Of a stretch of DNA of 64,000 bases, positions 1 to 64,000 are shown piece after piece (positions within the stretch are counted from its first letter, which is position 1; every line of letters starts with the position of its first letter). Below the pieces are notes generated by a model, which saw nothing but the letters and a program-made list of their open reading frames with translations, was not told the origin of the DNA and made no database searches. The stretch is from NCBI GenBank assembly GCA_035289305.1, contig DATDXN010000016.1, forward strand, positions 18,315 to 82,314. Reading direction: 5' to 3'. A program made the position numbers and the translations under genes. This DNA is from Patescibacteria group bacterium (GTDB lineage: Bacteria > Patescibacteriota > Microgenomatia > UBA1406 > HO2-37-13b).

Positions 1-162
1 ACAACATCATTTTCTTTTAGGGATAATTTTTCGTTGTGCGCTTTATACCGTTTGTGCTTTTTTATCGTTTTTTTATAGAGTGGATGCTGAAATACCCTCT
101 CCACTTCAACCACCACTGTTTTTTGCCCTTTTGTTGAAACTACTTTTCCCTGTAGTACCTTG
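1..162 (-). CDS. rpsQ: 30S ribosomal protein S17, partial (3' end runs off the window start)
   Basis: Reverse-strand translation from the ATG at 160-162 gives MAKVLQGKVVSTKGQKTVVVEVERVFQHPLYKKTIKKHK..., an S17-like N-terminus. It lies directly downstream of rpmC, as in the S10 operon. Confidence 0.8.
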
Positions 163-182
163 GCCATAGTATTTTTTGAAAA

Positions 183-380
183 TCACTCACTTTTCTCGCC
201 TAAAATGGTTAAAATGCGAGCCAGTCTTTTCCTTTTTTTCATGATGCTATTGGTGTCTTTTTGTGGATTTATTCCCCTCTCAATCGTGAGCTTTGCAATC
301 TCGGTGCGCAAAGCTATACTCTCTGCTTTTAGCTCTTCTACCGATTTACTTTTAAGGTCTTGCATGTCTTTTTTAGTCAT
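183..380 (-). CDS. rpmC: 50S ribosomal protein L29
   Basis: The 65-aa ORF MTKKDMQDLKSKSVEELKAESIALRTEIAKL... has the L29 helical pattern. It sits between rplP and rpsQ. Confidence 0.85.
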   Translation of the reverse strand: MTKKDMQDLKSKSVEELKAESIALRTEIAKLTIERGINPQKDTNSIMKKRKRLARILTILGEKSE

Positions 381-386
381 ACGATT

Positions 387-794
387 TTATTGTTTTTTGA
401 TAATTTTCGTCTTGACGGGCAACTTGCTTGCAACACTTTTGAGCGCGACACGTGCCTCCACTTCAGGTACACCATCAATTTCAAAAAGAACTCGTCCGGG
501 AGAAACAACACTCACAAAATATGCTACCTCTCCTTTTCCAGCTCCCATGGTTACCTCGGGTGGTTTTTTGGTATATGGCTTATCGGGAAAAATACGCATC
601 CAAAATTTTCCTGTCTTTCGTGTCGTTCGCGCCAATATAAGTCGAGCTGCCTCAATTTGTCGATCCTTGATAAAACCTGCTTCGATTGATTTGAGACCAA
701 TGCCCCCAAATTCTAAAGCATTTCCTTTTATAGCGATTTTGCGCCATACACCCCGAAATGCCTTTCTGTATTTTTGTCTTTTTGGTGCCAACAT
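387..794 (-). CDS. rplP: 50S ribosomal protein L16
   Basis: The 135-aa ORF MLAPKRQKYRKAFRG...RIFPDKPYTKKP...GKGEVAYFV matches the L16 consensus. Confidence 0.95.
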   Translation of the reverse strand: MLAPKRQKYRKAFRGVWRKIAIKGNALEFGGIGLKSIEAGFIKDRQIEAARLILARTTRKTGKFWMRIFPDKPYTKKPPEVTMGAGKGEVAYFVSVVSPGRVLFEIDGVPEVEARVALKSVASKLPVKTKIIKKQ

Positions 795-809
795 TGTATA
801 AATTAAAAA

Positions 810-1460
810 TTAAAAATTTTTACGTGCGATCCAAACTTTCACGCCGATATACCCTGATCGTGTCAGAGCTGGAAAACGCGCAAAATCAATGTCTTCACGC
901 ACAGTTGACATTGGGACAGTTCCTTCATAGTACTTTTCGCGGCGTGAAATGGCAGCGCCCGCAATCCTTCCTCCCAGTTGAATTTTCACACCCTTTGCTC
1001 CAGCTTCCATCACCCTGTCCATCGAATGATGAATAATTATTCTATGGGGTAATTGTCTCACGAGCTTTCCGGCAATATCGTGGGCTACGAATTGAGCGTT
1101 GAGATAGGGTTTTTTCACTGGTTCAATCTTTATATCGATTTTTGTTTTCTGTTTCTTGACTGTTTTTCTCCCTATAACATCCTGCGCGAAACGCTTAATC
1201 TCCTCAAGCCCTTTCCCGCCTCGCCCGATAATCATACCGGGTTTGACTGCATGGATAATAAGTCCGATTTTATTGATTGCGCGTTCTATCTCAACTTGAA
1301 CAACATCAGCAAAGCTGAATCTTTTCGTTATCCCTGTTCGTATGGCAATATCATTCAACAGAGCCTCCTTATAGACTTTTTTGTTCCCAAAAATCCATCG
1401 AGAGTCCCATGTTGTTAATATTCCCAGTCGCAATCCTTTTGGATGTACTTTTTGTCCCAT
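810..1460 (-). CDS. rpsC: 30S ribosomal protein S3
   Basis: The 216-aa ORF starts MGQKVHPKGLRLGI... and has a KH-domain pattern. It is in the canonical position. Confidence 0.95.
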   Translation of the reverse strand: MGQKVHPKGLRLGILTTWDSRWIFGNKKVYKEALLNDIAIRTGITKRFSFADVVQVEIERAINKIGLIIHAVKPGMIIGRGGKGLEEIKRFAQDVIGRKTVKKQKTKIDIKIEPVKKPYLNAQFVAHDIAGKLVRQLPHRIIIHHSMDRVMEAGAKGVKIQLGGRIAGAAISRREKYYEGTVPMSTVREDIDFARFPALTRSGYIGVKVWIARKNF

Positions 1461-1477
1461 AGGTTCTATTTAAAAAA

Positions 1478-1843
1478 TTATTTTTTCTCCTTTTTTTCTG
1501 ACCCTTCGTCCTTTGGCACTAAAACAATGTTAATATGCGCCCCTTTCCGCTTGAAGGGTTTTGCAGTACCCCTCCCGCCCATTCTGTATCTTTTCAGCCT
1601 CGGCCCTTCATCAATAGAAAAGGTCTTAAATTGTACCATGCGCGCATCCTTTTTTAAAGTGCTTGCGGCATTGGAAAAAGCTGATTTCAGTGCTTTATAC
1701 AAAATTCTTGCACCGCGTTTTGGGCTGTATAAAAGCATATCAAGCGCTGCTTCCGGCTCCATCTTTTTTATTTCTACAATAAGAAAACGCAGTTTCTTGG
1801 GTGAAATGCGAACGCCGGTAATGTGTGTATGTGATTCACTCAT
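1478..1843 (-). CDS. rplV: 50S ribosomal protein L22
   Basis: The 121-aa ORF ...ISPKKLRFLIVEIKKM..ALDML...IDEGPRLKRYRMGGRG aligns to L22. Confidence 0.9.
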   Translation of the reverse strand: MSESHTHITGVRISPKKLRFLIVEIKKMEPEAALDMLLYSPKRGARILYKALKSAFSNAASTLKKDARMVQFKTFSIDEGPRLKRYRMGGRGTAKPFKRKGAHINIVLVPKDEGSEKKEKK

Positions 1844-1850
1844 ACTATTT

Positions 1851-2594
1851 TTATTTTCTCCTCTTTACGATAAACTTATTACTCCATTTGTTTCTTTTTC
1901 TTGTTCTTGTGCCTCGCGCGCTCTTCCCCCATGGGGTTTTTGGCGTCATGCCTTCTCCTGTCTTTCCCTCTCCTCCTCCATGAGGATGCGAGCGTGGATT
2001 TTGTGCGACACCCCGCACGGTAGGCCGTATACCCATAAGACGGGCGCGACCAGCTTTGCCGATTTTCTCGAGTTTGTGGCCGATGTTGCTTATCTGACCA
2101 ATGGTCACCCAACAATCAAGCATAATTTTTCTCACTTCTTTTGACGGAAGCCTGATATCCGCATATGTGTCATCTTTTGCAATAACCACTGCGTAATTTC
2201 CAGCACTTTTCGCTATCTGTCCACCCTTTGAAGGATACAGTTCTATATTGTGAATAAATGTACCCAAGGGAATATTTTTCAAAACGGTCGCATTGCCGGG
2301 TCGAATTGGTGCATTTTCACTTGATATGATTGCATCGCCCTTTTTCACACCTTCTGGATGCAGTATATATCGTCGTTCACCATCCTTATATGCAACAAGC
2401 GCAATATATGCAGTTCTGTTGGGATCGTATTCGATACCAATGATTTTTCCTTCATTATCTCGCTTATCGCGTTTGAAATCCATCATGCGATAATATCGTT
2501 TTTGTCTGCCTCCTTGATGACGAACAGAAACATGACCTTTTTGGTCTCTTCCTGAATGTTTCTTCAAAATGGTGATGAGTCTTTTTTCAGGCAT
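1851..2594 (-). CDS. rplB: 50S ribosomal protein L2
   Basis: Contains RHQGGRQKRYYRMMDFKR...YDPNRTAYIALV...NPRSHPHGGGEGK. The ORF track extends to 2717, but the internal Met at 2594 gives a normal L2 N-terminus and abuts the rplW stop. Confidence 0.93.
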   Translation of the reverse strand: MPEKRLITILKKHSGRDQKGHVSVRHQGGRQKRYYRMMDFKRDKRDNEGKIIGIEYDPNRTAYIALVAYKDGERRYILHPEGVKKGDAIISSENAPIRPGNATVLKNIPLGTFIHNIELYPSKGGQIAKSAGNYAVVIAKDDTYADIRLPSKEVRKIMLDCWVTIGQISNIGHKLEKIGKAGRARLMGIRPTVRGVAQNPRSHPHGGGEGKTGEGMTPKTPWGKSARGTRTRKRNKWSNKFIVKRRK

Positions 2595-2599
2595 ATTTT

Positions 2600-2887
2600 T
2601 CACGTCTGCGGGAAAAGATTGATCTTTCCTTTTGAAACTTTTATATACGCCATTTTTCGATCGGGTTGTTTTTTGGAGACCATTTTCCTTCCCTTTTTTC
2701 GCACTTTTCCCTCGCAAATAGCAGTGCGAACGCCCGAAACCGTGACGGAAAAAAGAAGCTCTACAGCTTCTTTGATCTGTCTTTTTTGCGCATGAGGATG
2801 AACCTCAAATGTATAGACTGATTCTTTTACTTTTTGCATCGCTCTTTCAGTGATGATTGGTCTGTAAATAACTTCGTTAATTTTCAT
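2600..2887 (-). CDS. rplW: 50S ribosomal protein L23
   Basis: The ORF reads [18 protein letters not shown]...TFEVHPHAQKRQIKEAVE. The start is taken at the internal Met; the ORF track extends to 2902. Confidence 0.85.
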   Translation of the reverse strand: MKINEVIYRPIITERAMQKVKESVYTFEVHPHAQKRQIKEAVELLFSVTVSGVRTAICEGKVRKKGRKMVSKKQPDRKMAYIKVSKGKINLFPQT

Positions 2888-3599
2888 GGTGTCTTTTTTC
2901 AAGAACTGCTAAACTTTCTTTGGCGAGGAGTATTTTTCGAGCTTTAAGCATCGCGTATGGGTTTACCGTTTGAGCATCAGCAAATTCCACATATGAAACG
3001 TTTCGTCCTCCCTGTCTCATATGCTCAAATCCCTTCTCTGGCAAAACAACGAGCACTCTTTTTTTCTCACCTGACGCAAAATGATCAAGTACTTTGCACG
3101 TCTCTTTTGTGCGCGGTTTGATTTCTGAAAATCCCGAAACAACCTGAATATCACCGGCACTGAATTTTTGGGAAAGTACTGCAAAAAAAACACGTCTCTT
3201 TTGTTTTTTGTTCATGGTGAGTGAGAAATCGCGAGGTTTGGGTCCATGTGCTACTCCTCCGCCGACGAAAATCGGTGCTTTGATAGGACCGTGTCTGGCT
3301 CGGCCAGTACCCTTTTGGCGGTAAATTTTCCGTGTCGACCCCGCTACTTCTCCCCGCGTTTTAGTCGAGATAGTGCCTTGTCGCTGACAAGCTAAATAGA
3401 CACGTATGTATTGTGCAATAAGTTTGTCTGACCCCTTTTCTTCAAATATTTTTTTCGGCAATGCTACACGCTCGACCTCCTGTCCCACCGTATTATATAT
3501 CGGTATACCAGCTTCTTCTTTTTTTACCGGCCCATTCTTTTTTTCACCTACAGAACTTTTTGTTGTGACTTCTTTTGGTGTTTTTTTTGCGGGTGACAT
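2877..3599 (-). CDS. rplD: 50S ribosomal protein L4
   Basis: The 240-aa ORF ...[32 protein letters not shown]... carries the L4 signature. Confidence 0.9.
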
Positions 3600-3602
3600 A
3601 TA

Positions 3603-4286
3603 TTAAAAATAGGATTCATGTGAAATAACCGTAATAACTCCCCCCTGTGCTCCAGGGACAAGTCCTGCTACTACTAACTCATCATCTTTTGCCTCAACTA
3701 CCCGCAGACCCTTCACAGTGACTGTATCTCCTCCCATTCTACCTGCCATTCGTTTCCCCTTGTACACTCGTCCAGGGGTCGTGGTTTGTCCGATTGACCC
3801 GGGTGCGCGCTCACGGTCAGACTGTCCATGTGTCCGTGGGCCTCCTTTGAAACGATGGCGCCTTACCACTCCCTGAAACCCTTTACCTTTTGATACACCG
3901 GTCACAACGATCGGATCATTTTTTGCAAAAAGAAGAGAAGGAGTAATTTCTGATCCGGCAAATAATTCGTGTTGACCGACTTTAATTCCCTGTTTTCCTT
4001 CTTTCTCAATAAATGAGATTCCATTTTTCTTATCAAGCCGTATCTCGCGAAAAAAACGAAGCGGGTCTTTGATGCCCGCTTTTTTCAAAATTCCGGCGCG
4101 TGATTTTTGAATTTTCTTGGTGCCTCCCCATCCAAGAAGGATAGATGTGTATCCATCACGTTGTGGATACTTCACATCAATCACCCTACAGGGACGGGTG
4201 ATAATATGAGTGACTACAATCCGTTTTCCTTTTTCATCAAATGCTGCCTCCGATTTCGATTTTTTACCTACGATAAAACCTTTCAT
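3603..4286 (-). CDS. rplC: 50S ribosomal protein L3
   Basis: The ORF reads MKGFIVGKK...FKGGPRTHGQSDRERAPGSIG. The ATG at 4284-4286 is preferred over the upstream TTG at 4293-4295 given in the ORF track. Confidence 0.9.
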   Translation of the reverse strand: MKGFIVGKKSKSEAAFDEKGKRIVVTHIITRPCRVIDVKYPQRDGYTSILLGWGGTKKIQKSRAGILKKAGIKDPLRFFREIRLDKKNGISFIEKEGKQGIKVGQHELFAGSEITPSLLFAKNDPIVVTGVSKGKGFQGVVRRHRFKGGPRTHGQSDRERAPGSIGQTTTPGRVYKGKRMAGRMGGDTVTVKGLRVVEAKDDELVVAGLVPGAQGGVITVISHESYF

Positions 4287-4293
4287 ACAGAAC

Positions 4294-4318
4294 AAAAAAA
4301 AGCCCCAGATTGGGGCTT
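4294..4318 (-). terminator. Intrinsic-terminator-like hairpin plus U8 in the rplC leader; a possible attenuator
   Basis: Plus strand 4300-4318 is AAGCCCCA-GAT-TGGGGCTT, an 8-bp GC-rich stem, preceded by A8 at 4294-4301. On the minus-strand RNA this reads as a hairpin followed by U8, ending 7 nt before the rplC ATG. Confidence 0.5.
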
Positions 4319-4390
4319 GTCGCTTCCTTCCAATCTGAAAAACTGTGTCAAAAAAACTGCGTGATAAAAATATCTTTTATCATTAATACA

Positions 4391-4419
4391 ATTATATAGT
4401 ATCTTCACGCATGCGTCAA
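4391..4419 (-). promoter_or_regulatory. Sigma-70-like promoter on the minus strand, reading toward rplC
   Basis: The reverse complement gives TTGACG (4419-4414), a 17-nt spacer and TATAAT (4396-4391). The predicted start is near 4384, leaving about 98 nt of leader that contains the hairpin above. Confidence 0.45.
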
Positions 4420-4468
4420 TGAGTAGTTTGACATTGTGTTTTTGGGGCGGTTGCGATACACTATCAAA

Positions 4469-7030
4469 ATGGATACGGGGGAGATTGAGAAACAAGGGCT
4501 TTCGACAAAACACGCCCAAGAACTTCTCAAAATACACGGGTTAAACGAGATACGAGAGAAAAGGGATTTTACTCTTTTTACAGCATTTTTCAGTCAATTT
4601 GACAATTTTTTGATCATTCTTCTTATAGGAGCAGGAATTGTATCATTTCTTTTTGGCGAAAAAATAGACAGTTTTTTTATTTTTTTCATCGTTATTCTTA
4701 ATGCTTTCTTTGGCGTCTATCAAGAATTTAAAGCAGAAAAAGCTATCCAAGCGCTCAAAGTCCTCACGATAAGCACCACCCGTGTCATACGAGACGGGAG
4801 GGAACAAAACATCGATAACAAATACCTTGTGCCCGGAGATATCATATATGTTGAAGAAGGCGCCAAAATCCCCGCAGATTGCCATGTGGTCAAAGCAAGG
4901 CATTTTGAGGTCAATGAATCCTCATTCACCGGAGAATCATTCCCTGTGAGAAAAAACGAAAACAAAAACAATAATCTGCTATATCTCGGAACGGTTGTTG
5001 CAAAAGGAAGAGCATACGCACGAGTAACAAAAATAGGCATGCATACGCGTTTTGGAGAAATTGCGCAAACACTCAAAACTATCAAGGAGAAAAAAACACC
5101 GCTTCAGCGCAAACTCGAAGTCTTTTCAAAACAAGTTGGAATCATTGGTATATGCGCGTCAATCGTGGTATTTTTCCTCTCCTTCATACAAACAAAGACG
5201 TTGTTTGAGAGTTTTCTCTTTGCCGTCAGCCTGGCTGTGGCAGCAGTACCCGAGGGGCTTCCTGCAGTCATGACCATCACCCTTGCGATAGGAGTTGAGC
5301 GCATGAGCAAAAAAAAGGCCATCATCAGGAAATTAAACGCCATAGAAACACTTGGCGCTGTGACGCTTGTTGCAACAGATAAGACTGGAACTCTTACGAC
5401 CAATCAGATGAGTGTGAGAAAAATATGGATTGATAAAAATGTATATGAAGCAAAAACTCCCTCATCCATCTCTCCAGATCATCCATTCAATTTATTTCTT
5501 CTCAATTCAATCCTCTGCTCAACTGCCTCAATTGTCATGAAAGTAAACCATGGAGCATTCGACGTCGTGGGCGACACAACCGAGGGAGCACTGCTTCTTT
5601 TTGCCCATAAAATGAATTACTCACCTGCTGGAATTCGAAAAGAGTGGACAATCCTCGATGAGATGTCTTTTAACCCAGTGACGAAGCGAATGAGCGTTGC
5701 TGTTTCTTCACTCAAAAATCCTCATGAGATGTATGTCTTTAGCAAAGGAGCTCCCGAATCAATTATAGGTATCTGTGACAAAATCATCTGGCGAGGACAA
5801 GAAATAGAATTTGATACAGAGAAAAAAACACTTATTGAAAAGGAATTTCAGTCATTTGCAAAAAAAGGTCTTCGCACGATTGCATTCTCGTATAAAAAGA
5901 AAGATCGCAACCTCCAGTCAAAACAGGTATTTTTGGGATTTGCAGGCATAGCAGATCCTGTGCGAGATGAGGCAAGAGAAGCTGTGGAGAGGGCAAAAAA
6001 AGCAGGAATACGTGTCGTGATGATTACCGGAGACAGCACGCTTACGGCAGAGGCAATCGGAATTGAAGCAGGAATTATCACGCAGGGAGACGATATTCTC
6101 ACCGGTTCCCAAATAGATGCTTCCTCGGACCGGGAGCTTCGTCCTATTCTCGATAAAGTCAAAATATATGCCCGCACGACGCCGGAGCACAAATATCGTC
6201 TGGTCAAGCTTTTGCAGGAAAACAATGTCGTTGCAGTAACTGGAGATGGCGTCAACGATGCCCTCGCGCTTAAACAAGCAGACGTGGGAGTTGCAATGGG
6301 AAAAACAGGAACAGATGTGGCAAAAGAAGCAGCTGATATGATTATCACCGATGACAACTTCGCGACACTCATCAATGCAATTGAGGAAGGACGCAATATC
6401 TTCAATAACATTAAAAATGCCATCAAGTATCTTCTCACGTCAAATACCGCTGAAGTCATCGCAGTTCTTATCACCGTCAGCCTCAAACTACCTATCGTTA
6501 TTACTGCCTTACAAATACTCTATATCAATCTCATAACAGATGGGTTACCTGCACTTTCCCTCGCGTTTTCACCAAAAGATAAAGACATCATGCGCCAAAA
6601 ACCGAGGAAAGCAGAGGCGCTCCTTCAGAAAAAAGACTTTAAATACATCCTCGTAATAGGACTTTTTGGAGGGATACTGACAATTATTTCATTCTTTGTG
6701 GGTATGGGGTTTGATGGCGTGGGATTTGCCCGCACTATGGCTTTTACTACCCTGACACTTATTCAGCCATTTATTCTTCTTGATTTGTGGCTTTCACATC
6801 GCATCATCATTCGCCATTTTAATTTGCTTAAACACCCTGTTTTTTTAAGCTCATTACTTCTTCCGTTTCTCATTCAGCCATTTCTTATATATCAACCGCT
6901 CTTGCAAGATATTTTCAAAACACAGTCTCTTAATCCCTTGTATATTGTGATTGCGTTTTTACTAACGACACTTATTATTCTTCCCATTGAAATAAAAAAG
7001 ATTCTGATGAGGAAAACAGTTACATCTTAA
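4469..7030 (+). CDS. P-type cation-transporting ATPase (P2-type, Ca2+/Mg2+-ATPase-like)
   Basis: Carries the DKTGTLT phosphorylation motif, MITGD, TGDGVNDALALKQADVGVAMG and multiple TM helices. The start is taken at the ATG at 4469; the ORF track begins at a GTG at 4436. Confidence 0.92.
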   Translation: MDTGEIEKQGLSTKHAQELLKIHGLNEIREKRDFTLFTAFFSQFDNFLIILLIGAGIVSFLFGEKIDSFFIFFIVILNAFFGVYQEFKAEKAIQALKVLTISTTRVIRDGREQNIDNKYLVPGDIIYVEEGAKIPADCHVVKARHFEVNESSFTGESFPVRKNENKNNNLLYLGTVVAKGRAYARVTKIGMHTRFGEIAQTLKTIKEKKTPLQRKLEVFSKQVGIIGICASIVVFFLSFIQTKTLFESFLFAVSLAVAAVPEGLPAVMTITLAIGVERMSKKKAIIRKLNAIETLGAVTLVATDKTGTLTTNQMSVRKIWIDKNVYEAKTPSSISPDHPFNLFLLNSILCSTASIVMKVNHGAFDVVGDTTEGALLLFAHKMNYSPAGIRKEWTILDEMSFNPVTKRMSVAVSSLKNPHEMYVFSKGAPESIIGICDKIIWRGQEIEFDTEKKTLIEKEFQSFAKKGLRTIAFSYKKKDRNLQSKQVFLGFAGIADPVRDEAREAVERAKKAGIRVVMITGDSTLTAEAIGIEAGIITQGDDILTGSQIDASSDRELRPILDKVKIYARTTPEHKYRLVKLLQENNVVAVTGDGVNDALALKQADVGVAMGKTGTDVAKEAADMIITDDNFATLINAIEEGRNIFNNIKNAIKYLLTSNTAEVIAVLITVSLKLPIVITALQILYINLITDGLPALSLAFSPKDKDIMRQKPRKAEALLQKKDFKYILVIGLFGGILTIISFFVGMGFDGVGFARTMAFTTLTLIQPFILLDLWLSHRIIIRHFNLLKHPVFLSSLLLPFLIQPFLIYQPLLQDIFKTQSLNPLYIVIAFLLTTLIILPIEIKKILMRKTVTS

Positions 7031-7328
7031 TTTCCACATCAATACCTGCTGGAAGATCAAGATGCATGAGAGAATCAATCGTTTGGTTAGTGGGATTGAT
7101 AATATCAAGAAGCCTCTTGTGGATTTTGAGACCAAAGTATTCTCGACTATCTTTGTCAATAAAGGTTGATTTATTGACGACATATGCCTCTTTTTTTGTC
7201 GGAAGGGGGATGGGCCCCACGATAGAAGCACCAGTCTTTGTGGCAGTATCGACCAATTTTTGACACGTCTCGTCAATGAGACGATGATCAAATGACTTCA
7301 ATTTTATCCGTATCCTTCCTTTTGGCAT
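7020..7328 (-). CDS. rpsJ: 30S ribosomal protein S10
   Basis: The 102-aa ORF MPKGRIRIKLKSFDHRLIDETCQKLVDTATKTGASIVGPIPLPTKK is a classic S10. Confidence 0.95.
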   Translation of the reverse strand: MPKGRIRIKLKSFDHRLIDETCQKLVDTATKTGASIVGPIPLPTKKEAYVVNKSTFIDKDSREYFGLKIHKRLLDIINPTNQTIDSLMHLDLPAGIDVEIKM

Positions 7329-7366
7329 ATGTAAAAGAGCAAAAAACAGTTAAATCAGTTGTGTAA

Positions 7367-8551
7367 CTATTTAGTGACTTTCGTGACGACTCCCGCACCG
7401 ACCGTATGACCTCCCTCACGGATGGCAAATTTGACACCTTCCTCAAGAGCCACCGGATAAATTAACTTACCCGTGATTTTGATATTATCTCCTGGCATGA
7501 CCATCTCGACTCCCGAAGGAAGCGTTGCCTCACCAGTCACATCAGTAGTCCTTATATAAAATTGTGGTCTGTAGCCAGTGAAAAAGGGCGTGTGACGTCC
7601 ACCTTCTTCTTTGGTCAATACATAAATTTCTGCCTCAAATTCTGTATGAGGTGTGACCGACCCTGGTTTGGCAATGACTTGACCTCGCTCCACCTGCGTT
7701 TTTTCAATTCCTCGAAGTAGAAGGCCGACGTTGTCTCCTGCACGTGCCTCATCAAGGCTTTTCTTGAACATTTCAACACCGGTGATGACGGTCTTTTTGG
7801 TCTCTTTAAGGCCTACGATCTCAATTTCCTCATTGACTTTGAGTATTCCTCGCTCCACTCTTCCCGTCACCACTGTTCCTCTTCCTTGAATGGTGAAAAT
7901 GTCCTCAATAGGCATCAAGAAGGGTTTTTCAGTGTCTCGAATTGGATCGGGGACGTATTCATCAACCGCCTTCATCAGATCTTCGATTGACTTTACCGCA
8001 TCTGCATCTCCTTCAATTGCCTTAAGAGCAGAACCGCGGATTACCGGAATTTTATCACCGGGGAAATTATACTTTTTGAGAAGATCACGAACTTCCATCT
8101 CAACTAGATCAAGAATCTCTTTATCAGATACCATGTCTACCTTGTTCAGGAAAACAACAATCGCAGGAACGTTTACCTGACCGGCAAGGAGGATGTGTTC
8201 TCTTGTTTGGGGCATGGGCCCGTCAGGCGCTGAAACGACCAGTATCGCGCCATCCATTTGTGCAGCACCGGTAATCATATTCTTGATATAATCAGCATGT
8301 CCTGGAGCGTCAATATGGGCATAGTGCCGCTTCTCGGTCTCGTATTCAGAGTGGTGAAGATTGATCGTCACTCCACGAGCTTTTTCCTCGGGCGCTTTAT
8401 CAATTTCTTCGTATTTGAGGACTTGTGCCATTCCTTTTTTTGCCAACACATGATGAATTGCCGACGTAAGCGTCGTCTTGCCATGATCCACATGACCAAT
8501 GGTGCCAATGTTTAAATGAGGCTTGGTTCGCTGAAAAACTCCTTGTGCCAT
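7367..8551 (-). CDS. tuf: Elongation factor Tu
   Basis: The 394-aa ORF contains [22 protein letters not shown] and NKVD. Confidence 0.97.
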
Positions 8552-8576
8552 ATGTTATTTAAAGTAAAGTCAATAA

Positions 8577-8596
8577 ATCCCGATTTATATCGGGAT
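8577..8596. promoter_or_regulatory. Perfect 8-bp inverted repeat with a 4-nt spacer, in the divergent tuf / membrane-protein intergenic region
   Basis: ATCCCGAT-TTAT-ATCGGGAT read directly from the sequence. It could be an operator or a 5'-UTR hairpin. Confidence 0.35.
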
Positions 8597-8673
8597 AAAA
8601 ATTTTTAATGATATAGACTTACAAATGTAATATTCTAGTACAAACAAATAAAAAAAGCAAATGCAAAAAGCGC

Positions 8674-8702
8674 TTGCAAAGTTATATGCGTTGTTCTACT
8701 AT
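8674..8702 (+). promoter_or_regulatory. Candidate sigma-70-like promoter for the 8713 membrane-protein gene
   Basis: TTGCAA (8674-8679), a 17-nt spacer, then TACTAT (8697-8702). The ATG at 8713 leaves a near-leaderless transcript. Confidence 0.3.
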
Positions 8703-8712
8703 AAAATTAGGT

Positions 8713-9633
8713 ATGAAAAAAATCAAGACTTTTTTTCATGTATTGACCAATTCTGCGATTCCTCATAGAGAGTATTACAAAAAGATCCAAAGGACGCCTT
8801 TTCGGTTTTCTCTCACCTATTTTTTCTTTCTCGTTTTTATCACTCAATTTATCGTCATGACGATTGTTTTTACAAGAATATGGCTTTTTGAGGGCAGTTT
8901 TGGGAGCTTCAAAACAAACGTCACGCAAATGTTTGATAGCTTCCCTCAAGATCTCGTGGTCACGATCAAAAATAGACGACTGTTTACCAACTATAATTAT
9001 CCTTTTATTGCGTGGTTTAACTACCACAATATTCCATTTCCCATAGTTGCTGTAGATGAATATGCCAACGCAGGAAAAATCCAGGAGTATGATTCATTTG
9101 TGCTTCTTCATGCTGAAGGAATCACCACGCAAACTCAAAAAGACCTTAATACCTATCCGTTTGAAAAAAATACAACGTATGTCATCAATAAAGAGAAAGT
9201 TAATACGCTCAAAAACTTCTTTCTCTACTGGTTTTCTCTCGTTTTTCCCTTAGCTGTTTTGCTCTTTTTCATTCTCACGATTTCAATCGTACCCTTTGCT
9301 TATTTTATTGGCACATTGATCTATCTCGTTGTGTTGGCCTTAGTTGTCTCTATCGCGGCAAAATTGAGCTATCAACATATTCATTACAAAAAAGTTCTGC
9401 AGATTAGTTTTCACGCAATCACGCTCCCGTTTATTCTCAATAATATCACATTTCTCATCATGCCCCATCGCCCCATTTTCAAATTATGGCCGGGAACTCA
9501 ACTTGCAGTGCAACTTAGATTTTCGTGGCTTTTTTTGGTGATCTATTTCTTGTTTTTGGTGGTCGCGGTATACGAAGTGTATGGTACTTCCTCCTCTCAT
9601 ACAAAATCTCATCATGTTTCCCATCATCAATGA
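8713..9633 (+). CDS. Hypothetical polytopic membrane protein
   Basis: Several hydrophobic segments and a C-terminal His-rich tail SHHVSHHQ. The start is taken at MKKIKTFF; no family assigned. Confidence 0.5.
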   Translation: MKKIKTFFHVLTNSAIPHREYYKKIQRTPFRFSLTYFFFLVFITQFIVMTIVFTRIWLFEGSFGSFKTNVTQMFDSFPQDLVVTIKNRRLFTNYNYPFIAWFNYHNIPFPIVAVDEYANAGKIQEYDSFVLLHAEGITTQTQKDLNTYPFEKNTTYVINKEKVNTLKNFFLYWFSLVFPLAVLLFFILTISIVPFAYFIGTLIYLVVLALVVSIAAKLSYQHIHYKKVLQISFHAITLPFILNNITFLIMPHRPIFKLWPGTQLAVQLRFSWLFLVIYFLFLVVAVYEVYGTSSSHTKSHHVSHHQ

Positions 9634-10910
9634 CGAGACGTCAAAATAGCCTCCAATTCTTTCACAAATGAAATATTTTTGTATGAAAATATGTGCGAGA
9701 AACCAAAACGCTCTGCATCGCGCATGATTTTTGCCTGACGTATGACTTTGCGTACCTCTCCCAAAAGCCCCACCTCACCGACAAACACCGATTTTTCAGG
9801 AGCGGGAATATTTTTGAATGAGGAAATAACCGAGGCAATAACTCCCAAATCTGCGGCAGTTGATTTGATCGAAATGCCACCGACAACGTTGACATAGATA
9901 TCGTAGCGATCAAGCGGTAACCCCATGTTTTTGCGAACGACTGCCAGAAGCAACAGTAATTTATTGTAGTCTATGCCCGATGATACTCGACGAGGGATGG
10001 TCAGGAAACTTTCAACCACCAACGTCTGCACTTCAAAAAAAAGAGGGCGATTGCCTTCTGCCACTCCCACGAGTACTTTGCCCGGAGCTCTTTTTGTCTC
10101 CTCATCCAAAAACATGGTAGATCCTGAAGCCTCTACAAATCCTTTTTCCTTCATCTCAAAAATTCCGACCTCATCTGTTGAACCAAATCGGTTTTTATGT
10201 GCTCGCAAAATCCGAAATTGCGACTGACGGTCTCCTTCAAAATACAAAACAACATCTACAACATGCTCAAGTAGTTTGGGTCCGGCAATACCTCCTTCTT
10301 TTGTCACGTGACCGATCATAATGACTGAAATATTGTTTTTTTTGGCAAAGTCAATGACTTGTGCGGCAATTTCTTTAATCTGCGCAGGAGCACCGGGAGA
10401 AGCTTCAATTTTTTTGGAATACACCGTTTGGATAGAATCAATGACGATGATGTCATAGATATTTTTTTTCTCACCCGCAGCCTCCAAAATTCCCTCAATT
10501 TGCACGTCATCGGAAAAATAGATGTGGGCAAGATCAACCCCCGTACGCTCTGCACGCTCTTTCACCTGTTCGCCAGACTCCTCACCGGAGACATAAAGAG
10601 TTTTCATTCCCGAAAAAGATGTCAAAAGAAGGGTCGATTTTCCAATGCCCGGGTCACCGCTTAAAAGGACGACAGATCCTTGAGCAAATCCACCCCCCAA
10701 AACACGGTCAAACTCGAAGAAGCGAGTTTTTTTGCGCTCACGCGTACGGCTTGTAACCTTCGAAAGAGAGATAATTGTTGCTTTTTTCGTTTCTTCCCCC
10801 ACCCCTATTTCTTTTTGTTCACGCATCATATTCCACTCTCCACAGGAGGGACATTTACCATACCACGAAGCTGAACCATATCCACACGAAGCGCAAATAA
10901 ACAATGACAT
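9627..10910 (-). CDS. radA: DNA repair protein RadA/Sms
   Basis: N-terminal C4 zinc finger (CASCGY...CPSCGEW), RecA-like Walker A GDPGIGKST, and a Lon-like C-terminal domain. Confidence 0.9.
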   Translation of the reverse strand: MSLFICASCGYGSASWYGKCPSCGEWNMMREQKEIGVGEETKKATIISLSKVTSRTRERKKTRFFEFDRVLGGGFAQGSVVLLSGDPGIGKSTLLLTSFSGMKTLYVSGEESGEQVKERAERTGVDLAHIYFSDDVQIEGILEAAGEKKNIYDIIVIDSIQTVYSKKIEASPGAPAQIKEIAAQVIDFAKKNNISVIMIGHVTKEGGIAGPKLLEHVVDVVLYFEGDRQSQFRILRAHKNRFGSTDEVGIFEMKEKGFVEASGSTMFLDEETKRAPGKVLVGVAEGNRPLFFEVQTLVVESFLTIPRRVSSGIDYNKLLLLLAVVRKNMGLPLDRYDIYVNVVGGISIKSTAADLGVIASVISSFKNIPAPEKSVFVGEVGLLGEVRKVIRQAKIMRDAERFGFSHIFSYKNISFVKELEAILTSRH

Positions 10911-10948
10911 TGCATCTATTCTAACAAAAAAAAGATTCTCTATTGACC

Positions 10949-10977
10949 TTGAAATATTGTAGAGGATGCGTTACAAT
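10949..10977 (+). promoter_or_regulatory. Sigma-70-like promoter for the 11003 gene
   Basis: TTGAAA (10949-10954), a 17-nt spacer, then TACAAT (10972-10977). It lies 26 nt upstream of the ATG. Confidence 0.4.
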
Positions 10978-11002
10978 ACACCTCCAAATTAGTTATAAAC
11001 AT

Positions 11003-12865
11003 ATGAATCGGAAAGAATTACCACCACCCACTACCCAACCGCATATCAAAATAATAAAAGAAGTGCCTGCTCTTTCTCCTATCGAGAAACGTCTCGTCCA
11101 CAGTGCGGTGAATGAAAATATAGACCAAGGAGTAGATCCAAAAGAAACCCATCAGAGAGGACAATACACCGAAGAAAGAATTCTTTTCCTGAAACTTAAT
11201 CTTCCTCCTTCATATAATTTTCAAGAAGTTCTTGAAACAATATATCCCAAATCTCTCGAGGATTCTGGTAATACTACAGCAAAAGAAAAACCCACAATAC
11301 CATGGCTTGCAGCAAAACCTTTCTCCACCGAAGATGAACAAGAAATAAAAAAATTATTGCCTCGCCTAGTGCTTGATGATCCAGTATATGAAGAAACATT
11401 GGACCTACCCGATTTTCCTCTATATGCCGTAAGCACTCTCCTCACTTCTGAAACGTATGAAAAAGCTCATGAAAAAATGGTGAAGACTATAAGAAAATAT
11501 ATACACGAAGCAATCGGGAATAGAGGGGAAATCGTCCTTACGGAAATACTTGAGGGAAATTCTCGTTTTGTAAAAGGAGCCCTCATCCAACAAGACATAC
11601 GCCATGCACTTTTTGGACAACCAACAGAGGATGGAGGATTTTATTATCGTCATCCGACGGTATTTCTCAGATGGGTTAACCAGTGTCATGATCGAAAAGC
11701 TCTGAAAGAAGTAATGGGTGTAATGGGTATAGAATCAAAAGAAAACGAAAAAATTCGTGGTCTTTTATTGCATACGTTTGCAATGCCTGCGCAAGAAGGA
11801 ATACATACACATATTCGAAATAGTCAAGATGACTCACGCATACGCCCCTCCTCACAAACAATAATGATGGCAATCGGAGAAAGCAATCTACCTGATATAT
11901 CATCTATGGAAAAAACCATACAAGAAACACTTCAAAAAAAATACTTACCTTCTCAATCATGTTGTTCTATCGAAGTAGCGCCACTTCCTGAAGCGAGTGG
12001 AAATTTCTATTATAAAATTCCAACGAGGAGTATAGAAGATACTTTCTCGATGTTGCAACAATCTGTTTCACTCATGGACTCCCTTAAAGAAAAGGGGTTG
12101 CTGCATCCGCTTACCGGAATGCCCCTTCGCACTGGCACAATGCTTGAATTTGAAAATCTAAACGATACAGAACGGAAAGTTTTGTTGCATTCATTCGCAG
12201 CACTCACTTGTGCATTATGGCTCTCTATCAGTCCTGTTGATCGACTAGAACATTTTCTTCAAGCCCAACGAAATTCCTTAATCGGCCATGATGATCATGG
12301 CAACGGAAGGTATGTCATATATAACAAGCTTCCCTTCGTAACTGATATGCTTTCTTTTGATGTGGCTCGTTTAGAGACGTTATTTACAGCGCATGTTGCG
12401 GAAACTTATAAACAAAATGGAATTGAGGACGCACGACAAACGATGAAGGAAATAATAGATGCTATCGGTGAAAACCTCATATCGCTCAATCGCTCTCCTG
12501 TAAATATAGAGTCTTTGCAAGATGTATATTCACTTTTGGGAGTAAAGTATGATGATAAATGTCATGAAACTATGGTGGGTCTTGTATCTGATCATCGACG
12601 AAAAATTGGAAACAACAGCGATCGTATACAACGTTTCTCTCGCGCATTGAAACGGGCGAAAAAAGAAAGTGCAGAAGAAAAAATACGAAAAATAGAAACT
12701 CTCCTTCATGATCTTGAAAACAGCAAGGTATACATTGACGATTATTTTCTTTTGGGGAAAGAGGGACGAAACAGGCTCGCCGGTAAGATCATAGAGATTT
12801 TGAAAGATGCGATAACTGCAACGGTAGGTAAAAAAAGAGGTGGCGTAGATTTTTCCTCTCTCTGA
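11003..12865 (+). CDS. Hypothetical protein (about 620 aa, no recognisable domains)
   Basis: Long intact ORF with a hydrophilic, charged sequence. The start is taken at MNRKELPPP; the upstream TTG in the ORF track is unlikely. Confidence 0.55.
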   Translation: MNRKELPPPTTQPHIKIIKEVPALSPIEKRLVHSAVNENIDQGVDPKETHQRGQYTEERILFLKLNLPPSYNFQEVLETIYPKSLEDSGNTTAKEKPTIPWLAAKPFSTEDEQEIKKLLPRLVLDDPVYEETLDLPDFPLYAVSTLLTSETYEKAHEKMVKTIRKYIHEAIGNRGEIVLTEILEGNSRFVKGALIQQDIRHALFGQPTEDGGFYYRHPTVFLRWVNQCHDRKALKEVMGVMGIESKENEKIRGLLLHTFAMPAQEGIHTHIRNSQDDSRIRPSSQTIMMAIGESNLPDISSMEKTIQETLQKKYLPSQSCCSIEVAPLPEASGNFYYKIPTRSIEDTFSMLQQSVSLMDSLKEKGLLHPLTGMPLRTGTMLEFENLNDTERKVLLHSFAALTCALWLSISPVDRLEHFLQAQRNSLIGHDDHGNGRYVIYNKLPFVTDMLSFDVARLETLFTAHVAETYKQNGIEDARQTMKEIIDAIGENLISLNRSPVNIESLQDVYSLLGVKYDDKCHETMVGLVSDHRRKIGNNSDRIQRFSRALKRAKKESAEEKIRKIETLLHDLENSKVYIDDYFLLGKEGRNRLAGKIIEILKDAITATVGKKRGGVDFSSL

Positions 12866-12940
12866 AATCCAAACGCTCCCACTTCAATTTATTAAATAAT
12901 TAAAGTCCTTATTCTCTGACAAAAATAGTAAGATAGAAGT

Positions 12941-13957
12941 ATGCATATACAACTTATTCCAGACAACTTCGATAAAGATATTTATAACCAAATAGCCACT
13001 CATCCCCTCCAGTCGTGGCAGTGGGGGGAGGCGCGGAAAAAGATGGGGATTGCAATAATGCGAGTCGGCGAATACCATAAAGAAACACTCGTTAATGTCT
13101 ACCAAGTCACTTTTCACCAGATTCCCCACACGCCTTTTACCATCGGATATTTGCCGCGATCTGCTACACCTTCAGAAGAAGTCGTGCATTTTCTTGAACA
13201 TGAAGGAAAGAAAAGAAACTGTATTTTCATCAAAGTTGAACCTTACGTAAGAAAATCAAAAATAAATGGAAATCCCTTAGGTGCAAATATAAATCCACCC
13301 CTGGGGTGTATTTTATCTTCTCACCCATTATTTCCAAATTGGACGCTCTTGCTTGATCTCACTAAATCTGAAGATGAGCTTTTGAAAAATATGCATCCAA
13401 AAACGAGATACAATATCAAACTTGCGCAGAAAAAGGGTGTAATTGTGAAAGAAATGACAAATACGCAAGGATTTGAAATATTTGCGAAGCTCTATTTTGA
13501 AACATGCAAAAGACAAAAGTATTTTGGTCACAATACGACCTATCACAAGACCATTTTTGAAACTTTGAAAAATACAATCTCACATATCTTGGTTGCTTTT
13601 TATGAAAAAACACCACTTGCCGCGTATGAGATTTTCATCTTTAACGGCGTCTTGTATTATCCCTACGGAGGATCTTCTGTTCAATTACGCAATCTTATGA
13701 TGCCACATCTTCTCATGTGGGAGGCAATACGCTTCGGGAAACAACAGGAGGCAAAAAAGTTTGATATGTGGGGATCACTCCCACCTTCATATGATGTGAA
13801 GAATCCCTGGGCAGGGTTTACTCGATTTAAAGAAGGGTTCGGTGGTATACACACGGAACTTATCGGTAGCTTCGATCTTGTAATTAACAAGTTACTCTAT
13901 CCTATATATAATTTTGTCTATAAAACACGAAGAAAATTTTTGACTTTAAATTTTTGA
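12941..13957 (+). CDS. FemAB-family peptidoglycan interpeptide-bridge peptidyltransferase (aminoacyl-tRNA dependent)
   Basis: The 338-aa ORF has FemAB/FemX-like features (KTRYNIKLAQKKGV, MWGS, GFTRFKEGFGG) in GNAT-like tandem halves. Confidence 0.65.
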   Translation: MHIQLIPDNFDKDIYNQIATHPLQSWQWGEARKKMGIAIMRVGEYHKETLVNVYQVTFHQIPHTPFTIGYLPRSATPSEEVVHFLEHEGKKRNCIFIKVEPYVRKSKINGNPLGANINPPLGCILSSHPLFPNWTLLLDLTKSEDELLKNMHPKTRYNIKLAQKKGVIVKEMTNTQGFEIFAKLYFETCKRQKYFGHNTTYHKTIFETLKNTISHILVAFYEKTPLAAYEIFIFNGVLYYPYGGSSVQLRNLMMPHLLMWEAIRFGKQQEAKKFDMWGSLPPSYDVKNPWAGFTRFKEGFGGIHTELIGSFDLVINKLLYPIYNFVYKTRRKFLTLNF

Positions 13958-13970
13958 CTTTAAATTTTCA

Positions 13971-16949
13971 TTATTGCCATGCTTCACAATTAATTCGAAA
14001 CGGACAAAAATCACACCATGGCCCGACGTTTGCCGCAAATAACCCTTTCTGTATCTGCGAAATCGTATTTTTTACCACTGCCTTTGCTTCTTCAATGTCC
14101 TCCGGCTTTTTTTTCGTTGAGAATACATCTGCATCTTGTAGGAAGTGAAAAGTCAGCGTAATATCATCAACGGGTTTTGCGTAAAAACTTTTATCAGACA
14201 CAGCCAATGCGTAGAGACTCATCTGTAGATTTTTTTTCAAGGCAGGTAGCGTTGGTTTTTTTCCAGTTTTATAATCAATGATTTCCAGCCCTCCATCTTT
14301 TCGCGCATCAACCCTGTCTATTTTCCCACTGATAAATGTAGTTTCATCTATCTTCACGGTAAATCGTTTTTCAAGATCAAGAATTGAGAGATTATCCGTA
14401 TGATAGCGCATAAAAAAACTCTGCAACATCTTCTTTCCCTCTTTTTTCATTTTTTCCTCATGGGTCCTGGAAACATATCCCAATGGCAACCAACACATTT
14501 CATAAAACGTAAAAAGATCATCAAGCGTTACTCTGCCGACTTTTTTGAGAAACAGATAAAACTTCTGCAAAGCTCTATGAATACTGTCTCCAAAAGAGGC
14601 AGCTGCTGATGGCAAAGTAGGGATTTTTAAGACATACTGATATTTATAACGTAAGGGACATGTCTTATACGACTCAATCTGTGAATAGGAAAGCCGCGAC
14701 GGAACGGGACGAGAAAAAACAGGCTCTTTGTCTTTTTTTTCTTCATGTTTCTTAAAATCAACCCCGATTGAATCGGGATCAGCTCCAATGAGATCGGGAT
14801 CAAAAATCGAGAGCTGTGATTTTTCTTCCTTTTGCCTGTGGGTAAGTCTTTGGACAAAATCTTCACCCATTGCCTCAACGACAAATGGTGAAACTTTGCG
14901 CATCCGCCTGCCCTCGCCGTAGTTAAGACTTGACGTAAAATATACTTTGTCCCGGGCGCGCGTCACCCCCACATAAAAAAGCCTGCGCTCTTCCTCAAGA
15001 TGATAATCACCCTCTGGCAGTATTTCTTTGATAAGCTCATCGGGAATGGGGATCGGCTCTCGCCGCTCTCGTGTGGGAAACCGATCAAGCGTCAGATTGA
15101 CCAAAAAGACGACTTTAAATTCCATACCCTTTGCAGAATGTACAGTAAGAATGTTGACCGCATCGCGCTCGCTTATATCAAGTTCAGGCACGAGGGGGGA
15201 CTCTTTAAACTCCATACACATGTGGATGAAATCAACCGCCGCCTCTACCGATGCGTCTTCCTGCCTGACCTCACGTGTTTTTAAAAACTCGAAAAATCGA
15301 GAGATATTGACCACTTTTCGCTCGTCCTTCGCTGTCTTTGCTGATGCAAGATAGGATAAATATCCTGATTCTTCGAGGAAAAAGTAGAGAATCTGACCTA
15401 CTGTTTCTTTTGAAAAAAGGGAAAGCGCTCGCTCAACAATGCCATAGATTTTCTTGATTGTCTCTTTGGTCTCCTGCCGTGTGATAAAAAGCTCCCTCCG
15501 GTAGATCTCAAATTCGCTGCGTGCGTATTCTGTGTAGAAAAATGAAAGATACACGTGCATAGCCTCAAAAAGTGAGAGACTTGTCCGTTTGGCAAATGAG
15601 ATAAAACGCGCTACGTCTTTCTCATCAAGGTGGAAAATATCCATGGAGATCACACGGTAAAAACTCGCTGAATCAGAAACATCTGTCAAAAAAGTAAGAT
15701 ATGCAATAAGATCCTTGATTTCTGGTTGCTTGAAAAGCATACCCTGCCCCAAAAATTGAAAAGGAATTCCATGTCGCTCAAATGTATGAGCAAAAGGATC
15801 TGCGTGGCTATTGGCACGCATCAAAAGAGCGATATCGCGATACTTGTATCCTTTTGTGATCAATTCCTGGATTTTCTCTGCGACGTATTCGCATTCTTTG
15901 GTGATATGAGGGGCGACAAAAAGTGAAACGCTTTCACCGTTTCCCTTACCTGTCATGCTTTTGAGGTTTTTTGAAATATTGAGTCTGCTTTCCAATGTGT
16001 CGGGATTATTGTGCGTGATGACGCGGTAGGCAATATCAAGAATGTGTTGATTTGATCGGTAATTCTCAAGGAGTACCATCTGTTTTGCTTGGCCGTAATC
16101 TTTCATGAACTGAAGAATATTTGAAACGGAGGCACCTCGAAACTTATAGATGCTTTGATTATCATCTCCGATGACTGAAAGCTTCGGCTGTTCTTGAGGC
16201 GGGGCGAGGAGCTTAATCAGCTCATATTGAGCAATATTAGTGTCTTGAAACTCATCAACAAGAATATATTTAAACCGCGCCTTGTACTTCTCTTTGATAT
16301 TTTGGCGGGCGCGAAAAAGCTTCACGGTATAAAAAATAAGATCTGCAAAATCCATGATAGTATCTTTCAATTTAATATCTTGAAATACCGTATACGCATG
16401 TGCTAATTCAGTGTTTTTCTTCACATCGGGACTTTCGACTTTATGGACTTTTTCCTGTGCACGTGCCCATTTCATATAGTTTTCCGGCGCAATGTCTTCG
16501 TCTCGAAGGCGCGAAAAATGTTGGATCAATCCTTCGATAAATTTATAGGGGTTTCCTAGAGGACGGAAATAGTCGAGATTGAACAAAAACAGTTTTTTTT
16601 GAAGATAGATGATTGATTGAGCCTGCGTATAAAGCTTATATTCGGGGGAAAGACCCATATGCATCCCGTCTTCTTTCAAAACACCGTCGCAAAAAGAGTG
16701 AAATGTGGCGATATGTGTCTGAAAATATCCATAAGGAAGTATTTTATCCACTCGCTCCTCAATTTCGTTCACTGCCTTTTCCGTGAAGGTAAGCGCCAGA
16801 ATCTCATCGGGACGGGCGAGTTTGTGAGCAATGAGATATTTAATCTTTTCAACTAGTACGGTGGTTTTGCCAGTTCCTGCTCCGGCGATGATGAGAAGCG
16901 GTCCATCATTGTATACAACTGCCTGTTTCTGCGAATGAGTCAACTTCAC
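13971..16949 (-). CDS. UvrD/PcrA-like helicase fused to a RecB-family PD-(D/E)XK nuclease with a C-terminal Cys cluster (AddA/AddB-like)
   Basis: N-terminal IIAGAGTGKTTVL UvrD motif I. C-terminal GKIDRVD...IIDYKTG nuclease motifs and a CDFCPFRINC cluster. Confidence 0.85.
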   Translation of the reverse strand: MKLTHSQKQAVVYNDGPLLIIAGAGTGKTTVLVEKIKYLIAHKLARPDEILALTFTEKAVNEIEERVDKILPYGYFQTHIATFHSFCDGVLKEDGMHMGLSPEYKLYTQAQSIIYLQKKLFLFNLDYFRPLGNPYKFIEGLIQHFSRLRDEDIAPENYMKWARAQEKVHKVESPDVKKNTELAHAYTVFQDIKLKDTIMDFADLIFYTVKLFRARQNIKEKYKARFKYILVDEFQDTNIAQYELIKLLAPPQEQPKLSVIGDDNQSIYKFRGASVSNILQFMKDYGQAKQMVLLENYRSNQHILDIAYRVITHNNPDTLESRLNISKNLKSMTGKGNGESVSLFVAPHITKECEYVAEKIQELITKGYKYRDIALLMRANSHADPFAHTFERHGIPFQFLGQGMLFKQPEIKDLIAYLTFLTDVSDSASFYRVISMDIFHLDEKDVARFISFAKRTSLSLFEAMHVYLSFFYTEYARSEFEIYRRELFITRQETKETIKKIYGIVERALSLFSKETVGQILYFFLEESGYLSYLASAKTAKDERKVVNISRFFEFLKTREVRQEDASVEAAVDFIHMCMEFKESPLVPELDISERDAVNILTVHSAKGMEFKVVFLVNLTLDRFPTRERREPIPIPDELIKEILPEGDYHLEEERRLFYVGVTRARDKVYFTSSLNYGEGRRMRKVSPFVVEAMGEDFVQRLTHRQKEEKSQLSIFDPDLIGADPDSIGVDFKKHEEKKDKEPVFSRPVPSRLSYSQIESYKTCPLRYKYQYVLKIPTLPSAAASFGDSIHRALQKFYLFLKKVGRVTLDDLFTFYEMCWLPLGYVSRTHEEKMKKEGKKMLQSFFMRYHTDNLSILDLEKRFTVKIDETTFISGKIDRVDARKDGGLEIIDYKTGKKPTLPALKKNLQMSLYALAVSDKSFYAKPVDDITLTFHFLQDADVFSTKKKPEDIEEAKAVVKNTISQIQKGLFAANVGPWCDFCPFRINCEAWQ

Positions 16950-16963
16950 GTAATGATTATATA

Positions 16964-19336
16964 TTACGACTCACTTAAATATTTATTCAACATTTCTCGT
17001 ATCATATCTAATTGTTCTTTTCTTGCTTTGTTTGGTGATGTGTTCGTTCTTAATTTGTAGCAAAATTGTTTCATGTAAGTAGCAATCGTTCTTTCTCCTA
17101 ATCCAAACTCTTTTCCCACCTTTTCAAAACTATCACCGTCGAAAAATACCCTCTTTACTATTTGTCCGTCACGGGGACTTAATATCATTTCTATCAATTT
17201 CTCAAGTTCTCTTCTAATAGCATACCTATTATGCTTGCGAACAATATATGGCTCGTATAGAGTCAGATCTATCTGCGCATTCCTTCTGTTAATATATGCT
17301 TTTATAAGAGACCTTCCAATTTCTGTCTCCTGCGCTAATTCTTCTGTTAGCGATTCGATCTCATCGTGTGGAATTCCGCAAGGATGCAATTTTAAAACAA
17401 CATCAATCCTATCTCTTACTTTTTCGTATGGAAGTGTTTTATGCCTACTGCGTAAAACCATACCAATGCCCATTTGTTCTTCCTTCGCGATATAAGAAGC
17501 CGCTGCGGCACGTGCGTCATAAAAAACTTGTTGAGGACTATAATATTTCGTTTTCACTTTCATAGCTTTTTCTGTTAACTTTCTCTGAATTGCAGCAATA
17601 GCTTCATGGAGCATTTCTTCATTATCATGCGCATTTTTTGACTTATATCCTTCAACTCCGTTCATAATAGTTTTTAAGTTTAAAAGCAAAAAAACAGTAC
17701 GTCCAGCAGATGAAACATTTGTATCAATGCTTGCCATCGCTTGTAGAATTTGACGTTGAGTTTCAGTTCTCACAAAATATGGCAAAGCCTTTACCATTAA
17801 TTCGTAAAAATCGAAAGAAGAGATACCGGGATTTTTATCATATATTTCCGAAGCAACGTGATTGATTGCAGCTGCAATTTCTATGATTGATCCACCCTTT
17901 AAATGTTTTCTCAAAAGCGACCGTGCTTGCACTGAATCTATCACTGAATGAATCTTGCCTCCAAAAAACTGTATTCGTGCATCGCTTTTTACATTTTTTC
18001 CTCTTTGACTTTTTTCTTGCACACTGCCTATTTGTGTCCCGCGTAGAACATAATACGGATCGAAAATATCTGGAATAAGAATAGGCGCTTGTGTCGAACG
18101 GGTGAAATCATCAACCAATTGAATAGCAATGCTTTTATGTTTTTGCGTCTCTTCACATGGCCGCAAAATTCTTCCAAGCTCCTGCGTCGCTACGATGCCG
18201 GATTGTGTGGGAGCTAAAAATATTCCAACTTCTGTCTCCGGCGAATCCCACCCTAACTGCAACATATTAACACCGAGCACAACTTGCACCTCTCCATTTT
18301 TATGCGACTGCAAAATTTGTTCTCTCTGTTTATCAGAAAGTTTACCATGCACTGCTTGAGCAGATATCCCAAGTCTGCGAAGTTTGTCTGCCAATTGCTC
18401 AACATGATTAATTGATAAACCAAACACCACCGTTCTTTTTCCGCGAATTTTTTCGTGTATCGAAGTCATCTCATCTACTTGTTGAGGAATAAAAGATATG
18501 TTTGATGAAAGACTATGAAGACCTGCAAGTAGACCGATCGTCAAATAGTTTCGTTTCTCTGTATTAAGATATTTTTCCAATTGTCGTTGATCATACGCCC
18601 CTTCTGGAGATATAGTAATAGCGTCAACAGCCATATCAGTGGTGAAAAGATGCACATCCAATGATGTTAAGATGCCTTTTTCTATTGCCTCCTCAAGCGA
18701 CATTTCATGGATAAGGCGTGTAAATACGCCCAACCAATGTTCGTCGCCTTTTATAATATTTCGTTCTTTGTATCCCGCAAGTTGTTCGAAATAAGGCGTT
18801 GCGGTAAGTCCTATTTTGATTGCGTTTTGGGGGATATGTTTGAACAACGTATGCCTTTCCTCACCTAAAGCAGTATGTATTTCGTCACAAATAAGAAGTT
18901 CTATTTTGTTTGTGTCGATTTTTTGCTGTTCAATGAGTTTGAGAAAAGACGTATAGGTAGTATTTAATGTTTGTCGTCCTAGATTTTTTTCAGCAGTATA
19001 ATAATTACCCACTTCTACGTGAGAAGCAAAATTTTCCATTGCACGATGTGTTTGCAGAAGAATAGGACGAGTGGGTGAAAGAATAACGGTATTCAAGTTC
19101 ATTGCTCCGATGAGTTCTGCTGCGACAACGGTCTTTCCAAATCCCGTAGGCAAACTTAAATATCCCGCAATATCGCCTTTTTTCAAAGAATCAAGCACTG
19201 ATTGTGCGACTGGTTTTTGGTGCTCTCGCAGCCTACTTTCTTGAGACGCATCTAAGTATCTGGTAAGACCCTCAATTGCCTTTTCGCAAGGAGCAACTAC
19301 CCTCCCTTGCTCTGGAACAACATATCTCTCCAACAT
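16964..19336 (-). CDS. SF2 DEAH-type helicase with a C-terminal sigma-70 region-4-like HTH
   Basis: LPTGFGKT (motif I), LICDEIH (motif II), GLTATP, and QELGRILR (motif VI). The C-terminus LSPRDGQIVKRVFFDGDSFEKVGKEFGLGERTIATYMKQFCYKLR parallels the rpoD region 4.2 in this window, [49 protein letters not shown]. Confidence 0.7.
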   Translation of the reverse strand: MLERYVVPEQGRVVAPCEKAIEGLTRYLDASQESRLREHQKPVAQSVLDSLKKGDIAGYLSLPTGFGKTVVAAELIGAMNLNTVILSPTRPILLQTHRAMENFASHVEVGNYYTAEKNLGRQTLNTTYTSFLKLIEQQKIDTNKIELLICDEIHTALGEERHTLFKHIPQNAIKIGLTATPYFEQLAGYKERNIIKGDEHWLGVFTRLIHEMSLEEAIEKGILTSLDVHLFTTDMAVDAITISPEGAYDQRQLEKYLNTEKRNYLTIGLLAGLHSLSSNISFIPQQVDEMTSIHEKIRGKRTVVFGLSINHVEQLADKLRRLGISAQAVHGKLSDKQREQILQSHKNGEVQVVLGVNMLQLGWDSPETEVGIFLAPTQSGIVATQELGRILRPCEETQKHKSIAIQLVDDFTRSTQAPILIPDIFDPYYVLRGTQIGSVQEKSQRGKNVKSDARIQFFGGKIHSVIDSVQARSLLRKHLKGGSIIEIAAAINHVASEIYDKNPGISSFDFYELMVKALPYFVRTETQRQILQAMASIDTNVSSAGRTVFLLLNLKTIMNGVEGYKSKNAHDNEEMLHEAIAAIQRKLTEKAMKVKTKYYSPQQVFYDARAAAASYIAKEEQMGIGMVLRSRHKTLPYEKVRDRIDVVLKLHPCGIPHDEIESLTEELAQETEIGRSLIKAYINRRNAQIDLTLYEPYIVRKHNRYAIRRELEKLIEMILSPRDGQIVKRVFFDGDSFEKVGKEFGLGERTIATYMKQFCYKLRTNTSPNKARKEQLDMIREMLNKYLSES

Positions 19337-19390
19337 AATACCCTATTATACCATAAAATTGTCTTATAGTAAATAGAGAACTATCGGGTA

Positions 19391-20479
19391 CTATTCAAGA
19401 AAATCGCGCAGTTTCTTGGCGCGCGTGGGGTGGCGAAGTTTGCGTATTGCTTTTGCCTCAATCTGCCTGATACGCTCTCTCGTGACGCGAAATTCTCTCC
19501 CCACTGCCTCAAGCGTCTTGGGCTTGCCGTCATCCAGCCCAAACCGCATAATAAGCACTTTTTTCTCGCGATCAGAAAGCGTATCAAGCACATCATTGAG
19601 ATAATCCTTCAAAAACTCCCGTGATACTTTATCATAGAGAGTCGGTTTATTCTGGTCGGATAAAAACTCCTCAAGCGTTGTTTCTTTATCATCGCCCACC
19701 GGCGTTGAAAGAGACTTGGGGTGCTGTGATATTTTAATCAAATTTTCAACTTCTTTGACCGAAATCCCGAGCTCTTTTGCAATCTCTTTGGTCGTTGCGT
19801 CTCTTCCCAATTTTTGTGTGAGACGTCGCTGTGTCTTGTAGTACCTGTTGATATGATCGACCATGTGTACCGGAATGCGTATCGTACGCGACTGATCTGC
19901 AATAGCGCGCGTGATCGCCTGCCGTATCCACCATGTCGCATAGGTTGAGAATTTATACCCCCGTCGCCAGTCGTATTTCTCAACCCCCTTGATAAGTCCC
20001 TGGTTGCCTTCTTGAATAAGATCCAAGAAAGACAACCGTCTCCCCAGATATTTTTTGGCAATTGAGACCACTAGTCGAAGATTCGATTTAATGAGTTTCT
20101 CACGAGCTGCCAGATCATCTTTTTCATATCTTTTTGCGAGAGACACTTCTTCCTTAAACGTCAGCAAGGGGTATCTACCGATTTCGCGAAGATACATCTT
20201 GATCGGATCCAAAGACTCGCCTTGTTTGAGCGTGATAATCTGTTTGAGCTCTTTCTCAAGCTCCTCAACTGTCTTTTTACTATCCTCATCCTCTGTTGAA
20301 ACATTTTCAAAAATATCAATATTTTTTTTGATTGCTTTGTCAAAAAGATCATCTATCTCATTAATATGATGCTCTGGATCAGAATACACGAAAAAAATAT
20401 CATCAAGCACTAAAAATCCATTTTCCTCGCCTTGTCTCAAGAGCTCTTTGACGTTCTTGGGAATTTTTTGGATACTCAT
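19391..20479 (-). CDS. rpoD: RNA polymerase sigma factor RpoD (sigma-70)
   Basis: Contains [35 protein letters not shown] and region 4.2. Confidence 0.95.
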
Positions 20480-20490
20480 GAGAGTATATT

Positions 20491-22278
20491 CTATATGAGA
20501 GAGAGCTTTTTTTCCACTTGTGATAGTTTGCGAAGGTAATCCTCAAGTCTGACATCGCTTTTTTCGGTTGCTCCTTCCTCCTTCATCATGTCCCTGATCT
20601 TCTTTTTGAGGGACATTCGTTTAAATTCAAGAAGAGGCTTTTCAAAATTTTTTTCCTCTACTTCTTCAAAGATAGCAATATCAAAAAGGACTATTTCATC
20701 AAAAACAGGCACAAGCTCTTTGGGAATGACATGAGCAAAAGCGTTGACAGAAAATGAGACCGGATGATCCTGACTGCAATAATCAAGAAGATGATTGACG
20801 AGTTTCCGATGAGAAGGAAGTGTAAAATCTTCTACATCTAAAACAGTCAGTGTCTTTTTTAGTATATGATCAGGATCTTTATGCTGAAAGATCGCGTGAA
20901 GGATATAGCGAGAAAGAATGTCGCGTCGGGAAATGCTACTGCGCTGTACTGTATGTGCGCTGGGCCGACGCCGCAAGGTAGTTTTTTGTTTTGCAATGGA
21001 CTTTCTGATCAAATCTTCTATCGATCTTTCATTCACCTGAAGAAGAGCGCTCATTTTTTTCAGATAATGTGATTTCACGATGGGATTTCTGATAAGCACA
21101 AGGAAGGGAATAACTTCCTCTGCAATGTTTTTTTTCGAGAACGCGTCTTCAATGCCATATTTTGCAAGCGCAGTTTCGATAACAAAATCATAAATAGCAA
21201 TGGGGCGCTCAATACTTTTCTTAAAAAGCTGTTTATCATGCGCAATTGCTTCATCTGGATCCTTCCCATTTGCAAATCGCGCAACCATTATTTCAAAATC
21301 AAGACTTTCTCCATCGAGTATCGCTTTTTTCGTCGTTGCAATTCCCGAAAAATCTGCATCCAAACATATAATGATTTTATTCGTGTACCGCTTCAGAAGC
21401 ATGAGTTGATCACGCGTCACAGCCGATCCTTTGACCGCAACCACATTGCCAATACCTATCTGAAAACAACTCATCGTATCAAACTCGCCCTCAACCACCA
21501 CAACCATCCCCTCTTTTTTGATCGCATCTTTTGCGATATGGATGCCAAAAAGCGTTTCGCGCTTATGATATATCGGTGTCTCTGGAGTATTGACATATTT
21601 TGCCTCTTTTGTAGGCGCGATCAGTCTCCCTGAAAAACCAACGATGTTTCCCGAGGCTAGAGTCAGCGGAAACATCACTCTCTTTCTGAAGCGATCATAA
21701 TATCGCCCGCCCGCACTTTTGATGACAAGACCTGCATCAACAATTTCCTCATCACGAAAGCCCTTTTTTTTCAAAAATGTGTGGAGCGAATTCCACGACG
21801 AAGGAGCATATCCCAGGCCAAACGTCTCAATGGTTTGTGCTCTTACACTTCGCTGTACTAGATATTGGCGTGCTTTTTCTCCAACCGTATGTTTCGTGAG
21901 TAAAAAGTGATAAAATTCTTGAGCAAGATGGTTGGCCGCAAGGAGTCGCTCTTTCTTTTTCCACTCCTTATCTTCAAACGACATACCTTCAAGCGATACG
22001 CCTGTTTTCTCGGCAAGTTCTCTTAAGATTTCGAAAAAAGGTCGTGCCTCCCATTTCATCAGAAACGCGATCACGTCCCCACCTGTTTGACACGCGCCAA
22101 AACATCTCCACGATTGCCGGTCGGGCGATATGATAAACGAAGGAGTCTTTTCCTGATGAAAAGGACACAAAGCTTTGAAGTTCCGTCCCGCTTTTTTAAG
22201 AGTGATACATGACCCGATGATATCAACAATATCCACTCTTCTTTTTACCTCATCAACAACGGTATCCATACACCTCAC
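20491..22278 (-). CDS. dnaG: DNA primase
   Basis: Zinc-binding [11 protein letters not shown]...[13 protein letters not shown], a TOPRIM region (EGEFD) and an N-terminal RVDIVDIIG. Confidence 0.93.
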
Positions 22279-22994
22279 TATTCTATACTATTATCACTCC
22301 TACTCTTTCTGAAAAAATCAAGATGTTCTTTAAATGTTGAAAAAACATTGCGCCAGGTAAAAAATGCAGACCGACCGAAGATGCGGGGATAGTGATGTAC
22401 AGGAACTTCTGCAAATCGAGCGCCTCTCTTCTCCAAGTTTTTAATCAATTCGACGCAAATAAGTCCTGATGAAGCAGTCAACGTGATTTCTTTTAGGAGC
22501 GACCTCCGTATCAATCTGAAATCACAATCTATATCAGCAATTGGGAGATTATACATCTTATGAACCGTCCAATTATAGACTGTTCCAATAATCTTTCGTA
22601 TCCACCTGTCTTTTCGCTCTGCTTTATATCCGTTTACCACATCTATATGAGAGGTCGCTTTTTTCACCAGTTCTTTTAGTTCGCATGAATCATATTGTCC
22701 ATCTCCATCAGTATAAAACACCCATTCTTTCGTGGCTGATGAAAAACCAGACTGAAGCGCGCCGCCATATCCCTTGTTTTTTTCGTGGCGTATGACTTTG
22801 AGCGATGGAAAATATCGCGACAGAAGAGAAGCTACCTCATATGTATCATCACACGATCCATCATCTACGATAATGACTTCAAATTCATTTGTGACAATAG
22901 GAAGAATACTATACATTTTCACGATCAAATACGGCAAAATTTTGGCATCGTTGAAGGCCGGAAAAAATACTGAAATACTGTTAATTTTTCTCAT
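22278..22994 (-). CDS. Family 2 glycosyltransferase (polyprenol-phosphate sugar synthase / DPM1-like)
   Basis: Contains VIIVDDGSCDDT, HEKNKGYGGALQSGF and a DGDGQ DxD-like motif. Confidence 0.8.
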   Translation of the reverse strand: MRKINSISVFFPAFNDAKILPYLIVKMYSILPIVTNEFEVIIVDDGSCDDTYEVASLLSRYFPSLKVIRHEKNKGYGGALQSGFSSATKEWVFYTDGDGQYDSCELKELVKKATSHIDVVNGYKAERKDRWIRKIIGTVYNWTVHKMYNLPIADIDCDFRLIRRSLLKEITLTASSGLICVELIKNLEKRGARFAEVPVHHYPRIFGRSAFFTWRNVFSTFKEHLDFFRKSRSDNSIE

Positions 22995-24111
22995 AAAACA
23001 TGTGTATAGTCTCTGCGATATATTCTATATCATGCCGCCTCAAGAAAGCGTGAAAAGGTAGACTAATAATCTCTTTTGCCAATCCTTCAGCACAAGGAAA
23101 ATCTCCCTTTTTAAATCCTAAATGGGAAAATGCAGGGACTAAATGGACAGGATACGGATAGTGAATCAAACTTTCTATGTGATATTTTTTTAAAAACGCT
23201 TGAAGCTTATCTCTTTTTTGTGCACGCACTACCATCAAATGATATGAAGGAGTAGACGGTACGGAAGTAGAAAGAAATGTCATATATGACAATAATTTTT
23301 TTCGTCTAAAAGTTTGACGATAGATCAAAGCTATTTTTTTCTTTTTTTCAAGTTCGCGGCCAAAACGCGCAAGATACAAAGAAATCACTCCTGCCTGTGT
23401 CTCTGGTAATCTACTATGACCGGAAATGAAAAGACTCTTGTAGCGAATCTCCTCACCGTATGATCGGGCTTGCGTGAAAAACTGGTGGTATTTTGTATTT
23501 CGAGTCCAAACAGCTCCTCCATCTCCAATGGTACCTACATTTTTGGTCGGATAAAATGAAAAACAACTGATATCTCCCCACGTTCCCACGGTGCGCCCTT
23601 TAAAGAGCGCACCAAGCGATTGAGCACAATCTTCTATAAGCACGAGTTTGTTTTTCCGTGTAAGTGCATGTATTTTTTCTATATCACCAATTAAACCATA
23701 GAGATGAACTATAATAATAGCCTTCGTACGGTTTGTTATTTTCTTTTCTACTTCTTTTGGATTGATTTGACCGTTTTTATCAACATCAACCGGGACTGGA
23801 CGAGCACCAGAAAGCACCACAGGAAAAGCAGTCGGATAGCTATTGACGGGAAACATCACCTCATCGCGTGGGGAAAGACGAAGTGACTGAAGTGCAAGAA
23901 GAAGAGCATCATGTCCTGATGCAACAGTTTTTATGTATCCGCCTCCCAAAAGAGAACACAGTTTTTCTTCAAGACGCGAATTTTGCTCCCCATGCAAGAA
24001 AATTCCCTCATCAAGCACATACGAAATCATCCGTATGATATTTCTTTTGTCTTGCCGTGCGCGTTCTTTTACATCGGTGAAAGAGATATGGCGTTGCTGT
24101 ATGCCTTTCAT
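22981..24111 (-). CDS. DegT/DnrJ/EryC1/StrS-family PLP-dependent sugar aminotransferase
   Basis: The 376-aa ORF has a FSFYPTKN lysine motif and EDCAQSLGA. Confidence 0.85.
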   Translation of the reverse strand: MKGIQQRHISFTDVKERARQDKRNIIRMISYVLDEGIFLHGEQNSRLEEKLCSLLGGGYIKTVASGHDALLLALQSLRLSPRDEVMFPVNSYPTAFPVVLSGARPVPVDVDKNGQINPKEVEKKITNRTKAIIIVHLYGLIGDIEKIHALTRKNKLVLIEDCAQSLGALFKGRTVGTWGDISCFSFYPTKNVGTIGDGGAVWTRNTKYHQFFTQARSYGEEIRYKSLFISGHSRLPETQAGVISLYLARFGRELEKKKKIALIYRQTFRRKKLLSYMTFLSTSVPSTPSYHLMVVRAQKRDKLQAFLKKYHIESLIHYPYPVHLVPAFSHLGFKKGDFPCAEGLAKEIISLPFHAFLRRHDIEYIAETIHMFYEKN

Positions 24112-24129
24112 CCTCTTTGTTTGTAGAGT

Positions 24130-24684
24130 TTAATCCTTCATTGGGGTCCAAAAATCAGCCCCGAGTATATCCCAACGTATTCTTTTCTCGTCTGGATCAT
24201 GAATATTAAAATGTTTATTGACAAAATACATAAGCTCTACTGGCTCTTTTGAAAAATTGCATGATCCGTGAGCTACTCCTTTTGGAATAAACAAGAGCTG
24301 TGAATATCCTCCACCAAGTAAGATGCGCATTTTTTTGCCCCTTGTGGGCGATGATTTTCGGACATCCCAAAGGCCGGCAAAAAGGAAACTAGACGGAGGA
24401 ACATGCCACAGTTCATCCTGTTTGAAATGAAGATGCCAGGCCTTGATTGAACTTGGATTAAGTTTTGTTCTATTGACTTGCGCAATCTGAAAACCCGGCA
24501 TTTGAGAGATCTGTCCTTTTTCATCGAGCCGCACTAATTCGCAAAAATCTCCCTCTTCTCCAATAATATTTTTGAGAGAAAAAATTTCAACTCCGTGAAT
24601 AGTATCTTTTTTTGAGTAATCCTGTATATACACATCATGGATTACTGCTTCGTCAATATCTTTGATGGATAAATCTGGTGTCAT
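24130..24684 (-). CDS. RmlC-like cupin (dTDP-4-dehydrorhamnose 3,5-epimerase family sugar epimerase/isomerase)
   Basis: The 184-aa ORF has a WHLHFKQDELWHV His pair and an RmlC-like fold pattern. Confidence 0.7.
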   Translation of the reverse strand: MTPDLSIKDIDEAVIHDVYIQDYSKKDTIHGVEIFSLKNIIGEEGDFCELVRLDEKGQISQMPGFQIAQVNRTKLNPSSIKAWHLHFKQDELWHVPPSSFLFAGLWDVRKSSPTRGKKMRILLGGGYSQLLFIPKGVAHGSCNFSKEPVELMYFVNKHFNIHDPDEKRIRWDILGADFWTPMKD

Positions 24685-24740
24685 TTTTTATATTGATAGA
24701 AATAAATAATATGAAACATTGTACCATGGGCAAATACCTC

Positions 24741-24769
24741 TTGACAAGGGTTTTTTATTTTGTTACTGT
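24741..24769 (+). promoter_or_regulatory. Candidate promoter for the major pilin gene
   Basis: TTGACA (24741-24746), a 17-nt spacer, then TACTGT (24764-24769). It lies 40 nt upstream of the ATG. Confidence 0.3.
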
Positions 24770-24809
24770 AAAAATTAGTTATTACATTTTTACTATTTTT
24801 TAAACCATT

Positions 24810-25277
24810 ATGAAATCAACAAAATCAAAAGGTTTTACCCTGATCGAACTGTTGGTAGTGATAGGAATTCTCGCGGTTCTTTTAGCAATTACGTTGATTG
24901 CCATCAATCCCGCACGTCAATTCTCCCAATCAAATAATACCAAAAGGAGAAGTGATGTAAATGCAGTACTCAATGCCATCAATCAATATATGGCAGATAA
25001 TAAAGGAACACTTCCTACTGGAATTGATGCAACGCTTCGAACTATAACCAACGATCCTGTTAATCCCGCAGGCGTTGATCTGTGTACAACATTGGTCACA
25101 CAATACATTGCAGCATTGCCGGTTGACCCATTGACAAATAATGGCACACCAGTCAGCAATTGTGCTGCAGGTACCTATGATACAAATTACACAGTCCAAA
25201 GAAGCGCTGCTGACAATAGAATTACCATACGAGCGCCAGCTGCTGAACTTGGAGAAGTCATTGAAGTAACTCGATAA
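24810..25277 (+). CDS. Type IV (major) pilin with a prepilin N-terminal methylation motif
   Basis: MKSTKSKG|FTLIELLVVIGILAV matches the G-F-T-L-I-E class III signal. Confidence 0.9.
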   Translation: MKSTKSKGFTLIELLVVIGILAVLLAITLIAINPARQFSQSNNTKRRSDVNAVLNAINQYMADNKGTLPTGIDATLRTITNDPVNPAGVDLCTTLVTQYIAALPVDPLTNNGTPVSNCAAGTYDTNYTVQRSAADNRITIRAPAAELGEVIEVTR

Positions 25278-25292
25278 ACGCACATTACTAAA

Positions 25293-25324
25293 CCTCCCCC
25301 ACTTTTTTGGGGGAGGTTTTTTTT
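25293..25324. terminator. Rho-independent terminator shared by the convergent pilin gene and the 25326 gene
   Basis: CCTCCCCCA-CTTTTT-TGGGGGAGG, a 9-bp stem, followed by T8 at 25317-25324. Confidence 0.8.
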
Positions 25325-25325
25325 A

Positions 25326-26030
25326 TTACAGTACGATCATAATGATCAATATGATGACAAGAACCGCAAATACCCCGACAAAAAGATATAGTCGGCGTTT
25401 CCCACGTTTTTGAAGAGAAGGATTTTTATTATTATTGTTTTGCACTTCTTTTTTTTGAGATATAACCTCTTCTTCAAGGAGACTGTACTGACGAAACGAG
25501 TCACTATTTTTGAGGATCCATCGTGCCGCGTCAGTAGTCATTCCTTGTGCAAATAAAACGCCTCCTACAAAATCAGGAATGATTAATTTTATTGGAAAAC
25601 CGTGTTTCACCAATATATCTTTCACTGGTTCGTAAAAATCCTTGTTTACTCCGATTACTTTCATTATTTTTTCCAACCGAAACATTTTTTTCATCACATT
25701 TTTGAAAGGAATTGCATCAAGGAAATATTGTATGCTGGACACTATATTTTCCTTTTGTTCCTCCACAGAAAAGTCTTTTTCGAACACGGCGTTTCTTGAA
25801 ATTACCATAATACTATGAAGAGGTGTGAGTGCATTCACCTGGATAAAAGTGGATATCAACGTGTTTAATTTTTGTATATCAATAATTTCCAAGTCGCGTA
25901 CGCTATCTTGCGGAAACTCACAAGAAGGTATCGCGACTTTATTATCCGAATAAAAACTTAGTTTATTTTGATCGAGGTAAAATACCCCTCCTGCCTTTTG
26001 AAATACCATAGCTACGGCACCTCCCTCCAC
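25326..26030 (-). CDS. Hypothetical pilus-locus protein with a C-terminal transmembrane anchor
   Basis: The 234-aa ORF has a hydrophobic C-terminus LYLFVGVFAVLVIILIIMIVL. No family assigned. Confidence 0.5.
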   Translation of the reverse strand: MEGGAVAMVFQKAGGVFYLDQNKLSFYSDNKVAIPSCEFPQDSVRDLEIIDIQKLNTLISTFIQVNALTPLHSIMVISRNAVFEKDFSVEEQKENIVSSIQYFLDAIPFKNVMKKMFRLEKIMKVIGVNKDFYEPVKDILVKHGFPIKLIIPDFVGGVLFAQGMTTDAARWILKNSDSFRQYSLLEEEVISQKKEVQNNNNKNPSLQKRGKRRLYLFVGVFAVLVIILIIMIVL

Positions 26031-26404
26031 GAAATAATTGTTAGTATGTTATTATTATAACTTACCACAATCTCAATGTATCTTACAAAGTTCCCGCTTG
26101 TTCCCTTTGAAAGAATGGTCTTCGGATCCCCTGCCGAAACGGTAATTTCGGCTATTCCCCCCTCAAGACTTACTGTTTCACCCGTATAAGAAGGATTGCG
26201 CAAAAGCCGCAAGATTGCATTTTCTCCTCCTGCCTCGGCCAGGTAAAAAGCTCGTGTTCCTTCTTGCAATTTGGTTGTGCTTGAAGCATTTACAACCATA
26301 AGAATGACTGCAGCTGATGTGATAACAAGTGTAATGCTTGCAAAAACTAAAAGTAGCACGAGACTCTGGCCTTTTTGGAAAAATAGTCTACTTTTTCTTT
26401 TCAT
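26012..26404 (-). CDS. Pilin-like protein (atypical prepilin N-terminus; PilX-like?)
   Basis: MKRKSRLFFQKGQSLVLLLVFASITLV has an N-terminal TM helix after a Gly but lacks Glu at +5. Confidence 0.45.
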   Translation of the reverse strand: MKRKSRLFFQKGQSLVLLLVFASITLVITSAAVILMVVNASSTTKLQEGTRAFYLAEAGGENAILRLLRNPSYTGETVSLEGGIAEITVSAGDPKTILSKGTSGNFVRYIEIVVSYNNNILTIISWREVP

Positions 26405-26898
26405 CGCGTACTCACCGTCATGGTGAAATTTTGGACACGCGGTCCGTGTTTAACTACCGTAACACTCTCAATAGTAAAATTTACTCGTATTGTGTTCTTG
26501 CCTCCACTGTTTCCAATTCTTTTGAATGTAAGATTAGTTAAACGAGTATTAACACTATTTAGTTGATTTGTCCCATTATTGTTTATTATCACGAGATTCC
26601 CACCCTGCAACTGGTATGTGTTATCTACACCAGAAAGTACTATAGCCATAGTACTGTCTGATGAACCCAGTGCTGGAGAAATAATAGCCTCGCTTCTCTC
26701 TATGTCGTACATGAGACGAGTCAAAATGAAACGCCCATCTATAGACACGGCAGACGTCGTCTCTGCCTCAAGACGAGTTTCAAGCGATGTAACAAATATG
26801 TTGGTTAAAATAATAAAAAAAACAGAGAGAAAAAGCATATAGATAATAAGTTCAACGATTGTTGTCCCTTTGTTCGTTGTTGCAAACTGTATGTTCAT
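26401..26898 (-). CDS. Minor pilin / pseudopilin
   Basis: TNKG|TTIVELIIYMLFL is a prepilin motif with E at +5. Confidence 0.75.
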   Translation of the reverse strand: MNIQFATTNKGTTIVELIIYMLFLSVFFIILTNIFVTSLETRLEAETTSAVSIDGRFILTRLMYDIERSEAIISPALGSSDSTMAIVLSGVDNTYQLQGGNLVIINNNGTNQLNSVNTRLTNLTFKRIGNSGGKNTIRVNFTIESVTVVKHGPRVQNFTMTVSTR

Positions 26899-28805
26899 GG
26901 TGAATAGTTAACGGTAATTTCGTGAAAAATGGGAGAGGAAGTCGTATCGATTGAGGAAAGATATGCTTTGTATCTGAAGCATTGACCCGGATTTTCAAAT
27001 CCTGAACCATCATCATCAAGAGGTATGGGCGAGGAACCAGTGAAAAAACTTGTCGAAGTCCCGTCAGGCCCTACATAGATAAAATTCGCCCCGCTGCATC
27101 CTCCCCCACTTGGGTCAGCAACAGCCATTTGATACTGAATCTGTGTTCCGGGGGGCATGTTTTCGATAGTCACAAATCTATTAAAAGCCGTCATGTAGCC
27201 CGAATCAAAAATACTTGATTCAAAAGTACCCGAGTCTGTGTATAATCCTCCTGGACCCCCTTCAATAATTCTTAACTCCTGTGTAGCGTCACCAGTTATG
27301 ATGTATGAATATGCATCTCCATCCATCTCAAGCACCGTATCTACCCCACGTATACCTGACGCAATGGATATTCCTCCACAATGAACAGGATTTGATTCAT
27401 TGCTAATATCAAGCACCAGATAATTCTCTCCACCATCTCCAACAATAACAACGCGATTACCTGTGGTCACTGCAACATCTTGAGGAGTAGTCATATTATT
27501 TATTATATAAATGCCCTGTATGCCATATGTTGCCAAGTCAAGAATATAAAATTGCCCTCCCGCAGTTGGATACTGTTGATTGATAATATATAGCCGTGTT
27601 CCAGTCGAGTTAATGGCTAACCCCTTCCCTCTTCCTGCTAAATTAAGGTTTAGTATCAATGTAAGATTGGCAGGATTGCTCACGTCTATAATCTGAAGAT
27701 CAACAATATTTCCATATACCGGTATATATGCTTTGCCATTTGCAACCACTATAGATTCCGACGCCGCCTGATAACTCAATGTAAAACCATCGCTGTCCAG
27801 GAGTGGACGCGATCCATTTTTACTCGTCAGATCAAAATTCCATAATGTATTTCCCTGCACCATATATCCTATATTCCCTGAAACGGTCACGTTGATCGCA
27901 TCGGTAGGTCCCGGCGCATCAAAATACCCAACCTCTGTATATGGCGATGTTGAAACGTCAATAATGACAATTTCTTTTGCATTATTATCTGTTGCAAGAT
28001 ATACATAATTTGATTGACTAAAAATATCATTTGTTTTATATCCGTCAAAAGTACCAATAATCGTCGGTACGGGAGGATTGGTATTGCTCACCGCCACGTT
28101 TGCAAACGAAACGCCTGAAGAATTATCTCCTGTTGCGGCAAATACATGGCCCTCATAGGCCGATAGCGCATTTGCCACACCATTTTTTGGCAAATCCAAC
28201 ATCACCAGAGATGGGTCGGGCTGACACCAGTCTCCCCCACCTCCTGCTCCCAATATCACTTCTCCCCCTGCGGTATTTGTCACGGCTACACCAGTTTTCA
28301 CCCCAGCATTGAAATCCGCTTCAGTCGTTTGAATAAAAGAAAGATTTTCAAAACGAGAAACATAGGTAACCTGATCAATGGAGGATGCAAATGGCAAGGA
28401 CCATGAAACGATCACTCGAACTCGTTTGGTTGATGGATCAAGCGCCCCTGAAGTGAGTGTAATTGCTCCACTTGCATCCCGATACACATCGCTTATTTCT
28501 ATCTGACGGATATATCCATTGATTGTCTCTGTCCCCGTCATCAAAACCCATGAGAAATCTGCCGATTCCTCCGGATGAAATGTTCCATTGATGGCAAAAG
28601 TGCTCCAGCCTTTTTCCCGCACGCTTCGGACTGCCTCAAATGCTTCCTTGGTCAAAGCAGTCGCTTCAAGCCTTTGAAATTGTTGGGCTTTTCCTTCCCG
28701 TGATGCAATAAAACCGGCAAAAAGCGCCGGCAGAATAATCGCTGAAATCCCGATAACAATAATAATCTCAATGAGCGACTGGCCGCGATGATACAATACC
28801 TGCAT
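26895..28805 (-). CDS. Large prepilin-type protein (636 aa) with LVIVD-like beta-propeller repeats; candidate pilus tip or adhesin subunit
   Basis: HRG|QSLIEIIIVIGI prepilin signal. It contains repeated blocks (VYLATDNNAKEIVIIDVS, LYIINQQ...FYILDL, VVIVGDGGENYLVLDIS) and Gly-rich stretches. Confidence 0.7.
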   Translation of the reverse strand: MQVLYHRGQSLIEIIIVIGISAIILPALFAGFIASREGKAQQFQRLEATALTKEAFEAVRSVREKGWSTFAINGTFHPEESADFSWVLMTGTETINGYIRQIEISDVYRDASGAITLTSGALDPSTKRVRVIVSWSLPFASSIDQVTYVSRFENLSFIQTTEADFNAGVKTGVAVTNTAGGEVILGAGGGGDWCQPDPSLVMLDLPKNGVANALSAYEGHVFAATGDNSSGVSFANVAVSNTNPPVPTIIGTFDGYKTNDIFSQSNYVYLATDNNAKEIVIIDVSTSPYTEVGYFDAPGPTDAINVTVSGNIGYMVQGNTLWNFDLTSKNGSRPLLDSDGFTLSYQAASESIVVANGKAYIPVYGNIVDLQIIDVSNPANLTLILNLNLAGRGKGLAINSTGTRLYIINQQYPTAGGQFYILDLATYGIQGIYIINNMTTPQDVAVTTGNRVVIVGDGGENYLVLDISNESNPVHCGGISIASGIRGVDTVLEMDGDAYSYIITGDATQELRIIEGGPGGLYTDSGTFESSIFDSGYMTAFNRFVTIENMPPGTQIQYQMAVADPSGGGCSGANFIYVGPDGTSTSFFTGSSPIPLDDDGSGFENPGQCFRYKAYLSSIDTTSSPIFHEITVNYSP

Positions 28806-28814
28806 AGCTTTTGA

Positions 28815-29309
28815 TTAGTTTAGTCCATACAACGATCCATAACGATTAAAATAAAACGTTTTTCTTTCATTACTTCCCATATACTCAAGTGTGAAAAAAT
28901 TGGAAGCAGGATCAAAGTTTTGCACCTCTCCCGAGAGCTTTCCAAAAGTGACAAATGAATTTGCAAAACCAATGGCTGAAAATTGCATCTGCGGGGATAA
29001 ATCAATACGAATATTTGAAGGTTCCATTGGATCGTATGTTGCGCCATGAAAAAGCGTATATCTTCCTTGTTCAAAATTTACTCCATAATCAGATGTCGAA
29101 CCTCTCCCTTCTGCATCCCCTACCATTGCCTTGATTTGTTGTTGTTTGATGTCGGCAATCAAAGTTTCTGTGGTTGTTGCAAATGTTGTTTTACCAAAAA
29201 GATTTGAAGTATTGATCGTCGAGACAGAGAGCAAAACTCCAATAATACTCAACACAATAATAAGCTCCAGAAAAGTTATCCCCTGCTGGTTTTTTCTTAT
29301 ATCACTCAT
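28815..29309 (-). CDS. Minor pilin / pseudopilin (GspH/FimT-like)
   Basis: NQQG|ITFLELIIVLSIIGVL is a prepilin motif. Confidence 0.75.
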   Translation of the reverse strand: MSDIRKNQQGITFLELIIVLSIIGVLLSVSTINTSNLFGKTTFATTTETLIADIKQQQIKAMVGDAEGRGSTSDYGVNFEQGRYTLFHGATYDPMEPSNIRIDLSPQMQFSAIGFANSFVTFGKLSGEVQNFDPASNFFTLEYMGSNERKTFYFNRYGSLYGLN

Positions 29310-29334
29310 TGCCTAAAAACACCTCTTAAGATTT

Positions 29335-30384
29335 TCATCGTGATCCTATATTGCCTATCAAATTATAAATTGGGCCGATAATTGAAAACATCATACTTCC
29401 CACCAAAACCCCGACCACAATGAGCATAATAGGTTCAAGCAAGGTAGTAATTGTTTGAAGTGTTTTTGCTACTTGATAGTCAAGATATAAAGAAACGTCT
29501 TGCATTGATTTGTCGAGAGTCCCGCTTTTTTCGCCTGCTTCGGTAATTTTAACCATCATACTTGGAATAATTCTCCCATGCATTTTAAAACCTTCTGAAA
29601 GTCTTTTTCCTCCAAGCACCATTTCTCTTGATTTACTAATCGCTTTTGCTATTTCTTTTTTCACCACCACATCTTGAGTGAGTTCAAGCGCTGTCGTGAT
29701 AGGAACACCTGATGACAGTAAGAGGAAGAGGCTCCGAGTAAAGCGTGTCAGATCTATTTGCTTTACCAGAAGAGAGATAAATGGGAGTTGAGAAAGGAAA
29801 GAAAAAAGTATTCTTTTCTTTTTGGCATACATATAAAAAAGGAAGATAACGATCAAAAGCGTGCATATGCCGGAAACAATTGGATGTTTGACGAGGATAT
29901 CCGAGATAAAAACTAAAATTCTTGTGGGAAGAGGAAGAGGTATTCTTAAGCGACTGAATACGATAAAAATCCGCGGTATCACAAATACCAGGATGACTAA
30001 AAGAACAGCCGCAAAGACAAGGAATATGAGTGCCGGATATATAAGCGCTGATCTAATTTTATCGTTAAATTCTATCTCTTTTTTGATATTTTCCCGCAGA
30101 TCTTTTAAAACCACTTCAAACGTTCCCCCTTCTTCTGCTGCTTTTAAAATGTTGGTGGTAACTTTATCAAAAACATGGGGAAATTTAGAAAAAGAAATAT
30201 ATACATGTTTCCCCTGCATCAAATCTTCTCTCACGGTTTCCAGAATCTTCTTTTGATTACCTTTTGCATCAATAAGCAACGCATCTACAGCTTCAAGAAT
30301 AGGAATACCAGCGATAAGCATCGTTGCAAAATTGCTGATGAGTGTCAGTTTGTCACTTGATGATAACGTAATAGTTTTGAACAT
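29335..30384 (-). CDS. pilC: Type IV pilus / type II secretion platform protein (GspF/PilC family)
   Basis: The 349-aa ORF has tandem T2SS-F domains and several TM segments. Confidence 0.85.
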   Translation of the reverse strand: MFKTITLSSSDKLTLISNFATMLIAGIPILEAVDALLIDAKGNQKKILETVREDLMQGKHVYISFSKFPHVFDKVTTNILKAAEEGGTFEVVLKDLRENIKKEIEFNDKIRSALIYPALIFLVFAAVLLVILVFVIPRIFIVFSRLRIPLPLPTRILVFISDILVKHPIVSGICTLLIVIFLFYMYAKKKRILFSFLSQLPFISLLVKQIDLTRFTRSLFLLLSSGVPITTALELTQDVVVKKEIAKAISKSREMVLGGKRLSEGFKMHGRIIPSMMVKITEAGEKSGTLDKSMQDVSLYLDYQVAKTLQTITTLLEPIMLIVVGVLVGSMMFSIIGPIYNLIGNIGSR

Positions 30385-30390
30385 AGATGG

Positions 30391-32082
30391 TTATACGTCA
30401 ACTCTCGTTACTCGAAGCACCTCCTCGAGCGTCGTAATACCCTTTTTCACTTTTTCAAGCCCGTCATCAAGCATTGTCGTCATTCCTTCAGTACTTGCTT
30501 CCTGCGCAATCATATCGGCATCATTTTTCTCCGTGATGAGTTTGCGTATTTTGTTGGTTATCTCAAGCACTTCAAAAACTGCTATTCGCTCCGAGTACCC
30601 TGTAAAACGGCAAATTTTGCATCCTTTTCCCTTATATAGTTGTATTTCGCTCTTGTTTCCAAATAATTTTTTCATAATTTCCAGCGGAATTTTTCCGACA
30701 AGATCATTTTGATGAACAGTCAATGAAGAATTACACATCTCGCAAATCCTGCGCAGTAACCTCTGGGCAATAATGATATTGACGGTGGAACCAACAAGAA
30801 ACGGCTCAACTTTCATATCAATAAGCCGAGGAAGAGCAGTTGCCGCATTGTTTGTATGGAGTGTTGAAAGAACCAGATGACCGGTCAAAGCAGCATTTAC
30901 CGCAATTCCCGCTGTTTCATTATCTCTAATTTCTCCAACAAATATGATGTTTGGATCTTGGCGCAGGATTGACCGAAGTCCGTTTGCAAAGGTAAGGTTG
31001 GTTTTGGGATTGGCTTGAATTTGATTTACTCCGCGGATGCGATATTCCACCGGGTCCTCTATGGTGGTAATATTTCTGTCTCTGGTGTTTAAGATTTTGA
31101 GAATTGCGTAGATGGTACTTGTTTTTCCTGATCCTGTCGGACCTGTTGCCAAAATCATACCAAAAGATTTATTCATAACACCCTCTACTTTCCGCAAATC
31201 TTTCTCCCCCATGCCTAAATCTATGAGCGTAAATCGGCGCGACTGGGAAGCAAGTAGTCGCAGCACAACCTTTTCTCCTTCGGCGATAGGAATTATGGAA
31301 ACACGAATGTCGAGATTCTCATCGGTCACATTTATGCGCATCTTTCCATCCTGCGCACTCAAATGTTCGTCTGTCCGAAGTTTCGAGAGTACTTTTATTC
31401 GCGCAATAATTTGCTCATGAATATTTTTTGGGAGTCTTACCGTATCGTGGAGTACCCCATCTATCCGAAAACGCACTAAACTGGCATCTTCTATAGCCTC
31501 AATATGTATATCTGACGCCTTATCCTGATATGCGTCATTTATGATGATATCAACAATCTGCGCAATAGGAGCTTCGTTTGTTTTGTGTAATTTTGTTCCA
31601 ATGCCTTGTGCATTAATAAGCTCATTAATTGTTTTTTGTACATCCTTTTTATATATACGAAATGCGTTGCTAATATCTCTTTCAGTGGCGAAATAAGGAA
31701 TAACTTTGGATCCTGTCTTTTTTGCAATGACTCGCTGTATTTCACCATCGGATGGATCTTGCATGGCTATTTTGACACTTTCTTTATCTCGAGCAAAAGG
31801 GATAACCTTGTATTTCCGAGCAACACTCTCGGGAATAATATGAAAGACTTCATCGGAAATGAACGTTTTGGAAAGGATTACAAACGGGAGCTTAAAAAAA
31901 TCAGCAATAAGAAGACCTAGATTTGCGTCTGATATAATATCTTGCTCCACAAGTACATTTTGAAGAGGACTCTTATTTTCGTGGGCAAGACGAACGAGCT
32001 CTTCTAGCTTCTTTGCGTCGACTAACCCCTTCTGTGTAATAAGCTGTTTGAGATTTTCATCGGTAATAACCATATATTTCAA
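30391..32082 (-). CDS. pilB: Type IV pilus assembly ATPase (GspE/PilB family)
   Basis: Walker A GPTGSGKTST, a tetracysteine motif (CEMC...CKIC) and a GspE N-terminal domain. Confidence 0.9.
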   Translation of the reverse strand: MKYMVITDENLKQLITQKGLVDAKKLEELVRLAHENKSPLQNVLVEQDIISDANLGLLIADFFKLPFVILSKTFISDEVFHIIPESVARKYKVIPFARDKESVKIAMQDPSDGEIQRVIAKKTGSKVIPYFATERDISNAFRIYKKDVQKTINELINAQGIGTKLHKTNEAPIAQIVDIIINDAYQDKASDIHIEAIEDASLVRFRIDGVLHDTVRLPKNIHEQIIARIKVLSKLRTDEHLSAQDGKMRINVTDENLDIRVSIIPIAEGEKVVLRLLASQSRRFTLIDLGMGEKDLRKVEGVMNKSFGMILATGPTGSGKTSTIYAILKILNTRDRNITTIEDPVEYRIRGVNQIQANPKTNLTFANGLRSILRQDPNIIFVGEIRDNETAGIAVNAALTGHLVLSTLHTNNAATALPRLIDMKVEPFLVGSTVNIIIAQRLLRRICEMCNSSLTVHQNDLVGKIPLEIMKKLFGNKSEIQLYKGKGCKICRFTGYSERIAVFEVLEITNKIRKLITEKNDADMIAQEASTEGMTTMLDDGLEKVKKGITTLEEVLRVTRVDV

Positions 32083-32459
32083 GAAGGTGTAGAGCGTCCT
32101 ATGATATTCATAATTTTTGCTTTAAGATTTGCGAAATCAAAAGAACTTTTATCCACATAATCCAGAGCACCTAATTGTTTTGCCTTTTTTACATCTTCTT
32201 CCTGTCCCAGCGTTGAAAAAATAATAACCGGAATTTTTTTGAGCGTGGAGTCTTGCGACATGTCTTTGAGCATTTCAAATCCATCTTTTTTCGGCATGAT
32301 GATATCGAGAATGATAAGGGACGGTATGATCTCTCGCGCTTTTTGAAGTCCTTCCTCTCCATTGGATGCGGTATAAACTTCCATCCCTTCTTCTTTCAGC
32401 TTTGAGGTGTAAAATTTTTGGAAAAAAACGTCATCCTCTACAAGGAGTATCTTAGTCAT
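32079..32459 (-). CDS. Single-domain response regulator (CheY-like receiver)
   Basis: KILLVEDD, the phosphoacceptor region ...IILDIIMPKKDGFE, and a conserved K in KIPVIIFS. Its start overlaps the pilB stop at ATGA. Confidence 0.8.
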   Translation of the reverse strand: MTKILLVEDDVFFQKFYTSKLKEEGMEVYTASNGEEGLQKAREIIPSLIILDIIMPKKDGFEMLKDMSQDSTLKKIPVIIFSTLGQEEDVKKAKQLGALDYVDKSSFDFANLKAKIMNIIGRSTPS

Positions 32460-32851
32460 ATGACACTTTGATGAAGAAATCGTTCTAATTTTTGTGTGTA
32501 TAAACTCACATCTTTCTCCTTATTACTCTCCCGTATCATAGTAAACGATTTCTCCACGGCCACAATCGCATCTTGTAGGACTACCCCAAGTGTATTCGCA
32601 AAAACGAGCTGATTGCTTTTGATTTTGTAAAAAACATGTTCAATCATTTTGCAAAGACTCCCTGTTTGAACAAAACCCATGATCATATGTTCTGAAGCAA
32701 GCGAGTGTGCTGCAAGATATATACGATCGATAATTACACTGTCCCTGTTACCTTTCATAAGGTCATCTACCCCATTTTTCATATCGCGAATATAATTCGC
32801 TGCTGTTTCTGCATATACATACTTAAATGCAAATGTGTCATTGACAGGCAT
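32456..32851 (-). CDS. Hypothetical protein, possibly an Hpt-like phosphotransfer domain
   Basis: The 131-aa helical protein has AAHSLASEH, which resembles the Hpt HxxKG region. Co-operonic with the receiver gene. Confidence 0.35.
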   Translation of the reverse strand: MPVNDTFAFKYVYAETAANYIRDMKNGVDDLMKGNRDSVIIDRIYLAAHSLASEHMIMGFVQTGSLCKMIEHVFYKIKSNQLVFANTLGVVLQDAIVAVEKSFTMIRESNKEKDVSLYTQKLERFLHQSVI

Positions 32852-32918
32852 AGTATTATTTGTAATAGTAATATATTACGAGGAAGATGTGCAAGTCCTG
32901 TTTGAGGTTAAAAAAATC

Positions 32919-34130
32919 ATGAAAGAAATACTGAAAGAAAACATAGCTCTGCGAATAGTAAGTATCGTCGTCGTGCTCGCAACCCTTATCACAGTAACCG
33001 TTCTCTACTTTAATCAAACCAATGAATATAAAAGAAACATTGTCAATCTTTCTGCAAAAGAAAGAAATGCCTCCCGAGAGCTTACCGATCTCAAAAAGAA
33101 CCTTACCCAAACATCTCAAGAATTAGACGACCTCAAAAATCAGGATCAGTATCTTATCAATCAAAAATTACAAGAAGATATTGGAAATATTGAAATCACG
33201 TACAAAACAACAGTATCAGCGTATGAAAAACTCCTGAAAGTAAGAGAAGCAACTACGGCAAAAAAAACACAAAAAATTGATGATTTTTTTTCTGATGCAT
33301 TGGTATTTCTTTCACAGCAAAATTATGTCGCAGCAAGCGCAGTGCTCAAACAATTAAGTCAGGAACTTACCAAAATTGAAGAGGAGTTGGCGCAGGCAGC
33401 AACCGCTGGACAAAACGTGGCAGTGGTCAACACTCCTCCTTCTTCCGGATACAGGAGACAAAACGTAAAGACCGATGCCGGTACTTTTCTGATAGACATC
33501 ATAGTAGCGGATCTTAACTCAACCAAAGTTATTGTCGACACCGCATCAGCAGGCGATTGTAGAAACGATTGTCCTGTTTTATCGCTGGCAGAATTTGCCC
33601 AAAGAAGTGGTGCTTTTGCCGGTATTAACGGTCCCTACTTTTGTCCCGCCTCTTACCCAAATTGTAGCGATAAGAAGAATTCTTTTGATACGCTCCTTAT
33701 GAATAAGGATAAAACATATTTCAATTCCGACAACAACGTATACAGTACAGTCCCTGCAGTGATTTTCTCGGGCAACTCCGCGCGCTTTGTCACGCAATCT
33801 CTGCAGTGGGGACGCGATATAGGAGTTGATGCGGTCATCGCAAGCCAACCGCTTTTGGTTTTAAATAATGAAATAGTATTCTTTGGCGACGGTGAGGCAA
33901 AACGAGCATCACGAGGATCGAGAAGCTTTATTGGAGCAACAAGAAACACCGTATATATTGGGGTTGTCCGCACCGCCACAGTAGCTGAAGTGGCAAAAGT
34001 CGTGAAGACTTTGGGAATTACAAATGCTTTAAATCTCGACAGCGGCGGATCAACAGCCCTCTGGAATGGTCGCTATCTTGCAGGCCCTGGACGGGCTACA
34101 CCTTTTGGGATTTTACTGACTCGAAAATAG
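32919..34130 (+). CDS. Phosphodiester glycosidase family protein (DUF2233/NAGPA-like) with N-terminal TM and coiled coil
   Basis: C-terminal NALNLDSGGSTALW motif. The start is taken at MKEILKEN; the ORF track starts at 32835. Confidence 0.65.
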   Translation: MKEILKENIALRIVSIVVVLATLITVTVLYFNQTNEYKRNIVNLSAKERNASRELTDLKKNLTQTSQELDDLKNQDQYLINQKLQEDIGNIEITYKTTVSAYEKLLKVREATTAKKTQKIDDFFSDALVFLSQQNYVAASAVLKQLSQELTKIEEELAQAATAGQNVAVVNTPPSSGYRRQNVKTDAGTFLIDIIVADLNSTKVIVDTASAGDCRNDCPVLSLAEFAQRSGAFAGINGPYFCPASYPNCSDKKNSFDTLLMNKDKTYFNSDNNVYSTVPAVIFSGNSARFVTQSLQWGRDIGVDAVIASQPLLVLNNEIVFFGDGEAKRASRGSRSFIGATRNTVYIGVVRTATVAEVAKVVKTLGITNALNLDSGGSTALWNGRYLAGPGRATPFGILLTRK

Positions 34131-34151
34131 AAACGGCGGATCAATCAACTA

Positions 34152-34454
34152 TTACTCTTTATGCGGAATAACTGATTTGATTTTTTGAAGCACTGTGTGT
34201 ATTGTATCACTCCCCCCTATTTTATTAAGAGAATGTTCTATTTTTTCTTTACCATCTGCGAATGTTTCCTCGATTTTCTCCATGAATTCCTCTTCTGAAA
34301 ACTCGAGATTTTCTGTGGCATCAAGCGCTTTTTTGAGCATTTTTCTTCCTTTTTGAGTACCAAAGAAAAATAATCCTGAAATACCAAAAACTGCTCCTAA
34401 TAGAAAATGCGGCCAAAATTCATGTTTTTTCTCTGCATAAAGATCATTTTTCAT
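34152..34454 (-). CDS. Small membrane protein (YtxH-like?)
   Basis: The 100-aa ORF has one TM helix HFLLGAVFGISGLFFFG and a charged helical tail. Confidence 0.4.
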   Translation of the reverse strand: MKNDLYAEKKHEFWPHFLLGAVFGISGLFFFGTQKGRKMLKKALDATENLEFSEEEFMEKIEETFADGKEKIEHSLNKIGGSDTIHTVLQKIKSVIPHKE

Positions 34455-34710
34455 GTTTCTTATGCTTTTTTTTCGCCAAAATATCTACGATGTGAAAAAG
34501 ACTTTTTAAACCCGAGAAAAAACCCATCACTTCAGAATATCCATGTCCTATGTTGAAACCAACTTTTTCAAATTCTTTTACGATGCGATTGATTTTGACA
34601 ACCAATGTCCGTATATCTTTTAAAACGAGTATGAGCTGTATCCCCACCACTGTTAGGATAATGGTGGTAATAGTTATTGCGGCAGAAAAAAGGATTTGTG
34701 TGATCTCCAT
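34444..34710 (-). CDS. Small membrane protein (DUF948-like?)
   Basis: The 88-aa ORF has an N-terminal TM helix and a basic C-terminus KKKHKKHEK. Confidence 0.4.
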   Translation of the reverse strand: MEITQILFSAAITITTIILTVVGIQLILVLKDIRTLVVKINRIVKEFEKVGFNIGHGYSEVMGFFSGLKSLFHIVDILAKKKHKKHEK

Positions 34711-34763
34711 ATCTTCATTTTCTCAAAAAAGAACCCCAAAAGTCAAGCACTATATAAAATAAT

Positions 34764-35462
34764 TTGATAGAATGTAAACACAATTCTATGTGTAAAATTA
34801 CTTTACTTACAATTTTAATCTCATTCTTCATTTTCACTCGTCTAGCTCCTGTTTTTGCTCAAGAAGACAATCATACTGCTCGCGAAGAAATTGAGGGAAA
34901 AGCTATCTGGGAAAGACTTCAGAATAAACAAGCCTCCTGCGATAACTTATCCGATGACGATTTTGGCGCACTAGGTGAATACTACATGGGACAAATGATG
35001 GGTACTTCCCATGAACAAATGAATCAAATGATGATCCAAATGATGGGTGAAGAAGGGGAAAAACAGATGCACATCTCTATGGGTAAACGGCTCAGTGGCT
35101 GCGATACTTCTGCACAATTTCCTCAAAACGAAATTGGTTTTATGCCGATGATGTGGATGATGGGATCCGCCTTCTCCCGATGGCCATCGGGATTTGACGA
35201 GACGAAGGGAGGTGATAATTCTATGATGGGGCAAGGATTTGGAACCATGATGAACGGTTGGGGTGGCTTTGGGATTTTCGGTTGGCTTTCAATGTTTCTA
35301 TTTTGGGCTCTTCTTATTCTGGGGGTGATTGCTCTTATCCGCTATCTTGCCAGATCGGGGCAGGAAAAAAAGGATAGAACCCCTCTTGATATTCTCAAAG
35401 AACGCTATGCTAAAGGGCAAATCGATAAAAAAGAATTTGAGGAGAAGAAAAAAGATTTATGA
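34764..35462 (+). CDS. Methionine-rich exported/membrane protein with a C-terminal SHOCT domain
   Basis: Signal-like N-terminus ...LAPVFAQ. Met-rich motifs (MMGTSHEQMNQMMIQMMGEEGEKQMHISM, MPMMWMMG, MMGQGFGTMMNGWGG), a TM helix, then PLDILKERYAKGQIDKKEFEEKK (SHOCT). Confidence 0.6.
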   Translation: MIECKHNSMCKITLLTILISFFIFTRLAPVFAQEDNHTAREEIEGKAIWERLQNKQASCDNLSDDDFGALGEYYMGQMMGTSHEQMNQMMIQMMGEEGEKQMHISMGKRLSGCDTSAQFPQNEIGFMPMMWMMGSAFSRWPSGFDETKGGDNSMMGQGFGTMMNGWGGFGIFGWLSMFLFWALLILGVIALIRYLARSGQEKKDRTPLDILKERYAKGQIDKKEFEEKKKDL

Positions 35463-35785
35463 AACTAGGCACCATTTTACAATCTAATAACCCGGAGCAT
35501 GTTTGGAATACCTTACGCTTGGGAATAACTGCTCTCTCTGCTTCTCATTCTGTGCATATTTTTCTGATGAGCGAAGGAGTGGAAATTACGAACATTCCTG
35601 ATACAAAACACTTTGATATTTCCAAAAAACTTGAGAAATTCCAAAAGTTAGGTGGGCAGCTTCTAGCCTGCGGAACATGTTTAGAAATCCGCCACACAGG
35701 TGAAAATAGAGTTTGTCCTGTGTCTACGATGAAAGATTTGGTAAAAATGATCGAGGAATCAGATAAAGTTTTAGTTTTTGGGTGA
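35459..35785 (+). CDS. DsrE/DsrF-like family protein
   Basis: The 108-aa ORF has an ACGTCL Cys motif. Its start overlaps the upstream stop at ATGA. Confidence 0.5.
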   Translation: MKLGTILQSNNPEHVWNTLRLGITALSASHSVHIFLMSEGVEITNIPDTKHFDISKKLEKFQKLGGQLLACGTCLEIRHTGENRVCPVSTMKDLVKMIEESDKVLVFG

Positions 35786-35848
35786 TTAACTAAAGGCTAA
35801 AAATTATTTCATAACAATCTTCGTAACCCCCGCGTTTGATTTTTATTT

Positions 35849-36910
35849 TTAGTCATTTAACCAGAATACAACCTGATTTTTTAATTGGAGAGAAAGCCTA
35901 TAAGCATTTGCGTGACCAAGATACCCAAGGTAAGATTGAACCGATTGATTCAATAACCCAGAAGATATTTTATTCATCTTGTAAAGTTGAACTTTTTGGT
36001 AAATCTTTTTAAATATTCTTCTTTTTGTCTTTGTTCTGGGTAAAACGAAGTGAGGAAAGATTACATATCCCAAAAAGTCTACGCCCAGATAATAGTTCTT
36101 TATTTCGATTTTTTGTGGATGTAATGATAACGTCAATTTAGAATTGAGAAATTCCTTTATACTTGTTATTAACCCTTCGAGGTATTCCCTACTCTCTGAC
36201 AAAATTATAAAATCATCCGCATAACGAATGTAATATTCTACTTTAAGTTCATGTTTTATATAGCGATCTAAAGGATCGAGGTAAATGTTAGCAAATAATT
36301 GTGAAGTGAGATTACCAATTGGCATACCCTTGGGAAATTTCAGATCTGTTGTAAATTCTGAACTAAAACTACTGACAATTTCTTTTAATAACCACAAAAA
36401 GTCTTCGTCCTGAATTCTTTTGTTCAGTAATTTTATAAGTATCTCGTGATCAACATTGGCAAAAAACTTTTTAATGTCGCATTTTAAAGCAAACAATGGA
36501 AAAGTATTATTTTTACTTGCCTTCCTTGAAAATCTGATAAATGCCTCAATGGCTTTAAGAGTTCCTTTTTCTCTGCGGCAGGAATACGAATGAGTATAAA
36601 ATGTTGAATCAAATATTTTTTCTAATAATCTGCTTGCGAGATGGTGAACAACCCTATCTTTCACACAAGCTTTTGATATGTGGCGGACTTTCGGATCCCT
36701 AATATAAAATGATTTATATCCACCATGCTCGTATGTTTTATTTTGCAAGTTTTGATGCAACTCGAATAGGTTATCTTCTAAAAATCTTGCAAAAGCTACA
36801 ACATCGGTTTTTTTCTTTTTGCCGATTATAAACTCGTCCCACGCTTGGAAAACAGCTTCAATCGTGCTACTATGAGAGTAGATGGTATGCCAAATTCTCA
36901 TGGTTTTCAA
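35849..36910 (-). CDS. Diversity-generating retroelement (DGR) reverse transcriptase
   Basis: YADD box (YIRYADDFIIL) and the DGR-specific motif-4 PIGNLTSQLFANIYL (I/LGxxxSQ). The N-terminus KKKKTDVVAFARFLEDNLFELHQNLQNKTYEHGGYKSFYIRDPKVRHIS is typical of DGR RTs. Length is about 350 aa. Confidence 0.85.
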   Translation of the reverse strand: MKTMRIWHTIYSHSSTIEAVFQAWDEFIIGKKKKTDVVAFARFLEDNLFELHQNLQNKTYEHGGYKSFYIRDPKVRHISKACVKDRVVHHLASRLLEKIFDSTFYTHSYSCRREKGTLKAIEAFIRFSRKASKNNTFPLFALKCDIKKFFANVDHEILIKLLNKRIQDEDFLWLLKEIVSSFSSEFTTDLKFPKGMPIGNLTSQLFANIYLDPLDRYIKHELKVEYYIRYADDFIILSESREYLEGLITSIKEFLNSKLTLSLHPQKIEIKNYYLGVDFLGYVIFPHFVLPRTKTKRRIFKKIYQKVQLYKMNKISSGLLNQSVQSYLGYLGHANAYRLSLQLKNQVVFWLND

Positions 36911-37264
36911 TCAAATAACCGAACTTTTGATTTTCCTATTTTTCAAAAAATATACGAAACATATAAACGTTTCTATTGTTATCTCGTCAATTTTCCCAAA
37001 AAAGATAAATATACCCTTGGTCAACGTTGCGAGAATGCGCTTTTGGATTTTTTAGAAACTATCGTAATAGCAGGAGGATTATCTAAAACTGAAAAATTTC
37101 CTGTATTGCAAAAGGCAAGTACAAAGCTTGATTTAGCAAAAATATTCATAAGATTGTGTAAAGATTTAAAAATTCTTGATAATAAAAAATACCTTGAACT
37201 GGAATCTTCTCTCCAAGAAATAGGCAGGATGCTTGGTGGTTGGATTAAATCCTCCTCCACTTAA
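36887..37264 (+). CDS. avd: Accessory variability determinant (Avd), a four-helix-bundle protein
   Basis: FPKKDKYTLGQRCENALLDF...LDLAKIFIRL...LQEIGRMLGGWIKSS matches the four-helix-bundle/Avd family. It is encoded antisense to the RT, TR and target. Confidence 0.7.
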   Translation: MPNSHGFQSNNRTFDFPIFQKIYETYKRFYCYLVNFPKKDKYTLGQRCENALLDFLETIVIAGGLSKTEKFPVLQKASTKLDLAKIFIRLCKDLKILDNKKYLELESSLQEIGRMLGGWIKSSST

Positions 37265-37274
37265 AGAAAATAAT

Positions 37275-37395
37275 ACTACCGCAACACGGAAACCGATGTT
37301 ATCGTTCGAGTTATCAGGTTGATTCCAATTGGCGTTCCCAGCACCACCGAGGTCAGAGTTACCAACCATGAGACGGTTCGAACCACCGGACTCAC
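37275..37395 (-). repeat. DGR template repeat (TR), 121-bp core
   Basis: It aligns base-for-base with 37821-37941. The minus-sense TR has A wherever the variable repeat differs, and is Asn-codon rich (VGNSDLGGAGNANWNQPDNSNDNIGF). Confidence 0.8.
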
Positions 37396-37760
37396 GCGTG
37401 TATTGCCCCTTTTCTTTCCTGAAGTAAGTATGACCTACTTCATTGTTACCACTGAATGTTAATCCAAAACACCTTATCTTTATATTCGAACCGAGATGGT
37501 CTTTAGACATTAAAGACTATCTCCTGTATTTAACATGGCTCAATCATTTCTTATTGATGCCTTCAAAAAGGGACAAGTAGTTTCATCTTCCTATTTGCTC
37601 TCTTTTGACAGGCGTACCCATCAAAACTCGGGCTTTAAATAAAAAGTGAGATTTCGTGAGATGTAGGCGTACCCACATCTGCATTAACAAAATCTATTGT
37701 GAAGCATAAAGAAGAATAAGGAAAAAATCAAGTGTAAATGCTATTTCTATTTATAGTCAT

Positions 37761-37778
37761 CTTTTAAAATTTTAAAAG
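37761..37778. other. Perfect 18-nt AT palindrome about 29 nt downstream of the target stop codon; a possible DGR hairpin or terminator
   Basis: CTTTTAAAATTTTAAAAG read directly from the sequence. Confidence 0.4.
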
Positions 37779-37806
37779 AGACCAAAAGAACCAAAGATTC
37801 AAAGTA

Positions 37807-40410
37807 TTAAGAACCGAAAACTACCGCAACACGGAAGCCGATGTAACCGCCCGAGGTCCCAGGCCGATCCCAATCGGCGTTCCCAGCACCACCGAGGTCA
37901 GAGCGACCAACCAGGAGACGGCGCGAACCACCGGACTCACGATATTCATCTTCTACCCACTCATAGGTATTAGTCTGTCCCCATCCTTCACGATTACCCA
38001 ATAAATTCCATTCTAAAGCTCTTAATAGTCGCATATCTGCTCTACCTACCAAACCAACGGTGGAGAGCACATCAGAGGTGATCCTCTGTATACCGTCTTG
38101 AGCAGTATTCCAGGTGATTTTGAATCTGTCAGAAAAACCAAGCATGGTAGTAATAGGGGTTTGGGCATAGTGGTTGCCAAAAGCTGGTTTCTCAAGGGTT
38201 TCAACAGCCATCCATTGTCCCGGCAAGGTTGGGAAATTGATTTTGTCTGCCTTTACCTCTTTCCAATACCACTTCATCAAGTTTCTTACCTTCGTGTGGT
38301 CAGCTTTGTCTGTATCTGATAATGACTCATATGGCTTCCAGTTGGGGTAATGAACATTTAATTCTTGTAAATACTCCTCAACGCTTTTATTGCGTAAGCT
38401 GCTTTGCAGTAAATCGAGCTTTGGGATAAAACGTAAAATCATACCAAGATCTTCTAATTTTCTCTTTACTTCTGGAGTAACATCAGCAGGGAGCGGCGCA
38501 ATATCTACGTGAGTACCCAATATATCCTGCCAAGCTCTTTGCTCGGCAACTTGTATTTCCGACACGGCCTCTTGCCTTCCTGCTCCTGTATCGACAGTAT
38601 CTCCCATTGGATCTTCATTACCGAGCGCTACCTCTCCTGCCATTTCCGAAGGAAGAATATAACTCTTGTCTTGATGAGGAATTTCAACCTGTATATCGGC
38701 CGTTGTGTCGGTGATTAGACCAAAAGCACGAAAGATTTTTTGTAGAGTTCGTCTCTCTTCTGGAACACTCATCGTTTTGGGATCCGTGACAAACTCACGA
38801 AGTTTATCGCTCATATAATGAGCAAAGTTTTGTCCTCTGGCAGAAGCCAGTTCCCATTCACCAAAGAGTTTAAAGAGCGTCCCTGGGTCAAGAAAATTGG
38901 TATTCAACGTTGTATCAGTGTTTCTTTGAGCATCAATGCCAAGAAGAGTCCTCATTTTTGTCGAAAAACCTTCAAAGTCGCGGTTGTGAATCCTTTGCAT
39001 CATTTCTGCAGCTTTAGTCAATTGTTCAACATATTTAACCTCATTCTGGCTCAGTTTTAATACTCCGCTTTCTGAAATTAACTTTGCCCGGATAATATCA
39101 TTCATCTCAGAAGCAGGCATATAACTTACTTCAACTCCTGTTAACTCACGAAGGATTGCAGGATCCATTTCTTCACGCTGCTTGGTCCTTTCATCTTTGG
39201 GATTTCCTGTAAAAACTTCAATAAAATTATTGGTTACATCAAAAACCTGTCCGTTAAAGCCGGGTATCTGGATCCGGTCCCCTGCACGGGCACCCATCAT
39301 GAATTTTGCAGCTAGTTGTGTTCTGGTTGAACCCCCGGTGTATTCCTCATGAATAACACCCACACCTCTTTCCAATGCTTTGGGTACAGGTCCTGGTTTC
39401 ATACCGCTCTGCACACCACCTAGTTCATCAGTCCATAACTCCCTGTACCCGAAAAGGTCGCGGGGAGTTGTGCCTTCATGCCAGTTAATAAGCTCATAGC
39501 CGCCTGTAAGATTGTTAAGAGCATAAAAAGCTAATTGTGTTTTACCTGTACCGGTTGAACCAACAAGAAAAATCTTTTTTCCTGCCAGTGCCTCACGGGT
39601 AATACGGTCAATCAGATGTTCTCTGGAGAGAGTCATGACAAAACCTTTCTCCTGAAGCTGTCTTTTATACTCCAATAACTTCTGCGTTTCAAGATAACCA
39701 AGAGTAGCAGGGGAGGCTGTGCCTTCAATACCTTTTTTTTGTTGTTCCAGTTCATCTAATTTACCCTGGAAAAAAGAGGTCTGATCGACTGAACTTTGAG
39801 TCAGCTTCCCGTGTTGTTGCTTATCTTCCAGATATCTTTTATACATTGCCTTCTTAAGCTTTCTGGTAACTCTGTCAATATCCCGGACCTGTCGTAGGGA
39901 TCGACGAGCTGCGTGATAGCGAGGCAACTCTTCATTGAATTCTTTTTCAAATCTGTCTCTTACTTGGGAACTTGCCAACAGTGCTGAGAGTCTGTGTTCA
40001 ATTTGCTTATGACGTTGCCCACCCTGGAGCTTATCTACATCTGGTTTGAGATGTAAAACCTCGTCAAGCTGGGTTTCCAGCTCCTCCAGTCCGCTTTTTT
40101 TACGGGGAATTTCTCTCCCATTTCCCGGTACACCCTCGGCGGTTAAATCAACATCTTTTATTTCAGCTATATCAGAAGAAGAGGGAAGGTAATATTCTTC
40201 CAGGTACCCTAATACTGCAAAACACTTATTTTGGATCTCTGCTTCAGATAACTCAGTTTGAGCAGCAGGCTGGGCTTTAGGGGAAATAAACCTTTTCCAG
40301 ACTAGAGGAGACAGGCGCTGGCGTGCTAATGGAGTAATCAACCAATCAGGAGCCGATGTTCTTGTGGGCAATAGTGTATCTGTTGCTTCCGCCATAAGTC
40401 TCTCTATCAT
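37807..40410 (-). CDS. DGR target protein: cytoplasmic P-loop (AAA+/MoxR-like) ATPase with a C-terminal C-type-lectin/FGE-fold variable domain
   Basis: Walker A KIFLVGSTGTGKTQLA. C-terminus ...YRESGGSRRLLVGRSDLGGAGNADWDRPGTSGGYIGFRVAVVFGS carries the variable repeat. No signal peptide or TM helix. Confidence 0.75.
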   Translation of the reverse strand: MIERLMAEATDTLLPTRTSAPDWLITPLARQRLSPLVWKRFISPKAQPAAQTELSEAEIQNKCFAVLGYLEEYYLPSSSDIAEIKDVDLTAEGVPGNGREIPRKKSGLEELETQLDEVLHLKPDVDKLQGGQRHKQIEHRLSALLASSQVRDRFEKEFNEELPRYHAARRSLRQVRDIDRVTRKLKKAMYKRYLEDKQQHGKLTQSSVDQTSFFQGKLDELEQQKKGIEGTASPATLGYLETQKLLEYKRQLQEKGFVMTLSREHLIDRITREALAGKKIFLVGSTGTGKTQLAFYALNNLTGGYELINWHEGTTPRDLFGYRELWTDELGGVQSGMKPGPVPKALERGVGVIHEEYTGGSTRTQLAAKFMMGARAGDRIQIPGFNGQVFDVTNNFIEVFTGNPKDERTKQREEMDPAILRELTGVEVSYMPASEMNDIIRAKLISESGVLKLSQNEVKYVEQLTKAAEMMQRIHNRDFEGFSTKMRTLLGIDAQRNTDTTLNTNFLDPGTLFKLFGEWELASARGQNFAHYMSDKLREFVTDPKTMSVPEERRTLQKIFRAFGLITDTTADIQVEIPHQDKSYILPSEMAGEVALGNEDPMGDTVDTGAGRQEAVSEIQVAEQRAWQDILGTHVDIAPLPADVTPEVKRKLEDLGMILRFIPKLDLLQSSLRNKSVEEYLQELNVHYPNWKPYESLSDTDKADHTKVRNLMKWYWKEVKADKINFPTLPGQWMAVETLEKPAFGNHYAQTPITTMLGFSDRFKITWNTAQDGIQRITSDVLSTVGLVGRADMRLLRALEWNLLGNREGWGQTNTYEWVEDEYRESGGSRRLLVGRSDLGGAGNADWDRPGTSGGYIGFRVAVVFGS
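37821..37941 (-). repeat. DGR variable repeat (VR) at the 3' end of the target gene
   Basis: 17 mismatches against the TR across 121 bp. 15 are at positions where the TR coding strand has A; the other 2 are non-A changes, one near the 3' (IMH-like) end. Confidence 0.8.
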
Positions 40411-40444
40411 TATACCAGATTTTTATAGTTGTTAACTACTGGCA

Positions 40445-43102
40445 CTATAGTTTTGATAATTGTTTCATTAATAATTTATGTCTTACCAGAGTGGCTTCCC
40501 TCACGTCATCAATTACAACTGCTGTATCCGGGTCTGCCGGATCATGGCAGACAATTTTAATATCCTGCGCCTCGCTTCCAAATCCTATACCTTGCACTAC
40601 AACACCGGCTGCCCGAAGCTCTTTAATTTCGTTGATACATCCGGCCTGATCGTCTACATCACCGTCTGAAACAACAGTCAAAACTTTCGCATAACCTCCT
40701 TTTTTAATCTTTTGTAAAGTGGCAGGATCCAGTGCTTCCCGATATTGTTTTAATGATTCACGAAGACCTCTTGATGACTGATTATGTGATTTTAACACAC
40801 CGTCAAGCTCAACAAGACCTCTTTCAGTAATAAAATCTGTGGATTCTTGGGCAACAGAAGTCCAATCACCAAATACTGCCACTCTTGATTTAACTGCCAA
40901 AGGTGTAGTCATACATCCTCTGTATCGGGAAAGTCCCAGTCGTTCATTAAGATTTTTAATGTTATATTCACTGCTTAGCACCATCTTCCGCTGTTCATCA
41001 GCAGGCAGGCCGCTCATTGACCCGGAAATATCCAGAATAAAATCATCTTCAAAAACAGAAACTTCTACTCGTTCTTTTTGTCTTACGTGTGACATCTGGT
41101 ACCCCAAAGGGTCATCCTCGTACGAACGAATATCGACAAATGCTGTCACAGAATCATCCAAAATTTCACCTTCGCTCTGTCTCACAGGACCTTTATATAC
41201 CTGCTGGGGAATTTCCCTGCGTTTATAAAGTAAATCAAATAACTGTCGCCATTCATCGTATATGGTACTTTGTCTGTGACTGATACTGGACTGCGCAGGA
41301 ACTGGAGTTCTGTTGACCCCGTTAATCCAGGTTTCCAGCTGATGCCACTGCTCCCATGCAATTCCTTTTTCCTGCTCAAACTGCTTGGCAGCTAATTCTT
41401 CCGGAGTGGGAGGTTGAATTGTTTGTTGATCTTGTTGAGAAAATTCTTGGTACAATTTTTCTATTTCCTCTTGGCTTAATTCAGATTGACCAACTAAAGA
41501 TTCTCCAAAATCCCCTTCAAGAGGTTCCTGATCACTATCCTGTTCTTCCTGCTTATCCTGTTTTTTTGCAGGTGTGGCATCCATACCTTTATGTATCCAT
41601 ATTTCCTTATCGGGATCCCAAACCTCTCCCCAGGCATGTTTATCCATTCCTTTAGCCTCAACAATTGCAAAATCAAAACGAGGATCTTTACTCCCTACAT
41701 AAGACCCTGTTGCAATACGGGAAGCAATCCTTATCCTTTTACACAGTTCATCCCGAAAAATATTTGCCCAGTAACAGTGGGCAATCCCTGTCTCGGTCAT
41801 TTTAGTCCAGAGTTCCTGTGGGAATACAGATAAATACAGGGAATCAATTTGACCTATTTCTGCAGCATCTTCCGGGTAACGAAACTTTTTACGGACATAG
41901 AGAGCAATTTCTCGTGCTTTTTGAACATCATTCATCCAATTTTGAGAAGATAATTCATCAAGGAACTCCTGTGTCTGTGGATCAACAGCTCCTCCCACAG
42001 GGATAAGATCACGATCACTAGGGGAAACATTGAGTTGATTAGATTGTGTTTCAGTCAGAACAAAATCGAATGAAAATTTTCCTGATGCTGCTTGTCTTTG
42101 TGTTCTGGGGTCAAGATAAACAATACCAAGATCATCTCTCATAAAGTGGAGTGAGTTAGCTGGCTGGAGCGTAGAAACTAATGGCAGAGTTCCATAAGGA
42201 AGTTTAACAAGAACTTCCTGTCCTGGTTGTATAACCCCTTCATACGTCCTTTTGGTTTTCCACACCGATTCATCTTCAGGAGCCTCATCAATATCCCACG
42301 ATTGTTTCATGCCTGATTCCTTAACAATTTGCCTTGTGCTTGGATCGTAGCGACATACCTGTTCTCTATAGTAGCCCCCGTAAAAAGGAGTAACTCTAAC
42401 AGCAATATCTGCCTCCTGAATAGGTTCTTTATCGTCGTTGATATCTTGAGTTTGAAATGGTCGATATTCAAACTTTTGAGATTGACCTGTTTGTCTATCA
42501 GTAGCAGCGAGTTCATCAATAAGAGGTTTCAAATGAGTTGCAAAATTTTGCCCGTCAAATCGAAAGTGACGACCACAGGCGATATAATCAACTAAACTTT
42601 GACCTCGGGACTTTGGGATTTTCTTGACCGCTTGAGTTACTGCATCTGAAAGGTGGTCTGGATATCTACCTGTTAGTACGTATGTATCAAGCGCCCATTG
42701 AAATTCTTGAACAAGCGTTTGATTTTGAGAATTAATGGGTTGATCACGAAGGATATCAGGGTTACTTTCTTTCAATCTTGCTAATCCTTGCCATCTAAGG
42801 ATTGGCTCACTGGCTTCGGGATAATCACGAATTGTTTGTAACAAGATACTTGCATCTTTTCGAATTGCTTGGGTGAGTCCCAAATGACCAGCCACCTGTC
42901 GCAAAGTTGCTATGCGCGCCTGGTCTTCGTTTTGAAATAAAGTCGTATTAACGCGCAGTTTTTGGTGACCTTCTGACCAAGCCATTCTCGCGCCTGTTTT
43001 TCTGGATAACACTACTACATCGCCATATACTTTTCTTCCTTCTTCGTGAGGAATTAAAGCACTTTCAACTGATGTGATCCCGACAGACTGTCTTTCATCC
43101 AT
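40445..43102 (-). CDS. Transglutaminase-like cysteine-protease domain plus C-terminal von Willebrand factor A (VWA) domain protein
   Basis: TGase-like GIAHCYWANIFRDELCKRIRIASR and HAWGEVWDPDKEIWIHKGMDATP (Cys-His-Asp). VWA MIDAS motif DISGSMSG...TVVSDGDVDD. The start is taken at MDERQ (43100-43102), because the longer ORF would overlap the divergent rmlD-like gene. Confidence 0.65.
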   Translation of the reverse strand: MDERQSVGITSVESALIPHEEGRKVYGDVVVLSRKTGARMAWSEGHQKLRVNTTLFQNEDQARIATLRQVAGHLGLTQAIRKDASILLQTIRDYPEASEPILRWQGLARLKESNPDILRDQPINSQNQTLVQEFQWALDTYVLTGRYPDHLSDAVTQAVKKIPKSRGQSLVDYIACGRHFRFDGQNFATHLKPLIDELAATDRQTGQSQKFEYRPFQTQDINDDKEPIQEADIAVRVTPFYGGYYREQVCRYDPSTRQIVKESGMKQSWDIDEAPEDESVWKTKRTYEGVIQPGQEVLVKLPYGTLPLVSTLQPANSLHFMRDDLGIVYLDPRTQRQAASGKFSFDFVLTETQSNQLNVSPSDRDLIPVGGAVDPQTQEFLDELSSQNWMNDVQKAREIALYVRKKFRYPEDAAEIGQIDSLYLSVFPQELWTKMTETGIAHCYWANIFRDELCKRIRIASRIATGSYVGSKDPRFDFAIVEAKGMDKHAWGEVWDPDKEIWIHKGMDATPAKKQDKQEEQDSDQEPLEGDFGESLVGQSELSQEEIEKLYQEFSQQDQQTIQPPTPEELAAKQFEQEKGIAWEQWHQLETWINGVNRTPVPAQSSISHRQSTIYDEWRQLFDLLYKRREIPQQVYKGPVRQSEGEILDDSVTAFVDIRSYEDDPLGYQMSHVRQKERVEVSVFEDDFILDISGSMSGLPADEQRKMVLSSEYNIKNLNERLGLSRYRGCMTTPLAVKSRVAVFGDWTSVAQESTDFITERGLVELDGVLKSHNQSSRGLRESLKQYREALDPATLQKIKKGGYAKVLTVVSDGDVDDQAGCINEIKELRAAGVVVQGIGFGSEAQDIKIVCHDPADPDTAVVIDDVREATLVRHKLLMKQLSKL

Positions 43103-43151
43103 AATTGTCAAAATTTTTTGTGTACAGTATATAAACAGTATATAATATGTT

Positions 43152-44006
43152 ATGAATAAAAAAATGGTAGTGGCGGCGACGGGTCTTGATGGACTCGTGG
43201 GATCACGAGTGAGAGAACTACTTGAGGATAAAATACAGTTCATACCTCTACCCAAAGAAATCATTGATATAACGAAAAAAGATTCGGTAAAACAGGCTTT
43301 ACAGTCAATTGACTTTGATATATTTCTGCATCTTGCAGCGTATACCAATGTAGACCTTGCGGAAAAAGAAAAAAGTCTAGCGTGGAGCGTTAATGTTGCG
43401 GGAACAAAAAATGTATTTGAAGTAGTTTCATCGCGTGAAAAAAAAATGATATACATCTCCACAGACTTCGTGTTTGATGGAGAAAACGCGCCATTTACCG
43501 AAGATTCTCCTCCCCGTCCCATCTCGCACTATGGCATGACGAAATATGAAGGAGAGAAAATCGTCAAAGATCATGCAATGATTGTCCGTTTCAGCTACCC
43601 TTATCGAGCATACTATGAGCCAAAAAAAGATATTGTGCGATCAATTCTTGCTGCTTTGAAAGACAAAAAACACATACAGGGAGTCGTTGATCAAATAATC
43701 ACGTTTACCTTCATTGACGATATTGCGCATGCACTACACTATCTTTTTCTCAACTATGCGCCTGAAATCTATCATGTTGTCGGAAAAGATAGTTTATCAG
43801 CCTATGATGCAATTATGACTATAGCTAAAGTTTTTGAGCTTGATACTTCTCTCGTCTCAAAAACGACATATGATGAGTTTTATAAAGGTAAAGCAAAACG
43901 TCCCAAAAAAGGAATTGTGAAATCAAAGAAAAATGTTTTTTACCCGATGAAAAGTTTAAAGGAAGGTTTAATGGAGATTAAAAAACAAAATTGTCTTTTA
44001 AAGTAA
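43152..44006 (+). CDS. dTDP-4-dehydrorhamnose reductase-like (RmlD family) NAD(P)-dependent sugar reductase
   Basis: The 284-aa ORF has the HYGMTK catalytic YxxxK region and is short-chain Rossmann-like. Confidence 0.7.
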   Translation: MNKKMVVAATGLDGLVGSRVRELLEDKIQFIPLPKEIIDITKKDSVKQALQSIDFDIFLHLAAYTNVDLAEKEKSLAWSVNVAGTKNVFEVVSSREKKMIYISTDFVFDGENAPFTEDSPPRPISHYGMTKYEGEKIVKDHAMIVRFSYPYRAYYEPKKDIVRSILAALKDKKHIQGVVDQIITFTFIDDIAHALHYLFLNYAPEIYHVVGKDSLSAYDAIMTIAKVFELDTSLVSKTTYDEFYKGKAKRPKKGIVKSKKNVFYPMKSLKEGLMEIKKQNCLLK

Positions 44007-44028
44007 ATTAGTATATGATACACCCATT

Positions 44029-45333
44029 ATGACGATAACATTCATAGGGCATGGTTATGTGGGGCTGGTATCGGCATGTGTGTTTGCGTCCCTTGGCAAT
44101 ACCGTCTATGTCATCGGAAGAAATGAGGAGAAAATAAAAAAACTTCAACAAGGTAATCCGATCATTTTCGAGCCAGGTCTTGCGGAACTGCTGAAAAAAA
44201 ATATTGAAGCGAAGAGAATTTTTTTCACGACTTCATATACGCATGCTACTCCCACATCACAAATAGTATTTATCGCAGTGGGAACTCCCGCAAAAACCGA
44301 TGGTGAAGCTGACTTGACTGCCGTCAATAAAACAGCACAACACATTGCCCGCCATTTGGGTAAACAGTATACAGTTATCTCCTGCAAAAGCACTGTTCCT
44401 ATCGGCACGAATAGAAAGATATATGAACTTGTCAAAAAAAACGCTCCTTCATATGCAAAATTTGATGTTGCCTCATGCCCGGAATTTTTAAGAGAGGGAT
44501 CAGCTCTTGAAGATAGTTTTAATCCTGATCGAATTGTGATTGGATCTTCATCAAAAAAAGCTCTATCTTTCCTACTTGACCTTCACAAGCCCATTGAGGG
44601 AAAACGAGTCATGGTAAACCTCGAATCGGCAGAGATCATCAAATATGCATCAAACTCCATTTTGGCTACGAAAATTTCCTTTGCCAATCTTATATCTTTT
44701 TTATGTGAAAAAACAGGAGCCGATGTAGTTGAAGTGTTGGACGGCGTTGGCCTTGACAATCGCATTGGGCGGATGTTTTTGAGTCCCGGCATTGGATACG
44801 GCGGCAGTTGTTTCCCGAAAGATTTGAGAAGCCTCATCCAAACAGGCGAATCACTGGATATCGATATGTCGCTTTTGAGAGAAGTTGAAGAGATAAACAA
44901 ACAAGCAAAAGAACGCATGCTTTCAAAAATCATCAAAAATTGCCCCGGAAAAATCGTCACGATCTGGGGTCTCGCCTTTAAACCAAATACCGACGATGTG
45001 CGAGAGGCTCCCTCGCTTTTTATCATCACAGAACTGCTCCAACGTGGTTTTGAAGTAAAAGTGTATGATCCTGAAGCAATGGACAATATAAAAAAAATTT
45101 TTGGTGACAAACTCATGTACTATAAGAATCCCTATGAGGCGGTGAAAAATACACATTTACTTGCTATTTTGACTGAATGGAATGAATTTAAACAAATAGA
45201 TTTGCAAAAAGTGAAAAAGACAATGAAGAAGTCAATTGTGGTTGACGGAAGAAATCTCTATGATCCCAAAAATATGGTACAATGTGATTTTACTTATATT
45301 CCTACGGGAAGAACGCCGTATCAAGATATATAA
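44029..45333 (+). CDS. ugd: UDP-glucose/GDP-mannose 6-dehydrogenase family (UDP-glucose 6-dehydrogenase likely)
   Basis: N-terminal GHGYVGL Rossmann fold and a catalytic GYGGSCFPKD Cys. 434 aa. Confidence 0.85.
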   Translation: MTITFIGHGYVGLVSACVFASLGNTVYVIGRNEEKIKKLQQGNPIIFEPGLAELLKKNIEAKRIFFTTSYTHATPTSQIVFIAVGTPAKTDGEADLTAVNKTAQHIARHLGKQYTVISCKSTVPIGTNRKIYELVKKNAPSYAKFDVASCPEFLREGSALEDSFNPDRIVIGSSSKKALSFLLDLHKPIEGKRVMVNLESAEIIKYASNSILATKISFANLISFLCEKTGADVVEVLDGVGLDNRIGRMFLSPGIGYGGSCFPKDLRSLIQTGESLDIDMSLLREVEEINKQAKERMLSKIIKNCPGKIVTIWGLAFKPNTDDVREAPSLFIITELLQRGFEVKVYDPEAMDNIKKIFGDKLMYYKNPYEAVKNTHLLAILTEWNEFKQIDLQKVKKTMKKSIVVDGRNLYDPKNMVQCDFTYIPTGRTPYQDI

Positions 45334-45356
45334 ATTTTTACACATTTCAAAAGACC

Positions 45357-46319
45357 ATGAAAAAACAAAAAAAAGCATTGATAACGGGTATCACAGGATT
45401 TGCAGGAAGTCATCTTGCCGAGTTTTTACTTGACAAAGGACTTGTCATACATGGAATGGTGAGGTGGAGATCTGAAAGAAGCAACATCCAGTCAATTAAA
45501 AAGAAATTGTTTCTCCATGAGGCAGATTTGCTTGATGCACACTCGCTGTATACGGTCATAGAAACGATAAAACCTGATTACATTTTCCATTTAGCTGCCC
45601 AGTCTTTTGTCAAATCTTCGTGGGCATCTCCCGCACACACCATTGAAGTAAACATGGTAGGATCGACAAACCTTTTTGAGGCAGTGCGGCGCTGTCATTT
45701 TCCCACAGTCATTCAGATTGCGTGCTCCTCTGAAGAATACGGTAAAGTGTATCCAGAGGAAACACCCATAAAAGAGACTAATGCTCTTCGACCGCTTTCC
45801 CCCTATGGAGTGTCAAAACTAGGTATGGATTATCTGGGTTATCAGTATTACGAAAGCTACGGCCTGAAAATTATACGGACACGAGGTTTTAATCACACAG
45901 GCCCACGCAGGGGCGAGGTATTTGCCGAAAGCACTTTTGCCAAACAAATAGCAGAAATTGAAAAAGGGAAAAGAGAACCAATAGTTTCCGTCGGTAATTT
46001 GGATGCAGAGCGCGATTATACAGACGTTCGAGACATGGTGCGGGCTTATTATCTAGCAGCACAAAAATGCACCCCTGGAGAGGTATACAATATCTGCACC
46101 GGTAAAACGTGGAAGATCAAAAAAGTGCTTGACTTCCTTCTTTCGCAATCAAAAGTGAAAATAACGATGCAAAAAGACCCCAATCGCATGAGACCATCTG
46201 ATGTCCTGCTTCTGTCGGGAGATAATAGTAAATTTGTGAAAGCGACAGGATGGAAACCGCAGATTTCTTTTGAGCAGACACTCACTGATCTTCTGAATTA
46301 TTGGAGAGAAAAGGTGTAA
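45357..46319 (+). CDS. GDP-mannose 4,6-dehydratase family enzyme (Gmd/Rmd-like NAD-dependent epimerase/dehydratase)
   Basis: ALITGITGFAGSHLAEFLL, RPLSPYGVSKL and FNHTGPRRG. The C-terminal half resembles Rmd. Confidence 0.7.
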   Translation: MKKQKKALITGITGFAGSHLAEFLLDKGLVIHGMVRWRSERSNIQSIKKKLFLHEADLLDAHSLYTVIETIKPDYIFHLAAQSFVKSSWASPAHTIEVNMVGSTNLFEAVRRCHFPTVIQIACSSEEYGKVYPEETPIKETNALRPLSPYGVSKLGMDYLGYQYYESYGLKIIRTRGFNHTGPRRGEVFAESTFAKQIAEIEKGKREPIVSVGNLDAERDYTDVRDMVRAYYLAAQKCTPGEVYNICTGKTWKIKKVLDFLLSQSKVKITMQKDPNRMRPSDVLLLSGDNSKFVKATGWKPQISFEQTLTDLLNYWREKV

Positions 46320-46323
46320 AGGT

Positions 46324-47277
46324 ATGAAAAGAGTCTTAATCACCGGAGGAGCAGGTTTTGTAGGCTCCCACCTGGTTGATGCTTTTCTTGGAAAAAAGTA
46401 TTGCGTGTGGGTTATTGACAATCTTATCACCGGCTCTTTGAGAAATATTGCGGAAGCACGAAAGAACAAGCATTTTCATTTTGTGCAGGATGACCTTATC
46501 ACCATGGATCTTGAGGGGAAACTCGAAGCTCGGCGATTTGATCTAGTGTACCACCTCGCTTCTCCTGCCTCCCCGAAACAATATTTTACCTATCCTCTTG
46601 AAACCCTTTTGGTAAACTCCTATGGTACGCACCGACTCATGGAGTATTTTAAGAATACAAAAAGCGGCCATTTTATCTATGCCTCTACATCAGAAGTATA
46701 TGGGGACCCATTAGTCCATCCCCAAGTTGAACAGTACTGGGGAAACGTCAATCCTGTTGGGGAACGTGCATGTTATGACGAAGGAAAAAGATGCGGAGAA
46801 ACTTTCTGTACGATCTATAGTAAAAAATATGACCAACATATTACAATCGTTCGAATCTTTAACACATACGGACCCCGTATGGAAAAAGATGATGGGAGAG
46901 TTATTTCCAACTTCATCACACAAGCACTCAAGAGCGGTGAAATAACGATCTACGGAGATGGTCATCAAACTCGTTCATTTTGTTTTGTATCAGATCTTGT
47001 GGAGGGATTATATCGTGCAGGAAACATAGATGAGAACGGGGTGATCATGAATTTAGGAAACCCAACAGAAAAGAAGATTATCGATATTGCGCTGCTTATC
47101 AAGAAATTAACCCATTCACATTCAGCTATCGTATACAAAGAAAAACGCACTGACGATCCTCAAAAAAGGAAACCAGACATCACCAGAGCACAACGTCTTC
47201 TTTTCTGGTCTCCTCACGTTGACCTTGAAACGGGACTGACATTAACTATCACCTATTTTAAATCGCTCATCTCATGA
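46324..47277 (+). CDS. UDP-glucuronate decarboxylase (UDP-xylose synthase)
   Basis: ITGGAGFVGSHL, TSEVYGDPLVHPQVEQYWGNVNPVGERACYDEGKR. Adjacent to ugd. Confidence 0.8.
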   Translation: MKRVLITGGAGFVGSHLVDAFLGKKYCVWVIDNLITGSLRNIAEARKNKHFHFVQDDLITMDLEGKLEARRFDLVYHLASPASPKQYFTYPLETLLVNSYGTHRLMEYFKNTKSGHFIYASTSEVYGDPLVHPQVEQYWGNVNPVGERACYDEGKRCGETFCTIYSKKYDQHITIVRIFNTYGPRMEKDDGRVISNFITQALKSGEITIYGDGHQTRSFCFVSDLVEGLYRAGNIDENGVIMNLGNPTEKKIIDIALLIKKLTHSHSAIVYKEKRTDDPQKRKPDITRAQRLLFWSPHVDLETGLTLTITYFKSLIS

Positions 47278-48389
47278 AAAAAGTTGTTGTTATTCTTCCT
47301 ACGTACAATGAAAAGGAAAATATCAAAACACTCATTCCTGCAATTTTTGACGCTGCTACTTCCTCCCCTAATTGGCATATCTCAATCATTGTCGTTGACG
47401 ATAAATCACCGGATGAAACGGGTAAGGAGGTGCGCAAACTCCAAGCTCGCTACGCTGATTTACATATCATCTACGGAAAAAAAGAAGGACTAGGAAATGC
47501 ATACTTAAGAGGCTTCTCATATGCTTTGGAAGCACAAAATCCATCGGTCGTTTTTGAAATGGATGCTGATTGGTCCCATAATCCCTCCCAAATTCCGGGC
47601 TTTCTGAAAAAAATAGAAGAAGGAGTAGATTTTGTCATCGGATCACGGTATATGAAAGGAGGATCAATTCCTAAAAACTGGGGTTTACATCGAAAACTCT
47701 TTTCGATTATAGGGAACCTGATCATTCGTTTTGGATTTATGGTGAGAAATATTCGCGACTGGACATCAGGATATAGAGCCATCAGAACGTGGTATATAAA
47801 GGAAATCCTAGGAGAAATGGAAAATTATAATGGGTATGTCTTTCAAGTCGCTCTCCTTGATCGTGCACATAAAAGAGGTCTTCGCATTGCAGAAATTCCG
47901 ATACATTTTAAAGATAGGAAAAAAGGAGTATCAAAGATAAAATCGATGCAATACATCATAACCACTTTGTGGTATGTTTTCTTGCACTCATCTTTCATCA
48001 AATTCGTTATCGTAGGAACCATCGGATTCCTCATCGATTTTACTCTCTCTTTTTTATTCATAGAAAAAATAAAACTGTCTATTTGGATAAGCACAGTGAT
48101 AAGCTCTGAAGTTGCAATTATATCAAACTTTTTCTGTAATAATTTTTGGAGTTTCTCCCATAAAAAAGTTACGCATGCATTCTTATCCTATATCAAGAAA
48201 TTTTCTCATTTTAACCTTGTTGCGGTTGGATCAATTATCATCCAAGCAATACTTCTTCATTTTGCAACCGTCATTTTTCCCGCATATTTGTGGTATATTT
48301 ATAAAACGATCATTATTATTGCTATTATCATACCGTATTCGTATTATATGTATAATTACGTCATTTGGAAAAAAAAGTCACGAACATGA
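47274..48389 (+). CDS. GT2 polyprenol-phosphate glycosyltransferase fused to a GtrA-like 4-TM domain
   Basis: N-terminal ILPTYNEKENI...VVDDKSPDETG...DADWSH. The C-terminus carries multiple TM helices of GtrA type. Confidence 0.8.
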   Translation: MKKVVVILPTYNEKENIKTLIPAIFDAATSSPNWHISIIVVDDKSPDETGKEVRKLQARYADLHIIYGKKEGLGNAYLRGFSYALEAQNPSVVFEMDADWSHNPSQIPGFLKKIEEGVDFVIGSRYMKGGSIPKNWGLHRKLFSIIGNLIIRFGFMVRNIRDWTSGYRAIRTWYIKEILGEMENYNGYVFQVALLDRAHKRGLRIAEIPIHFKDRKKGVSKIKSMQYIITTLWYVFLHSSFIKFVIVGTIGFLIDFTLSFLFIEKIKLSIWISTVISSEVAIISNFFCNNFWSFSHKKVTHAFLSYIKKFSHFNLVAVGSIIIQAILLHFATVIFPAYLWYIYKTIIIIAIIIPYSYYMYNYVIWKKKSRT

Positions 48390-49033
48390 AAACCGTCTCA
48401 TACACTCAAAAAGTGCTTAATGTGTGGGCAGTAATTTTGATTTTATGGAGTATATATCGTGCAAAATTAGCCCTACCTGAATGGTTTGATGAGTTTATAG
48501 CAAAACCACTTATATTTATTCTTCCCGTCTATCTTTTTATAAGAAAAGTTGAAAAAGGCAACTTTTTTTCAAAAATCGCTTTAAGAAAGGAAAACAGCAT
48601 ACGGGAGTTCTACTACGCCATCTTTATCGGTATCTCTCTGTTATTTGTAGTGATTGTGGCAAAACTAGCACAACAAGAAGAACTTGCTGTCAATACAAAA
48701 ACTATCTTATATGCTTTTGCGCAATTTCCTTTTGTATTTGCTACTGCTTTTTCAGAAGAAATCCTCGCGCGAGGTTTCATTCTCAAAAGACTTTACGGCG
48801 AATCCCACAATATTATAACCTCGACTTTTGTAGCAAGCATATTATTTTTGATCATTCAGATCCCTATTCTCTTCACCAATCTCAATCTCACGGGAAATCT
48901 TATCGTTCTTTTTATCATCACCGATCTTATATTGAGTTTTGCAAACTCATTTATTTTCCTTTACCGGCGAAGTCTCATCGTTCCTATCTTCGTACATGCT
49001 TTTTATAATCTCATACTTCTTCTTGCCCTATAA
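48386..49033 (+). CDS. CPBP (CAAX protease / Abi) family intramembrane metalloprotease
   Basis: Multi-TM protein with an EEILARGF motif and a C-terminal HAFYN. The start is taken at the internal Met. Confidence 0.65.
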   Translation: MKTVSYTQKVLNVWAVILILWSIYRAKLALPEWFDEFIAKPLIFILPVYLFIRKVEKGNFFSKIALRKENSIREFYYAIFIGISLLFVVIVAKLAQQEELAVNTKTILYAFAQFPFVFATAFSEEILARGFILKRLYGESHNIITSTFVASILFLIIQIPILFTNLNLTGNLIVLFIITDLILSFANSFIFLYRRSLIVPIFVHAFYNLILLLAL

Positions 49034-50632
49034 ATTCTCATAAATCCAGAAAATTTCCTCGCCATCTGCGTATATTTTTTTAATTTTGTCCATATCAATG
49101 TCTTTTCTATCCTCAAAATGTTCTGGATACCCGATATATGAAATACCCTTCTTGGTAAGGTCAAGATTGAAGTTGAAGTTAAATTTGTCAAAACTTTCAA
49201 CCTGCCCAAACCCATACTCATCAGGGGGAGAAAGCCGCGCCTGTTTCTGGTATTGTGTCGGATCATATCTTAAATAAAATAATAACTCTATATACGGCTG
49301 ACCGTGACGAGAAGTGATAATGAATTCGTCAAAATTGGTATAATTTTCCTTAACATAATTTGCAAGTTCTTTATATCCACACTGCCATGATCTTTTTACG
49401 AGGGCGCGTTTGTAATAATGAAAAAAATAATAATCCCACGTTTGCGCAATAAAAATCAAGAAAACACTAGCAACTACCATGAAAAAAACTCTCCTGTGTC
49501 CCACATTTCTTGCCAGATGAATAAACCCATATGAAGCAACAAGAAGGATGGGAACGACTAAGAAAAATGAGCGGGTTAACGAGTACTCCTGCCAAGCCAA
49601 AGAAGCGGGAAGCGGCGAAACAAAAAGTAGGAGAATTATGAGAAAACGGTATTTTTCTTTCCTTTTAAACAGATAATATAACCCAATGAGGAAAAAAATA
49701 TACTCCACGAGACTTATCGGTGAAATACCCGGGTATCCAAAACGAGGATTTGCATCCCCACTTATAAAGAGAAATTGTGGAGAAAAATAGGTAAAATATT
49801 GTTTTGAAAGATCGAAAAAACCCTGCGTGAGTTTATTGTGAAATATCTGGATGTTATGCTCGTTTCTTAGTTCATAGATTTTGAGATTAAAACCAGTATC
49901 TCGAAAAAAAATAAGATTTTGTACTCTTGTTGGCGGACTTTGAAATTCTGAATAAAGGAAAAAAATAATTGGAAGAAAGAGGACAACAAAAAAAAGCATG
50001 CGGCTACCCTGCACTTCCTTCCTTTTTTTGAGAAGAATATATAGTACATATATCAAAAAGAAGAAGGAGAATATCTTTGTGCTATGGTAGGTAAAAAGAC
50101 CCACACCCTGCATCAGAGAAAAGCAAAAAAAATCAAAAAAAGAAAACGACGCGAGAAATCTTATGAGAAAAATGACAGTAATGCTCAAAATGAATACTAC
50201 GAGGATCGCCTCATGAGCATGACGAGCAGTAATTTGAAGCCATGGAGAAACACTGGCGGCAAAAGCAGCAACCAATGCAATTTTTTTGTCCTTGAAAAAC
50301 TGATGGGCTAATAGAAATATAACAATCGGGAACAATACTCCAAAAATATTTGCAAGCATTCTCGCTGACATGGCGCTTAAACCAAACAGCCCAATAAAGG
50401 GAACTGAAAGATATGAGTAGAGGGGTAGTTTATAATCACCAAATGACTTCAGACGCAGAGGCAAAAAAATACCATATTCATCTTTTCCAGTTTTGAGCAG
50501 TGAGTATGCATTATACCCAAAAGCAGCCTCATCCGCATTAACACATGCAGGTACTTCTGATGCTTTGAATATATGGAGAAATAGTGCAATCCCAACAAAT
50601 AGTAAGAGATACAAAAAAACACCTTTTTTCAT
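49028..50632 (-). CDS. GT-C family membrane glycosyltransferase (ArnT/PMT-like, GT39/GT83)
   Basis: The N-terminal loop NADEAAFGYNAYSLLKTGKDEYG carries a DE motif, followed by more than 10 TM helices. 534 aa. Confidence 0.75.
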   Translation of the reverse strand: MKKGVFLYLLLFVGIALFLHIFKASEVPACVNADEAAFGYNAYSLLKTGKDEYGIFLPLRLKSFGDYKLPLYSYLSVPFIGLFGLSAMSARMLANIFGVLFPIVIFLLAHQFFKDKKIALVAAFAASVSPWLQITARHAHEAILVVFILSITVIFLIRFLASFSFFDFFCFSLMQGVGLFTYHSTKIFSFFFLIYVLYILLKKRKEVQGSRMLFFVVLFLPIIFFLYSEFQSPPTRVQNLIFFRDTGFNLKIYELRNEHNIQIFHNKLTQGFFDLSKQYFTYFSPQFLFISGDANPRFGYPGISPISLVEYIFFLIGLYYLFKRKEKYRFLIILLLFVSPLPASLAWQEYSLTRSFFLVVPILLVASYGFIHLARNVGHRRVFFMVVASVFLIFIAQTWDYYFFHYYKRALVKRSWQCGYKELANYVKENYTNFDEFIITSRHGQPYIELLFYLRYDPTQYQKQARLSPPDEYGFGQVESFDKFNFNFNLDLTKKGISYIGYPEHFEDRKDIDMDKIKKIYADGEEIFWIYENL

Positions 50633-51540
50633 GACGTATGGGTAAAAATTCGCAAAACTTCTCGATCGGAAAACATGTTGTTATCAACACCGCTACGCCT
50701 TTTTTGCCAAACACTGGGAATATAAAAAAGAGCTTTCCATAAACCCAAAAAAAACTCCCACTCTTTTTTGGAGGCGCAATATACCATATGGAAGGGAAGA
50801 AAAAAAAGATGAGAGAGAAATAGATCGCCATCTGCGATATTCTTCCACATGAAAATCAGTTGGTTTCGAAAAGCAATCGTTTTTACCCGTCTTTTATCAA
50901 AATATTTGCCAATCGTAGACTCATGATGGTGTTCAACCAGTATGCCGGGATCAAACAGTACCCGCCACCCTCTTTTGTAGGCGCGATATGATAGGTCAAT
51001 ATCTTCCCAATAGAAGGGCGCATAGAGCGTGTCAAAACCATCAAGCTCATCAAAATACTGCTTCCTTACAATACTTGCTCCTCCTTCTGCCCACCCATTT
51101 ATATCAGGGCGCGTATCTTTTACCTTACGGTGAAATAAAAAACCGCGCCTGAAAAAAATAGTATTTTTCCCCACCAGTTCGCCATTTTTTTCCTTTTGCA
51201 TGAAACTCACCGCAAAAAGCCGCTTATCTTTTTGCAGAGAAACAACAGCTTTTTCAAAATGCGCATCCAAAAGCTTCACGTCTGAATTGAGAAGGAAAAT
51301 ATATTCACCCTGCGCTTTTTTAACTCCTTTGTTTACCGTACCTGCAAATCCGAGATTCACGTCGTTTTTGAGGTAGATGATAGATGGATAGCGCTCGTGG
51401 ATAATCTTTTCAAGTTTAGGATCATACGCATCATCAATGATGATGACCTCGTGTTTTTGCAGAAAAGGATAATTATGTGCCAGATTCTTTAAAAAAAGCT
51501 CCCTATTTTTATATACCGGTATCACGACTGAAAGCTCCAT
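50629..51540 (-). CDS. Family 2 glycosyltransferase
   Basis: LSVVIPVYKN...IIIDDAYD...NLGFAGTVNKG and DxD-like motifs. Confidence 0.8.
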   Translation of the reverse strand: MELSVVIPVYKNRELFLKNLAHNYPFLQKHEVIIIDDAYDPKLEKIIHERYPSIIYLKNDVNLGFAGTVNKGVKKAQGEYIFLLNSDVKLLDAHFEKAVVSLQKDKRLFAVSFMQKEKNGELVGKNTIFFRRGFLFHRKVKDTRPDINGWAEGGASIVRKQYFDELDGFDTLYAPFYWEDIDLSYRAYKRGWRVLFDPGILVEHHHESTIGKYFDKRRVKTIAFRNQLIFMWKNIADGDLFLSHLFFLPFHMVYCASKKEWEFFLGLWKALFYIPSVWQKRRSGVDNNMFSDREVLRIFTHTS

Positions 51541-51548
51541 AGTAATTT

Positions 51549-52649
51549 TCAGATCAAATGAAAATGGGTAATAACTCTTTTTTTGAAATCTTCATAAGAA
51601 AAATGCTCGCTTATAAATAGTTGTGCCTGATTGGCTATTTCCGTCAGAGTGTTTCTTATATTGTATGTATCGATCGTTTTTTGAACAAGTTCATCCATCA
51701 TGTTGTATACAAACCCATTTTTGCCATTTTTGATCAATGTAGCAAGCTCGCCTTTTTTGGGACAAAAAATAATACACCCTGATGCCATTGCCTCAAGAGG
51801 AGAAATACCCAGATGCTCTACGAGCTCCGGACTATGCTTCTCATTTATATCATACCCTGCCGCATGCCAAAAAAACAACGCCTTGCGGTAATACTCAATC
51901 ACAGTAGTTTGTGAAGCATTGGGAAGAAAGATGATATTATCATTGTCGCGAGCAAGAAGTACCAGCTCATCAAAGTACTTTTTATCTTCTTCTTTCAACC
52001 CGCCAATGAGATAGAGTTTAAAATCTTTGAACATATTATTTTCCCGTTGTAATTTATTGAACGCTTTTATCAGAATATCTTGTCTTTTCGTATGAAGATG
52101 TCTGAAAAATCTACCAACTGAAAGAATTATGTTTTGTTTATTGGTTCCTGTGTGGTTTTTATGAAAATATCTAAAATCTATATAGGGATATATGACGCTG
52201 CTTTCTTTTCCCGTCCATTTATCTACAAACGACTTGGTGAAATGTGAATTACATATAAAATCGAAGTTGCTCCATTTCATATGATTGATCCATGTTGCTT
52301 TATATAATTCTTTTTTCGGATACATGCAAAAAACATGATTGTGCGAAGCGCCTGAAAAGAGATAACTCCCGTCTGTCACATAAAAAAAGTGCTCGTATTT
52401 CTTAGTCTCTAAAAACTTACTCACTATGTTACCTTCAAAAAATGAATGAACGATCGACAGATGTGAAAAATCCATATCAAACTGTTTTTTTAAACGATCG
52501 CTTATTGAAGCATCATTCCATATCACGTCAACGTGATATCCGCACTGATCAAACACTTTAGCGATTGAAAGAATATGTCGCTCTCCTCCACCAAGCGTAT
52601 CAAGATACGGATCGTACACGATGATCTTTTTCTTTTTCATATTTTTCAT
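51549..52649 (-). CDS. Family 4 (GT-B) glycosyltransferase
   Basis: C-terminal EHLGISPLEAMASGCIIFCPKKGELATLIKNGKNGFV GT4 signature. The start is taken at an internal Met to limit overlap with the upstream gene. Confidence 0.8.
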   Translation of the reverse strand: MKNMKKKKIIVYDPYLDTLGGGERHILSIAKVFDQCGYHVDVIWNDASISDRLKKQFDMDFSHLSIVHSFFEGNIVSKFLETKKYEHFFYVTDGSYLFSGASHNHVFCMYPKKELYKATWINHMKWSNFDFICNSHFTKSFVDKWTGKESSVIYPYIDFRYFHKNHTGTNKQNIILSVGRFFRHLHTKRQDILIKAFNKLQRENNMFKDFKLYLIGGLKEEDKKYFDELVLLARDNDNIIFLPNASQTTVIEYYRKALFFWHAAGYDINEKHSPELVEHLGISPLEAMASGCIIFCPKKGELATLIKNGKNGFVYNMMDELVQKTIDTYNIRNTLTEIANQAQLFISEHFSYEDFKKRVITHFHLI

Positions 52650-53385
52650 AGAGGAAAATATACGTAATCGTTTTTGAGAAAGCCTGATAGATTGATTCAA
52701 TGATACCAAAAGCTCCATCTAAAAATCCTTTATGCACGACAAGACGCTTATACAACTCACCACCAAATTTCCGCAAAAAAGTAACAGTTGATACTTTTTT
52801 CCCTGCCTCAAAAAGGAGATCTGACTCAATATCTTCAAAAGTCACCGTCTTTTGCACCATGTTTTCAAACGAGGGATGAAAATAATGCACGAGCGGATTT
52901 CGCAGTAGCCCACACGTACCCCTTATATGAGGTACCGCGTGAATTCTTGATGGCCAGCTCACGAAATATTTCTTATTAATGAGACGCACTTGATAATCAG
53001 GGTACCATCCCCCATGTACAAGCCATTTTTTCTTGCTAAATATATTTTTTCTGGGTACTTTGTAGTGAGAATGAGTCGAAAGATGAAGAAGGCTTTTTAT
53101 TTCATCTGCAAGAGGTTGAGTGATGCGCTCGTCTGCGTCCAGAATAAACACCCATTCTGTTTGAGCCTTTGCTATCCCAAACCTCCGCGCCGGCTCCACG
53201 TATTTTGTATAAGGAAAATCATAAAGGACACATCCCTCCCTCAAAACATACTCTCGCGTTTTGTCTCGGCTGCCCATATCAATAACAACTATCCTATCAC
53301 TTAACTGACGCGCAGATTGTATACACTCACGTATGTTTTCCTCTTCATTGAACGTATGAATTATAATACTGATATCATGGCTCAT
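52600..53385 (-). CDS. Family 2 glycosyltransferase
   Basis: ISIIIHTFNEEENI...VIDMGSRDKT...LDADE. Confidence 0.8.
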   Translation of the reverse strand: MSHDISIIIHTFNEEENIRECIQSARQLSDRIVVIDMGSRDKTREYVLREGCVLYDFPYTKYVEPARRFGIAKAQTEWVFILDADERITQPLADEIKSLLHLSTHSHYKVPRKNIFSKKKWLVHGGWYPDYQVRLINKKYFVSWPSRIHAVPHIRGTCGLLRNPLVHYFHPSFENMVQKTVTFEDIESDLLFEAGKKVSTVTFLRKFGGELYKRLVVHKGFLDGAFGIIESIYQAFSKTITYIFLYEKYEKEKDHRVRSVS

Positions 53386-54501
53386 ATATCTTATTCTATC
53401 AAAAAGAAAGTTTTTATTTTTCTTTTTATCATCAATCTTATTCTTCTTATGCTCTATTCATATGTACTGGTTGATCCCAATATCACCCTCATCAACCACC
53501 CACTGTGGACGACTTTTCGAAATAGTATGGTATATATCGGTTATTATAAACGTCCCTTATCTACTTTTTTCTTCGTAATGTTGATCATTTCTTTGGGAGC
53601 TTGGAATATATATGCCCACCGATTGTCATTTCGACCGCTTCATATCAGCTTGTTAATTGGCCTTATTTTGCTTTTTTCCTACCCATTTCTTTCTCATGAT
53701 TTTTTTAACTATATCTTTGATGCAAAAATACTGACTTTTTATCATAAAAATCCGTATCTTTATAAGGCACTTGATTTCCCGGGCGATCCGTATCTTCGAT
53801 TTATGCACTGGACACATCGCACCTACCCCTATGGACCATTCTGGCTGATCATTTCCTCCATTCCCTCTTTTCTTTCGGCACACAAGTTTTTACTCAATTT
53901 TCTATTTCTTAAAATGACGTTTGGGGCGTTGTACGTCATCAGCACCTATATACTTGAAAAAAGCAACAAAAAACATGCGCTTTTTTTTGCGACCAATCCC
54001 CTCGTCATCATGGAGGGCCTCGTTTCACCTCACAATGACTTGGCTGCCGTAACACTTGGTATTATTTTCCTCTTTTTTATTATGGCACAGAACAAAAAAT
54101 TGCTTGGAGGGGTATTCTTATTGCTGTCAATACTCATCAAATATATAACGATATTTCTTCTTGGCTTTTTGATTCCCATGAAAAAACGTATACAAATTAC
54201 AACAAGCATCTTTCTATGTGGAATCATTCTTCTCTATCTCATAGTCAAAAATGGAGTTTTTCCATGGTATTTTCTCAACATTTTTGTTTTTCTTCCTTTT
54301 TGTGGCAGAAGGACGAAAATGGCACTTACTATATTTACAGTTATACTATGCATCACATATCTTCCATTTATCCTATACGGCGATTGGACGAAACAAACAC
54401 TTCAATTTCGCAGTCAAATCTTCTGGGTAGGAGTAGTAATTTCCATTATTGTCTTGCTCATAGTTCGCTATCTTCCCAAAAGAGCATTTTTCAGTAAATG
54501 A
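53377..54501 (+). CDS. Polytopic membrane protein, putative GT-C-like glycosyltransferase (DUF2029/GT87-like?)
   Basis: More than 9 hydrophobic helices and a YPYGPFWLII motif. The start is uncertain; candidate Mets lie at 53317-53377. Confidence 0.45.
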   Translation: MAHISYSIKKKVFIFLFIINLILLMLYSYVLVDPNITLINHPLWTTFRNSMVYIGYYKRPLSTFFFVMLIISLGAWNIYAHRLSFRPLHISLLIGLILLFSYPFLSHDFFNYIFDAKILTFYHKNPYLYKALDFPGDPYLRFMHWTHRTYPYGPFWLIISSIPSFLSAHKFLLNFLFLKMTFGALYVISTYILEKSNKKHALFFATNPLVIMEGLVSPHNDLAAVTLGIIFLFFIMAQNKKLLGGVFLLLSILIKYITIFLLGFLIPMKKRIQITTSIFLCGIILLYLIVKNGVFPWYFLNIFVFLPFCGRRTKMALTIFTVILCITYLPFILYGDWTKQTLQFRSQIFWVGVVISIIVLLIVRYLPKRAFFSK

Positions 54502-55301
54502 AGTTTCGTGTAAAAAGGAGCATATTTTAAACCAAAAATAAACCTGTTCTTTTTTTGATAATGTTGATGCAGAGATGATCCCGCCCCGCCGGTTGATTGC
54601 GCATTTTTGTGCCAGATGGCAACTGACGGATCGTAGTATAAAGGAATATGTTTTTGTTTTGCACGCTCGCAATAATCAGCATCTTCATAATAAAGAAAAT
54701 ACCGCTCATCCCACAATCCTATCGCAGAAACCACTGCATGGTCAAAAAGCATGAGACAGCCGGTGATAAATGGAGTTTGCATAAACGCATCATACTGACC
54801 ATGATCCACCTCGTCCACCCCTCTGTGCGCTGTATATACATTTTTCCAGTCAACAATGCCGCCGGCATACCACAACACTTTACCTGATTCCTCCTTCGCA
54901 TACTTATCATGATACTCATACCCTTTCTCATAATAAATCTTTCCGCCGATGAGTGATTTGGGGTGATGCATGAGGCTATTTTTTACATGTTTCACAAAAT
55001 CTTTTTCCACTCGCGTGTCGTTGTTTATGACAACAAAATGGTCTAAGTCCTGTTTCAAAGCTGCCTCAATGCCAACATTCACCCCATGTGCATATCCTTT
55101 GTTCTCTGCGGGAATAACACTTAACCATGGCCTTTCTGGCAATTGCTCCTTTCTTTCTGATAAATCTGCGATAAAAATATGAAAGTCGTCGCTTTTAATT
55201 GGTGCAAAACAATCAATAAATTCACGAGTGACTGTATAATTTCGATAATTGACCGTAAGGATAGCAATTTTTTTCATATTCTTATCATGATGAACGCTCA
55301 C
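54468..55301 (-). CDS. Family 2 glycosyltransferase
   Basis: IAILTVNYRN...VVINNDT...YYEDADYCERA. The start may be the internal Met at 55277. Confidence 0.8.
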   Translation of the reverse strand: MSVHHDKNMKKIAILTVNYRNYTVTREFIDCFAPIKSDDFHIFIADLSERKEQLPERPWLSVIPAENKGYAHGVNVGIEAALKQDLDHFVVINNDTRVEKDFVKHVKNSLMHHPKSLIGGKIYYEKGYEYHDKYAKEESGKVLWYAGGIVDWKNVYTAHRGVDEVDHGQYDAFMQTPFITGCLMLFDHAVVSAIGLWDERYFLYYEDADYCERAKQKHIPLYYDPSVAIWHKNAQSTGGAGSSLHQHYQKKNRFIFGLKYAPFYTKLHLLKNALLGR

Positions 55302-56755
55302 GTTTTTAAAAGCTCTCGTATTTCACGATACAAGGCATTTCCTTTTCTTTTGTACACAATAAAAAAGTAAATAAGAGCGCCCCCGATCACCGAGATGATA
55401 AAGTATGTATATACATGTTCTCCCAGTTGCGAAAAAAGTAATCGGACAATCAAAAGATAAAAAAACATGACTGAAACTCCAAAAAAAGAAGTCTTAAACG
55501 AGTTTTCAAATGAAAACTGGACATATCGTCGAGCAATCGCTATAACAAATATAAATGAAAGGGACTGAATAAAAAACGCAATTGATATGCCGTTTGGACC
55601 AAAAAATTTGATGCCAACTGGTACGAGAATCCATGTAAAAGCAGTCCACATAATCATAAAATATAGACTTAATTTTACCTTGCCTATTGCATTAAATAAA
55701 TTGATAAAAGGAGTAGTAAGAGTGATGAAAAAGGCAGAAAAAGAGAAGAAGTAAAATGAAAATAAAGAACTTCCCCATTTTGTGAAATAACCGGGAATGA
55801 TTTTTAGGACACTTTCAAAAACGAACAGCACTCCGACAATGGCCGGGAAGATAAGCAGAGACTCATAAAAGAGTACTTTTTCCATACTTTTAGTCAGAAG
55901 CTCTTTTTCTTTCTGGAACCGTGCAAAAAGTGGAAATGAAACTCTATTGAAATTATCAACGACTATTCGTATGGAAAATTCCGCATATTTTTTTGCGAAA
56001 GTAACATATCCTAGATTAGTAAGTCCGATCGCACTTCCAAGATACATTATCAGAAGATCGTCTTTGACGAGAGCGAGAAAAGAATTTCCTTGAAAAGGAA
56101 TCCCATAGCTTAAGAGTGCTTTGGCTGATGAAGGAGAAAATATCAGTCGAGGAGACCAAGGCTGTAAAATATATACCATCACAATACCAACCAGAGATCG
56201 AAAAAGGACAGCGACGATTAAACTAAATATTTCAAATCCAAGGAGTGAAAAAATAATAATAAGCAGATAAAAAACAGTATTTTCGACTGCCTGGACCAAT
56301 ACTACTTTATATATTTGTATTTTCTTCTCCAGGAGAATGGAGGGAATTGTCTTGAGGGAAAGAAGAAAAAAAGAGGCAAGTACTGACCAGTACAGATAGA
56401 CGGCGTTTCTTGGAAGATCTGGATAGAGCACAAAAAGCTTGTTTGTCAAGGAAAACCCCACCGCAACTGCTATAATTGAAAGAGCAAATTGGAGAAGAAA
56501 AGCTGTATGCAGGTCTTTTTCCTCGACGTCTTTTTTTTGTACTATTGCAGCGGCAAGACCAAGATTAGTAAAATAGTTGAAAAAGGCCATCATAGCTAGA
56601 ACAGTATTATAAATTCCCAAAAGATATACGCCAGATTTTATTGTTAAAATAAGAAATGCGGCAAATCCTAAAACAGCAGAATATGTTGTTTGCATCATTA
56701 AGCTTGAAACGCTTAAGAAACTGCGGGATTTGACGTCTCGTAAATTATGTTCCAT
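55298..56755 (-). CDS. Wzx-like polysaccharide/oligosaccharide flippase (MOP superfamily)
   Basis: 485 aa with about 12-14 predicted TM helices and a typical PST-family N-terminus. Confidence 0.7.
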   Translation of the reverse strand: MEHNLRDVKSRSFLSVSSLMMQTTYSAVLGFAAFLILTIKSGVYLLGIYNTVLAMMAFFNYFTNLGLAAAIVQKKDVEEKDLHTAFLLQFALSIIAVAVGFSLTNKLFVLYPDLPRNAVYLYWSVLASFFLLSLKTIPSILLEKKIQIYKVVLVQAVENTVFYLLIIIFSLLGFEIFSLIVAVLFRSLVGIVMVYILQPWSPRLIFSPSSAKALLSYGIPFQGNSFLALVKDDLLIMYLGSAIGLTNLGYVTFAKKYAEFSIRIVVDNFNRVSFPLFARFQKEKELLTKSMEKVLFYESLLIFPAIVGVLFVFESVLKIIPGYFTKWGSSLFSFYFFSFSAFFITLTTPFINLFNAIGKVKLSLYFMIMWTAFTWILVPVGIKFFGPNGISIAFFIQSLSFIFVIAIARRYVQFSFENSFKTSFFGVSVMFFYLLIVRLLFSQLGEHVYTYFIISVIGGALIYFFIVYKRKGNALYREIRELLKT

Positions 56756-58519
56756 AACATAGCTCGCCTCATTAAAAAAAATTCAGCCCTTTTTGAAGCT
56801 CTCCTTATCTTTATTATAACAATTCCAAGCTTTTTTGCACTTTTTAAAGCTCCTTATTTTTCTATGCATGATAATCAACATATAGCGCGATTGTACCTTC
56901 TGGATCAGGGGATCAGACAAGGACATATATATCCCAGATGGGTTGATATGCTGGGCTTTGGTTTTGGATACCCGCTTTTTAACTTTTACCCGCCGTTTAT
57001 TTACTATATTGGAGTTTTTTTCCGTTTATTTGGCGCCTCATACATCTGGTCAATCAAATTGATGATTATTGTCGGTTTTTTTTTGGCGGCATACGGCTCG
57101 TACTTATTTGTCAAGAGACTTATCGGTAAAACATACGGGTTTTTAGCATCAGTTCTCTATACCTATTTTTTCTACCATGCAGTACTTACATATGTACGAG
57201 GAGCGTTTGCCGAGTTCTTTAGCATGGCGATTATTCCCTTCCTTTTTATAGCTTTATGGAACGGGAAGAAAAATCCATCCCTGCGCAGTGCGATTTTTAT
57301 CGGGCTTTCCTTTGCTATTCTTATTCTTACTCATCCTCTTATTGCGTTTCCCACTCTTTTTTTTGTTGGGTTTTTCATTGTATTTGCGATCATCACCAAT
57401 AAACAAAAACTACGACAATTGATTACCTATGCGTGTGGAATGATCATTGCTCTTGGAATATCTGCATTTTTTTGGCTTCCTTCTCTGTTTGAGAGAAAAT
57501 TTACCCTTGTTGATGCGATTCTCACAAAAGAACTTGCCTCTTATAAAATCCACTATATATTTCCCCAACAGTTCATTTATTCACCATGGGGATATGGAGG
57601 TTCAATCAACGGCCCCTATGATGGCATGACGTTTCAACTGGGGAAAATACATCTATTTCTTGCCCTTCTTGCTATCATCTCCTCGCTTATATACTGGGCA
57701 AAAACACGGGTATTTTCCCATACGCTCAAGCAATTCTTTTTGATAACTTTTCTCGCGGTTTTTAGTCTTTTTATGACGACATATTTTTCATCGTTTGTCT
57801 GGGACAACGTTACATTCCTCCATTATTTGCAGTTTCCATGGCGTTTTCTCACATTTTCTGGTCTTTTCATAAGCGCCATGGGAGCTTACGCAATCTTTTT
57901 TTTAACGTCTCTTACAAAAATACGTTTTGCACGTTATGTCGCTGTTATATTTCTTATCGCCATAATAATCATACGCTATTCTCCCTACTTCAAACCTCAA
58001 AGATTTATTTACACGCAAGATTCAAAACTCACTTCATTTGAAGAAATTGCATGGAATATCAGCAAATCATCGTTTGAATTTATACCAAAAGGTGTGGTCA
58101 CGAAAAAAACGCCGCTCAATACAACAACTGTGGATATTGAAAAAAATCGGCTTCCCTCCGGACCCTTTGAAATACTTGACGGGAAGAGTGACGTTCAAAT
58201 AGAAAAAAATAATTTTACAGATAAACGATTCACGATCTACGCACAAACGCCTATTGTATTCCAGCTGAATACATACTATTTTCCTGGTTGGTACGCGTAT
58301 GTAGATGGAAATAACATCAGTATTAATGATATAAACAAATATAAATTGATAACGATAATGATTCCTCAAGGCAAACACAGTGCGCAGTTTTTCTTCAAAG
58401 ATACTTTCACTCGAAAAATCGCCAACTACATCTCTTGGGTCTTTTTTATTTCTATTACTCTGTATATTTTTTTGCTCTATTGGAGAAAAAACAATAATCA
58501 CAAAACCTTGAAAAAATAA
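56747..58519 (+). CDS. Large polytopic membrane protein (YfhO / PTPS-related-domain-like putative glycosyltransferase)
   Basis: 590 aa with an N-terminal multi-TM region containing HDNQHIARLYLLDQGIRQGHIYPRW and a large C-terminal soluble domain. Confidence 0.4.
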   Translation: MFHNIARLIKKNSALFEALLIFIITIPSFFALFKAPYFSMHDNQHIARLYLLDQGIRQGHIYPRWVDMLGFGFGYPLFNFYPPFIYYIGVFFRLFGASYIWSIKLMIIVGFFLAAYGSYLFVKRLIGKTYGFLASVLYTYFFYHAVLTYVRGAFAEFFSMAIIPFLFIALWNGKKNPSLRSAIFIGLSFAILILTHPLIAFPTLFFVGFFIVFAIITNKQKLRQLITYACGMIIALGISAFFWLPSLFERKFTLVDAILTKELASYKIHYIFPQQFIYSPWGYGGSINGPYDGMTFQLGKIHLFLALLAIISSLIYWAKTRVFSHTLKQFFLITFLAVFSLFMTTYFSSFVWDNVTFLHYLQFPWRFLTFSGLFISAMGAYAIFFLTSLTKIRFARYVAVIFLIAIIIIRYSPYFKPQRFIYTQDSKLTSFEEIAWNISKSSFEFIPKGVVTKKTPLNTTTVDIEKNRLPSGPFEILDGKSDVQIEKNNFTDKRFTIYAQTPIVFQLNTYYFPGWYAYVDGNNISINDINKYKLITIMIPQGKHSAQFFFKDTFTRKIANYISWVFFISITLYIFLLYWRKNNNHKTLKK

Positions 58520-60030
58520 ATTGCTTCTGCGCCGCCTGGTTTTTCGTATTTTTGAATAAGCTCAAGCGGCCATTCATTCACATTATCCACAGATTTTGCA
58601 AATACTGCAAAAACATGACGCATTTTCTTTTCTTTCTGTGCTTCAATAACATGTTTCTTCTCAAGCGGCCAGAAACCTTTGATCTCTATGCGATCTCCTC
58701 TTTTCAAAAACACGTCAAGCACATCTCCACTCATCCCAAAATTTCCTTCGGCTAAAATAATCACTGGCTTCTCTTGCGCTTTCAAACGCGCATACTCGAT
58801 AATTTCCCGCGCCCCATACCCTGAAGGGTATCCTTCTATATACTGTCCTCGATCATCGCACAGGAATGGAATACTTTTGTAATCAAACATAATCGTGTAA
58901 TCAAAATAAACAGTGAAACTATATAGGAGAATCAGCACAACGATCCATATAAGGGTTTTTTTTACCTTTGTTGCAAGAAAATACGCTGCAAAGATAATAA
59001 AAGGAGCTATAAGGAAAATAACATACCGAGAAAATAATACCTTCATGAAAAAAGTTGTAAGGACGTAGGGAATGAATATCCATAGGAGGAAATACAGACT
59101 CATGCGTTTATTTTTCCGGTAAAAAAACACGAATCCCAAAATTCCCAAGATGGTAGTAGCCCATCCCGCGTTGTAAGCAGTGTGAAGAGGCGTATAGCGC
59201 AAATTATACCAAAAGGCAGAGAACGGTTCGCTCACAAATTCATCCCATGTCTTAACAAATGTATTATTTTTCTCTGACACAAAATGGAGAAACGGAGAAA
59301 GTCGCTGTATATTATAAAAAAGTACAACAATTATAATAACTATGAGCATCAAAAAAACATAATTTATTATTGTTCTACTATTTTTTTGAACACTTTTTGA
59401 AAAGATAGTAAGCGGCGCAAATATAGAAAGTCCAAGAAAAAGACTCACTGAAGATTTGGCAAGCATAAACATTCCCGCAATAAAGCCGAAAAAGAGCGCT
59501 ACATCGTAGCGAAGAGTATTAATAAGAAGCAGCGATAAAAACAATATCCACACAAAAGACGCATTCACCAGCGAGTCAACCATCGCGAGGCGATCAAAAA
59601 ATAGGTAAAACGGCGTGATGATATAAAGCAGGGAAGCTATATACGCTGTTTTCTTTCCGAAAAGATAAGAAGATAGCGAAAATATGCCAATCATGGCTAC
59701 AAAACCACTTGCTACTCCAAAAAGTCTTCCAGCGAAAAGCGCACGGTCAGGAAATAGCTTCAAAAATGGAATTGTCGCCCATGTTTGCAGTGGCTGCCTA
59801 CCGTCAGTGAGTGAGATAAAGCGCCATGAAGCATCATGCCATGCCACCTTTGCCCAACGTATATAAATTCCTTCGTCGGAAAAAATAGGAAATGACTCAA
59901 GATTGGTGAGACGCGTCGCAAAAAAGGCAAAAAGAAGCAAAAAAATAATCAGAATGTCTTGTCTTGAAAGGTTTTTCTTGATAAATCGTATACTCCTGAC
60001 TATGTCAAACATATTGTATAATTCTATCAC
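58498..60030 (-). CDS. GT-C family membrane glycosyltransferase (ArnT/PMT-like)
   Basis: The N-terminal loop FPIFSDEGIYIRWA carries a DE motif, followed by more than 10 TM helices. 510 aa. Confidence 0.75.
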   Translation of the reverse strand: MIELYNMFDIVRSIRFIKKNLSRQDILIIFLLLFAFFATRLTNLESFPIFSDEGIYIRWAKVAWHDASWRFISLTDGRQPLQTWATIPFLKLFPDRALFAGRLFGVASGFVAMIGIFSLSSYLFGKKTAYIASLLYIITPFYLFFDRLAMVDSLVNASFVWILFLSLLLINTLRYDVALFFGFIAGMFMLAKSSVSLFLGLSIFAPLTIFSKSVQKNSRTIINYVFLMLIVIIIVVLFYNIQRLSPFLHFVSEKNNTFVKTWDEFVSEPFSAFWYNLRYTPLHTAYNAGWATTILGILGFVFFYRKNKRMSLYFLLWIFIPYVLTTFFMKVLFSRYVIFLIAPFIIFAAYFLATKVKKTLIWIVVLILLYSFTVYFDYTIMFDYKSIPFLCDDRGQYIEGYPSGYGAREIIEYARLKAQEKPVIILAEGNFGMSGDVLDVFLKRGDRIEIKGFWPLEKKHVIEAQKEKKMRHVFAVFAKSVDNVNEWPLELIQKYEKPGGAEAIYFFKVL

Positions 60031-60032
60031 AT

Positions 60033-60959
60033 ATGAGATATACGATTATATTTCCCGTCTACAATGAAGAAGAAAACATTGAAAATATCTATAAACAAAC
60101 GGCAAGAGTCATGAACACGTTGAAAAACAAGTATGAGATCATTTTTGTCAATGACGGTTCGTTTGATAACACTCCTGATATGCTCTCCAGACTCCATGAA
60201 AAATACCCGGAGGTAAAAATTATCAACTTTTCCCGAAACTTTGGCCACCAAACTGCAGTCACTGCAGGACTACATCATGCAATCGGCGAGGCCATAGCAA
60301 TACTTGATGCAGATTTGCAAGATCCTCCAGAAATTCTCCCTCGTTTTTTTAAAAAACTCGAGGAAGGATATGACGCAGTATATGCGGTGAGAAAAAAACG
60401 GAAAGAAAACATTTTTAAAAGAGGCATGTATAGCATGTTTTATAGGTTGCTTAAAAAAATTGCGGATACTGATATTCCTCTGGATAGTGGAGATTTTTGC
60501 GTGATGAGCAAACGCATGGTGCGAACAATGAACTCTCTTCCGGAGCGCAATCGCTTCATTCGTGGGATAAGAAGCTGGGTGGGGTATAAACAATGCGGTA
60601 TCGAATATGAAAGAAACGCCAGATCAGCAGGAGAGAGCAAATATACGCTGCGAAAAATGTTCAAACTTGCATTCGACGGTATTTTTTCTTTTTCGTATAT
60701 TCCACTTCAACTCATGTTTTTCATTGGGTTTTTTTCTCTTATGCTTTCTTTCCTGGGTATCATTATTGCCTTTTATATGAAATTCTTCACACAAAATTAT
60801 ACGCGCGTTCCCGGATTTGCATCTACGTTTATATTACTTATGTTTATCGGCGGTCTTGTGCTCTTCTCAATTGGGATACTAGGCGAATATATACGGCGGA
60901 TATATGATGAAATCAAACAACGCCCTCCGTATATCATTGAATCAAAAATCGGATTTTGA
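60033..60959 (+). CDS. GtrB/ArnC-like GT2 polyprenol-phosphate glycosyltransferase
   Basis: IIFPVYNEEENI...FVNDGSFDNT...LDADLQDPPE, with two C-terminal TM helices. Confidence 0.85.
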   Translation: MRYTIIFPVYNEEENIENIYKQTARVMNTLKNKYEIIFVNDGSFDNTPDMLSRLHEKYPEVKIINFSRNFGHQTAVTAGLHHAIGEAIAILDADLQDPPEILPRFFKKLEEGYDAVYAVRKKRKENIFKRGMYSMFYRLLKKIADTDIPLDSGDFCVMSKRMVRTMNSLPERNRFIRGIRSWVGYKQCGIEYERNARSAGESKYTLRKMFKLAFDGIFSFSYIPLQLMFFIGFFSLMLSFLGIIIAFYMKFFTQNYTRVPGFASTFILLMFIGGLVLFSIGILGEYIRRIYDEIKQRPPYIIESKIGF

Positions 60960-60967
60960 GGGATTTT

Positions 60968-62659
60968 CTACCAACCTCCACCCCCTCCACCACCACCGCC
61001 TCCACCTGACGAACCACCGGAGAAACCGCTGCCAAAACCTGAAGAACTTGAACGAGGAGTTGCGGCAACTCGCAAGCTAGAAAAGGAAGAATTCAAACCG
61101 TTCGTAAGGAGTATACTGTTGAAAACAGCACCAGAATACCCTTGATACCAATCGGAAGGTTGTATAGAAACGTCTTTAAATCTCGCTGCCCAGATTTTTT
61201 CTACACCAAAGACAATCGCATAAGGAAGTAGTCTCTCAAACATAAGCTGGTTTTTTGCCTGAAATTCAAGTTGTCTCTCTTGACTTACCAGAAAATTACG
61301 AAGAGATTTTGCCACCTGTGCTCCCAGTACCCCCTCTTGAGTCTTTCTCACGAGATTCCTGCCGAAAATAAATGCTGCTGCCGCCAAAAACCAGTTAAAA
61401 GTCATCATTGCTAGAACGCCAATACCGACATAGAAGTTTCGTATACGTGCGGGATTATGAGGGAAAAACCCTTCTGCGACAAGCCCTTCATAGATTCCTT
61501 TTTTTGCATCTTCAACTGTTTTATATAAATCTTCTTTCTTTGAGTCTTTTATAGAAAAGACTTCTTGTCTTTCAAAAAGATCGTTTAAAAATGAACGCTC
61601 CCATAAAAGTAGGTTTTTATCGTGAGAAAAATCTTTACTTTTCACAAAGTAAAAATCTCCTTTTTCCCTTTCTTCAATTTTCATATATCCCTTTTGAGCA
61701 AGATAAACAATCATTCCGCAAATTTCTCTCATCTGCGCCATCTCATCAATGAGCGTACCTGTTTCCTCCGGCGTCAAAAATCTGCCATTTTTATTTTTAG
61801 GAGGATCAAACCACGCCCGAACTTCTCCCGGCTGCCCTTGTGCAGGAGAAGGATCACGGCCGTGTTTATACCATTTGTATACGATGAAAATTGGGTAGAT
61901 GATATACCAAAAAGTCGCAAGCAAAAACATAAGAAAAACCACAAATCGACCAAACAGCGTCTGCCAAAATGTGGTATAAGCCGCAGGCTCAAGCACACTC
62001 ACCAGTCCTTTGGGGAAACTGACAACTATAGTAAATCCCTCACCAACGGATAAAAACCTATCTGTTTCAAAAACGACTATACCCCCTTTAAGATTGACAG
62101 AACAGCTCATCTCTCTGTTATCTTTTGTCCCCGTATAACAAATCGCCTTTAATTGACTTTGCTTTATTTCTTTGGGGAATCTGACTGTGGCAGATGCTGA
62201 CTGCGCTCCAACAGTCCAATCATTACCCGTGACGTTCCAGTACAGTTCATCGTGATCAGAAAAATACGTTACAGCGCCCGATACTCGATATCGAATAATA
62301 TATGTATGAACACCCGTTATGGTTTTGTTCGGATCTCCGATTTTGAGATGTATATTTTCTCCAGATTGTGTTTGATCATATGGATACCTTTTCCTGTTTT
62401 CGTCTTCGATCGACAAAATAGTGATATTGAGTTTAAACTTTTTACCCGCGTTGTTTGTTTTTATGTACGGGATGTCTCGATAAATACCATGCCTGCTTAC
62501 CTCACCAAAATCATACGTGATGGTTTCAACCACATCGATCGTACCATCTGTGTTTATGGTAATATCTGCGGCAAAGTTGTTTATTTGCTCTGCATGAACA
62601 AAGGGCACAAAAAATAAAACCAAACCTACAACTATACAGAAAGAGAGAAATTTTTTCAT
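60968..62659 (-). CDS. DUF2207-family membrane protein with a C-terminal Gly-rich tail
   Basis: Signal peptide, an extracellular domain, TM helices, and a GSGFSGGSSGGGGGGGGGGGW terminus. Confidence 0.65.
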   Translation of the reverse strand: MKKFLSFCIVVGLVLFFVPFVHAEQINNFAADITINTDGTIDVVETITYDFGEVSRHGIYRDIPYIKTNNAGKKFKLNITILSIEDENRKRYPYDQTQSGENIHLKIGDPNKTITGVHTYIIRYRVSGAVTYFSDHDELYWNVTGNDWTVGAQSASATVRFPKEIKQSQLKAICYTGTKDNREMSCSVNLKGGIVVFETDRFLSVGEGFTIVVSFPKGLVSVLEPAAYTTFWQTLFGRFVVFLMFLLATFWYIIYPIFIVYKWYKHGRDPSPAQGQPGEVRAWFDPPKNKNGRFLTPEETGTLIDEMAQMREICGMIVYLAQKGYMKIEEREKGDFYFVKSKDFSHDKNLLLWERSFLNDLFERQEVFSIKDSKKEDLYKTVEDAKKGIYEGLVAEGFFPHNPARIRNFYVGIGVLAMMTFNWFLAAAAFIFGRNLVRKTQEGVLGAQVAKSLRNFLVSQERQLEFQAKNQLMFERLLPYAIVFGVEKIWAARFKDVSIQPSDWYQGYSGAVFNSILLTNGLNSSFSSLRVAATPRSSSSGFGSGFSGGSSGGGGGGGGGGGW

Positions 62660-64000
62660 TTCTTAAAAAGATATAACTGTCCAAATTTTTTCAACAATTT
62701 CGTGTTTTTTACTTCTGGATTTGTTTTATAATTCTCTTCGTAAACAACAAGACACTCATTGATACGCAGAGAACCGACCTTTTCTTTAAATACGTCCATA
62801 TCATATATGAAATTCACACGTTTACCAAAATAATAGACTATAGATGGATGATCTCCCCACCATTTTGAAGTCGTGATGAGAAGTCCCATGCTCTCAAGTG
62901 TAGCGAAACTTTCTCTGACGTCTGTACTTAATAACAATGATAATGTATCGCATTTTTCTCGTGCAAAAAGAGCAAGGTCGTAATAATGCTCTCTCTTTGA
63001 ATAAAATGTTGAAAAAAATGCATCAGGAATAAATGCGCGATATATGATATATATACATACAATAACCCCTACCACCATATACGCCAGTCTCTTTTTGGAG
63101 AGGATAGTAATGGGAAAAATACTCAAAAAAGCAAATTGAGGTATGGCGGGTATGATATACCAAAAAATCTTGGTTTTTGTGAGATTTAAGAAGAGAAACC
63201 ATGGGAGCAAATATAGTCCCCAAAACAGTTTTTTCTCGTTTTTGAAATATTTGACTGCAAAAAGGAAAAACCCTACGATCGAAACCCAAAAGAAAATACC
63301 AAACTGGGCGCGTATAAGATCAATATAAAAAGTTCTTTTGCCAAAATGAAACTCTATGGATGATGAAACTCGCTTGAAATGACTTTCTATGATGTGTTGC
63401 ATGAAAAACGCTTTTTTGTAGAGAATGAGCATTGCGACAAACCATAAAGACAACATCAATCCATGCAGTACTATTTTCATCATATTTTTCTGCAACTCTG
63501 GCATTTTGATTTTCTTTCGAAAAAAAAGGTAGAGGTAGAATAAACTCATCATCGCAAGCGGATAAAACCCGATGAGTGACTTACTCAATATCGCAATCGC
63601 CCCAAATAGTAAACTCGCCCAAAAACGATTGAAAAATATAATATATCCGAGCCACCCCAGAAGAAGGAAAATGTCAAGATTAACCATTTGCGTGCGCTGA
63701 AGAAAAATGGGGGTAAATGTAGTCAACACAACCGCCAAAAAGGCAAACAAACGTCTCCCCACTACACGAAGGTAGAGAATATATACGAAAAAGAGTACGA
63801 CCGAAGCGACAGCGAGGGTAAAAAGACGGGTGGAAACTTCAGGGGACGTAAAGAAAAAAAGTCTCATAATAAGTCCATATAAGAAAGGGACAAGTGGCGG
63901 CTTGTCAAGCCATGGCTCACCTTGCCACACAGGAAAAAGAAAGAATTTGCGCTCAAACATTTCTTTTCCCGACTGCACGTATAAAGACTCATCCCAATCA
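62656..64000 (-). CDS. GT-C family membrane glycosyltransferase (ArnT-like), 5' end beyond the window
   Basis: The in-frame sequence continues upstream of the GTG at 63978 (…DWDESLYVQSGKEMFERKFFLFPVWQGEPWLDKPPLVPFL), with the ArnT-like DE...EKPPL pattern. Confidence 0.65.
   Translation of the reverse strand, partial: DWDESLYVQSGKEMFERKFFLFPVWQGEPWLDKPPLVPFLYGLIMRLFFFTSPEVSTRLFTLAVASVVLFFVYILYLRVVGRRLFAFLAVVLTTFTPIFLQRTQMVNLDIFLLLGWLGYIIFFNRFWASLLFGAIAILSKSLIGFYPLAMMSLFYLYLFFRKKIKMPELQKNMMKIVLHGLMLSLWFVAMLILYKKAFFMQHIIESHFKRVSSSIEFHFGKRTFYIDLIRAQFGIFFWVSIVGFFLFAVKYFKNEKKLFWGLYLLPWFLFLNLTKTKIFWYIIPAIPQFAFLSIFPITILSKKRLAYMVVGVIVCIYIIYRAFIPDAFFSTFYSKREHYYDLALFAREKCDTLSLLLSTDVRESFATLESMGLLITTSKWWGDHPSIVYYFGKRVNFIYDMDVFKEKVGSLRINECLVVYEENYKTNPEVKNTKLLKKFGQLYLFKK

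Follow-up and report, generated by a model that had tools for sequence, protein, structure and literature searches.

An SF2 helicase fused to a sigma-70-type module in Patescibacteria

A single open reading frame of a Patescibacteria genome encodes an SF2 ATPase and, behind it, a whole sigma-70-type module. The ORF is genuine and the two parts are truly fused; its 790 codons on the minus strand are intact and contain no internal stop. As to function, the most likely one, to which we give about an even chance, is that of a sigma-like factor that docks on RNA polymerase and is powered by ATP, belonging to a diverged sigma-70-type subfamily restricted to Patescibacteria. The parts of the protein are listed below; coordinates are those of the window, i.e., the whole stretch of DNA that was analysed (64,000 nucleotides).

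16964..19336, minus strand: whole ORF, 790 aa plus stop, in the order SF2 ATPase, linker, sigma-like module (translation, Pfam, family, AF2)
18053..19303, minus strand: core of the SF2 helicase/translocase with its two RecA-like lobes, residues 12-428 (Pfam, motifs, PDB search, Foldseek)
17987..18052, minus strand: disordered linker rich in Lys, Ser and Thr, residues 429-450 (pLDDT <50 in the full-length AF2 model, columns unconserved)
17834..17974, minus strand: helical hairpin opening the sigma-like module, residues 455-501, motif ITFSG...ELL..RFK (AF2 helices 462-481 and 484-501, family conservation)
17441..17830, minus strand: sigma region 1.2 and domain-2-like part, residues 503-632 (structure matches, residue map)
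17267..17431, minus strand: part of three helices resembling sigma domain 3, residues 636-690 (hhalign/HMM alignment with region 3 of RpoD is colinear; AF2 helices 636-650, 657-671 and 675-687)
17042..17218, minus strand: sigma region 4 (4.1-4.2 HTH) in a degenerate form, residues 707-765 (Pfam, structure, relatives)

A helicase-sigma fusion had been proposed in a sequence-only reading of this DNA, with two genes joined by a frameshift error as the counter-hypothesis. The latter is ruled out: there is one gene, and the fusion is genuine and conserved across relatives. The fused architecture is found in about 49 clusters at 32-48% identity, after which there is a sharp drop to helicase-only matches. 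Among the proteins collected later 71 have it, so that about 70 relatives from metagenomes share the layout. At present the members of the family are annotated only as «helicase» or «sigma-70 family sigma factor». The sequence-only reading did not recognise the fusion as a described family; likewise, no description of this architecture was found in a full-text search of the literature outside subscription journals.

The motor half contains motif I (PTGFGKT, residues 63-69), motif II (DEIH, residues 151-154), motif III (TATP, residues 178-181) and motif VI (QELGRILR, residues 385-392). Motifs I, II and VI, which had been read from the sequence, are thus all found; GKT, DE.H, TAT and Q..GR..R are invariant or near-invariant across 49 relatives. 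Both Pfam matches on the ORF are above the cut-offs (ResIII, 3e-22; Helicase_C, 3e-14). Motifs I, II (DExH), III and VI together with two RecA-like lobes, seen in sequence and in fold, place the motor in SF2. A PDB sequence search with the motor gives archaeal XPB/Rad25 (5.7e-15) and RadD (4e-11). Foldseek aligns it with RadD (rmsd 5-6 Å over about 395 columns) and also matches Ssl2/XPB. The nearest solved relatives are archaeal XPB/Rad25, RadD and TFIIH Ssl2, i.e., double-strand DNA translocases. Judged by its sequence, the motor is probably an ATP-competent, XPB/RadD-like SF2 double-strand DNA translocase, DNA being its presumed substrate.

The motor falls within neither named family. The best NCBIfam match is RadD (NF053632, residues 35-398), with 90.2 bits vs. 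a cut-off of 720, far below what an equivalog assignment takes. The XPB model (NF045503) gives 64.7 bits vs. a cut-off of 610, which does not place the motor in XPB/Rad25. The RED motif after motif III, a defining feature of XPB/Rad25, is absent from the motor, which reads TATPYFEQLAGY there. Helicases of Clostridia and cyanobacteria (about 750 aa) were considered as relatives of the fusion and rejected: only the motor is common (28% identity), and the sigma-like half is not found in this outgroup (hhalign probability 0.3%).

The C-terminal half (residues 455-790) is a whole sigma-70-type module of about 335 aa, with regions 1.2, 2, 3 and 4. A region-4 module of about 50 aa had been claimed; the sigma character of that claim stands, but the size does not, as the module extends from region 1.2 to 4.2. 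The family profile A2 matches SigA/RpoD in the PDB (E 1e-35), colinearly from region 2.1 to the end, and hhalign of the family profile vs. the neighbouring RpoD gives a probability of 99.7 (E 4e-26). The AF2 prediction of the C-terminal part, a check that the sequence-only reading had itself proposed, gives a sigma-like fold (pLDDT 87.9), for which the 50 top Foldseek matches are all sigma factors. When 48,161 chains were searched without the Foldseek prefilter, 18 of the 20 top rows were sigma factors or sigma domains; at rank 10 there is an engineered epitope scaffold, whose alignment spans the stretch also covered by Taq sigma-2, and rank 19 is taken by an RNA-guided transcription complex.

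Taken singly, domains 2 and 4 superpose on sigma structures at an rmsd of 2-3 Å. The domain-2 fold is matched by the RpoS r1.2-r2 fragment (5h6x_B: Z 8.0, rmsd 2.9 Å, 96/96 aa), by Taq sigma-2 (3ugo_A: Z 7.7, rmsd 3.0 Å over 113 aa) and by 8qn8_F (Z 9.1, rmsd 3.3 Å over 113 aa), Z-scores of 8-10 being middling for all-helical models. Structure alignments of E. coli sigma-70 to the module start at residues 90-95, which we take to be the start of region 1.2. Residues 503-632 bear the family signatures LP, A.SIDSN and LNLKTILSA.EPY. By sequence, the sigma-2/3 part without r4 is only weakly related to RpoD (hhalign E 4.5e-4, probability 33%; E 0.22 for RpoD in the PDB), and Pfam Sigma70_r2 and r3 have no match on this protein.

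Region 4 must be considered at two levels. In this copy, Pfam Sigma70_r4 (PF04545) gives 19.9 bits (E 5e-4), below the cut-off of 24.1, and 23 bits in the genome scan; BLASTP vs. the neighbouring RpoD gives E 0.017. Relatives reach 62-64 bits with Sigma70_r4, the family profile about 103 bits with isolated sigma-4 chains, and sigma-4 structures match region 4 at Z of about 7 and rmsd 1.9-2.0 Å. Homology to region 4 thus holds for the family and for the structure, and not at the Pfam gathering score in this protein. The likeness to RpoD region 4.2, noted earlier from the sequence, is marginal in this copy alone but secure through the family. The C-terminus is a sigma region 4, and a generic HTH is rejected.

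In most relatives region 4.2 is near the primary-sigma consensus, including RHPSRS, and the family consensus contains RFGL. All five residues of the -35 helix (R-E-R-R-Q) are present in 13 of 49 relatives and the E-R-R-Q core in about 22 of 49, while the contact positions of this copy read E-R-T-A-T. Targeting to the -35 element, another earlier suggestion, fits the many relatives that keep the RERIRQ helix but not this copy, whose region 4 appears to have drifted, with altered DNA specificity or a loss of -35 reading. As regards the -10 element, the conserved melting/recognition residues of regions 2.3/2.4 are E. coli Y430, W433, W434, Q437 and T440. At the corresponding positions the family has Q / variable / A-L / R-D / A, in an alignment that is uncertain by 1-2 positions. 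Since the melting/-10 residues are not kept, a conventional sigma is ruled out for this protein.

The module (regions 1.2-2-3-4, hereafter sigma-prime), when searched without its r4, defines a family of its own, with 242 cluster representatives in 1.84 billion proteins. It is seen only in Patescibacteria, mostly in Microgenomatia; Patescibacteria are bacteria with tiny genomes. Among the best 150 of the 242 matches, the architectures of which were classified by local scoring, no canonical-type sigma stood out, as judged from the matches taken together rather than protein by protein. Some sigma-prime proteins stand alone: they are complete (290-350 aa) and have no helicase gene nearby. Since such forms exist, sigma-prime functions as a self-contained whole, in the manner of a sigma. 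It also occurs in other fusions, one member carrying an RNAP alpha-CTD domain (50 bits). The C-terminal tails after r4 in relatives (80-440 aa) match no Pfam family, the sole exception being a faint alpha-CTD/HhH match in the tail of relative P0008. The paralogue P0125 is found by a genome search (E 1.3e-9) that is independent of alignments A2 and A6. It is also matched by the A6 profile, of which it is a row; hhalign of A2 vs. P0125 was discounted as circular, P0125:1-320 being a row of A2.

In a FastTree of the sigma-prime module, the helicase-fused forms are clustered and do not make one clade. The tree implies 31 changes, 13 of them forced by supported branches; it is unreliable through its long branches and no order of events is drawn from it. 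The helicase-sigma gene has a sporadic occurrence: 2 of 40 related genomes and about 18 of 36,145 genera have it. The genome scan with the 13-row alignment A5 relied on two peptide patterns, by which divergent members are missed.

The surroundings of the gene are as follows.

19391..20479, minus strand: canonical rpoD, 362 aa, r1.2-r2-r3-r4 (Pfam), 54 nt upstream of the helicase-sigma gene and on the same strand
19345..19373, minus strand: putative promoter-like site TTTACT-17-TGgTATAAT, assigned with low confidence; it lies in the spacer of 54 nt between rpoD and the helicase-sigma gene, and 8 nt separate its end from the ATG
13971..16949, minus strand: fusion of a UvrD-type helicase with a PD-(D/E)XK nuclease, whose gene starts 14 nt downstream of the helicase-sigma gene

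At this locus dnaG precedes rpoD, so that the location in a dnaG-rpoD operon, as first described, is right for this genome. It is not a shared trait: five other loci of relatives have no rpoD, dnaG or uvrD neighbour, and adjacency to rpoD or to the UvrD-nuclease gene is not conserved. No conserved transcription-gene neighbour of the family was found at the loci compared. A single other locus shares neighbours with this one, namely FemAB and DegT homologues, and this synteny was judged uninformative. The promoter-like site may be a chance occurrence in AT-rich DNA (25 such sites observed in the region vs. 19.5 expected). Rfam and tRNA scans found no RNA genes in the window. Three canonical sigmas are also encoded in the genome; since it keeps them, the helicase-sigma protein is regarded as an accessory factor.

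In the explanation that we prefer, the sigma-prime module would dock on the RNAP core as a sigma does: its domain 2 would contact the beta-prime clamp helices, its domain 4 the beta flap. Most family members would also read a -35-like element. The motor, flexibly tethered by about 20 aa, sits N-terminally, where primary sigmas have region 1.1, and docking would keep it at promoter-proximal duplex DNA. There, ATP hydrolysis would drive DNA opening or remodelling, which would make up for the lost aromatic residues by which an ordinary sigma-2 melts the -10 element. We infer the binding of RNAP, as well as the DNA substrate and the role of ATP hydrolysis. A more specific version is that of a bacterial counterpart of TFIIH-type promoter opening, in which the motor would pump downstream duplex into the RNAP cleft and ATP would open the promoter. 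In the holoenzyme region 1.1, whose topological place the motor takes, lies at the downstream DNA channel. This version is distinctly unlikely; if true, bacteria would have a third mode of initiation in addition to those of sigma-70 and of sigma-54 with its AAA+ activators.

The same docking evidence (sigma profile, hhalign, fold) would also suit a remodeller that recycles RNAP or competes with sigma, sigma-prime occupying the sigma sites of the core. Like HelD, RapA or Mfd, such a protein would strip DNA or RNA off stalled or idle RNAP, or clear promoter complexes. The absent melting residues are what may be expected of a sigma mimic that does not initiate, and the accessory, sporadic spread recalls helpers of HelD/RapA type. 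However, stand-alone sigma-prime proteins occur without any ATPase, the -35 recognition helix is well kept in many members, which points to promoter reading, and there is no likeness to the RNAP-binding parts of HelD, RapA and Mfd; we thus consider this remodeller rather unlikely.

RNAP may also be uninvolved, the protein being a repair, recombination or replication helicase in which the sigma-derived HTH domains 3 and 4 would be only a sequence- or structure-specific DNA arm for a RadD-like motor. Sigma domains are indeed HTH DNA binders, RadD is the best NCBIfam match (90 bits), and the gene is flanked here by dnaG-rpoD on one side and the UvrD-nuclease gene on the other. That neighbourhood is not conserved, though, the RadD and XPB models are far under their cut-offs, and what is kept goes beyond the HTHs to a whole sigma, with the fold of domain 2 and the proline of region 1.2; a repair helicase of this kind seems doubtful. 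A component of a mobile element or of anti-phage defence is highly improbable. The patchy distribution would agree with it, as would partial matches of the SF2 core to PHROG 16 and to models of DpdF, type IV restriction and PbeA. But these matches, that to the PADLOC defence helicase PbeA (2.5e-25) among them, span the generic helicase core only; nuclease/partner genes are absent, the neighbours being housekeeping genes, and among 2.9 million viral contigs no family member was found (only generic helicase matches to query residues 3-36).

The comparison with known systems leads to the following distinctions. Regions 1.2, 2, 3 and 4 follow one another and fold as in primary and group 1-2 sigma-70 factors (RpoD/SigA). 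The differences, besides the missing Pfam r2 and r3 matches, are these: (i) an SF2 ATPase of about 430 aa stands in the fusion where region 1.1 would be; (ii) a shorter linker replaces region 3.2; (iii) the sigma-prime module is a separate family, devoid of the melting/-10 residues. XPB/Ssl2 of TFIIH joins an SF2 DNA translocase to the machinery of initiation, a concept common with the helicase-sigma fusion, and the structural matches to the motor include Ssl2 inside the Pol II pre-initiation complex; the fusion, on the contrary, has neither the TFIIH partners nor the RED motif. The DNA repair helicase RadD (YejH) resembles it through an NCBIfam match that spans the whole core, whereas the C-terminal part of RadD is replaced by the sigma-like module. 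With sigma-54 and AAA+ enhancer-binding proteins, in which an ATPase is needed beside a sigma unable to open DNA alone, there is analogy only: the folds are unrelated, no homology is detected, and that ATPase is a separate AAA+ hexamer, as opposed to an SF2 motor fused in cis. RapA, HelD and Mfd are motor proteins that act on RNAP complexes and bind through their own dedicated domains; the fusion carries a sigma-like module instead, and no sequence match to them is seen (Pfam, NCBIfam).

To our knowledge, initiation of sigma-70 type is taught as ATP-independent, ATP-driven opening being known only for sigma-54 with AAA+ proteins and for eukaryotic TFIIH, and the transcription machinery of Patescibacteria is almost unstudied. 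A conserved protein in which an XPB/RadD-like motor is covalently tied to a sigma without melting residues is a concrete candidate, open to test, for another arrangement. Should the protein prove to be a recycling or repair factor, it would still be a new means of attaching a motor to RNAP. Also new, either way, is sigma-prime itself, an unnoticed sigma-like family of Patescibacteria with stand-alone, helicase-fused and otherwise fused members.

The helicase-sigma gene lies in a head-to-tail row of four genes on the same strand:

20491-22278, minus strand: dnaG
19391-20479, minus strand: canonical rpoD (362 aa); the helicase-sigma ORF begins 54 nt beyond it
16964-19336, minus strand: helicase-sigma ORF, 790 codons without interruption (ORF listing and translation)
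13971-16949, minus strand: UvrD/PcrA-type SF1 helicase with a C-terminal PD-(D/E)XK nuclease (992 aa; PDDEXK_1 1e-39), starting 14 nt downstream of the helicase-sigma gene

At every other locus examined, rpoD, dnaG and the UvrD-nuclease gene are absent from the vicinity of the helicase-sigma gene. The dnaG-rpoD operon setting, pointed out in the sequence-only reading, is therefore incidental. The PADLOC matches of the UvrD-nuclease are of UvrD type only (GajB, DRT-associated helicase). FemAB-family and DegT/DnrJ aminotransferase genes (12941-13957, plus strand, and 22981-24111, minus strand) are localized a few kb from the helicase-sigma gene, and so are their homologues in a Levybacteria locus (L013:4533-6730); this is taken to reflect common cell-envelope genes and not a functional link. 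The ORF at 10943-12865 (plus strand, 640 aa) has no Pfam family at E 1e-3.

In the window copy, Pfam detects ResIII (residues 35-182, 3e-22), Helicase_C (290-392, 3e-14) and, at the C-terminus, Sigma70_r4 (719-763, E 5e-4), the latter at 19.9 bits, i.e., below the cut-off of 24.1 bits. Sigma70_r4 outranks GerE (0.011) at this place. When the tail is compared directly with the neighbouring RpoD by BLASTP, E is 0.017. Because of these two weak values, the region-4 likeness is marginal in the window copy alone, but the family as a whole makes it secure. The full-length model (pLDDT 84.7) has two bodies, helicase (12-428) and sigma-like part (455-790), joined by a disordered stretch (429-450).

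A search of 5.8 billion proteins gives about 49 clusters of relatives (32-48% identity, nearly full length, E below 1e-100); the next matches, at E 1e-32, are abruptly weaker and are helicases matching the N-terminal half only. Almost all of the 49 relatives have a precomputed Sigma70_r4 match, two rescanned ones reach 63.5 and 62.4 bits, and the C-terminal consensus is essentially primary-sigma region 4.1-4.2. The fusion is therefore old and maintained by selection, and a frameshift error does not account for it. The ORF is one gene rather than two, as the uninterrupted frame and the likeness of the clusters over nearly their full length show. In many relatives (P0012, P0017, P0018, P0023, P0034, P0038, P0039, P0043, P0047), region 4 is followed by a further 80-440 aa to which Pfam assigns no family, and P0008, P0053, P0041 and P0045 have extensions of 130-220 aa ahead of the helicase; both kinds of addition are absent from the window copy.

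The profile of the C-terminal halves (A2) matches SigA/RpoD chains of the PDB (E 1e-35; the colinear alignment starts in region 2.1 and reaches the C-terminus) and the window RpoD (hhalign probability 99.7%, E 4e-26, RpoD residues 125-359). Region 4 supplies about 103 of the 126 bits of A2's match. Region 2-3 alone (A3) is weakly similar to RpoD and colinear with it (hhalign E 4.5e-4, probability 33%; against the PDB, RpoD at E 0.22, also colinear). Predicted structure fills the gap left by this weak similarity. The AF2 model of A2 is all-helical (pLDDT 87.9) and its 50 best Foldseek matches are all sigma factors. In a non-Foldseek search of 48,161 representative chains, all but two of the best 20 rows are taken by sigma factors or single sigma domains; the two others are (i) at rank 10, an engineered epitope scaffold (3les_A) whose aligned range is that of Taq sigma-2, and (ii) at rank 19, an RNA-guided transcription complex. 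The Z-scores are 8.0 for domain 2 with the RpoS r1.2-r2 fragment (rmsd 2.9 Å, 96/96 residues), 7.7 with Taq sigma-2 (3.0 Å over 113 residues) and about 7 for domain 4 with sigma structures (1.9-2.0 Å). Such values are middling for helical proteins; what gives them weight is that the best-ranked entries are nearly all sigmas and that each domain is well covered. Alignments with E. coli sigma-70 extend from residues 90-95, where region 1.2 begins, to residue 613. The C-terminal half is thus, by profile and model, a whole sigma factor: the first-proposed 50-aa region-4.2-like C-terminus was correct as to region 4 and too short as to the module.

Functional positions were mapped by adding the window RpoD to the family alignment. 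The family retains the region 1.2 proline (near-invariant P519), region 2.1 (LNLKTILSA.EPY aligned with that of RpoD), region 2.2 in part (E-I-I-Q-A-A vs. D-L-I-Q-E-G), a region 3.1-like HTH and region 4; the region 3.2 linker is shorter. The E. coli residues Y430, W433, W434, Q437 and T440, with which primary sigmas nucleate -10 melting and read -12, are not kept in the family alignment (Q, variable, A/L, R/D and A, respectively). A.SIDSN is a near-invariant, family-specific motif between regions 1.2 and 2.1. In the -35 recognition helix, R-E-R-R-Q is exact in 13/49 and its E-R-R-Q core present in about 22/49, the rest being diversified; the window copy has E-R-T-A-T.

This diverged module (sigma-prime) also exists outside the fusion. 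Its profile without region 4 (A6) finds, among 1.84 billion cluster representatives, 242 proteins at E <=1e-3 (209 at <=1e-10), a total small enough to argue that ordinary sigmas are outside its reach. The best 150 of the 242 fall into helicase-fused, stand-alone and C-terminally extended classes. The collected proteins, nearly all beginning with M and thus complete, comprise 71 with a long helicase-type N-terminus, 39 stand-alone (about 290-370 aa) and 44 with C-terminal extensions. Region 4 is the sole Pfam-detected part of the stand-alone forms, and no helicase gene is near them in the two loci, of three, with enough upstream sequence to judge. P0178 (metagenome, 642 aa) combines sigma-prime and r4 with a C-terminal RNAP alpha-CTD (PF03118, 50 bits); the tail of the helicase-fused P0008 matches PF03118 faintly. 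The genome of the window (0.9 Mb, 36 contigs) also encodes:

L002:724-2403, contig C1, outside the window, minus strand: P0125, second sigma-prime protein, 559 aa (independent genome search, E 1.3e-9)
L093:1477-3111, contig C36, minus strand: sigma factor, 544 aa, canonical r2+r3+r4
L098:1438-2937, contig C27, plus strand: P0126, beta-prime subunit with a charged K/E-rich insertion

In P0125, the sigma-like module makes up the N-terminal 320 aa and includes both r4 (27.6 bits) and the LHLKTILSAIEPY signature; the C-terminal half of the protein (about 240 aa) has no Pfam, PADLOC or PHROG family, and GKKVIDIGCS therein looks like SAM-methyltransferase motif I. The N-terminal extension of the L093 sigma (about 300 aa) matches no known family. 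With three canonical sigmas in all, the genome thus has five sigma-type proteins, three with large extra parts. The P0126 insertion, recognized by eye, precedes the clamp helices and is roughly 150 aa long (about residues 150-300).

The helicase-sigma gene occurs in 2/40 related genomes. Searching 185,579 species genomes by pattern gives five loci, from Levybacteria, Saccharibacteria and a pair of MAGs with the label Gammaproteobacteria; for one of this pair the label is doubtful, as it is a contig from a genome of the window's own family. In the census, carriers are about 18/36,145 genera, all Patescibacteriota and mostly Microgenomatia, equally for the fusion-specific region and for whole sigma-prime.

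SF2 motifs I, II, III and VI hardly vary, if at all, in the family, thus the ATPase is very probably active. A rival explanation is a RadD-like repair helicase whose sigma HTHs would serve merely as a DNA-binding arm. NCBIfam gives RadD 90 bits and XPB 65 bits, both far below cut-offs; PDB sequences give archaeal XPB/Rad25 (5.7e-15) and RadD (4e-11 over residues 36-392). Foldseek finds the SauUSI motor, RadD (about 395 columns at rmsd 5-6 Å) and, as part of Pol II pre-initiation complexes, Ssl2/XPB. Unlike XPB, the motor has no RED motif, the sequence there being TATPYFEQLAGY. An RNAP-recycling or sigma-competing remodeller is another rival. A defence or mobile-element function is unlikely: PADLOC and PHROG matches are limited to the generic helicase core, and no family member was found on viral contigs.

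Both halves fall within known superfamilies, and the database names of the relatives are generic. No description of the fusion was found in the literature searched, as the sequence-only reading had anticipated; the combination of an SF2 motor with a sigma and the sigma-prime family itself appear new. The best-supported reading is a putative accessory sigma-like factor, the module of which would hold an ATP-driven dsDNA translocase on RNAP at promoters. The stand-alone proteins show that the module can act without the motor, which is thus an add-on. The motor precedes region 1.2, at the place taken in primary sigmas by region 1.1; in the holoenzyme, region 1.1 occupies the downstream DNA channel. 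This position and the lost melting residues suggest that ATP hydrolysis would replace or assist promoter opening, like XPB in TFIIH.

What the first reader, a model, noticed from the sequence alone, without database searches (positions are those of the whole stretch)
24810..32851. Type IV pilus locus with a 636-aa prepilin carrying a beta-propeller-like repeat domain
The locus holds a major pilin, three or four minor prepilins, PilC and PilB. One prepilin (26895-28805) has a canonical G|QSLIE signal followed by about 600 aa with LVIVD-like repeats, a plausible pilus-tip adhesin of the PilY1 functional analogue type. No prepilin peptidase, PilT or PilMNO was recognised in the window; the 25326-26030 ORF with a C-terminal TM helix is a possible PilM/N/O candidate. 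Such pili are thought to mediate host-cell attachment or DNA uptake in small-genome bacteria.
Basis: partly seen in the sequence, partly recalled or inferred. Interest (0 to 1): 0.55.

Follow-up and report, generated by a model that had tools for sequence, protein, structure and literature searches.

The report
Pilus operon with propeller-bearing tip pilin
This is a complete-looking type IV pilus gene cluster from an ultrasmall (Patescibacteria/Microgenomates) bacterium. One pilus subunit carries a seven-bladed propeller, probably for grabbing a target, and the design is shared by at least 170 related species but has never been studied in this group.

Summary
At 24810-32851 there is a type IV filament operon:
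- Hpt-like protein and receiver domain
- PilB and PilC
- three prepilins with canonical G|xxxxE signals (164, 636 and 165 aa)
- a 130-aa pilin-like protein that lacks Glu5
- a 234-aa tail-anchored protein
- a 155-aa major pilin

The 636-aa ORF is not a fusion artefact. The identical protein sits on 14 contigs, and hundreds of homologues 630-650 aa long share about 50% identity. AlphaFold2 (pLDDT 88) predicts an N-terminal pilin helix and head, a seven-bladed beta-propeller, and a C-terminal beta-sandwich. Foldseek matches seven-bladed WD40 propellers (TM 0.79).

Gene order is identical in 80 species-representative genomes of Gottesman-, Roizman-, Levy-, Ames- and Woesebacteria. No PilD, PilT or secretin lies in the window or within about 8 kb of the operon in those relatives.

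The kind is known:
- Modular pilins, including the pilin+LVIVD architecture, were catalogued in 2021.
- A propeller-bearing minor pilin (PilX2) mediates host binding in Saccharibacteria.

I rate this a new, uncharacterised member of a known kind, of moderate interest.

The parts
32456..32851 (-). Hpt-like phosphotransfer protein (131 aa), first gene of the operon
   Evidence: Pfam Hpt E 0.0032, below cutoff. NCBIfam CheA N-terminal region 2e-4. The syntenic gene in L007 carries a full Hpt hit. A homologue sits in the same position in 19 of 80 related loci.
32079..32459 (-). Single-domain response regulator (receiver, 126 aa)
   Evidence: Response_reg 1.9e-23. A REC homologue was detected in 36 of 80 related loci, usually directly upstream of PilB.
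30391..32082 (-). PilB-type assembly ATPase (563 aa) with an N-terminal MshEN domain
   Evidence: T2SSE 1.8e-122, MshEN 1.3e-15. TIGR02538 PilB 1e-155 and GspE 3e-153, both below the equivalog cutoffs.
29335..30384 (-). PilC/GspF platform protein (349 aa)
   Evidence: T2SSF 6.3e-45 in two stretches. GspF 1.7e-65.
28815..29309 (-). Minor pilin 1 (164 aa), signal QQG|ITFLE
   Evidence: N_methyl 1.1e-6. Weak GspH/ComGD similarity. Motif scan. Present in 80 of 80 loci.
26895..28805 (-). Modular minor pilin (636 aa): class III signal HRG|QSLIE, pilin helix and head, seven-bladed LVIVD propeller, C-terminal beta-sandwich
   Evidence: Glu13 is invariant and Gly8/Gln9 are at least 90% conserved in 61 homologues. 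The protein has four Cys (194, 476, 570, 609) and all are invariant.
28326..28805 (-). Pilin module of the 636-aa protein (about aa 1-160): alpha1 helix 4-65, beta-sheet head 74-150
   Evidence: AF2 secondary structure.
27246..28223 (-). Seven-bladed beta-propeller (about aa 195-520)
   Evidence: AF2 gives 28 strands in 7 sets of 4. Foldseek: ATG16L1 WD40, E 2.5e-10, TM(target) 0.79. LVIVD Pfam hit. Seven repeat motifs. Blades 1-2 and 6-7 are the most conserved, blades 3-5 the least.
26898..27245 (-). C-terminal beta-sandwich domain (aa 521-636) with invariant Cys570 and Cys609
   Evidence: AF2 pLDDT about 90. Conserved in both the 636-aa and the 1015-aa forms. The fold family was not identified.
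26401..26898 (-). Minor pilin 2 (165 aa), signal NKG|TTIVE
   Evidence: Motif scan. No Pfam hit. Homologue in 78 of 80 loci.
26012..26404 (-). Pilin-like protein (130 aa) lacking Glu5 (QKG|QSLVL)
   Evidence: Glu5 is absent in the window and in four relatives (L005, L007, L008, L009). Homologue in 76 of 80 loci.
25326..26030 (-). PilM/GspL-like protein (234 aa): cytoplasmic actin-fold domain, basic stretch and a C-terminal TM helix. The true start is probably Met8 (26009).
   Evidence: AF2 pLDDT 81. Foldseek: PilM 5eq6 5.8e-7, GspL 4pht 2.2e-6, EpsL 1w97, FtsA. 30% identical to the syntenic 371-aa protein of L005, which adds a LytR_C ectodomain. 984 cluster representatives at E<=1e-3.
25290..25319 (.). 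Perfect 12-bp hairpin with a T-run between the convergent operon and the major pilin gene: a likely shared terminator
   Evidence: (I4).
24810..25277 (+). Major pilin (155 aa), signal SKG|FTLIE. It is inverted relative to the operon in this genome only.
   Evidence: N_methyl 1.8e-8; GspG-like 4.6e-11, below cutoff. Median 59% identity in 60 relatives, where it lies on the operon strand.

Best explanation
The locus encodes a secretin-less type IV filament machine of a Microgenomates-group Patescibacterium.

**Proposed mechanism.** PilB (ATPase) and PilC (platform), tethered by a reduced PilM/GspL-like membrane protein, polymerise the 155-aa major pilin. Assembly is primed by a four-protein minor-pilin complex: the 164-aa pilin, the 636-aa pilin, the 165-aa pilin and the Glu5-less 130-aa protein. 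This complex ends up at the filament tip.

The 636-aa subunit is a modular pilin. Its N-terminal pilin module inserts in the filament. Its seven-bladed LVIVD propeller and C-terminal beta-sandwich are displayed at the tip as a binding module for a conserved ligand on a partner cell or surface. The upstream Hpt and receiver pair probably gates pilus activity by phosphorelay.

**Shown here:**
- gene content
- class III signal motifs
- domain architecture from a confident model
- PilM/GspL-like fold of the 234-aa protein
- strict synteny in 80 species

**Inferred:**
- tip location
- adhesin function and ligand
- regulation
- processing by a PilD encoded elsewhere
For: - **Machine parts and pilins:**. 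All four G-x4-E ORFs in the 64-kb window are in this locus.
- **One real gene:** identical on 14 contigs; 754+ homologues; 61-sequence alignment with invariant Glu13 and four invariant Cys.
- **Architecture:** AF2 pLDDT 88.3, pTM 0.72, with helix 4-65, head 74-150, 7x4 strands over 200-516, and sandwich 525-635. Foldseek gives seven-bladed propellers with TM 0.67-0.79 on the target. LVIVD hit and seven motifs.
- **Module behaviour:** a roughly 1015-aa variant has two tandem propellers on the same pilin module and the same C-terminal domain.
- **Synteny:** PilB-PilC-pilin-BIG-pilin-pilin-PilM-like-major in 80 species representatives.
- **Glu5-less subunit:** conserved. From my own knowledge, not checked here, GspK/PilX-type tip subunits also lack Glu5.
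- **PilM/GspL fold:**
- **Composition:** G+A+S+T is 32-36% in the five pilins against 18-23% in PilB, PilC and the PilM-like protein, which fits exposed versus cytoplasmic or membrane location.
- **Precedents:**
  - TM7x PilX2, a minor pilin with a seven-bladed propeller, is needed for host binding but not for filament extrusion (PMC11623550).
  - Modular pilins are proposed to be tip-exposed carriers of binding modules (PMC8179133).
Against: - No experiment exists for any member of this family.
- The propeller pilin is more conserved than the other minor pilins: median 48% identity against 35-44%. This approaches PilC at 55% (the loci were selected by similarity to this protein, so the figure is biased upward). 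Such conservation is unexpected for an adhesin that tracks different hosts, and it also fits a structural or priming role.
- N_methyl is below the Pfam cutoff for this protein.
- PilD, needed to process it, was not found in the window or near the operon in relatives.
- Without a linked PilT, retraction is unsupported.
- No ligand-binding site was identified. The PilM-like model rests on a 6-sequence alignment.
Confidence: 0.6

Rival explanations
1. The propeller pilin is mainly a core assembly component. In this reading it is a covalent fusion of a core minor pilin with a PilY1-like priming or plug module, required to start filament polymerisation. Adhesion would be secondary or absent.
For: - It has a fixed position inside the minor-pilin block in 80 of 80 loci.
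- It is more conserved than its neighbouring minor pilins, with the propeller blades that close the ring (1-2 and 6-7) most conserved.
- No separate PilY1-like gene is present.
- In Myxococcus, PilY1 and the minor pilins prime assembly (cited in PMC11623550).
Against: - In TM7x the propeller pilin PilX2 is dispensable for filament extrusion.
- The one- versus two-propeller variation looks like tuning of a displayed module.
- The conservation figures are biased by how the loci were chosen.
Confidence: 0.22
2. The filament is a competence-type (Com-like) DNA-uptake pilus, or a short T2SS-like pseudopilus. The large subunit would bind DNA or act as a piston tip rather than attach to cells.
For: - The major pilin and PilC score best against the GspG and GspF models. 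PilB scores almost equally against the PilB and GspE models. All are below the equivalog cutoffs.
- No PilT is linked in any of 80 loci.
- Patescibacteria depend on scavenged nucleotides. This is my own knowledge, not checked here.
Against: - No ComEA/ComEC or secreted-substrate genes were seen in the operon or window.
- Propellers are not known DNA-binding pilin modules.
- In TM7x, T4P mutants showed no competence defect.
- A T2SS pseudopilus in a cell without an outer membrane has no obvious role.
Confidence: 0.12
3. The 636-aa ORF is an assembly or annotation artefact that fuses a small pilin gene to a separate surface-protein gene.
For: None found. One relative (L061) has the gene split in two ORFs, most simply a frameshift in that assembly.
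Against: - The protein is identical on 14 independent contigs.
- Hundreds of same-length homologues exist.
- The alignment is continuous with invariant residues across all domains.
- It is a single ORF in 79 of 80 genomes.
- The model is confident throughout.
Confidence: 0.01

Closest known systems
PilX2 of Nanosynbacter lyticus TM7x (Saccharibacteria), a minor pilin with a C-terminal seven-bladed propeller (PMC11623550)
   Same: Same superphylum and same concept. A pilin N-terminal helix carries a seven-bladed propeller, and the gene sits among the minor pilins of a T4P locus. PilX2 is experimentally required for efficient host binding but not for filament extrusion.
   Different: - The PilX2 propeller has RCC1 repeats; this one has LVIVD repeats plus an extra C-terminal beta-sandwich.
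- PilX2 was not predicted to carry a PilD signal, whereas this protein has a canonical G|QSLIE with invariant Glu5.
- TM7x loci encode full PilM, PilN and PilO. This operon has one reduced PilM/GspL-like protein.
Modular type IV pilins (Streptococcus sanguinis PilB with a vWA module, PilC with a lectin module; catalogue in Raynaud et al. 2021, PMC8179133)
   Same: A pilin module is fused to a bulky functional module, which is proposed to be tip-exposed and to mediate adhesion. Dataset S1 of that paper lists IPR012902 (pilin) + IPR013211 architectures with 1, 2 and 5 copies, and the text mentions a 12-copy Falkowbacteria protein. IPR013211 is the LVIVD repeat.
   Different: - None of the LVIVD-bearing pilins has been studied.
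- Most members of this family probably escaped that catalogue. Only 1 of the 120 listed homologues has a precomputed N_methyl hit.
- This family has a third, C-terminal domain.
PilY1/PilC tip adhesins of Pseudomonas, Neisseria and Myxococcus T4aP
   Same: A seven-bladed propeller is associated with the minor-pilin tip complex. The proposed roles in adhesion and/or priming are shared.
   Different: - PilY1 is not a pilin: it has no class III signal and docks non-covalently on the minor pilins.
- No Pfam PilY1-domain match at E<=0.1.
- No PilY1 among the top 50 Foldseek matches.
- The analogy is functional, not family membership.
GspL (T2SS) and PilM (T4aP) alignment proteins
   Same: The 234-aa protein has the same fold as the cytoplasmic actin-like domain of PilM/GspL. 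Like GspL, that domain is followed by one TM helix. Longer family members add an extracytoplasmic domain.
   Different: - About 190 aa against about 350 aa for PilM.
- No sequence match to Pfam PilM_2 or T2SSL in any of 76 members.
- The ectodomain, when present, is LytR_C rather than the GspL/PilN-type domain. It is absent in the window's protein.
- No PilN or PilO partner was found.

Membership tests
Type IV pilin (class III signal peptide protein) | Short basic leader ending in Gly(-1), Glu at +5, then about 20 hydrophobic residues that form alpha1 | tested here: met
   MQVLYHRG|QSLIEIIIVIGISAIILPALFAGFIA. Picked up by the motif scan. Glu13 is invariant and Gly8/Gln9 are at least 90% conserved in 61 homologues.
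Type IV pilin (class III signal peptide protein) | Match to Pfam N_methyl (PF07963) above the gathering score | tested here: not met
   15.8 bits against a cutoff of 21.2, E 0.011. The +1 residue is Gln, not Phe/Met. The short model is known to miss divergent pilins, so this lowers confidence only slightly.
Type IV pilin (class III signal peptide protein) | Lollipop fold: long N-terminal helix packed on an antiparallel beta-sheet head | tested here: met
   AF2 gives helix 4-65 and strands 74-150 at pLDDT about 80-94. This is a prediction, not a solved structure.
Type IV pilin (class III signal peptide protein) | Cleavage and N-methylation by a prepilin peptidase, and incorporation into filaments | not testable with these tools
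   No PilD in the window. The rest of the genome is not available.
LVIVD-repeat beta-propeller proteins (PF08309 / IPR013211) | At least one repeat above the Pfam gathering score | tested here: met
   32.5 bits against 20.2, aa 351-387. PF08309 is precomputed for most of the 120 listed homologues.
LVIVD-repeat beta-propeller proteins (PF08309 / IPR013211) | Tandem repeats of about 42-50 aa that fold as propeller blades | tested here: met
   Seven hydrophobic-x-hydrophobic-hydrophobic-D/E motifs at 43-49 aa spacing, one of them degenerate. Seven four-stranded blades in the model. Seven-bladed structural matches.
PilY1/PilC adhesin family (PF05567 / IPR008707) | Sequence match to the PilY1 C-terminal propeller domain | tested here: not met
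   No such Pfam hit at E<=0.1. No PDB sequence relative at all.
PilY1/PilC adhesin family (PF05567 / IPR008707) | Non-pilin protein that docks on the minor pilins | tested here: not met
   The propeller is on the same polypeptide as a pilin module.
PilM / GspL cytoplasmic alignment proteins (for the 234-aa ORF) | Actin-like (ASKHA-type) cytoplasmic domain | tested here: met
   The Foldseek top 33 hits are all PilM, GspL/EpsL, FtsA or another actin-fold protein, E 5.8e-7 to 5e-4, TM 0.36-0.44. The model has pLDDT 81.
PilM / GspL cytoplasmic alignment proteins (for the 234-aa ORF) | Sequence membership in Pfam PilM_2 (PF11104) or T2SSL (PF05134) | tested here: not met
   0 of 76 family members hit either model at E<=1. 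The profile-versus-PDB search finds none.
PilM / GspL cytoplasmic alignment proteins (for the 234-aa ORF) | Encoded in a type IV filament operon, next to the ATPase, platform or pilins | tested here: met
   It lies between the last minor pilin and the major pilin in 70 of 80 loci.
PilM / GspL cytoplasmic alignment proteins (for the 234-aa ORF) | Binds the assembly ATPase and/or the PilN N-terminus | not testable with these tools
   No complex prediction or experiment was available.
Type IVa pilus system (complete) | PilB, PilC, PilD, PilT, PilMNO(P), PilQ, and major and minor pilins | tested here: inconclusive
   - Present: PilB, PilC, the pilins and a PilM-like protein.
- Not found: PilD, PilT, PilN/O and a secretin, either in the window or within about 8-10 kb of the operon in relatives.
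- PilD and PilT may lie elsewhere in the genome. A secretin is not expected without an outer membrane.

The most novel reading that the evidence does not exclude
Microgenomates may use a distinct, minimal subtype of type IV filament machine with two defining features.

1. The PilM-PilN-PilO alignment complex is replaced by one GspL-like single-pass protein: a half-size actin-fold domain, a TM helix, and optionally a wall-binding LytR_C domain.
2. The PilY1-type propeller has been made a covalent, obligatory part of the conserved four-subunit priming complex. The same polypeptide would then both nucleate the filament and recognise a ligand common to many hosts.
Probability: 0.3. Interest if true: 0.55.

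Novelty: new member of a known kind. Interest (0 to 1): 0.35.

Why it matters
Type IV pili are the best candidate organelle for how ultrasmall Patescibacteria find and attach to host cells. Experimental data exist only for Saccharibacteria.

This operon gives Microgenomates, a large uncultivated group, a defined and strongly conserved candidate tip module that can be tested. The propeller plus beta-sandwich can be expressed without the pilin helix and used for glycan or cell binding, or as bait to identify hosts in enrichments.

The locus also shows a reduced PilM/GspL-like component that sequence models miss. That matters when 'missing' pilus genes are scored in reduced genomes.

It does not change the general picture, since modular pilins and propeller-bearing pilins are already described.

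Tried and rejected
- **Word-indexed homologue search for the 234-aa ORF:** found only the query itself, and only 12 proteins with a 5-sequence profile. The exhaustive search was needed.
- **Profile-versus-PDB sequence searches:** gave nothing meaningful for the 636-aa family. For the PilM-like family they matched only the LytR_C part.
- **PilD and PilT:** looked for among the window ORFs of 110 aa or more that were scanned with Pfam, in about 9 kb beyond the window's 3' end, and around the operon in 84 related loci. None was found. PilD was checked by Pfam only. The 80 loci were screened only for PilB-type ATPases. The whole genome could not be read.
- **Invertible element around the major pilin gene:** considered because the gene is on the opposite strand here but on the operon strand in 68 relatives. 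Only weak flanking inverted repeats exist (20 nt, 75%), so a phase-variable switch is rejected.
- **Link between the nearby DGR and the pilus:** considered, but no evidence was found.
- **Rfam and tRNA scans of the window:** empty.

Full report
**1. What is in the sequence**

The ORF map matches the finding exactly. One operon runs on the minus strand from 32851 to 25326:
- a 131-aa Hpt-like protein
- a 126-aa receiver domain
- PilB (563 aa)
- PilC (349 aa)
- a 164-aa prepilin
- the 636-aa ORF
- a 165-aa prepilin
- a 130-aa pilin-like ORF
- a 234-aa ORF ending in a TM helix

A 155-aa prepilin gene lies convergent on the plus strand (24810-25277). It is separated from the operon by a perfect 12-bp hairpin with a T-run (25290-25319).

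Pfam and NCBIfam confirm PilB (T2SSE 1.8e-122 plus MshEN), PilC (T2SSF 6.3e-45), the receiver (1.9e-23) and the N-methylation motif in the 155-aa and 164-aa proteins. They also give one LVIVD repeat above threshold in the 636-aa protein.

A scan of all window ORFs of 60 aa or more for Gly-x4-Glu followed by a hydrophobic stretch returns exactly four, all in this locus. The 130-aa protein has the Gly and the helix but Leu at +5. This lack of Glu5 holds in four relatives.

The window has about 40% G+C, no tRNA and no Rfam hit.

**2. The 636-aa ORF is one real, conserved gene**

- The identical protein is encoded on 14 contigs from different samples.
- A search of 5.8 billion proteins returns 754+ homologues. 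The best 120 are nearly all 630-690 aa long at about 50-60% identity. They come from Woese-, Gottesman-, Levy-, Ames- and Roizmanbacteria and are labelled 'hypothetical' or 'PulG'.
- A 61-sequence alignment has 56% mean column identity. Glu13 is invariant, Gly8 and Gln9 are nearly invariant, and all four cysteines (194, 476, 570, 609) are invariant.
- A scan of one genome per species finds 170 genomes that encode a relative.
- A subclass of about 1015-1040 aa has the same pilin module, two tandem propellers and the same C-terminal domain. The propeller therefore behaves as a duplicable module.

**3. Fold**

AlphaFold2 on that alignment gives pLDDT 88.3 and pTM 0.72. The model has:
- a helix at 4-65
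- a beta-sheet head at 74-150
- a short connector
- 28 strands in seven groups of four between about 200 and 516
- a beta-sandwich at 525-635

Foldseek against the PDB gives 825 matches at E<=0.001. The compact top matches are seven-bladed propellers: the ATG16L1 WD40 domain (E 2.5e-10, TM on the target 0.79), WDR55 and DDB1-BPB. A Bacteroides surface-layer protein and BtuG also appear.

PilY1 is not among the 50 listed matches, and there is no Pfam PilY1 match. Seven LVIVD-like motifs occur at 43-49 aa spacing, with the third degenerate. Blades 1-2 and 6-7 are the most conserved and blades 3-5 the least. No solved structure is related by sequence.

**4. The 234-aa ORF**

It has no Pfam or NCBIfam hit, and the word-indexed search found almost nothing.

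It is nevertheless 30% identical (pairwise E 7e-27) to the gene in the same position in a 1.08-Mb relative. That gene continues after the TM helix into a LytR_C domain. An exhaustive HMMER search finds 984 cluster representatives at E<=1e-3. They fall into two length classes, about 220-280 aa and about 350-410 aa. 21 of 76 sampled members carry LytR_C.

AlphaFold2, on only 6 sequences, gives pLDDT 81. The model has a beta-beta-beta-alpha-beta-beta-alpha-beta-beta-alpha-beta-alpha domain, a disordered basic linker and the TM helix.

The Foldseek top 33 PDB matches are all PilM (P. aeruginosa 5eq6, E 5.8e-7; Thermus 2ych; Myxococcus 3jc8), GspL/EpsL cytoplasmic domains (4pht, 1w97, 1yf5, 5tkw), FtsA, or another actin-fold protein. 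No member matches the PilM_2 or T2SSL sequence models.

I read it as a reduced PilM/GspL-like alignment protein with GspL-like topology. The basic stretch before the TM helix places the domain in the cytoplasm, which is an inference from the positive-inside rule. The family alignment suggests the true start is Met8 (26009). That start would remove the overlap with the upstream gene.

**5. Synteny**

The order PilB-PilC-pilin-BIG-pilin-pilin(no Glu5)-PilM-like-major pilin recurs on one strand in four individually inspected relatives and in 80 species-representative loci.

| Component | Loci with a homologue (of 80) |
|---|---|
| 164-aa pilin | 80 |
| 636-aa propeller pilin (BIG) | 80 |
| PilC | 78 |
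| 165-aa pilin | 78 |
| 130-aa pilin-like | 76 |
| PilB | 73 |
| PilM-like | 70 |
| Major pilin | 68 |
| REC | 36 |
| Hpt | 19 |

Most absences are at contig ends. Each locus has only one PilB-type ATPase, so no PilT is linked. The Pfam tables for the five loci with called genes show no Peptidase_A24 within 9-10 kb.

Many record titles say 'Gammaproteobacteria' or 'Pseudomonadales'. Names such as HK-STAS-PATE-15 and the roughly 1-Mb genome sizes point to mislabelled Patescibacteria.

Only in the window's species is the major pilin gene inverted. I found no convincing flanking inverted repeats.

Median identity of the window's proteins to their counterparts in the relatives:

| Protein | Median identity (%) |
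|---|---|
| PilB | 60 |
| Major pilin | 59 |
| PilC | 55 |
| BIG (636-aa pilin) | 48 |
| 130-aa pilin-like | 44 |
| 165-aa pilin | 36 |
| 164-aa pilin | 35 |
| Hpt-like | 28 |
| PilM-like | 27 |

The loci were selected by similarity to BIG, which inflates its value.

**6. Mechanism**

- **Shown:** a type IV filament gene set with one major pilin, four minor pilin-like subunits, an ATPase, a platform and a PilM/GspL-like protein. One minor pilin carries a propeller and a further domain.
- **From established knowledge of T4P/T2SS** (Treuner-Lange et al. 2020, as cited in PMC11623550; Raynaud et al. 2021, PMC8179133): four core minor pilins prime assembly and remain at the tip. Bulky modular pilins are most easily accommodated there.
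- **From my own knowledge, not checked here:** GspK/PilX-type subunits lack Glu5.
- **Inference:** the 130-aa Glu5-less protein caps the filament, and the 636-aa subunit sits in the tip complex with its propeller and sandwich exposed as a binding module.

The closest experimental precedent is TM7x PilX2, a minor pilin with a seven-bladed RCC1-type propeller. It is needed for efficient host binding but not for filament extrusion.

The Hpt and receiver pair upstream of PilB suggests phosphorelay control, which is an inference. The pilins' G+A+S+T content is 32-36%, against 18-23% for the cytoplasmic or membrane parts. This fits surface exposure.

The main rival reading is that the propeller pilin is primarily a priming or structural component. 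Its conservation and fixed position favour that. The TM7x precedent and the one- versus two-propeller variation argue against it. Com-like DNA uptake or a pseudopilus cannot be excluded, because the machine parts score equally well against T2SS models and no PilT is linked.

**7. Comparison with what is known, and novelty**

Raynaud et al. searched InterPro for pilins with extra domains and found 264 architectures. These include IPR012902+IPR013211 in 1, 2 and 5 copies, and an 860-aa Falkowbacteria protein with 12 copies. IPR013211 is the LVIVD repeat. The architecture is therefore catalogued, though uncharacterised.

Most members of this family were probably missed by that catalogue. Their N_methyl score is below threshold: only 1 of the 120 listed homologues has a precomputed PF07963 hit.

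Full-text searches for LVIVD with pilin, and for CPR with pilin and propeller, found no paper on this family.

Verdict: a new, uncharacterised member of a known kind. The side result is that the operon's 'orphan' 234-aa gene is a sequence-invisible PilM/GspL-like protein. Interest is moderate (0.35).

Noticed in passing
window 35849-36910 (-), 37264-37396, 37807-40410 (-): A diversity-generating retroelement.
- A 353-aa reverse transcriptase (RVT_1 1.6e-24) lies next to a 133-nt template repeat (37264-37396).
- Its 84%-identical copy (37809-37941) sits at the 3' end of an 867-aa gene that contains an AAA_5 domain.
- Nearly all mismatches are A in the template copy and another base in the gene copy, which is the DGR signature.
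- It lies about 3 kb from the pilus operon, with no evident link.
   Followed up: partly
window 24810-25277 (+) versus L014-L090: The major pilin gene is inverted (convergent with the operon) in this species. It is co-oriented in all 68 relatives where it was detected. A perfect 12-bp hairpin (25290-25319) separates the two transcription units. No strong flanking inverted repeats were found, so it looks like a fixed inversion rather than a switch.
   Followed up: yes
window 22278-24684 (-): Directly beside the major pilin gene lie a dTDP-sugar isomerase-like gene, a DegT/EryC1 aminotransferase and a GT2 glycosyltransferase. A large glycosylation and polysaccharide cluster spans 43-63 kb. Pilin glycosylation is conceivable, but this adjacency is not seen in the relatives inspected.
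   Followed up: partly
L009 16876-20664: In a relative that has the two-propeller pilin, a 1262-aa protein with RCC1 repeats (another propeller type, as in TM7x PilX2), a Peptidase_M23 domain and Big_13 lies just after extra pilin genes.
   Followed up: no
L011, L013, L014, L018, L020-L022 and many others: Many public MAG records that carry this Patescibacteria-type operon are titled 'uncultured Gammaproteobacteria' or 'Pseudomonadales', for example HK-STAS-PATE-15, a 1.08-Mb contig. These are probably taxonomic mislabels in the records.
   Followed up: no
window 37807-43522 (-) and 10943-12865 (+): Three large proteins of unclear function:
- 867 aa (AAA_5; the DGR target)
- 1025 aa (transglutaminase-like core)
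- 640 aa with no Pfam match

   Followed up: no
L007 13800-16124: In a Levybacteria relative, thioredoxin and DsbD-like genes directly follow the major pilin gene. This is of possible relevance to the four invariant cysteines of the propeller pilin and the two in the major pilin.
   Followed up: no

Follow-up and report, generated by a model that had tools for sequence, protein, structure and literature searches.

A chromosomal diversity-generating retroelement of a Patescibacteria bacterium with a structured leader RNA upstream of its template repeat

The 64,000-nucleotide stretch of DNA analysed here (the window) contains a retroelement that is almost certainly a diversity-generating retroelement (DGR), and the best explanation, held with good confidence, is a chromosomal DGR of a Patescibacteria (CPR) bacterium that is active now or was so very recently. 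The element class itself is not new, having been catalogued since 2017-2018; the DGR is a member of the known CPR class, with the order TR-(avd)-RT (“B3”) and a midasin/MoxR-type AAA target. CPR/Patescibacteria DGRs of architecture B3 reportedly feature in the work of Paul et al. from 2017. To this class, the window adds the CLec/FGE fold of the domain bearing the variable repeat (VR), a transglutaminase-vWA partner gene, and a leader RNA. A first-pass annotation had described a complete DGR, and every component that it named, i.e., the reverse transcriptase (RT), Avd, the template repeat (TR), and a cognate VR, was tested and upheld (Table 1).

Table 1. Coordinates of the DGR, its leader RNA, and the neighbouring genes in the window.
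Feature	Position	Strand	Basis or remark
DGR reverse transcriptase gene, 353 aa	35849..36910	-	Pfam RVT_1 E=1.6e-24
avd (accessory variability determinant)	36845..37264	+ (opposite to RT, TR, VR)	NCBIfam, Pfam
Pyrimidine box UUAUUUUCUU, just 3' of TR, abutting the avd stop codon	37264..37273	-	
TR	37275..37396	-	repeat search, TR/VR comparison, assemblies
AAAAGGGGCAA, 3' strand of the “stop-like” long-range duplex, 7 nt 5' of TR	37403..37413	-	
14-bp hairpin H5, between the conserved single strand and TR	37493..37524	-	MFE fold, compensatory changes
Conserved single-stranded AAAUACAGGAGA	37520..37531	-	near-invariant AAUAAAAUACAGGA block, 37-sequence alignment A4
Variable hairpin H4	37537..37561	-	MFE fold
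Leader core	37566..37592	-	duplex and covariation analyses, MFE fold
Leader core: purine box AGGAAGAUGA	37592-37583	-	
Leader core: A	37582	-	
Leader core: ACUACU	37581-37576	-	
Leader core: UUGUCCCUUUU	37576-37566	-	
Leader 5' half, two stem-loops and enclosing stems	37571..37692	-	covariance model R1
Stem-loop H1	37681-37658	-	UACG tetraloop cap
Stem-loop H2	37627-37602	-	UACG tetraloop cap
Promoter-like TTGATT-17 nt-TATGCT, upstream of leader	37703..37731	-	by eye; putative function
AT-only perfect palindrome TCTTTTAAAATTTTAAAAGA, 28 nt beyond the target stop codon	37760..37779	-	read from sequence
VR, coding for target residues about 824-863	37820..37941	-	repeat search, TR/VR comparison
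Target gene, 867 aa	37807..40410	-	
AAA_5/MoxR-type ATPase domain of target, residues 280-421	39148..39573	-	Walker A GSTGTGKT at 284
Upstream partner gene, 885 aa, transglutaminase-like core and C-terminal vWA	40445..43102	-	Pfam, MIDAS motif

The RT carries both of the motifs ascribed to it earlier, the DGR-specific IGNLTSQ (residue 198) and YADD (residue 230), and both are intact. Its top match in the PDB, the BPP-1 reverse transcriptase bRT (8ub7; E=5.8e-36, 128 bits, relative to at most 67 bits for group II RTs), identifies it as DGR-type, and its identity to 80 metagenome relatives ranges from 46 to 74%. The adjacent Avd-like ORF passes the NCBIfam cut-off for NF033474 DivGenRetAVD (92.6 bits; cut-off 80) and matches Pfam bAvd over residues 31-136 (E=7e-19). 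Its start codon is uncertain (TTG 36845, ATG 36872, or ATG 36887), its TAA stop codon occupies 37262-37264 on the + strand, and the 5' ends of avd and RT overlap head-to-head. While avd does lie on the opposite strand, as annotated, this is no peculiarity, because architecture B3 is the standard arrangement of CPR DGRs (Wu et al. 2018, PMC5758913); avd is inverted in this way in the related loci L007, L008, L012, and L013 as well.

A repeat search paired 37264-37396 with 37809-37941 over 133 nt, at 84% identity and an offset of 545. The match reported in the first-pass annotation is real and its TR (37275-37395) stands, but its VR (37821-37941) was off by one, the true partner being 37820-37940. 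Seventeen mismatches separate the two repeats; a recount on the coding (minus) strand agreed that 15 fall on TR adenines, with 2 at T, which, for a 121-nt TR with 25 adenines, gives p=6.8e-11 in Fisher's exact test. Codon positions 1-2 take 14 of the 15 A-changes, the varied TR adenines span 37378 to 37300, and the peptide strings quoted for TR and VR were correct. VR ends 11 nt ahead of the stop codon of the 867-aa ORF, and the 64-kb window contains no second VR.

A structured leader of about 295 nt lies 5' of TR, on the TR strand. The leader was found by nhmmer in 38 related loci, 32 of which have A-biased TR/VR pairs, and covariance model R1 has matches in 51 related loci and a single match in the window (103.8 bits, E=4.5e-16); no Rfam family matches it. 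Among 54 loci with sufficient upstream sequence, it is present in 42, its median distance upstream of the RT start being 775 nt, and the other 12 gave no match. In the R1 alignment, which was fitted to the model and so favours structure, 96.9% of cells are paired, relative to 66% after shuffling and about 43% after sliding, and double-sided changes occur in 25 of 26 pairs; RNAalifold, run on a MAFFT alignment, yielded compensatory changes in 24 of 29 pairs. Two long-range duplexes, each assessed over 30 loci by permutation tests that share phylogenetic non-independence, connect the leader with the flanks of TR. Specifically, the primer-like duplex of purine box and pyrimidine box (RNAduplex and register analysis) gave z=-5.9 relative to permuted partners, with 0 of 20000 as good, and the stop-like duplex of leader 37576-37566 with AAAAGGGGCAA covaries (z=-10, 0/20000). 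In addition, the leader ACUACU pairs with the final 6 nt of TR, GGUAGU (37280-37275). The single-sequence MFE fold regains the UACG stem-loops and both duplexes (z=-4.4), and H5 shows compensatory changes between the window, L007, and L008. The promoter-like hexamers are conserved in the same three loci with a variable spacer, and the site was not listed by a consensus promoter scan. Judged from its sequence, the palindrome TCTTTTAAAATTTTAAAAGA may be the counterpart of a terminator or cruciform; relatives have GC-rich hairpins in its place.

One of the closest known systems is the BPP-1 DGR of Bordetella phage (mtd-avd-TR-Sp-brt), with its bRT-Avd-RNA cryo-EM structure, 8ub7 (Handa et al., bioRxiv 10.1101/2023.10.23.563531). 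Both elements have homologous RT and Avd, adenine-specific TR-to-VR transfer, and a CLec-fold VR, and the leader matches the order of the BPP-1 Sp: UNCG-capped Avd-binding stem-loop, primer strand, priming A, stop strand, single strand, and RT-binding stem-loop, the core following the order Sp47-56 / A56 / Sp59-70. However, the Sp-like RNA is 5' of TR in the window and 3' of TR in BPP-1, and the window avd is on the opposite strand, which prevents avd 3' codons from contributing the upstream strand of a stop duplex. Likewise unlike BPP-1, the window has two UACG stem-loops rather than one, a six-base-pair helix over the first templated bases, and, as diversified target, a cytoplasmic ATPase in place of a phage tail fibre.

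The leader is thus probably a Spacer equivalent located upstream of TR, an arrangement for which no earlier account was found in the accessible DGR literature; the pyrimidine box, by abutting the avd stop codon, leaves no room for a downstream Spacer. The leader core is proposed to comprise a primer strand, a priming adenosine region, and a stop strand, while AAAUACAGGAGA may be a Thumb-Ring counterpart and H5 possibly the counterpart of the RT-binding stem-loop. An RNA of ~435 nt (roughly 37696 to 37262, minus strand) would be transcribed from the promoter-like site, and its first ~295 nt would fold as the conserved leader, with two UACG-capped stem-loops and strands that pair 3' and 5' of TR. 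The two long-range duplexes would clamp TR as a loop and, by analogy with the Bordetella phage RT-Avd-RNA particle, would set a leader adenosine to prime cDNA at the TR 3' end; the assignment of this nucleotide to 37582 or 37581 is doubtful. By the same analogy, the stop-like duplex would halt cDNA synthesis at the TR 5' end. RT and pentameric Avd would copy TR, misincorporating opposite adenines, and the cDNA would then take the place of VR in the 3'-terminal part of the 867-aa gene; the adenine-specific TR/VR differences show the result of this copying and replacement.

The covariation of two adjoining leader segments, one with the 3' flank of TR and the other with its 5' flank, the Sp-like order of the leader elements, the end of the pyrimidine box at the avd stop codon, and the constant position of the leader, always 5' of TR and on its strand, make it rather unlikely, if well short of negligible, that the leader is an element in its own right, for example the target's 3' UTR or terminator, a regulatory RNA, or a non-priming Avd/RT-binding module, and that priming is by RNA downstream of TR (the antisense avd) or by a trans-acting primer. 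What weight this alternative has comes from the fact that priming from the leader is an inference, that the primer-like duplex does not have the same junction nucleotide in all loci, and that putative Avd-binding stem-loops were predicted downstream of TR in CPR DGRs too, in a survey that covered only 40 nt upstream and 100 nt downstream of TR (Handa et al., bioRxiv 10.1101/2023.10.23.563531), which would conflict with an exclusively upstream Spacer.

Consensus sequences of public assemblies, some of them possibly from overlapping samples at one site, indicate that the DGR is very probably active in the sampled populations. TR is invariant in every assembly containing it, and VR occurs as four DNA haplotypes, in which 23 of the 25 TR adenines and only 4 non-A positions are varied, the latter including a CG-to-TT change common to three haplotypes; 20 of the 24 sites polymorphic among the VRs are TR-adenine positions. 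This comparison of independent assemblies approximates the read mapping that the first-pass annotation had proposed. In the 90%-identity cluster of the target (9 members), 15 of 21 variable columns, counted after setting aside 5 columns from alternative start sites, fall within residues 829-857, and only 6 are spread over the remaining ~820 residues. A decayed or inactive relic, with TR and VR as old paralogous repeats and the VR differences as ordinary strain polymorphism or recombination, might be read into the four non-adenine differences, two chimeric-looking haplotypes (P0006 and P0007) that could be assembly artefacts, a duplicated scaffold with the same VR in both copies, and a comparison limited to consensus assemblies. 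Such a relic is nevertheless very improbable in view of the contrast between one TR and four VR haplotypes, the concentration of change at TR adenines, the near-constancy of the rest of the target, and the intact RT catalytic motifs and Avd.

Less probable still is the reading of the 114-aa ORF 37166-37510(-) as a genuine, truncated protein paralogous to the C-terminus of the target, rather than as a non-coding template. The frame is open, has an ATG, and is called as a gene in public records, but it has no Pfam match. Covarying RNA helices take in its 5' part, and avd, on the opposite strand, overlaps its 3' 100 nt; moreover, it does not vary at the places where the supposed paralogue does, and its richness in AAC (asparagine) codons is the signature of a DGR template. 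Finally, an RT from a group II intron, retron, or defence system (DRT/Abi), next to an unrelated repeat, can be dismissed for practical purposes: the top NCBIfam match is group_II_RT_mat (157 bits, not reaching the cut-off of 300) and PADLOC returned generic RT and DRT matches, but the nearest solved relative is bRT, no group II intron or retron RNA passes the Rfam thresholds, Avd adjoins the RT, the TR/VR pair is adenine-specific, and such pairs are present throughout the RT relatives.

No essential difference separates the window DGR from catalogued CPR DGRs (Wu et al. 2018, PMC5758913; DGR clade 2 of Roux et al. 2021, PMC8144416). Common to both are the inverted avd order, a Patescibacteria host and groundwater source, a chromosomal, non-phage setting, and a target whose C-terminal VR escapes sequence profiles; the AAA/midasin-type ATPase of the window likewise resembles the midasin/P-loop “UVR4” or category g1 targets. 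The fold of the VR domain was left open by Wu et al. 2018 (PMC5758913). In the window, the target has a helical N-terminal region and a C-terminal domain (residues 625-867) that ends in a C-type-lectin/FGE-like fold bearing VR, in line with the fold originally suggested. Neither a signal peptide nor a transmembrane segment was found in the target, which is predicted to be cytoplasmic. It always lies behind the transglutaminase-vWA gene, with synteny preserved in L007-L010. The partner protein matches Pfam Transglut_core (30.3 bits); its vWA match (Pfam VWA, E=0.002) is under the gathering score, with a MIDAS motif, DISGS, at residue 691, and VWA appears in the precomputed annotation of 11 of 38 homologues. 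PADLOC found nothing bearing on a sensor or effector function.

The closest parallels to this gene pair are seen in conflict and sensor systems. As in the MoxR-vWA ternary conflict (VMAP) systems (Kaur et al. 2020, PMC7159879), a MoxR-clade AAA+ ATPase stands beside a vWA protein and the module includes a DGR-diversified CLec/FGS domain; in the window, however, the CLec is fused to the ATPase rather than to the vWA protein, the latter has a transglutaminase-like core, and a third component (VMAP or iSTAND) was not seen. VMAP systems also show enrichment in multicellular bacteria, while the window host is unicellular and ultra-small. NTPase-FGS systems (PMC8195603) and the STAND-NTPase “antigen sensor” proteins of multicellular bacteria (PMC10907252) likewise combine an intracellular NTPase with a DGR-diversified CLec domain at the C-terminus. 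Compared with these, the window ATPase is AAA_5/MoxR-type rather than STAND, no effector-associated or Death-like adaptor domains were detected in the window, and the host biology differs. The likeliest role, although a tentative one, would be that of a hypervariable intracellular ligand sensor coupled to an ATPase/vWA effector pair.

The element in the window is a diversity-generating retroelement (DGR) of the known CPR class B3. This architecture, TR-(avd)-RT in which avd is encoded on the reverse strand, accounts for 90% of 126 CPR DGRs (Wu et al. 2018, PMC5758913), and the order found here is target, template repeat (TR), reverse-strand avd and RT, in a CPR host and with CPR relatives. The first-pass annotation of this DNA, whose observation of a complete DGR was confirmed and whose interpretation is supported overall, had listed an antisense Avd; an opposite-strand avd is the normal CPR B3 layout. 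The DGR type that it proposed for the RT agrees with a top PDB match to the RT of the Bordetella phage BPP-1 DGR (bRT; 8ub7, the bRT-Avd-RNA cryo-EM structure; E=5.8e-36, 128 bits), with group II intron and retron RTs scoring 67 bits or less. The YADD and IGNLTSQ motifs that it listed lie at RT residues 230 and 198, respectively, and in the alignment to 8ub7 the latter falls on the IGSLTSQ stretch of bRT, which contains the template- and dNTP-contacting residues I181 and Q187 (bioRxiv 10.1101/2023.10.23.563531). No NCBIfam model passes for the RT (the group II RT model reaches 157 bits against a cut-off of 300), and a group II intron or retron identity was rejected, there being no corresponding Rfam match at the gathering score in the window or at E≤1 in 37200-37800. 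The adjacent Avd-like ORF passes the NCBI DGR-Avd model, as listed in the table; in a sequence search of the PDB, its one match was a weak one to bAvd (E=0.74). The RT and avd ORFs overlap head-to-head at their 5' ends by up to 66 nt (36845-36910) on opposite strands, and therefore the promoter of each gene lies inside the other gene or further off. A read-through transcript from TR to RT would run antisense to avd over its full length.

Features of the DGR locus, in window coordinates
Feature	Position	Strand	Details
Transglutaminase-vWA partner gene	40445-43102	-	directly upstream of target; transglutaminase-like core, C-terminal vWA
Target ORF	37807-40410	-	867 aa; VR at 3' end
VR (variable repeat)	37820-37940	-	gapless partner of TR
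Promoter-like element	37731-37703	-	TTGATT-17-TATGCT; hexamers kept and spacer variable in window, L007 and L008
Leader hairpin, first	37681-37658	-	UACG cap
Leader hairpin, second	37627-37602	-	UACG cap
Duplex 1, leader strand	37592-37576	-	purine box AGGAAGAUGA 37592-37583, A37582, ACUACU 37581-37576
Duplex 2, leader strand	37576-37566	-	UUGUCCCUUUU
Duplex 2, second strand	37413-37403	-	AAAAGGGGCAA; 7 nt 5' of TR
TR	37275-37395	-	121 nt
Duplex 1, TR-side strand	37280-37264	-	GGUAGU 37280-37275 (last TR bases), A37274, pyrimidine box UUAUUUUCUU 37273-37264
avd	36845-37264	+	strand opposite RT, TR and VR; NF033474 92.6 bits (cut-off 80); Pfam bAvd
RT	35849-36910	-	353-aa ORF; RVT_1 match

A repeat search of the window returned a direct repeat of 133 nt at 84% identity (37264-37396 versus 37809-37941, offset 545). 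Within it, the TR as first annotated aligns without gaps to 37820-37940, and the VR coordinates were one base too high. On recounting, 15 of 17 TR/VR mismatches again fell at TR adenines, with the other two at thymines, a bias that is highly significant given 25 adenines in the 121-nt TR (p=6.8e-11, Fisher's exact test). Of the 15 adenine changes, 14 are at codon positions 1 or 2 of the target ORF; the peptides originally quoted are correct, and the VR does lie at the 3' end of a coding gene with a C-type-lectin fold, as had been proposed. TR/VR homology stops at GCGGTAGT, beyond which the flanks diverge (TTTCGGTTC after the VR versus ATTATTTTC after the TR), an IMH/IMH* comparison made at the level of sequence. 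No second VR was found in the 64-kb window when both strands were scanned for TR-like sequence with adenine positions ignored (best unrelated score 43/96). In the public gene calls on L001, a record of the same contig, the TR is contained in a 114-aa ORF (37166-37510, minus strand), a 42-aa ORF is also called, and the opposite-strand avd is left uncalled.

Comparison across assemblies points to a DGR that is apparently active. At 90% identity, the target falls in a cluster of nine members with 26 variable alignment columns, five of which reflect only alternative start sites; of the remaining 21, 15 fall in residues 829-857, that is, in the VR. The DNA of four variants was compared, using assembly consensus sequences from samples that may be shared between some assemblies. 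The TR is identical base for base in all assemblies that contain it, and the VR is present as four haplotypes differing from the TR at 17, 19, 21 and 22 positions, of which 15, 17, 19 and 20, respectively, are TR adenines. Substitutions in at least one haplotype affect 23 of the 25 TR adenines, the two never varied being the outermost, and non-adenine differences are confined to four positions across all four haplotypes. A varied VR facing an invariant TR is the pattern predicted by repeated mutagenic homing.

Several other features of these assemblies deserve mention. A non-adenine CG-to-TT change, common to three of the four haplotypes (TR 37379-37380, VR 37924-37925), adjoins an A-to-T change (TCGAAC to TTTTAC); together they look like one multi-base event that adenine mutagenesis does not explain. 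The VR protein haplotypes of two cluster members, P0006 and P0007, appear mosaic, with the first half of one haplotype joined to the second half of another, and could have arisen through partial-length homing, recombination or assembly chimerism. Finally, in two assemblies, a megahit contig and the ANAN16-1 scaffold (L003:8824-8836; L005:8824-8836), window position 37575 is joined back to 43432, yielding a 5,845-bp tandem duplication or circle that comprises an epimerase fragment, the transglutaminase-vWA gene, the target and half of the leader, the structured RNA region between the target stop codon and the TR. At the junction is a 13-nt direct repeat, GATGAAACTACTT, with only two copies in the 64-kb window: one (37575-37587) within the leader, at its proposed primer site, the other (43420-43432) within the epimerase ORF. 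The VR is identical in the two scaffold copies. The join may reflect a genuine duplication, excision as a circle or an event linked to the RT.

The target, an AAA_5/MoxR-type ATPase predicted to be cytoplasmic, ends in a C-type-lectin (CLec) tip diversified by the DGR and is conserved beside a transglutaminase-vWA protein. Its AAA_5 domain spans residues 280-421 and includes a Walker A motif (GSTGTGKT, residue 284), and AAA_5 is present in 47 of 47 members of the target family, some of which also have weak bpMoxR or AAA_3 matches. Neither a signal peptide nor a hydrophobic segment was found in the target (maximum 19-residue hydropathy 0.94). For the target, Foldseek returned the same C-type-lectin/FGE-like families at weaker significance. 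In the partner, the vWA match of the window protein is under the Pfam threshold (E=0.002); a precomputed VWA match is present in 11 of 38 homologues, and a MIDAS motif, DISGS, lies at residue 691. PDB sequence searches gave no match for the target or for the C-terminus of the partner, and PADLOC gave none for the target, Avd or partner.

Published surveys offer several points of reference for such a target. CPR targets of type "UVR4", category g1, carry midasin AAA/P-loop motifs, and their VR fold was left undecided (Wu et al. 2018, PMC5758913); a CPR-restricted DGR clade has targets without recognizable domains (Roux et al. 2021, PMC8144416); and NTPase-FGS systems with DGRs have already been described (PMC8195603). 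In the MoxR-vWA ternary conflict systems, found mainly in multicellular bacteria, a DGR diversifies an FGS/CLec domain fused to vWA (Kaur et al. 2020, PMC7159879). The window resembles these systems in that a MoxR-clade AAA+ gene adjoins a vWA gene, but there is no VMAP, iSTAND, FtsH or beta-propeller gene beside the pair, and CLec is fused to the ATPase rather than to the vWA protein. The pair is not assigned to the ternary systems because the third component was not seen and because CLec is on the ATPase. By analogy with the MoxR-vWA systems, the CLec tip would bind a variable ligand, and the ATPase/vWA pair would transduce that binding or act on the ligand.

The target, the partner and the DGR recur together in several related loci. 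In species-representative genomes, the target family was found at eight loci by a genome scan with the target alignment that was dominated by the Walker-A pattern. Two of these relatives, L007 and L008, have the order transglutaminase-vWA, target, TR, reversed avd and RT, while L012 and L013, from Peribacteria, have target, TR, reversed avd and RT with no match to the transglutaminase-vWA protein of the window. In L010, both avd and RT are reversed. A Pacebacteria MAG (L009, PFDK01000026.1) carries the transglutaminase-vWA and AAA-CLec pair with no RT, avd or TR within 8 kb downstream; thus either this gene pair can occur with no DGR beside it, or that MAG has its DGR at another site. TR/VR pairs are adenine-biased in every DGR-bearing relative (13/13, 21/22, 15/19, 14/15 plus 18/19, and 21/21 plus 23/25). 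In the Peribacteria relatives (L012:5086-6809, L013:10306-11446), one TR serves two VRs; there, an additional copy of the C-terminal CLec-type region forms a second unit 3' of the ATPase gene, the repeat in L012 being 701 nt long and 67% identical.

The relatives belong to Pacebacteria, Roizmanbacteria and Peribacteria MAGs, apart from one record whose title says Gammaproteobacteria. This record, L007 (CAZSWA010000002.1, "uncultured Gammaproteobacteria bacterium"), is the closest relative in the genome collection, with 64% target identity and the same DGR layout, and is probably a mis-binned or mislabelled Patescibacteria contig. All 65 taxon-named target homologues are from Patescibacteria lineages, and HLC94347.1, a near-identical member of the target cluster at NCBI, is labelled Patescibacteria group bacterium. 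Contigs of JGI sample 3300002502 and of ENA assemblies encode an identical target protein. The window itself has a G+C content of about 40%, contains no tRNA and no Rfam family at the gathering score, and has cellular-looking neighbouring genes, including those for a type IV pilus/T2SS ATPase and platform protein, glycosyltransferases and sugar epimerases.

The stretch separating the TR from the stop codon of the target, 410 nt long, is conserved in L007 and L008 and contains the leader. An RT scan of metagenome contigs yielded 80 loci at 46-74% identity. With a sequence profile, the leader was recovered from 38 related loci, lying on the RT strand in 36 and on the opposite strand in one, and it lies 5' of the TR in all 32 of these with a locatable adenine-biased TR/VR pair. 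RNAalifold, applied to a MAFFT alignment of 37 leaders, predicted 29 pairs; compensatory changes occur in 24 of them. For the 5' half of the leader, a covariance model (128 positions, 26 pairs) has a single match in the window (37692-37571, 103.8 bits) and matched 51 other loci. Of the 54 related loci that extend 950 nt or more upstream of the RT, 42 have the leader, whose median distance ahead of the RT start is 775 nt. The model did not match the other 12 (L024, L033, L038, L061, L062, L066, L080, L081, L084, L086, L091 and L094); in these, the leader may have diverged or the architecture may differ. In the model-fitted alignment, 96.9% of cells are paired, versus 66% when shuffled and about 43% when partners are slid, and 25 of the 26 pairs show double-sided changes. 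No Rfam family matched the leader region (37200-37800), even at E≤1. Upstream, 28 nt past the stop codon of the target, lies a perfect AT-only 20-nt palindrome (37760-37779); at the corresponding position, relatives have GC-rich hairpins or stems resembling terminators.

The predicted structure includes two main hairpins, both capped by UACG, and two long-range duplexes that bracket the TR. The strands of duplex 1, whose pyrimidine box ends at the avd stop codon, diverge between loci yet stay complementary (GAGACAA/UUGUCUC, GGAGACUUCU/GGAAGUCUCC, AAUUUAGGCAC/GUGUCUAAAUC); with the conserved motif excluded, cognate strands pair better than permuted partners (z=-5.9, with 0 of 20000 permutations as good). 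Covariation in duplex 2 is strong (UUGCUUACUUU/AAAGUAAGCAA, UUGCCAGCUUU/AAAGCUGGCAA; z=-10, 0/20000). Both hairpins and both duplexes are recovered in a plain MFE fold of 37696-37262 (z=-4.4). Three other leads were discarded. Covariation of the leader ACUNC with the TR-end pentamer failed, with ACUUC and ACUGC loci having crossed, non-complementary partners; this pairing is sensible only when the adjacent purine box and a common register are considered. Unrestricted RNAduplex runs between the TR tail and the complete leader returned duplexes too long to be informative, and a leader 6-mer match to 37437, upstream of the TR, is missing in L007 and so was taken as chance.

The order of these elements recalls the BPP-1 Spacer RNA (Sp), a 140-nt region 3' of the TR (bioRxiv 10.1101/2023.10.23.563531). 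This RNA begins with a UNCG-capped Avd-binding stem-loop (Sp3-33), followed by a primer strand (Sp47-56) that pairs with TR117-129 and ends in the priming A56; two nucleotides later, Sp59-70 pairs just upstream of the TR ("cPRT Stop"), and a single-stranded Thumb Ring and an RT-binding stem-loop complete it (bioRxiv 10.1101/2023.10.23.563531). The CPR leader likewise presents UACG stem-loops, a purine primer-like strand, an A, six nucleotides and a stop-like strand, followed by a variable hairpin, a conserved single strand, AAAUACAGGAGA, and a 14-bp hairpin. As in BPP-1, there are duplexes at both the 3' and 5' flanks of the TR together with a UNCG-capped stem-loop, according to covariation, permutation and the MFE fold. 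Whereas the BPP-1 Spacer follows the TR, however, the CPR leader precedes it, and the window has nothing but the 10-nt pyrimidine box between the TR and the avd stop codon. Because its element order matches that of the BPP-1 Spacer, we infer that the leader is a Spacer equivalent, permuted relative to the TR, with a putative priming chemistry, priming nucleotide and set of protein contacts assigned by analogy. Such an upstream Spacer would let avd occupy the opposite strand directly after the template. The BPP-1 preprint surveyed other DGRs over 40 nt upstream and 100 nt downstream of the TR and reports downstream stem-loops in CPR DGRs too (bioRxiv 10.1101/2023.10.23.563531), a reading that has to be reconciled with an upstream Spacer. 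No description of an upstream Spacer was found in the literature searched.

It is tempting to suggest, if only tentatively, that the whole CPR DGR branch uses a permuted guide RNA, with a Spacer equivalent before the TR, and that the element in the window diversifies a hypervariable intracellular receptor, a cytoplasmic MoxR-type ATPase working with a vWA-transglutaminase partner. The Spacer equivalent would carry the Avd/RT-binding stem-loops, a primer strand with its priming adenosine, and a stop strand; if this is true, the permutation would explain how the inverted-avd (B3) order is workable. Backed by covariation, the leader provides a specific model, open to testing, of the way in which inverted-avd DGRs prime and stop cDNA, and a compact RNA of about 435 nt with two small proteins could be reconstituted or engineered. 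The comparison across assemblies gives evidence that 23 of 25 programmed sites of a CPR DGR are being diversified in the field, and a C-type-lectin fold and a MoxR/vWA-transglutaminase context can be assigned to a family of CPR targets for which earlier surveys had settled neither fold nor function. The predicted intracellular placement of the target bears on the role of DGRs as receptor-diversifying conflict systems in minimal symbionts and, if the proposal is true, would extend hypervariable receptors to ultra-small unicellular symbionts, beyond the multicellular bacteria in which such systems had seemed concentrated.
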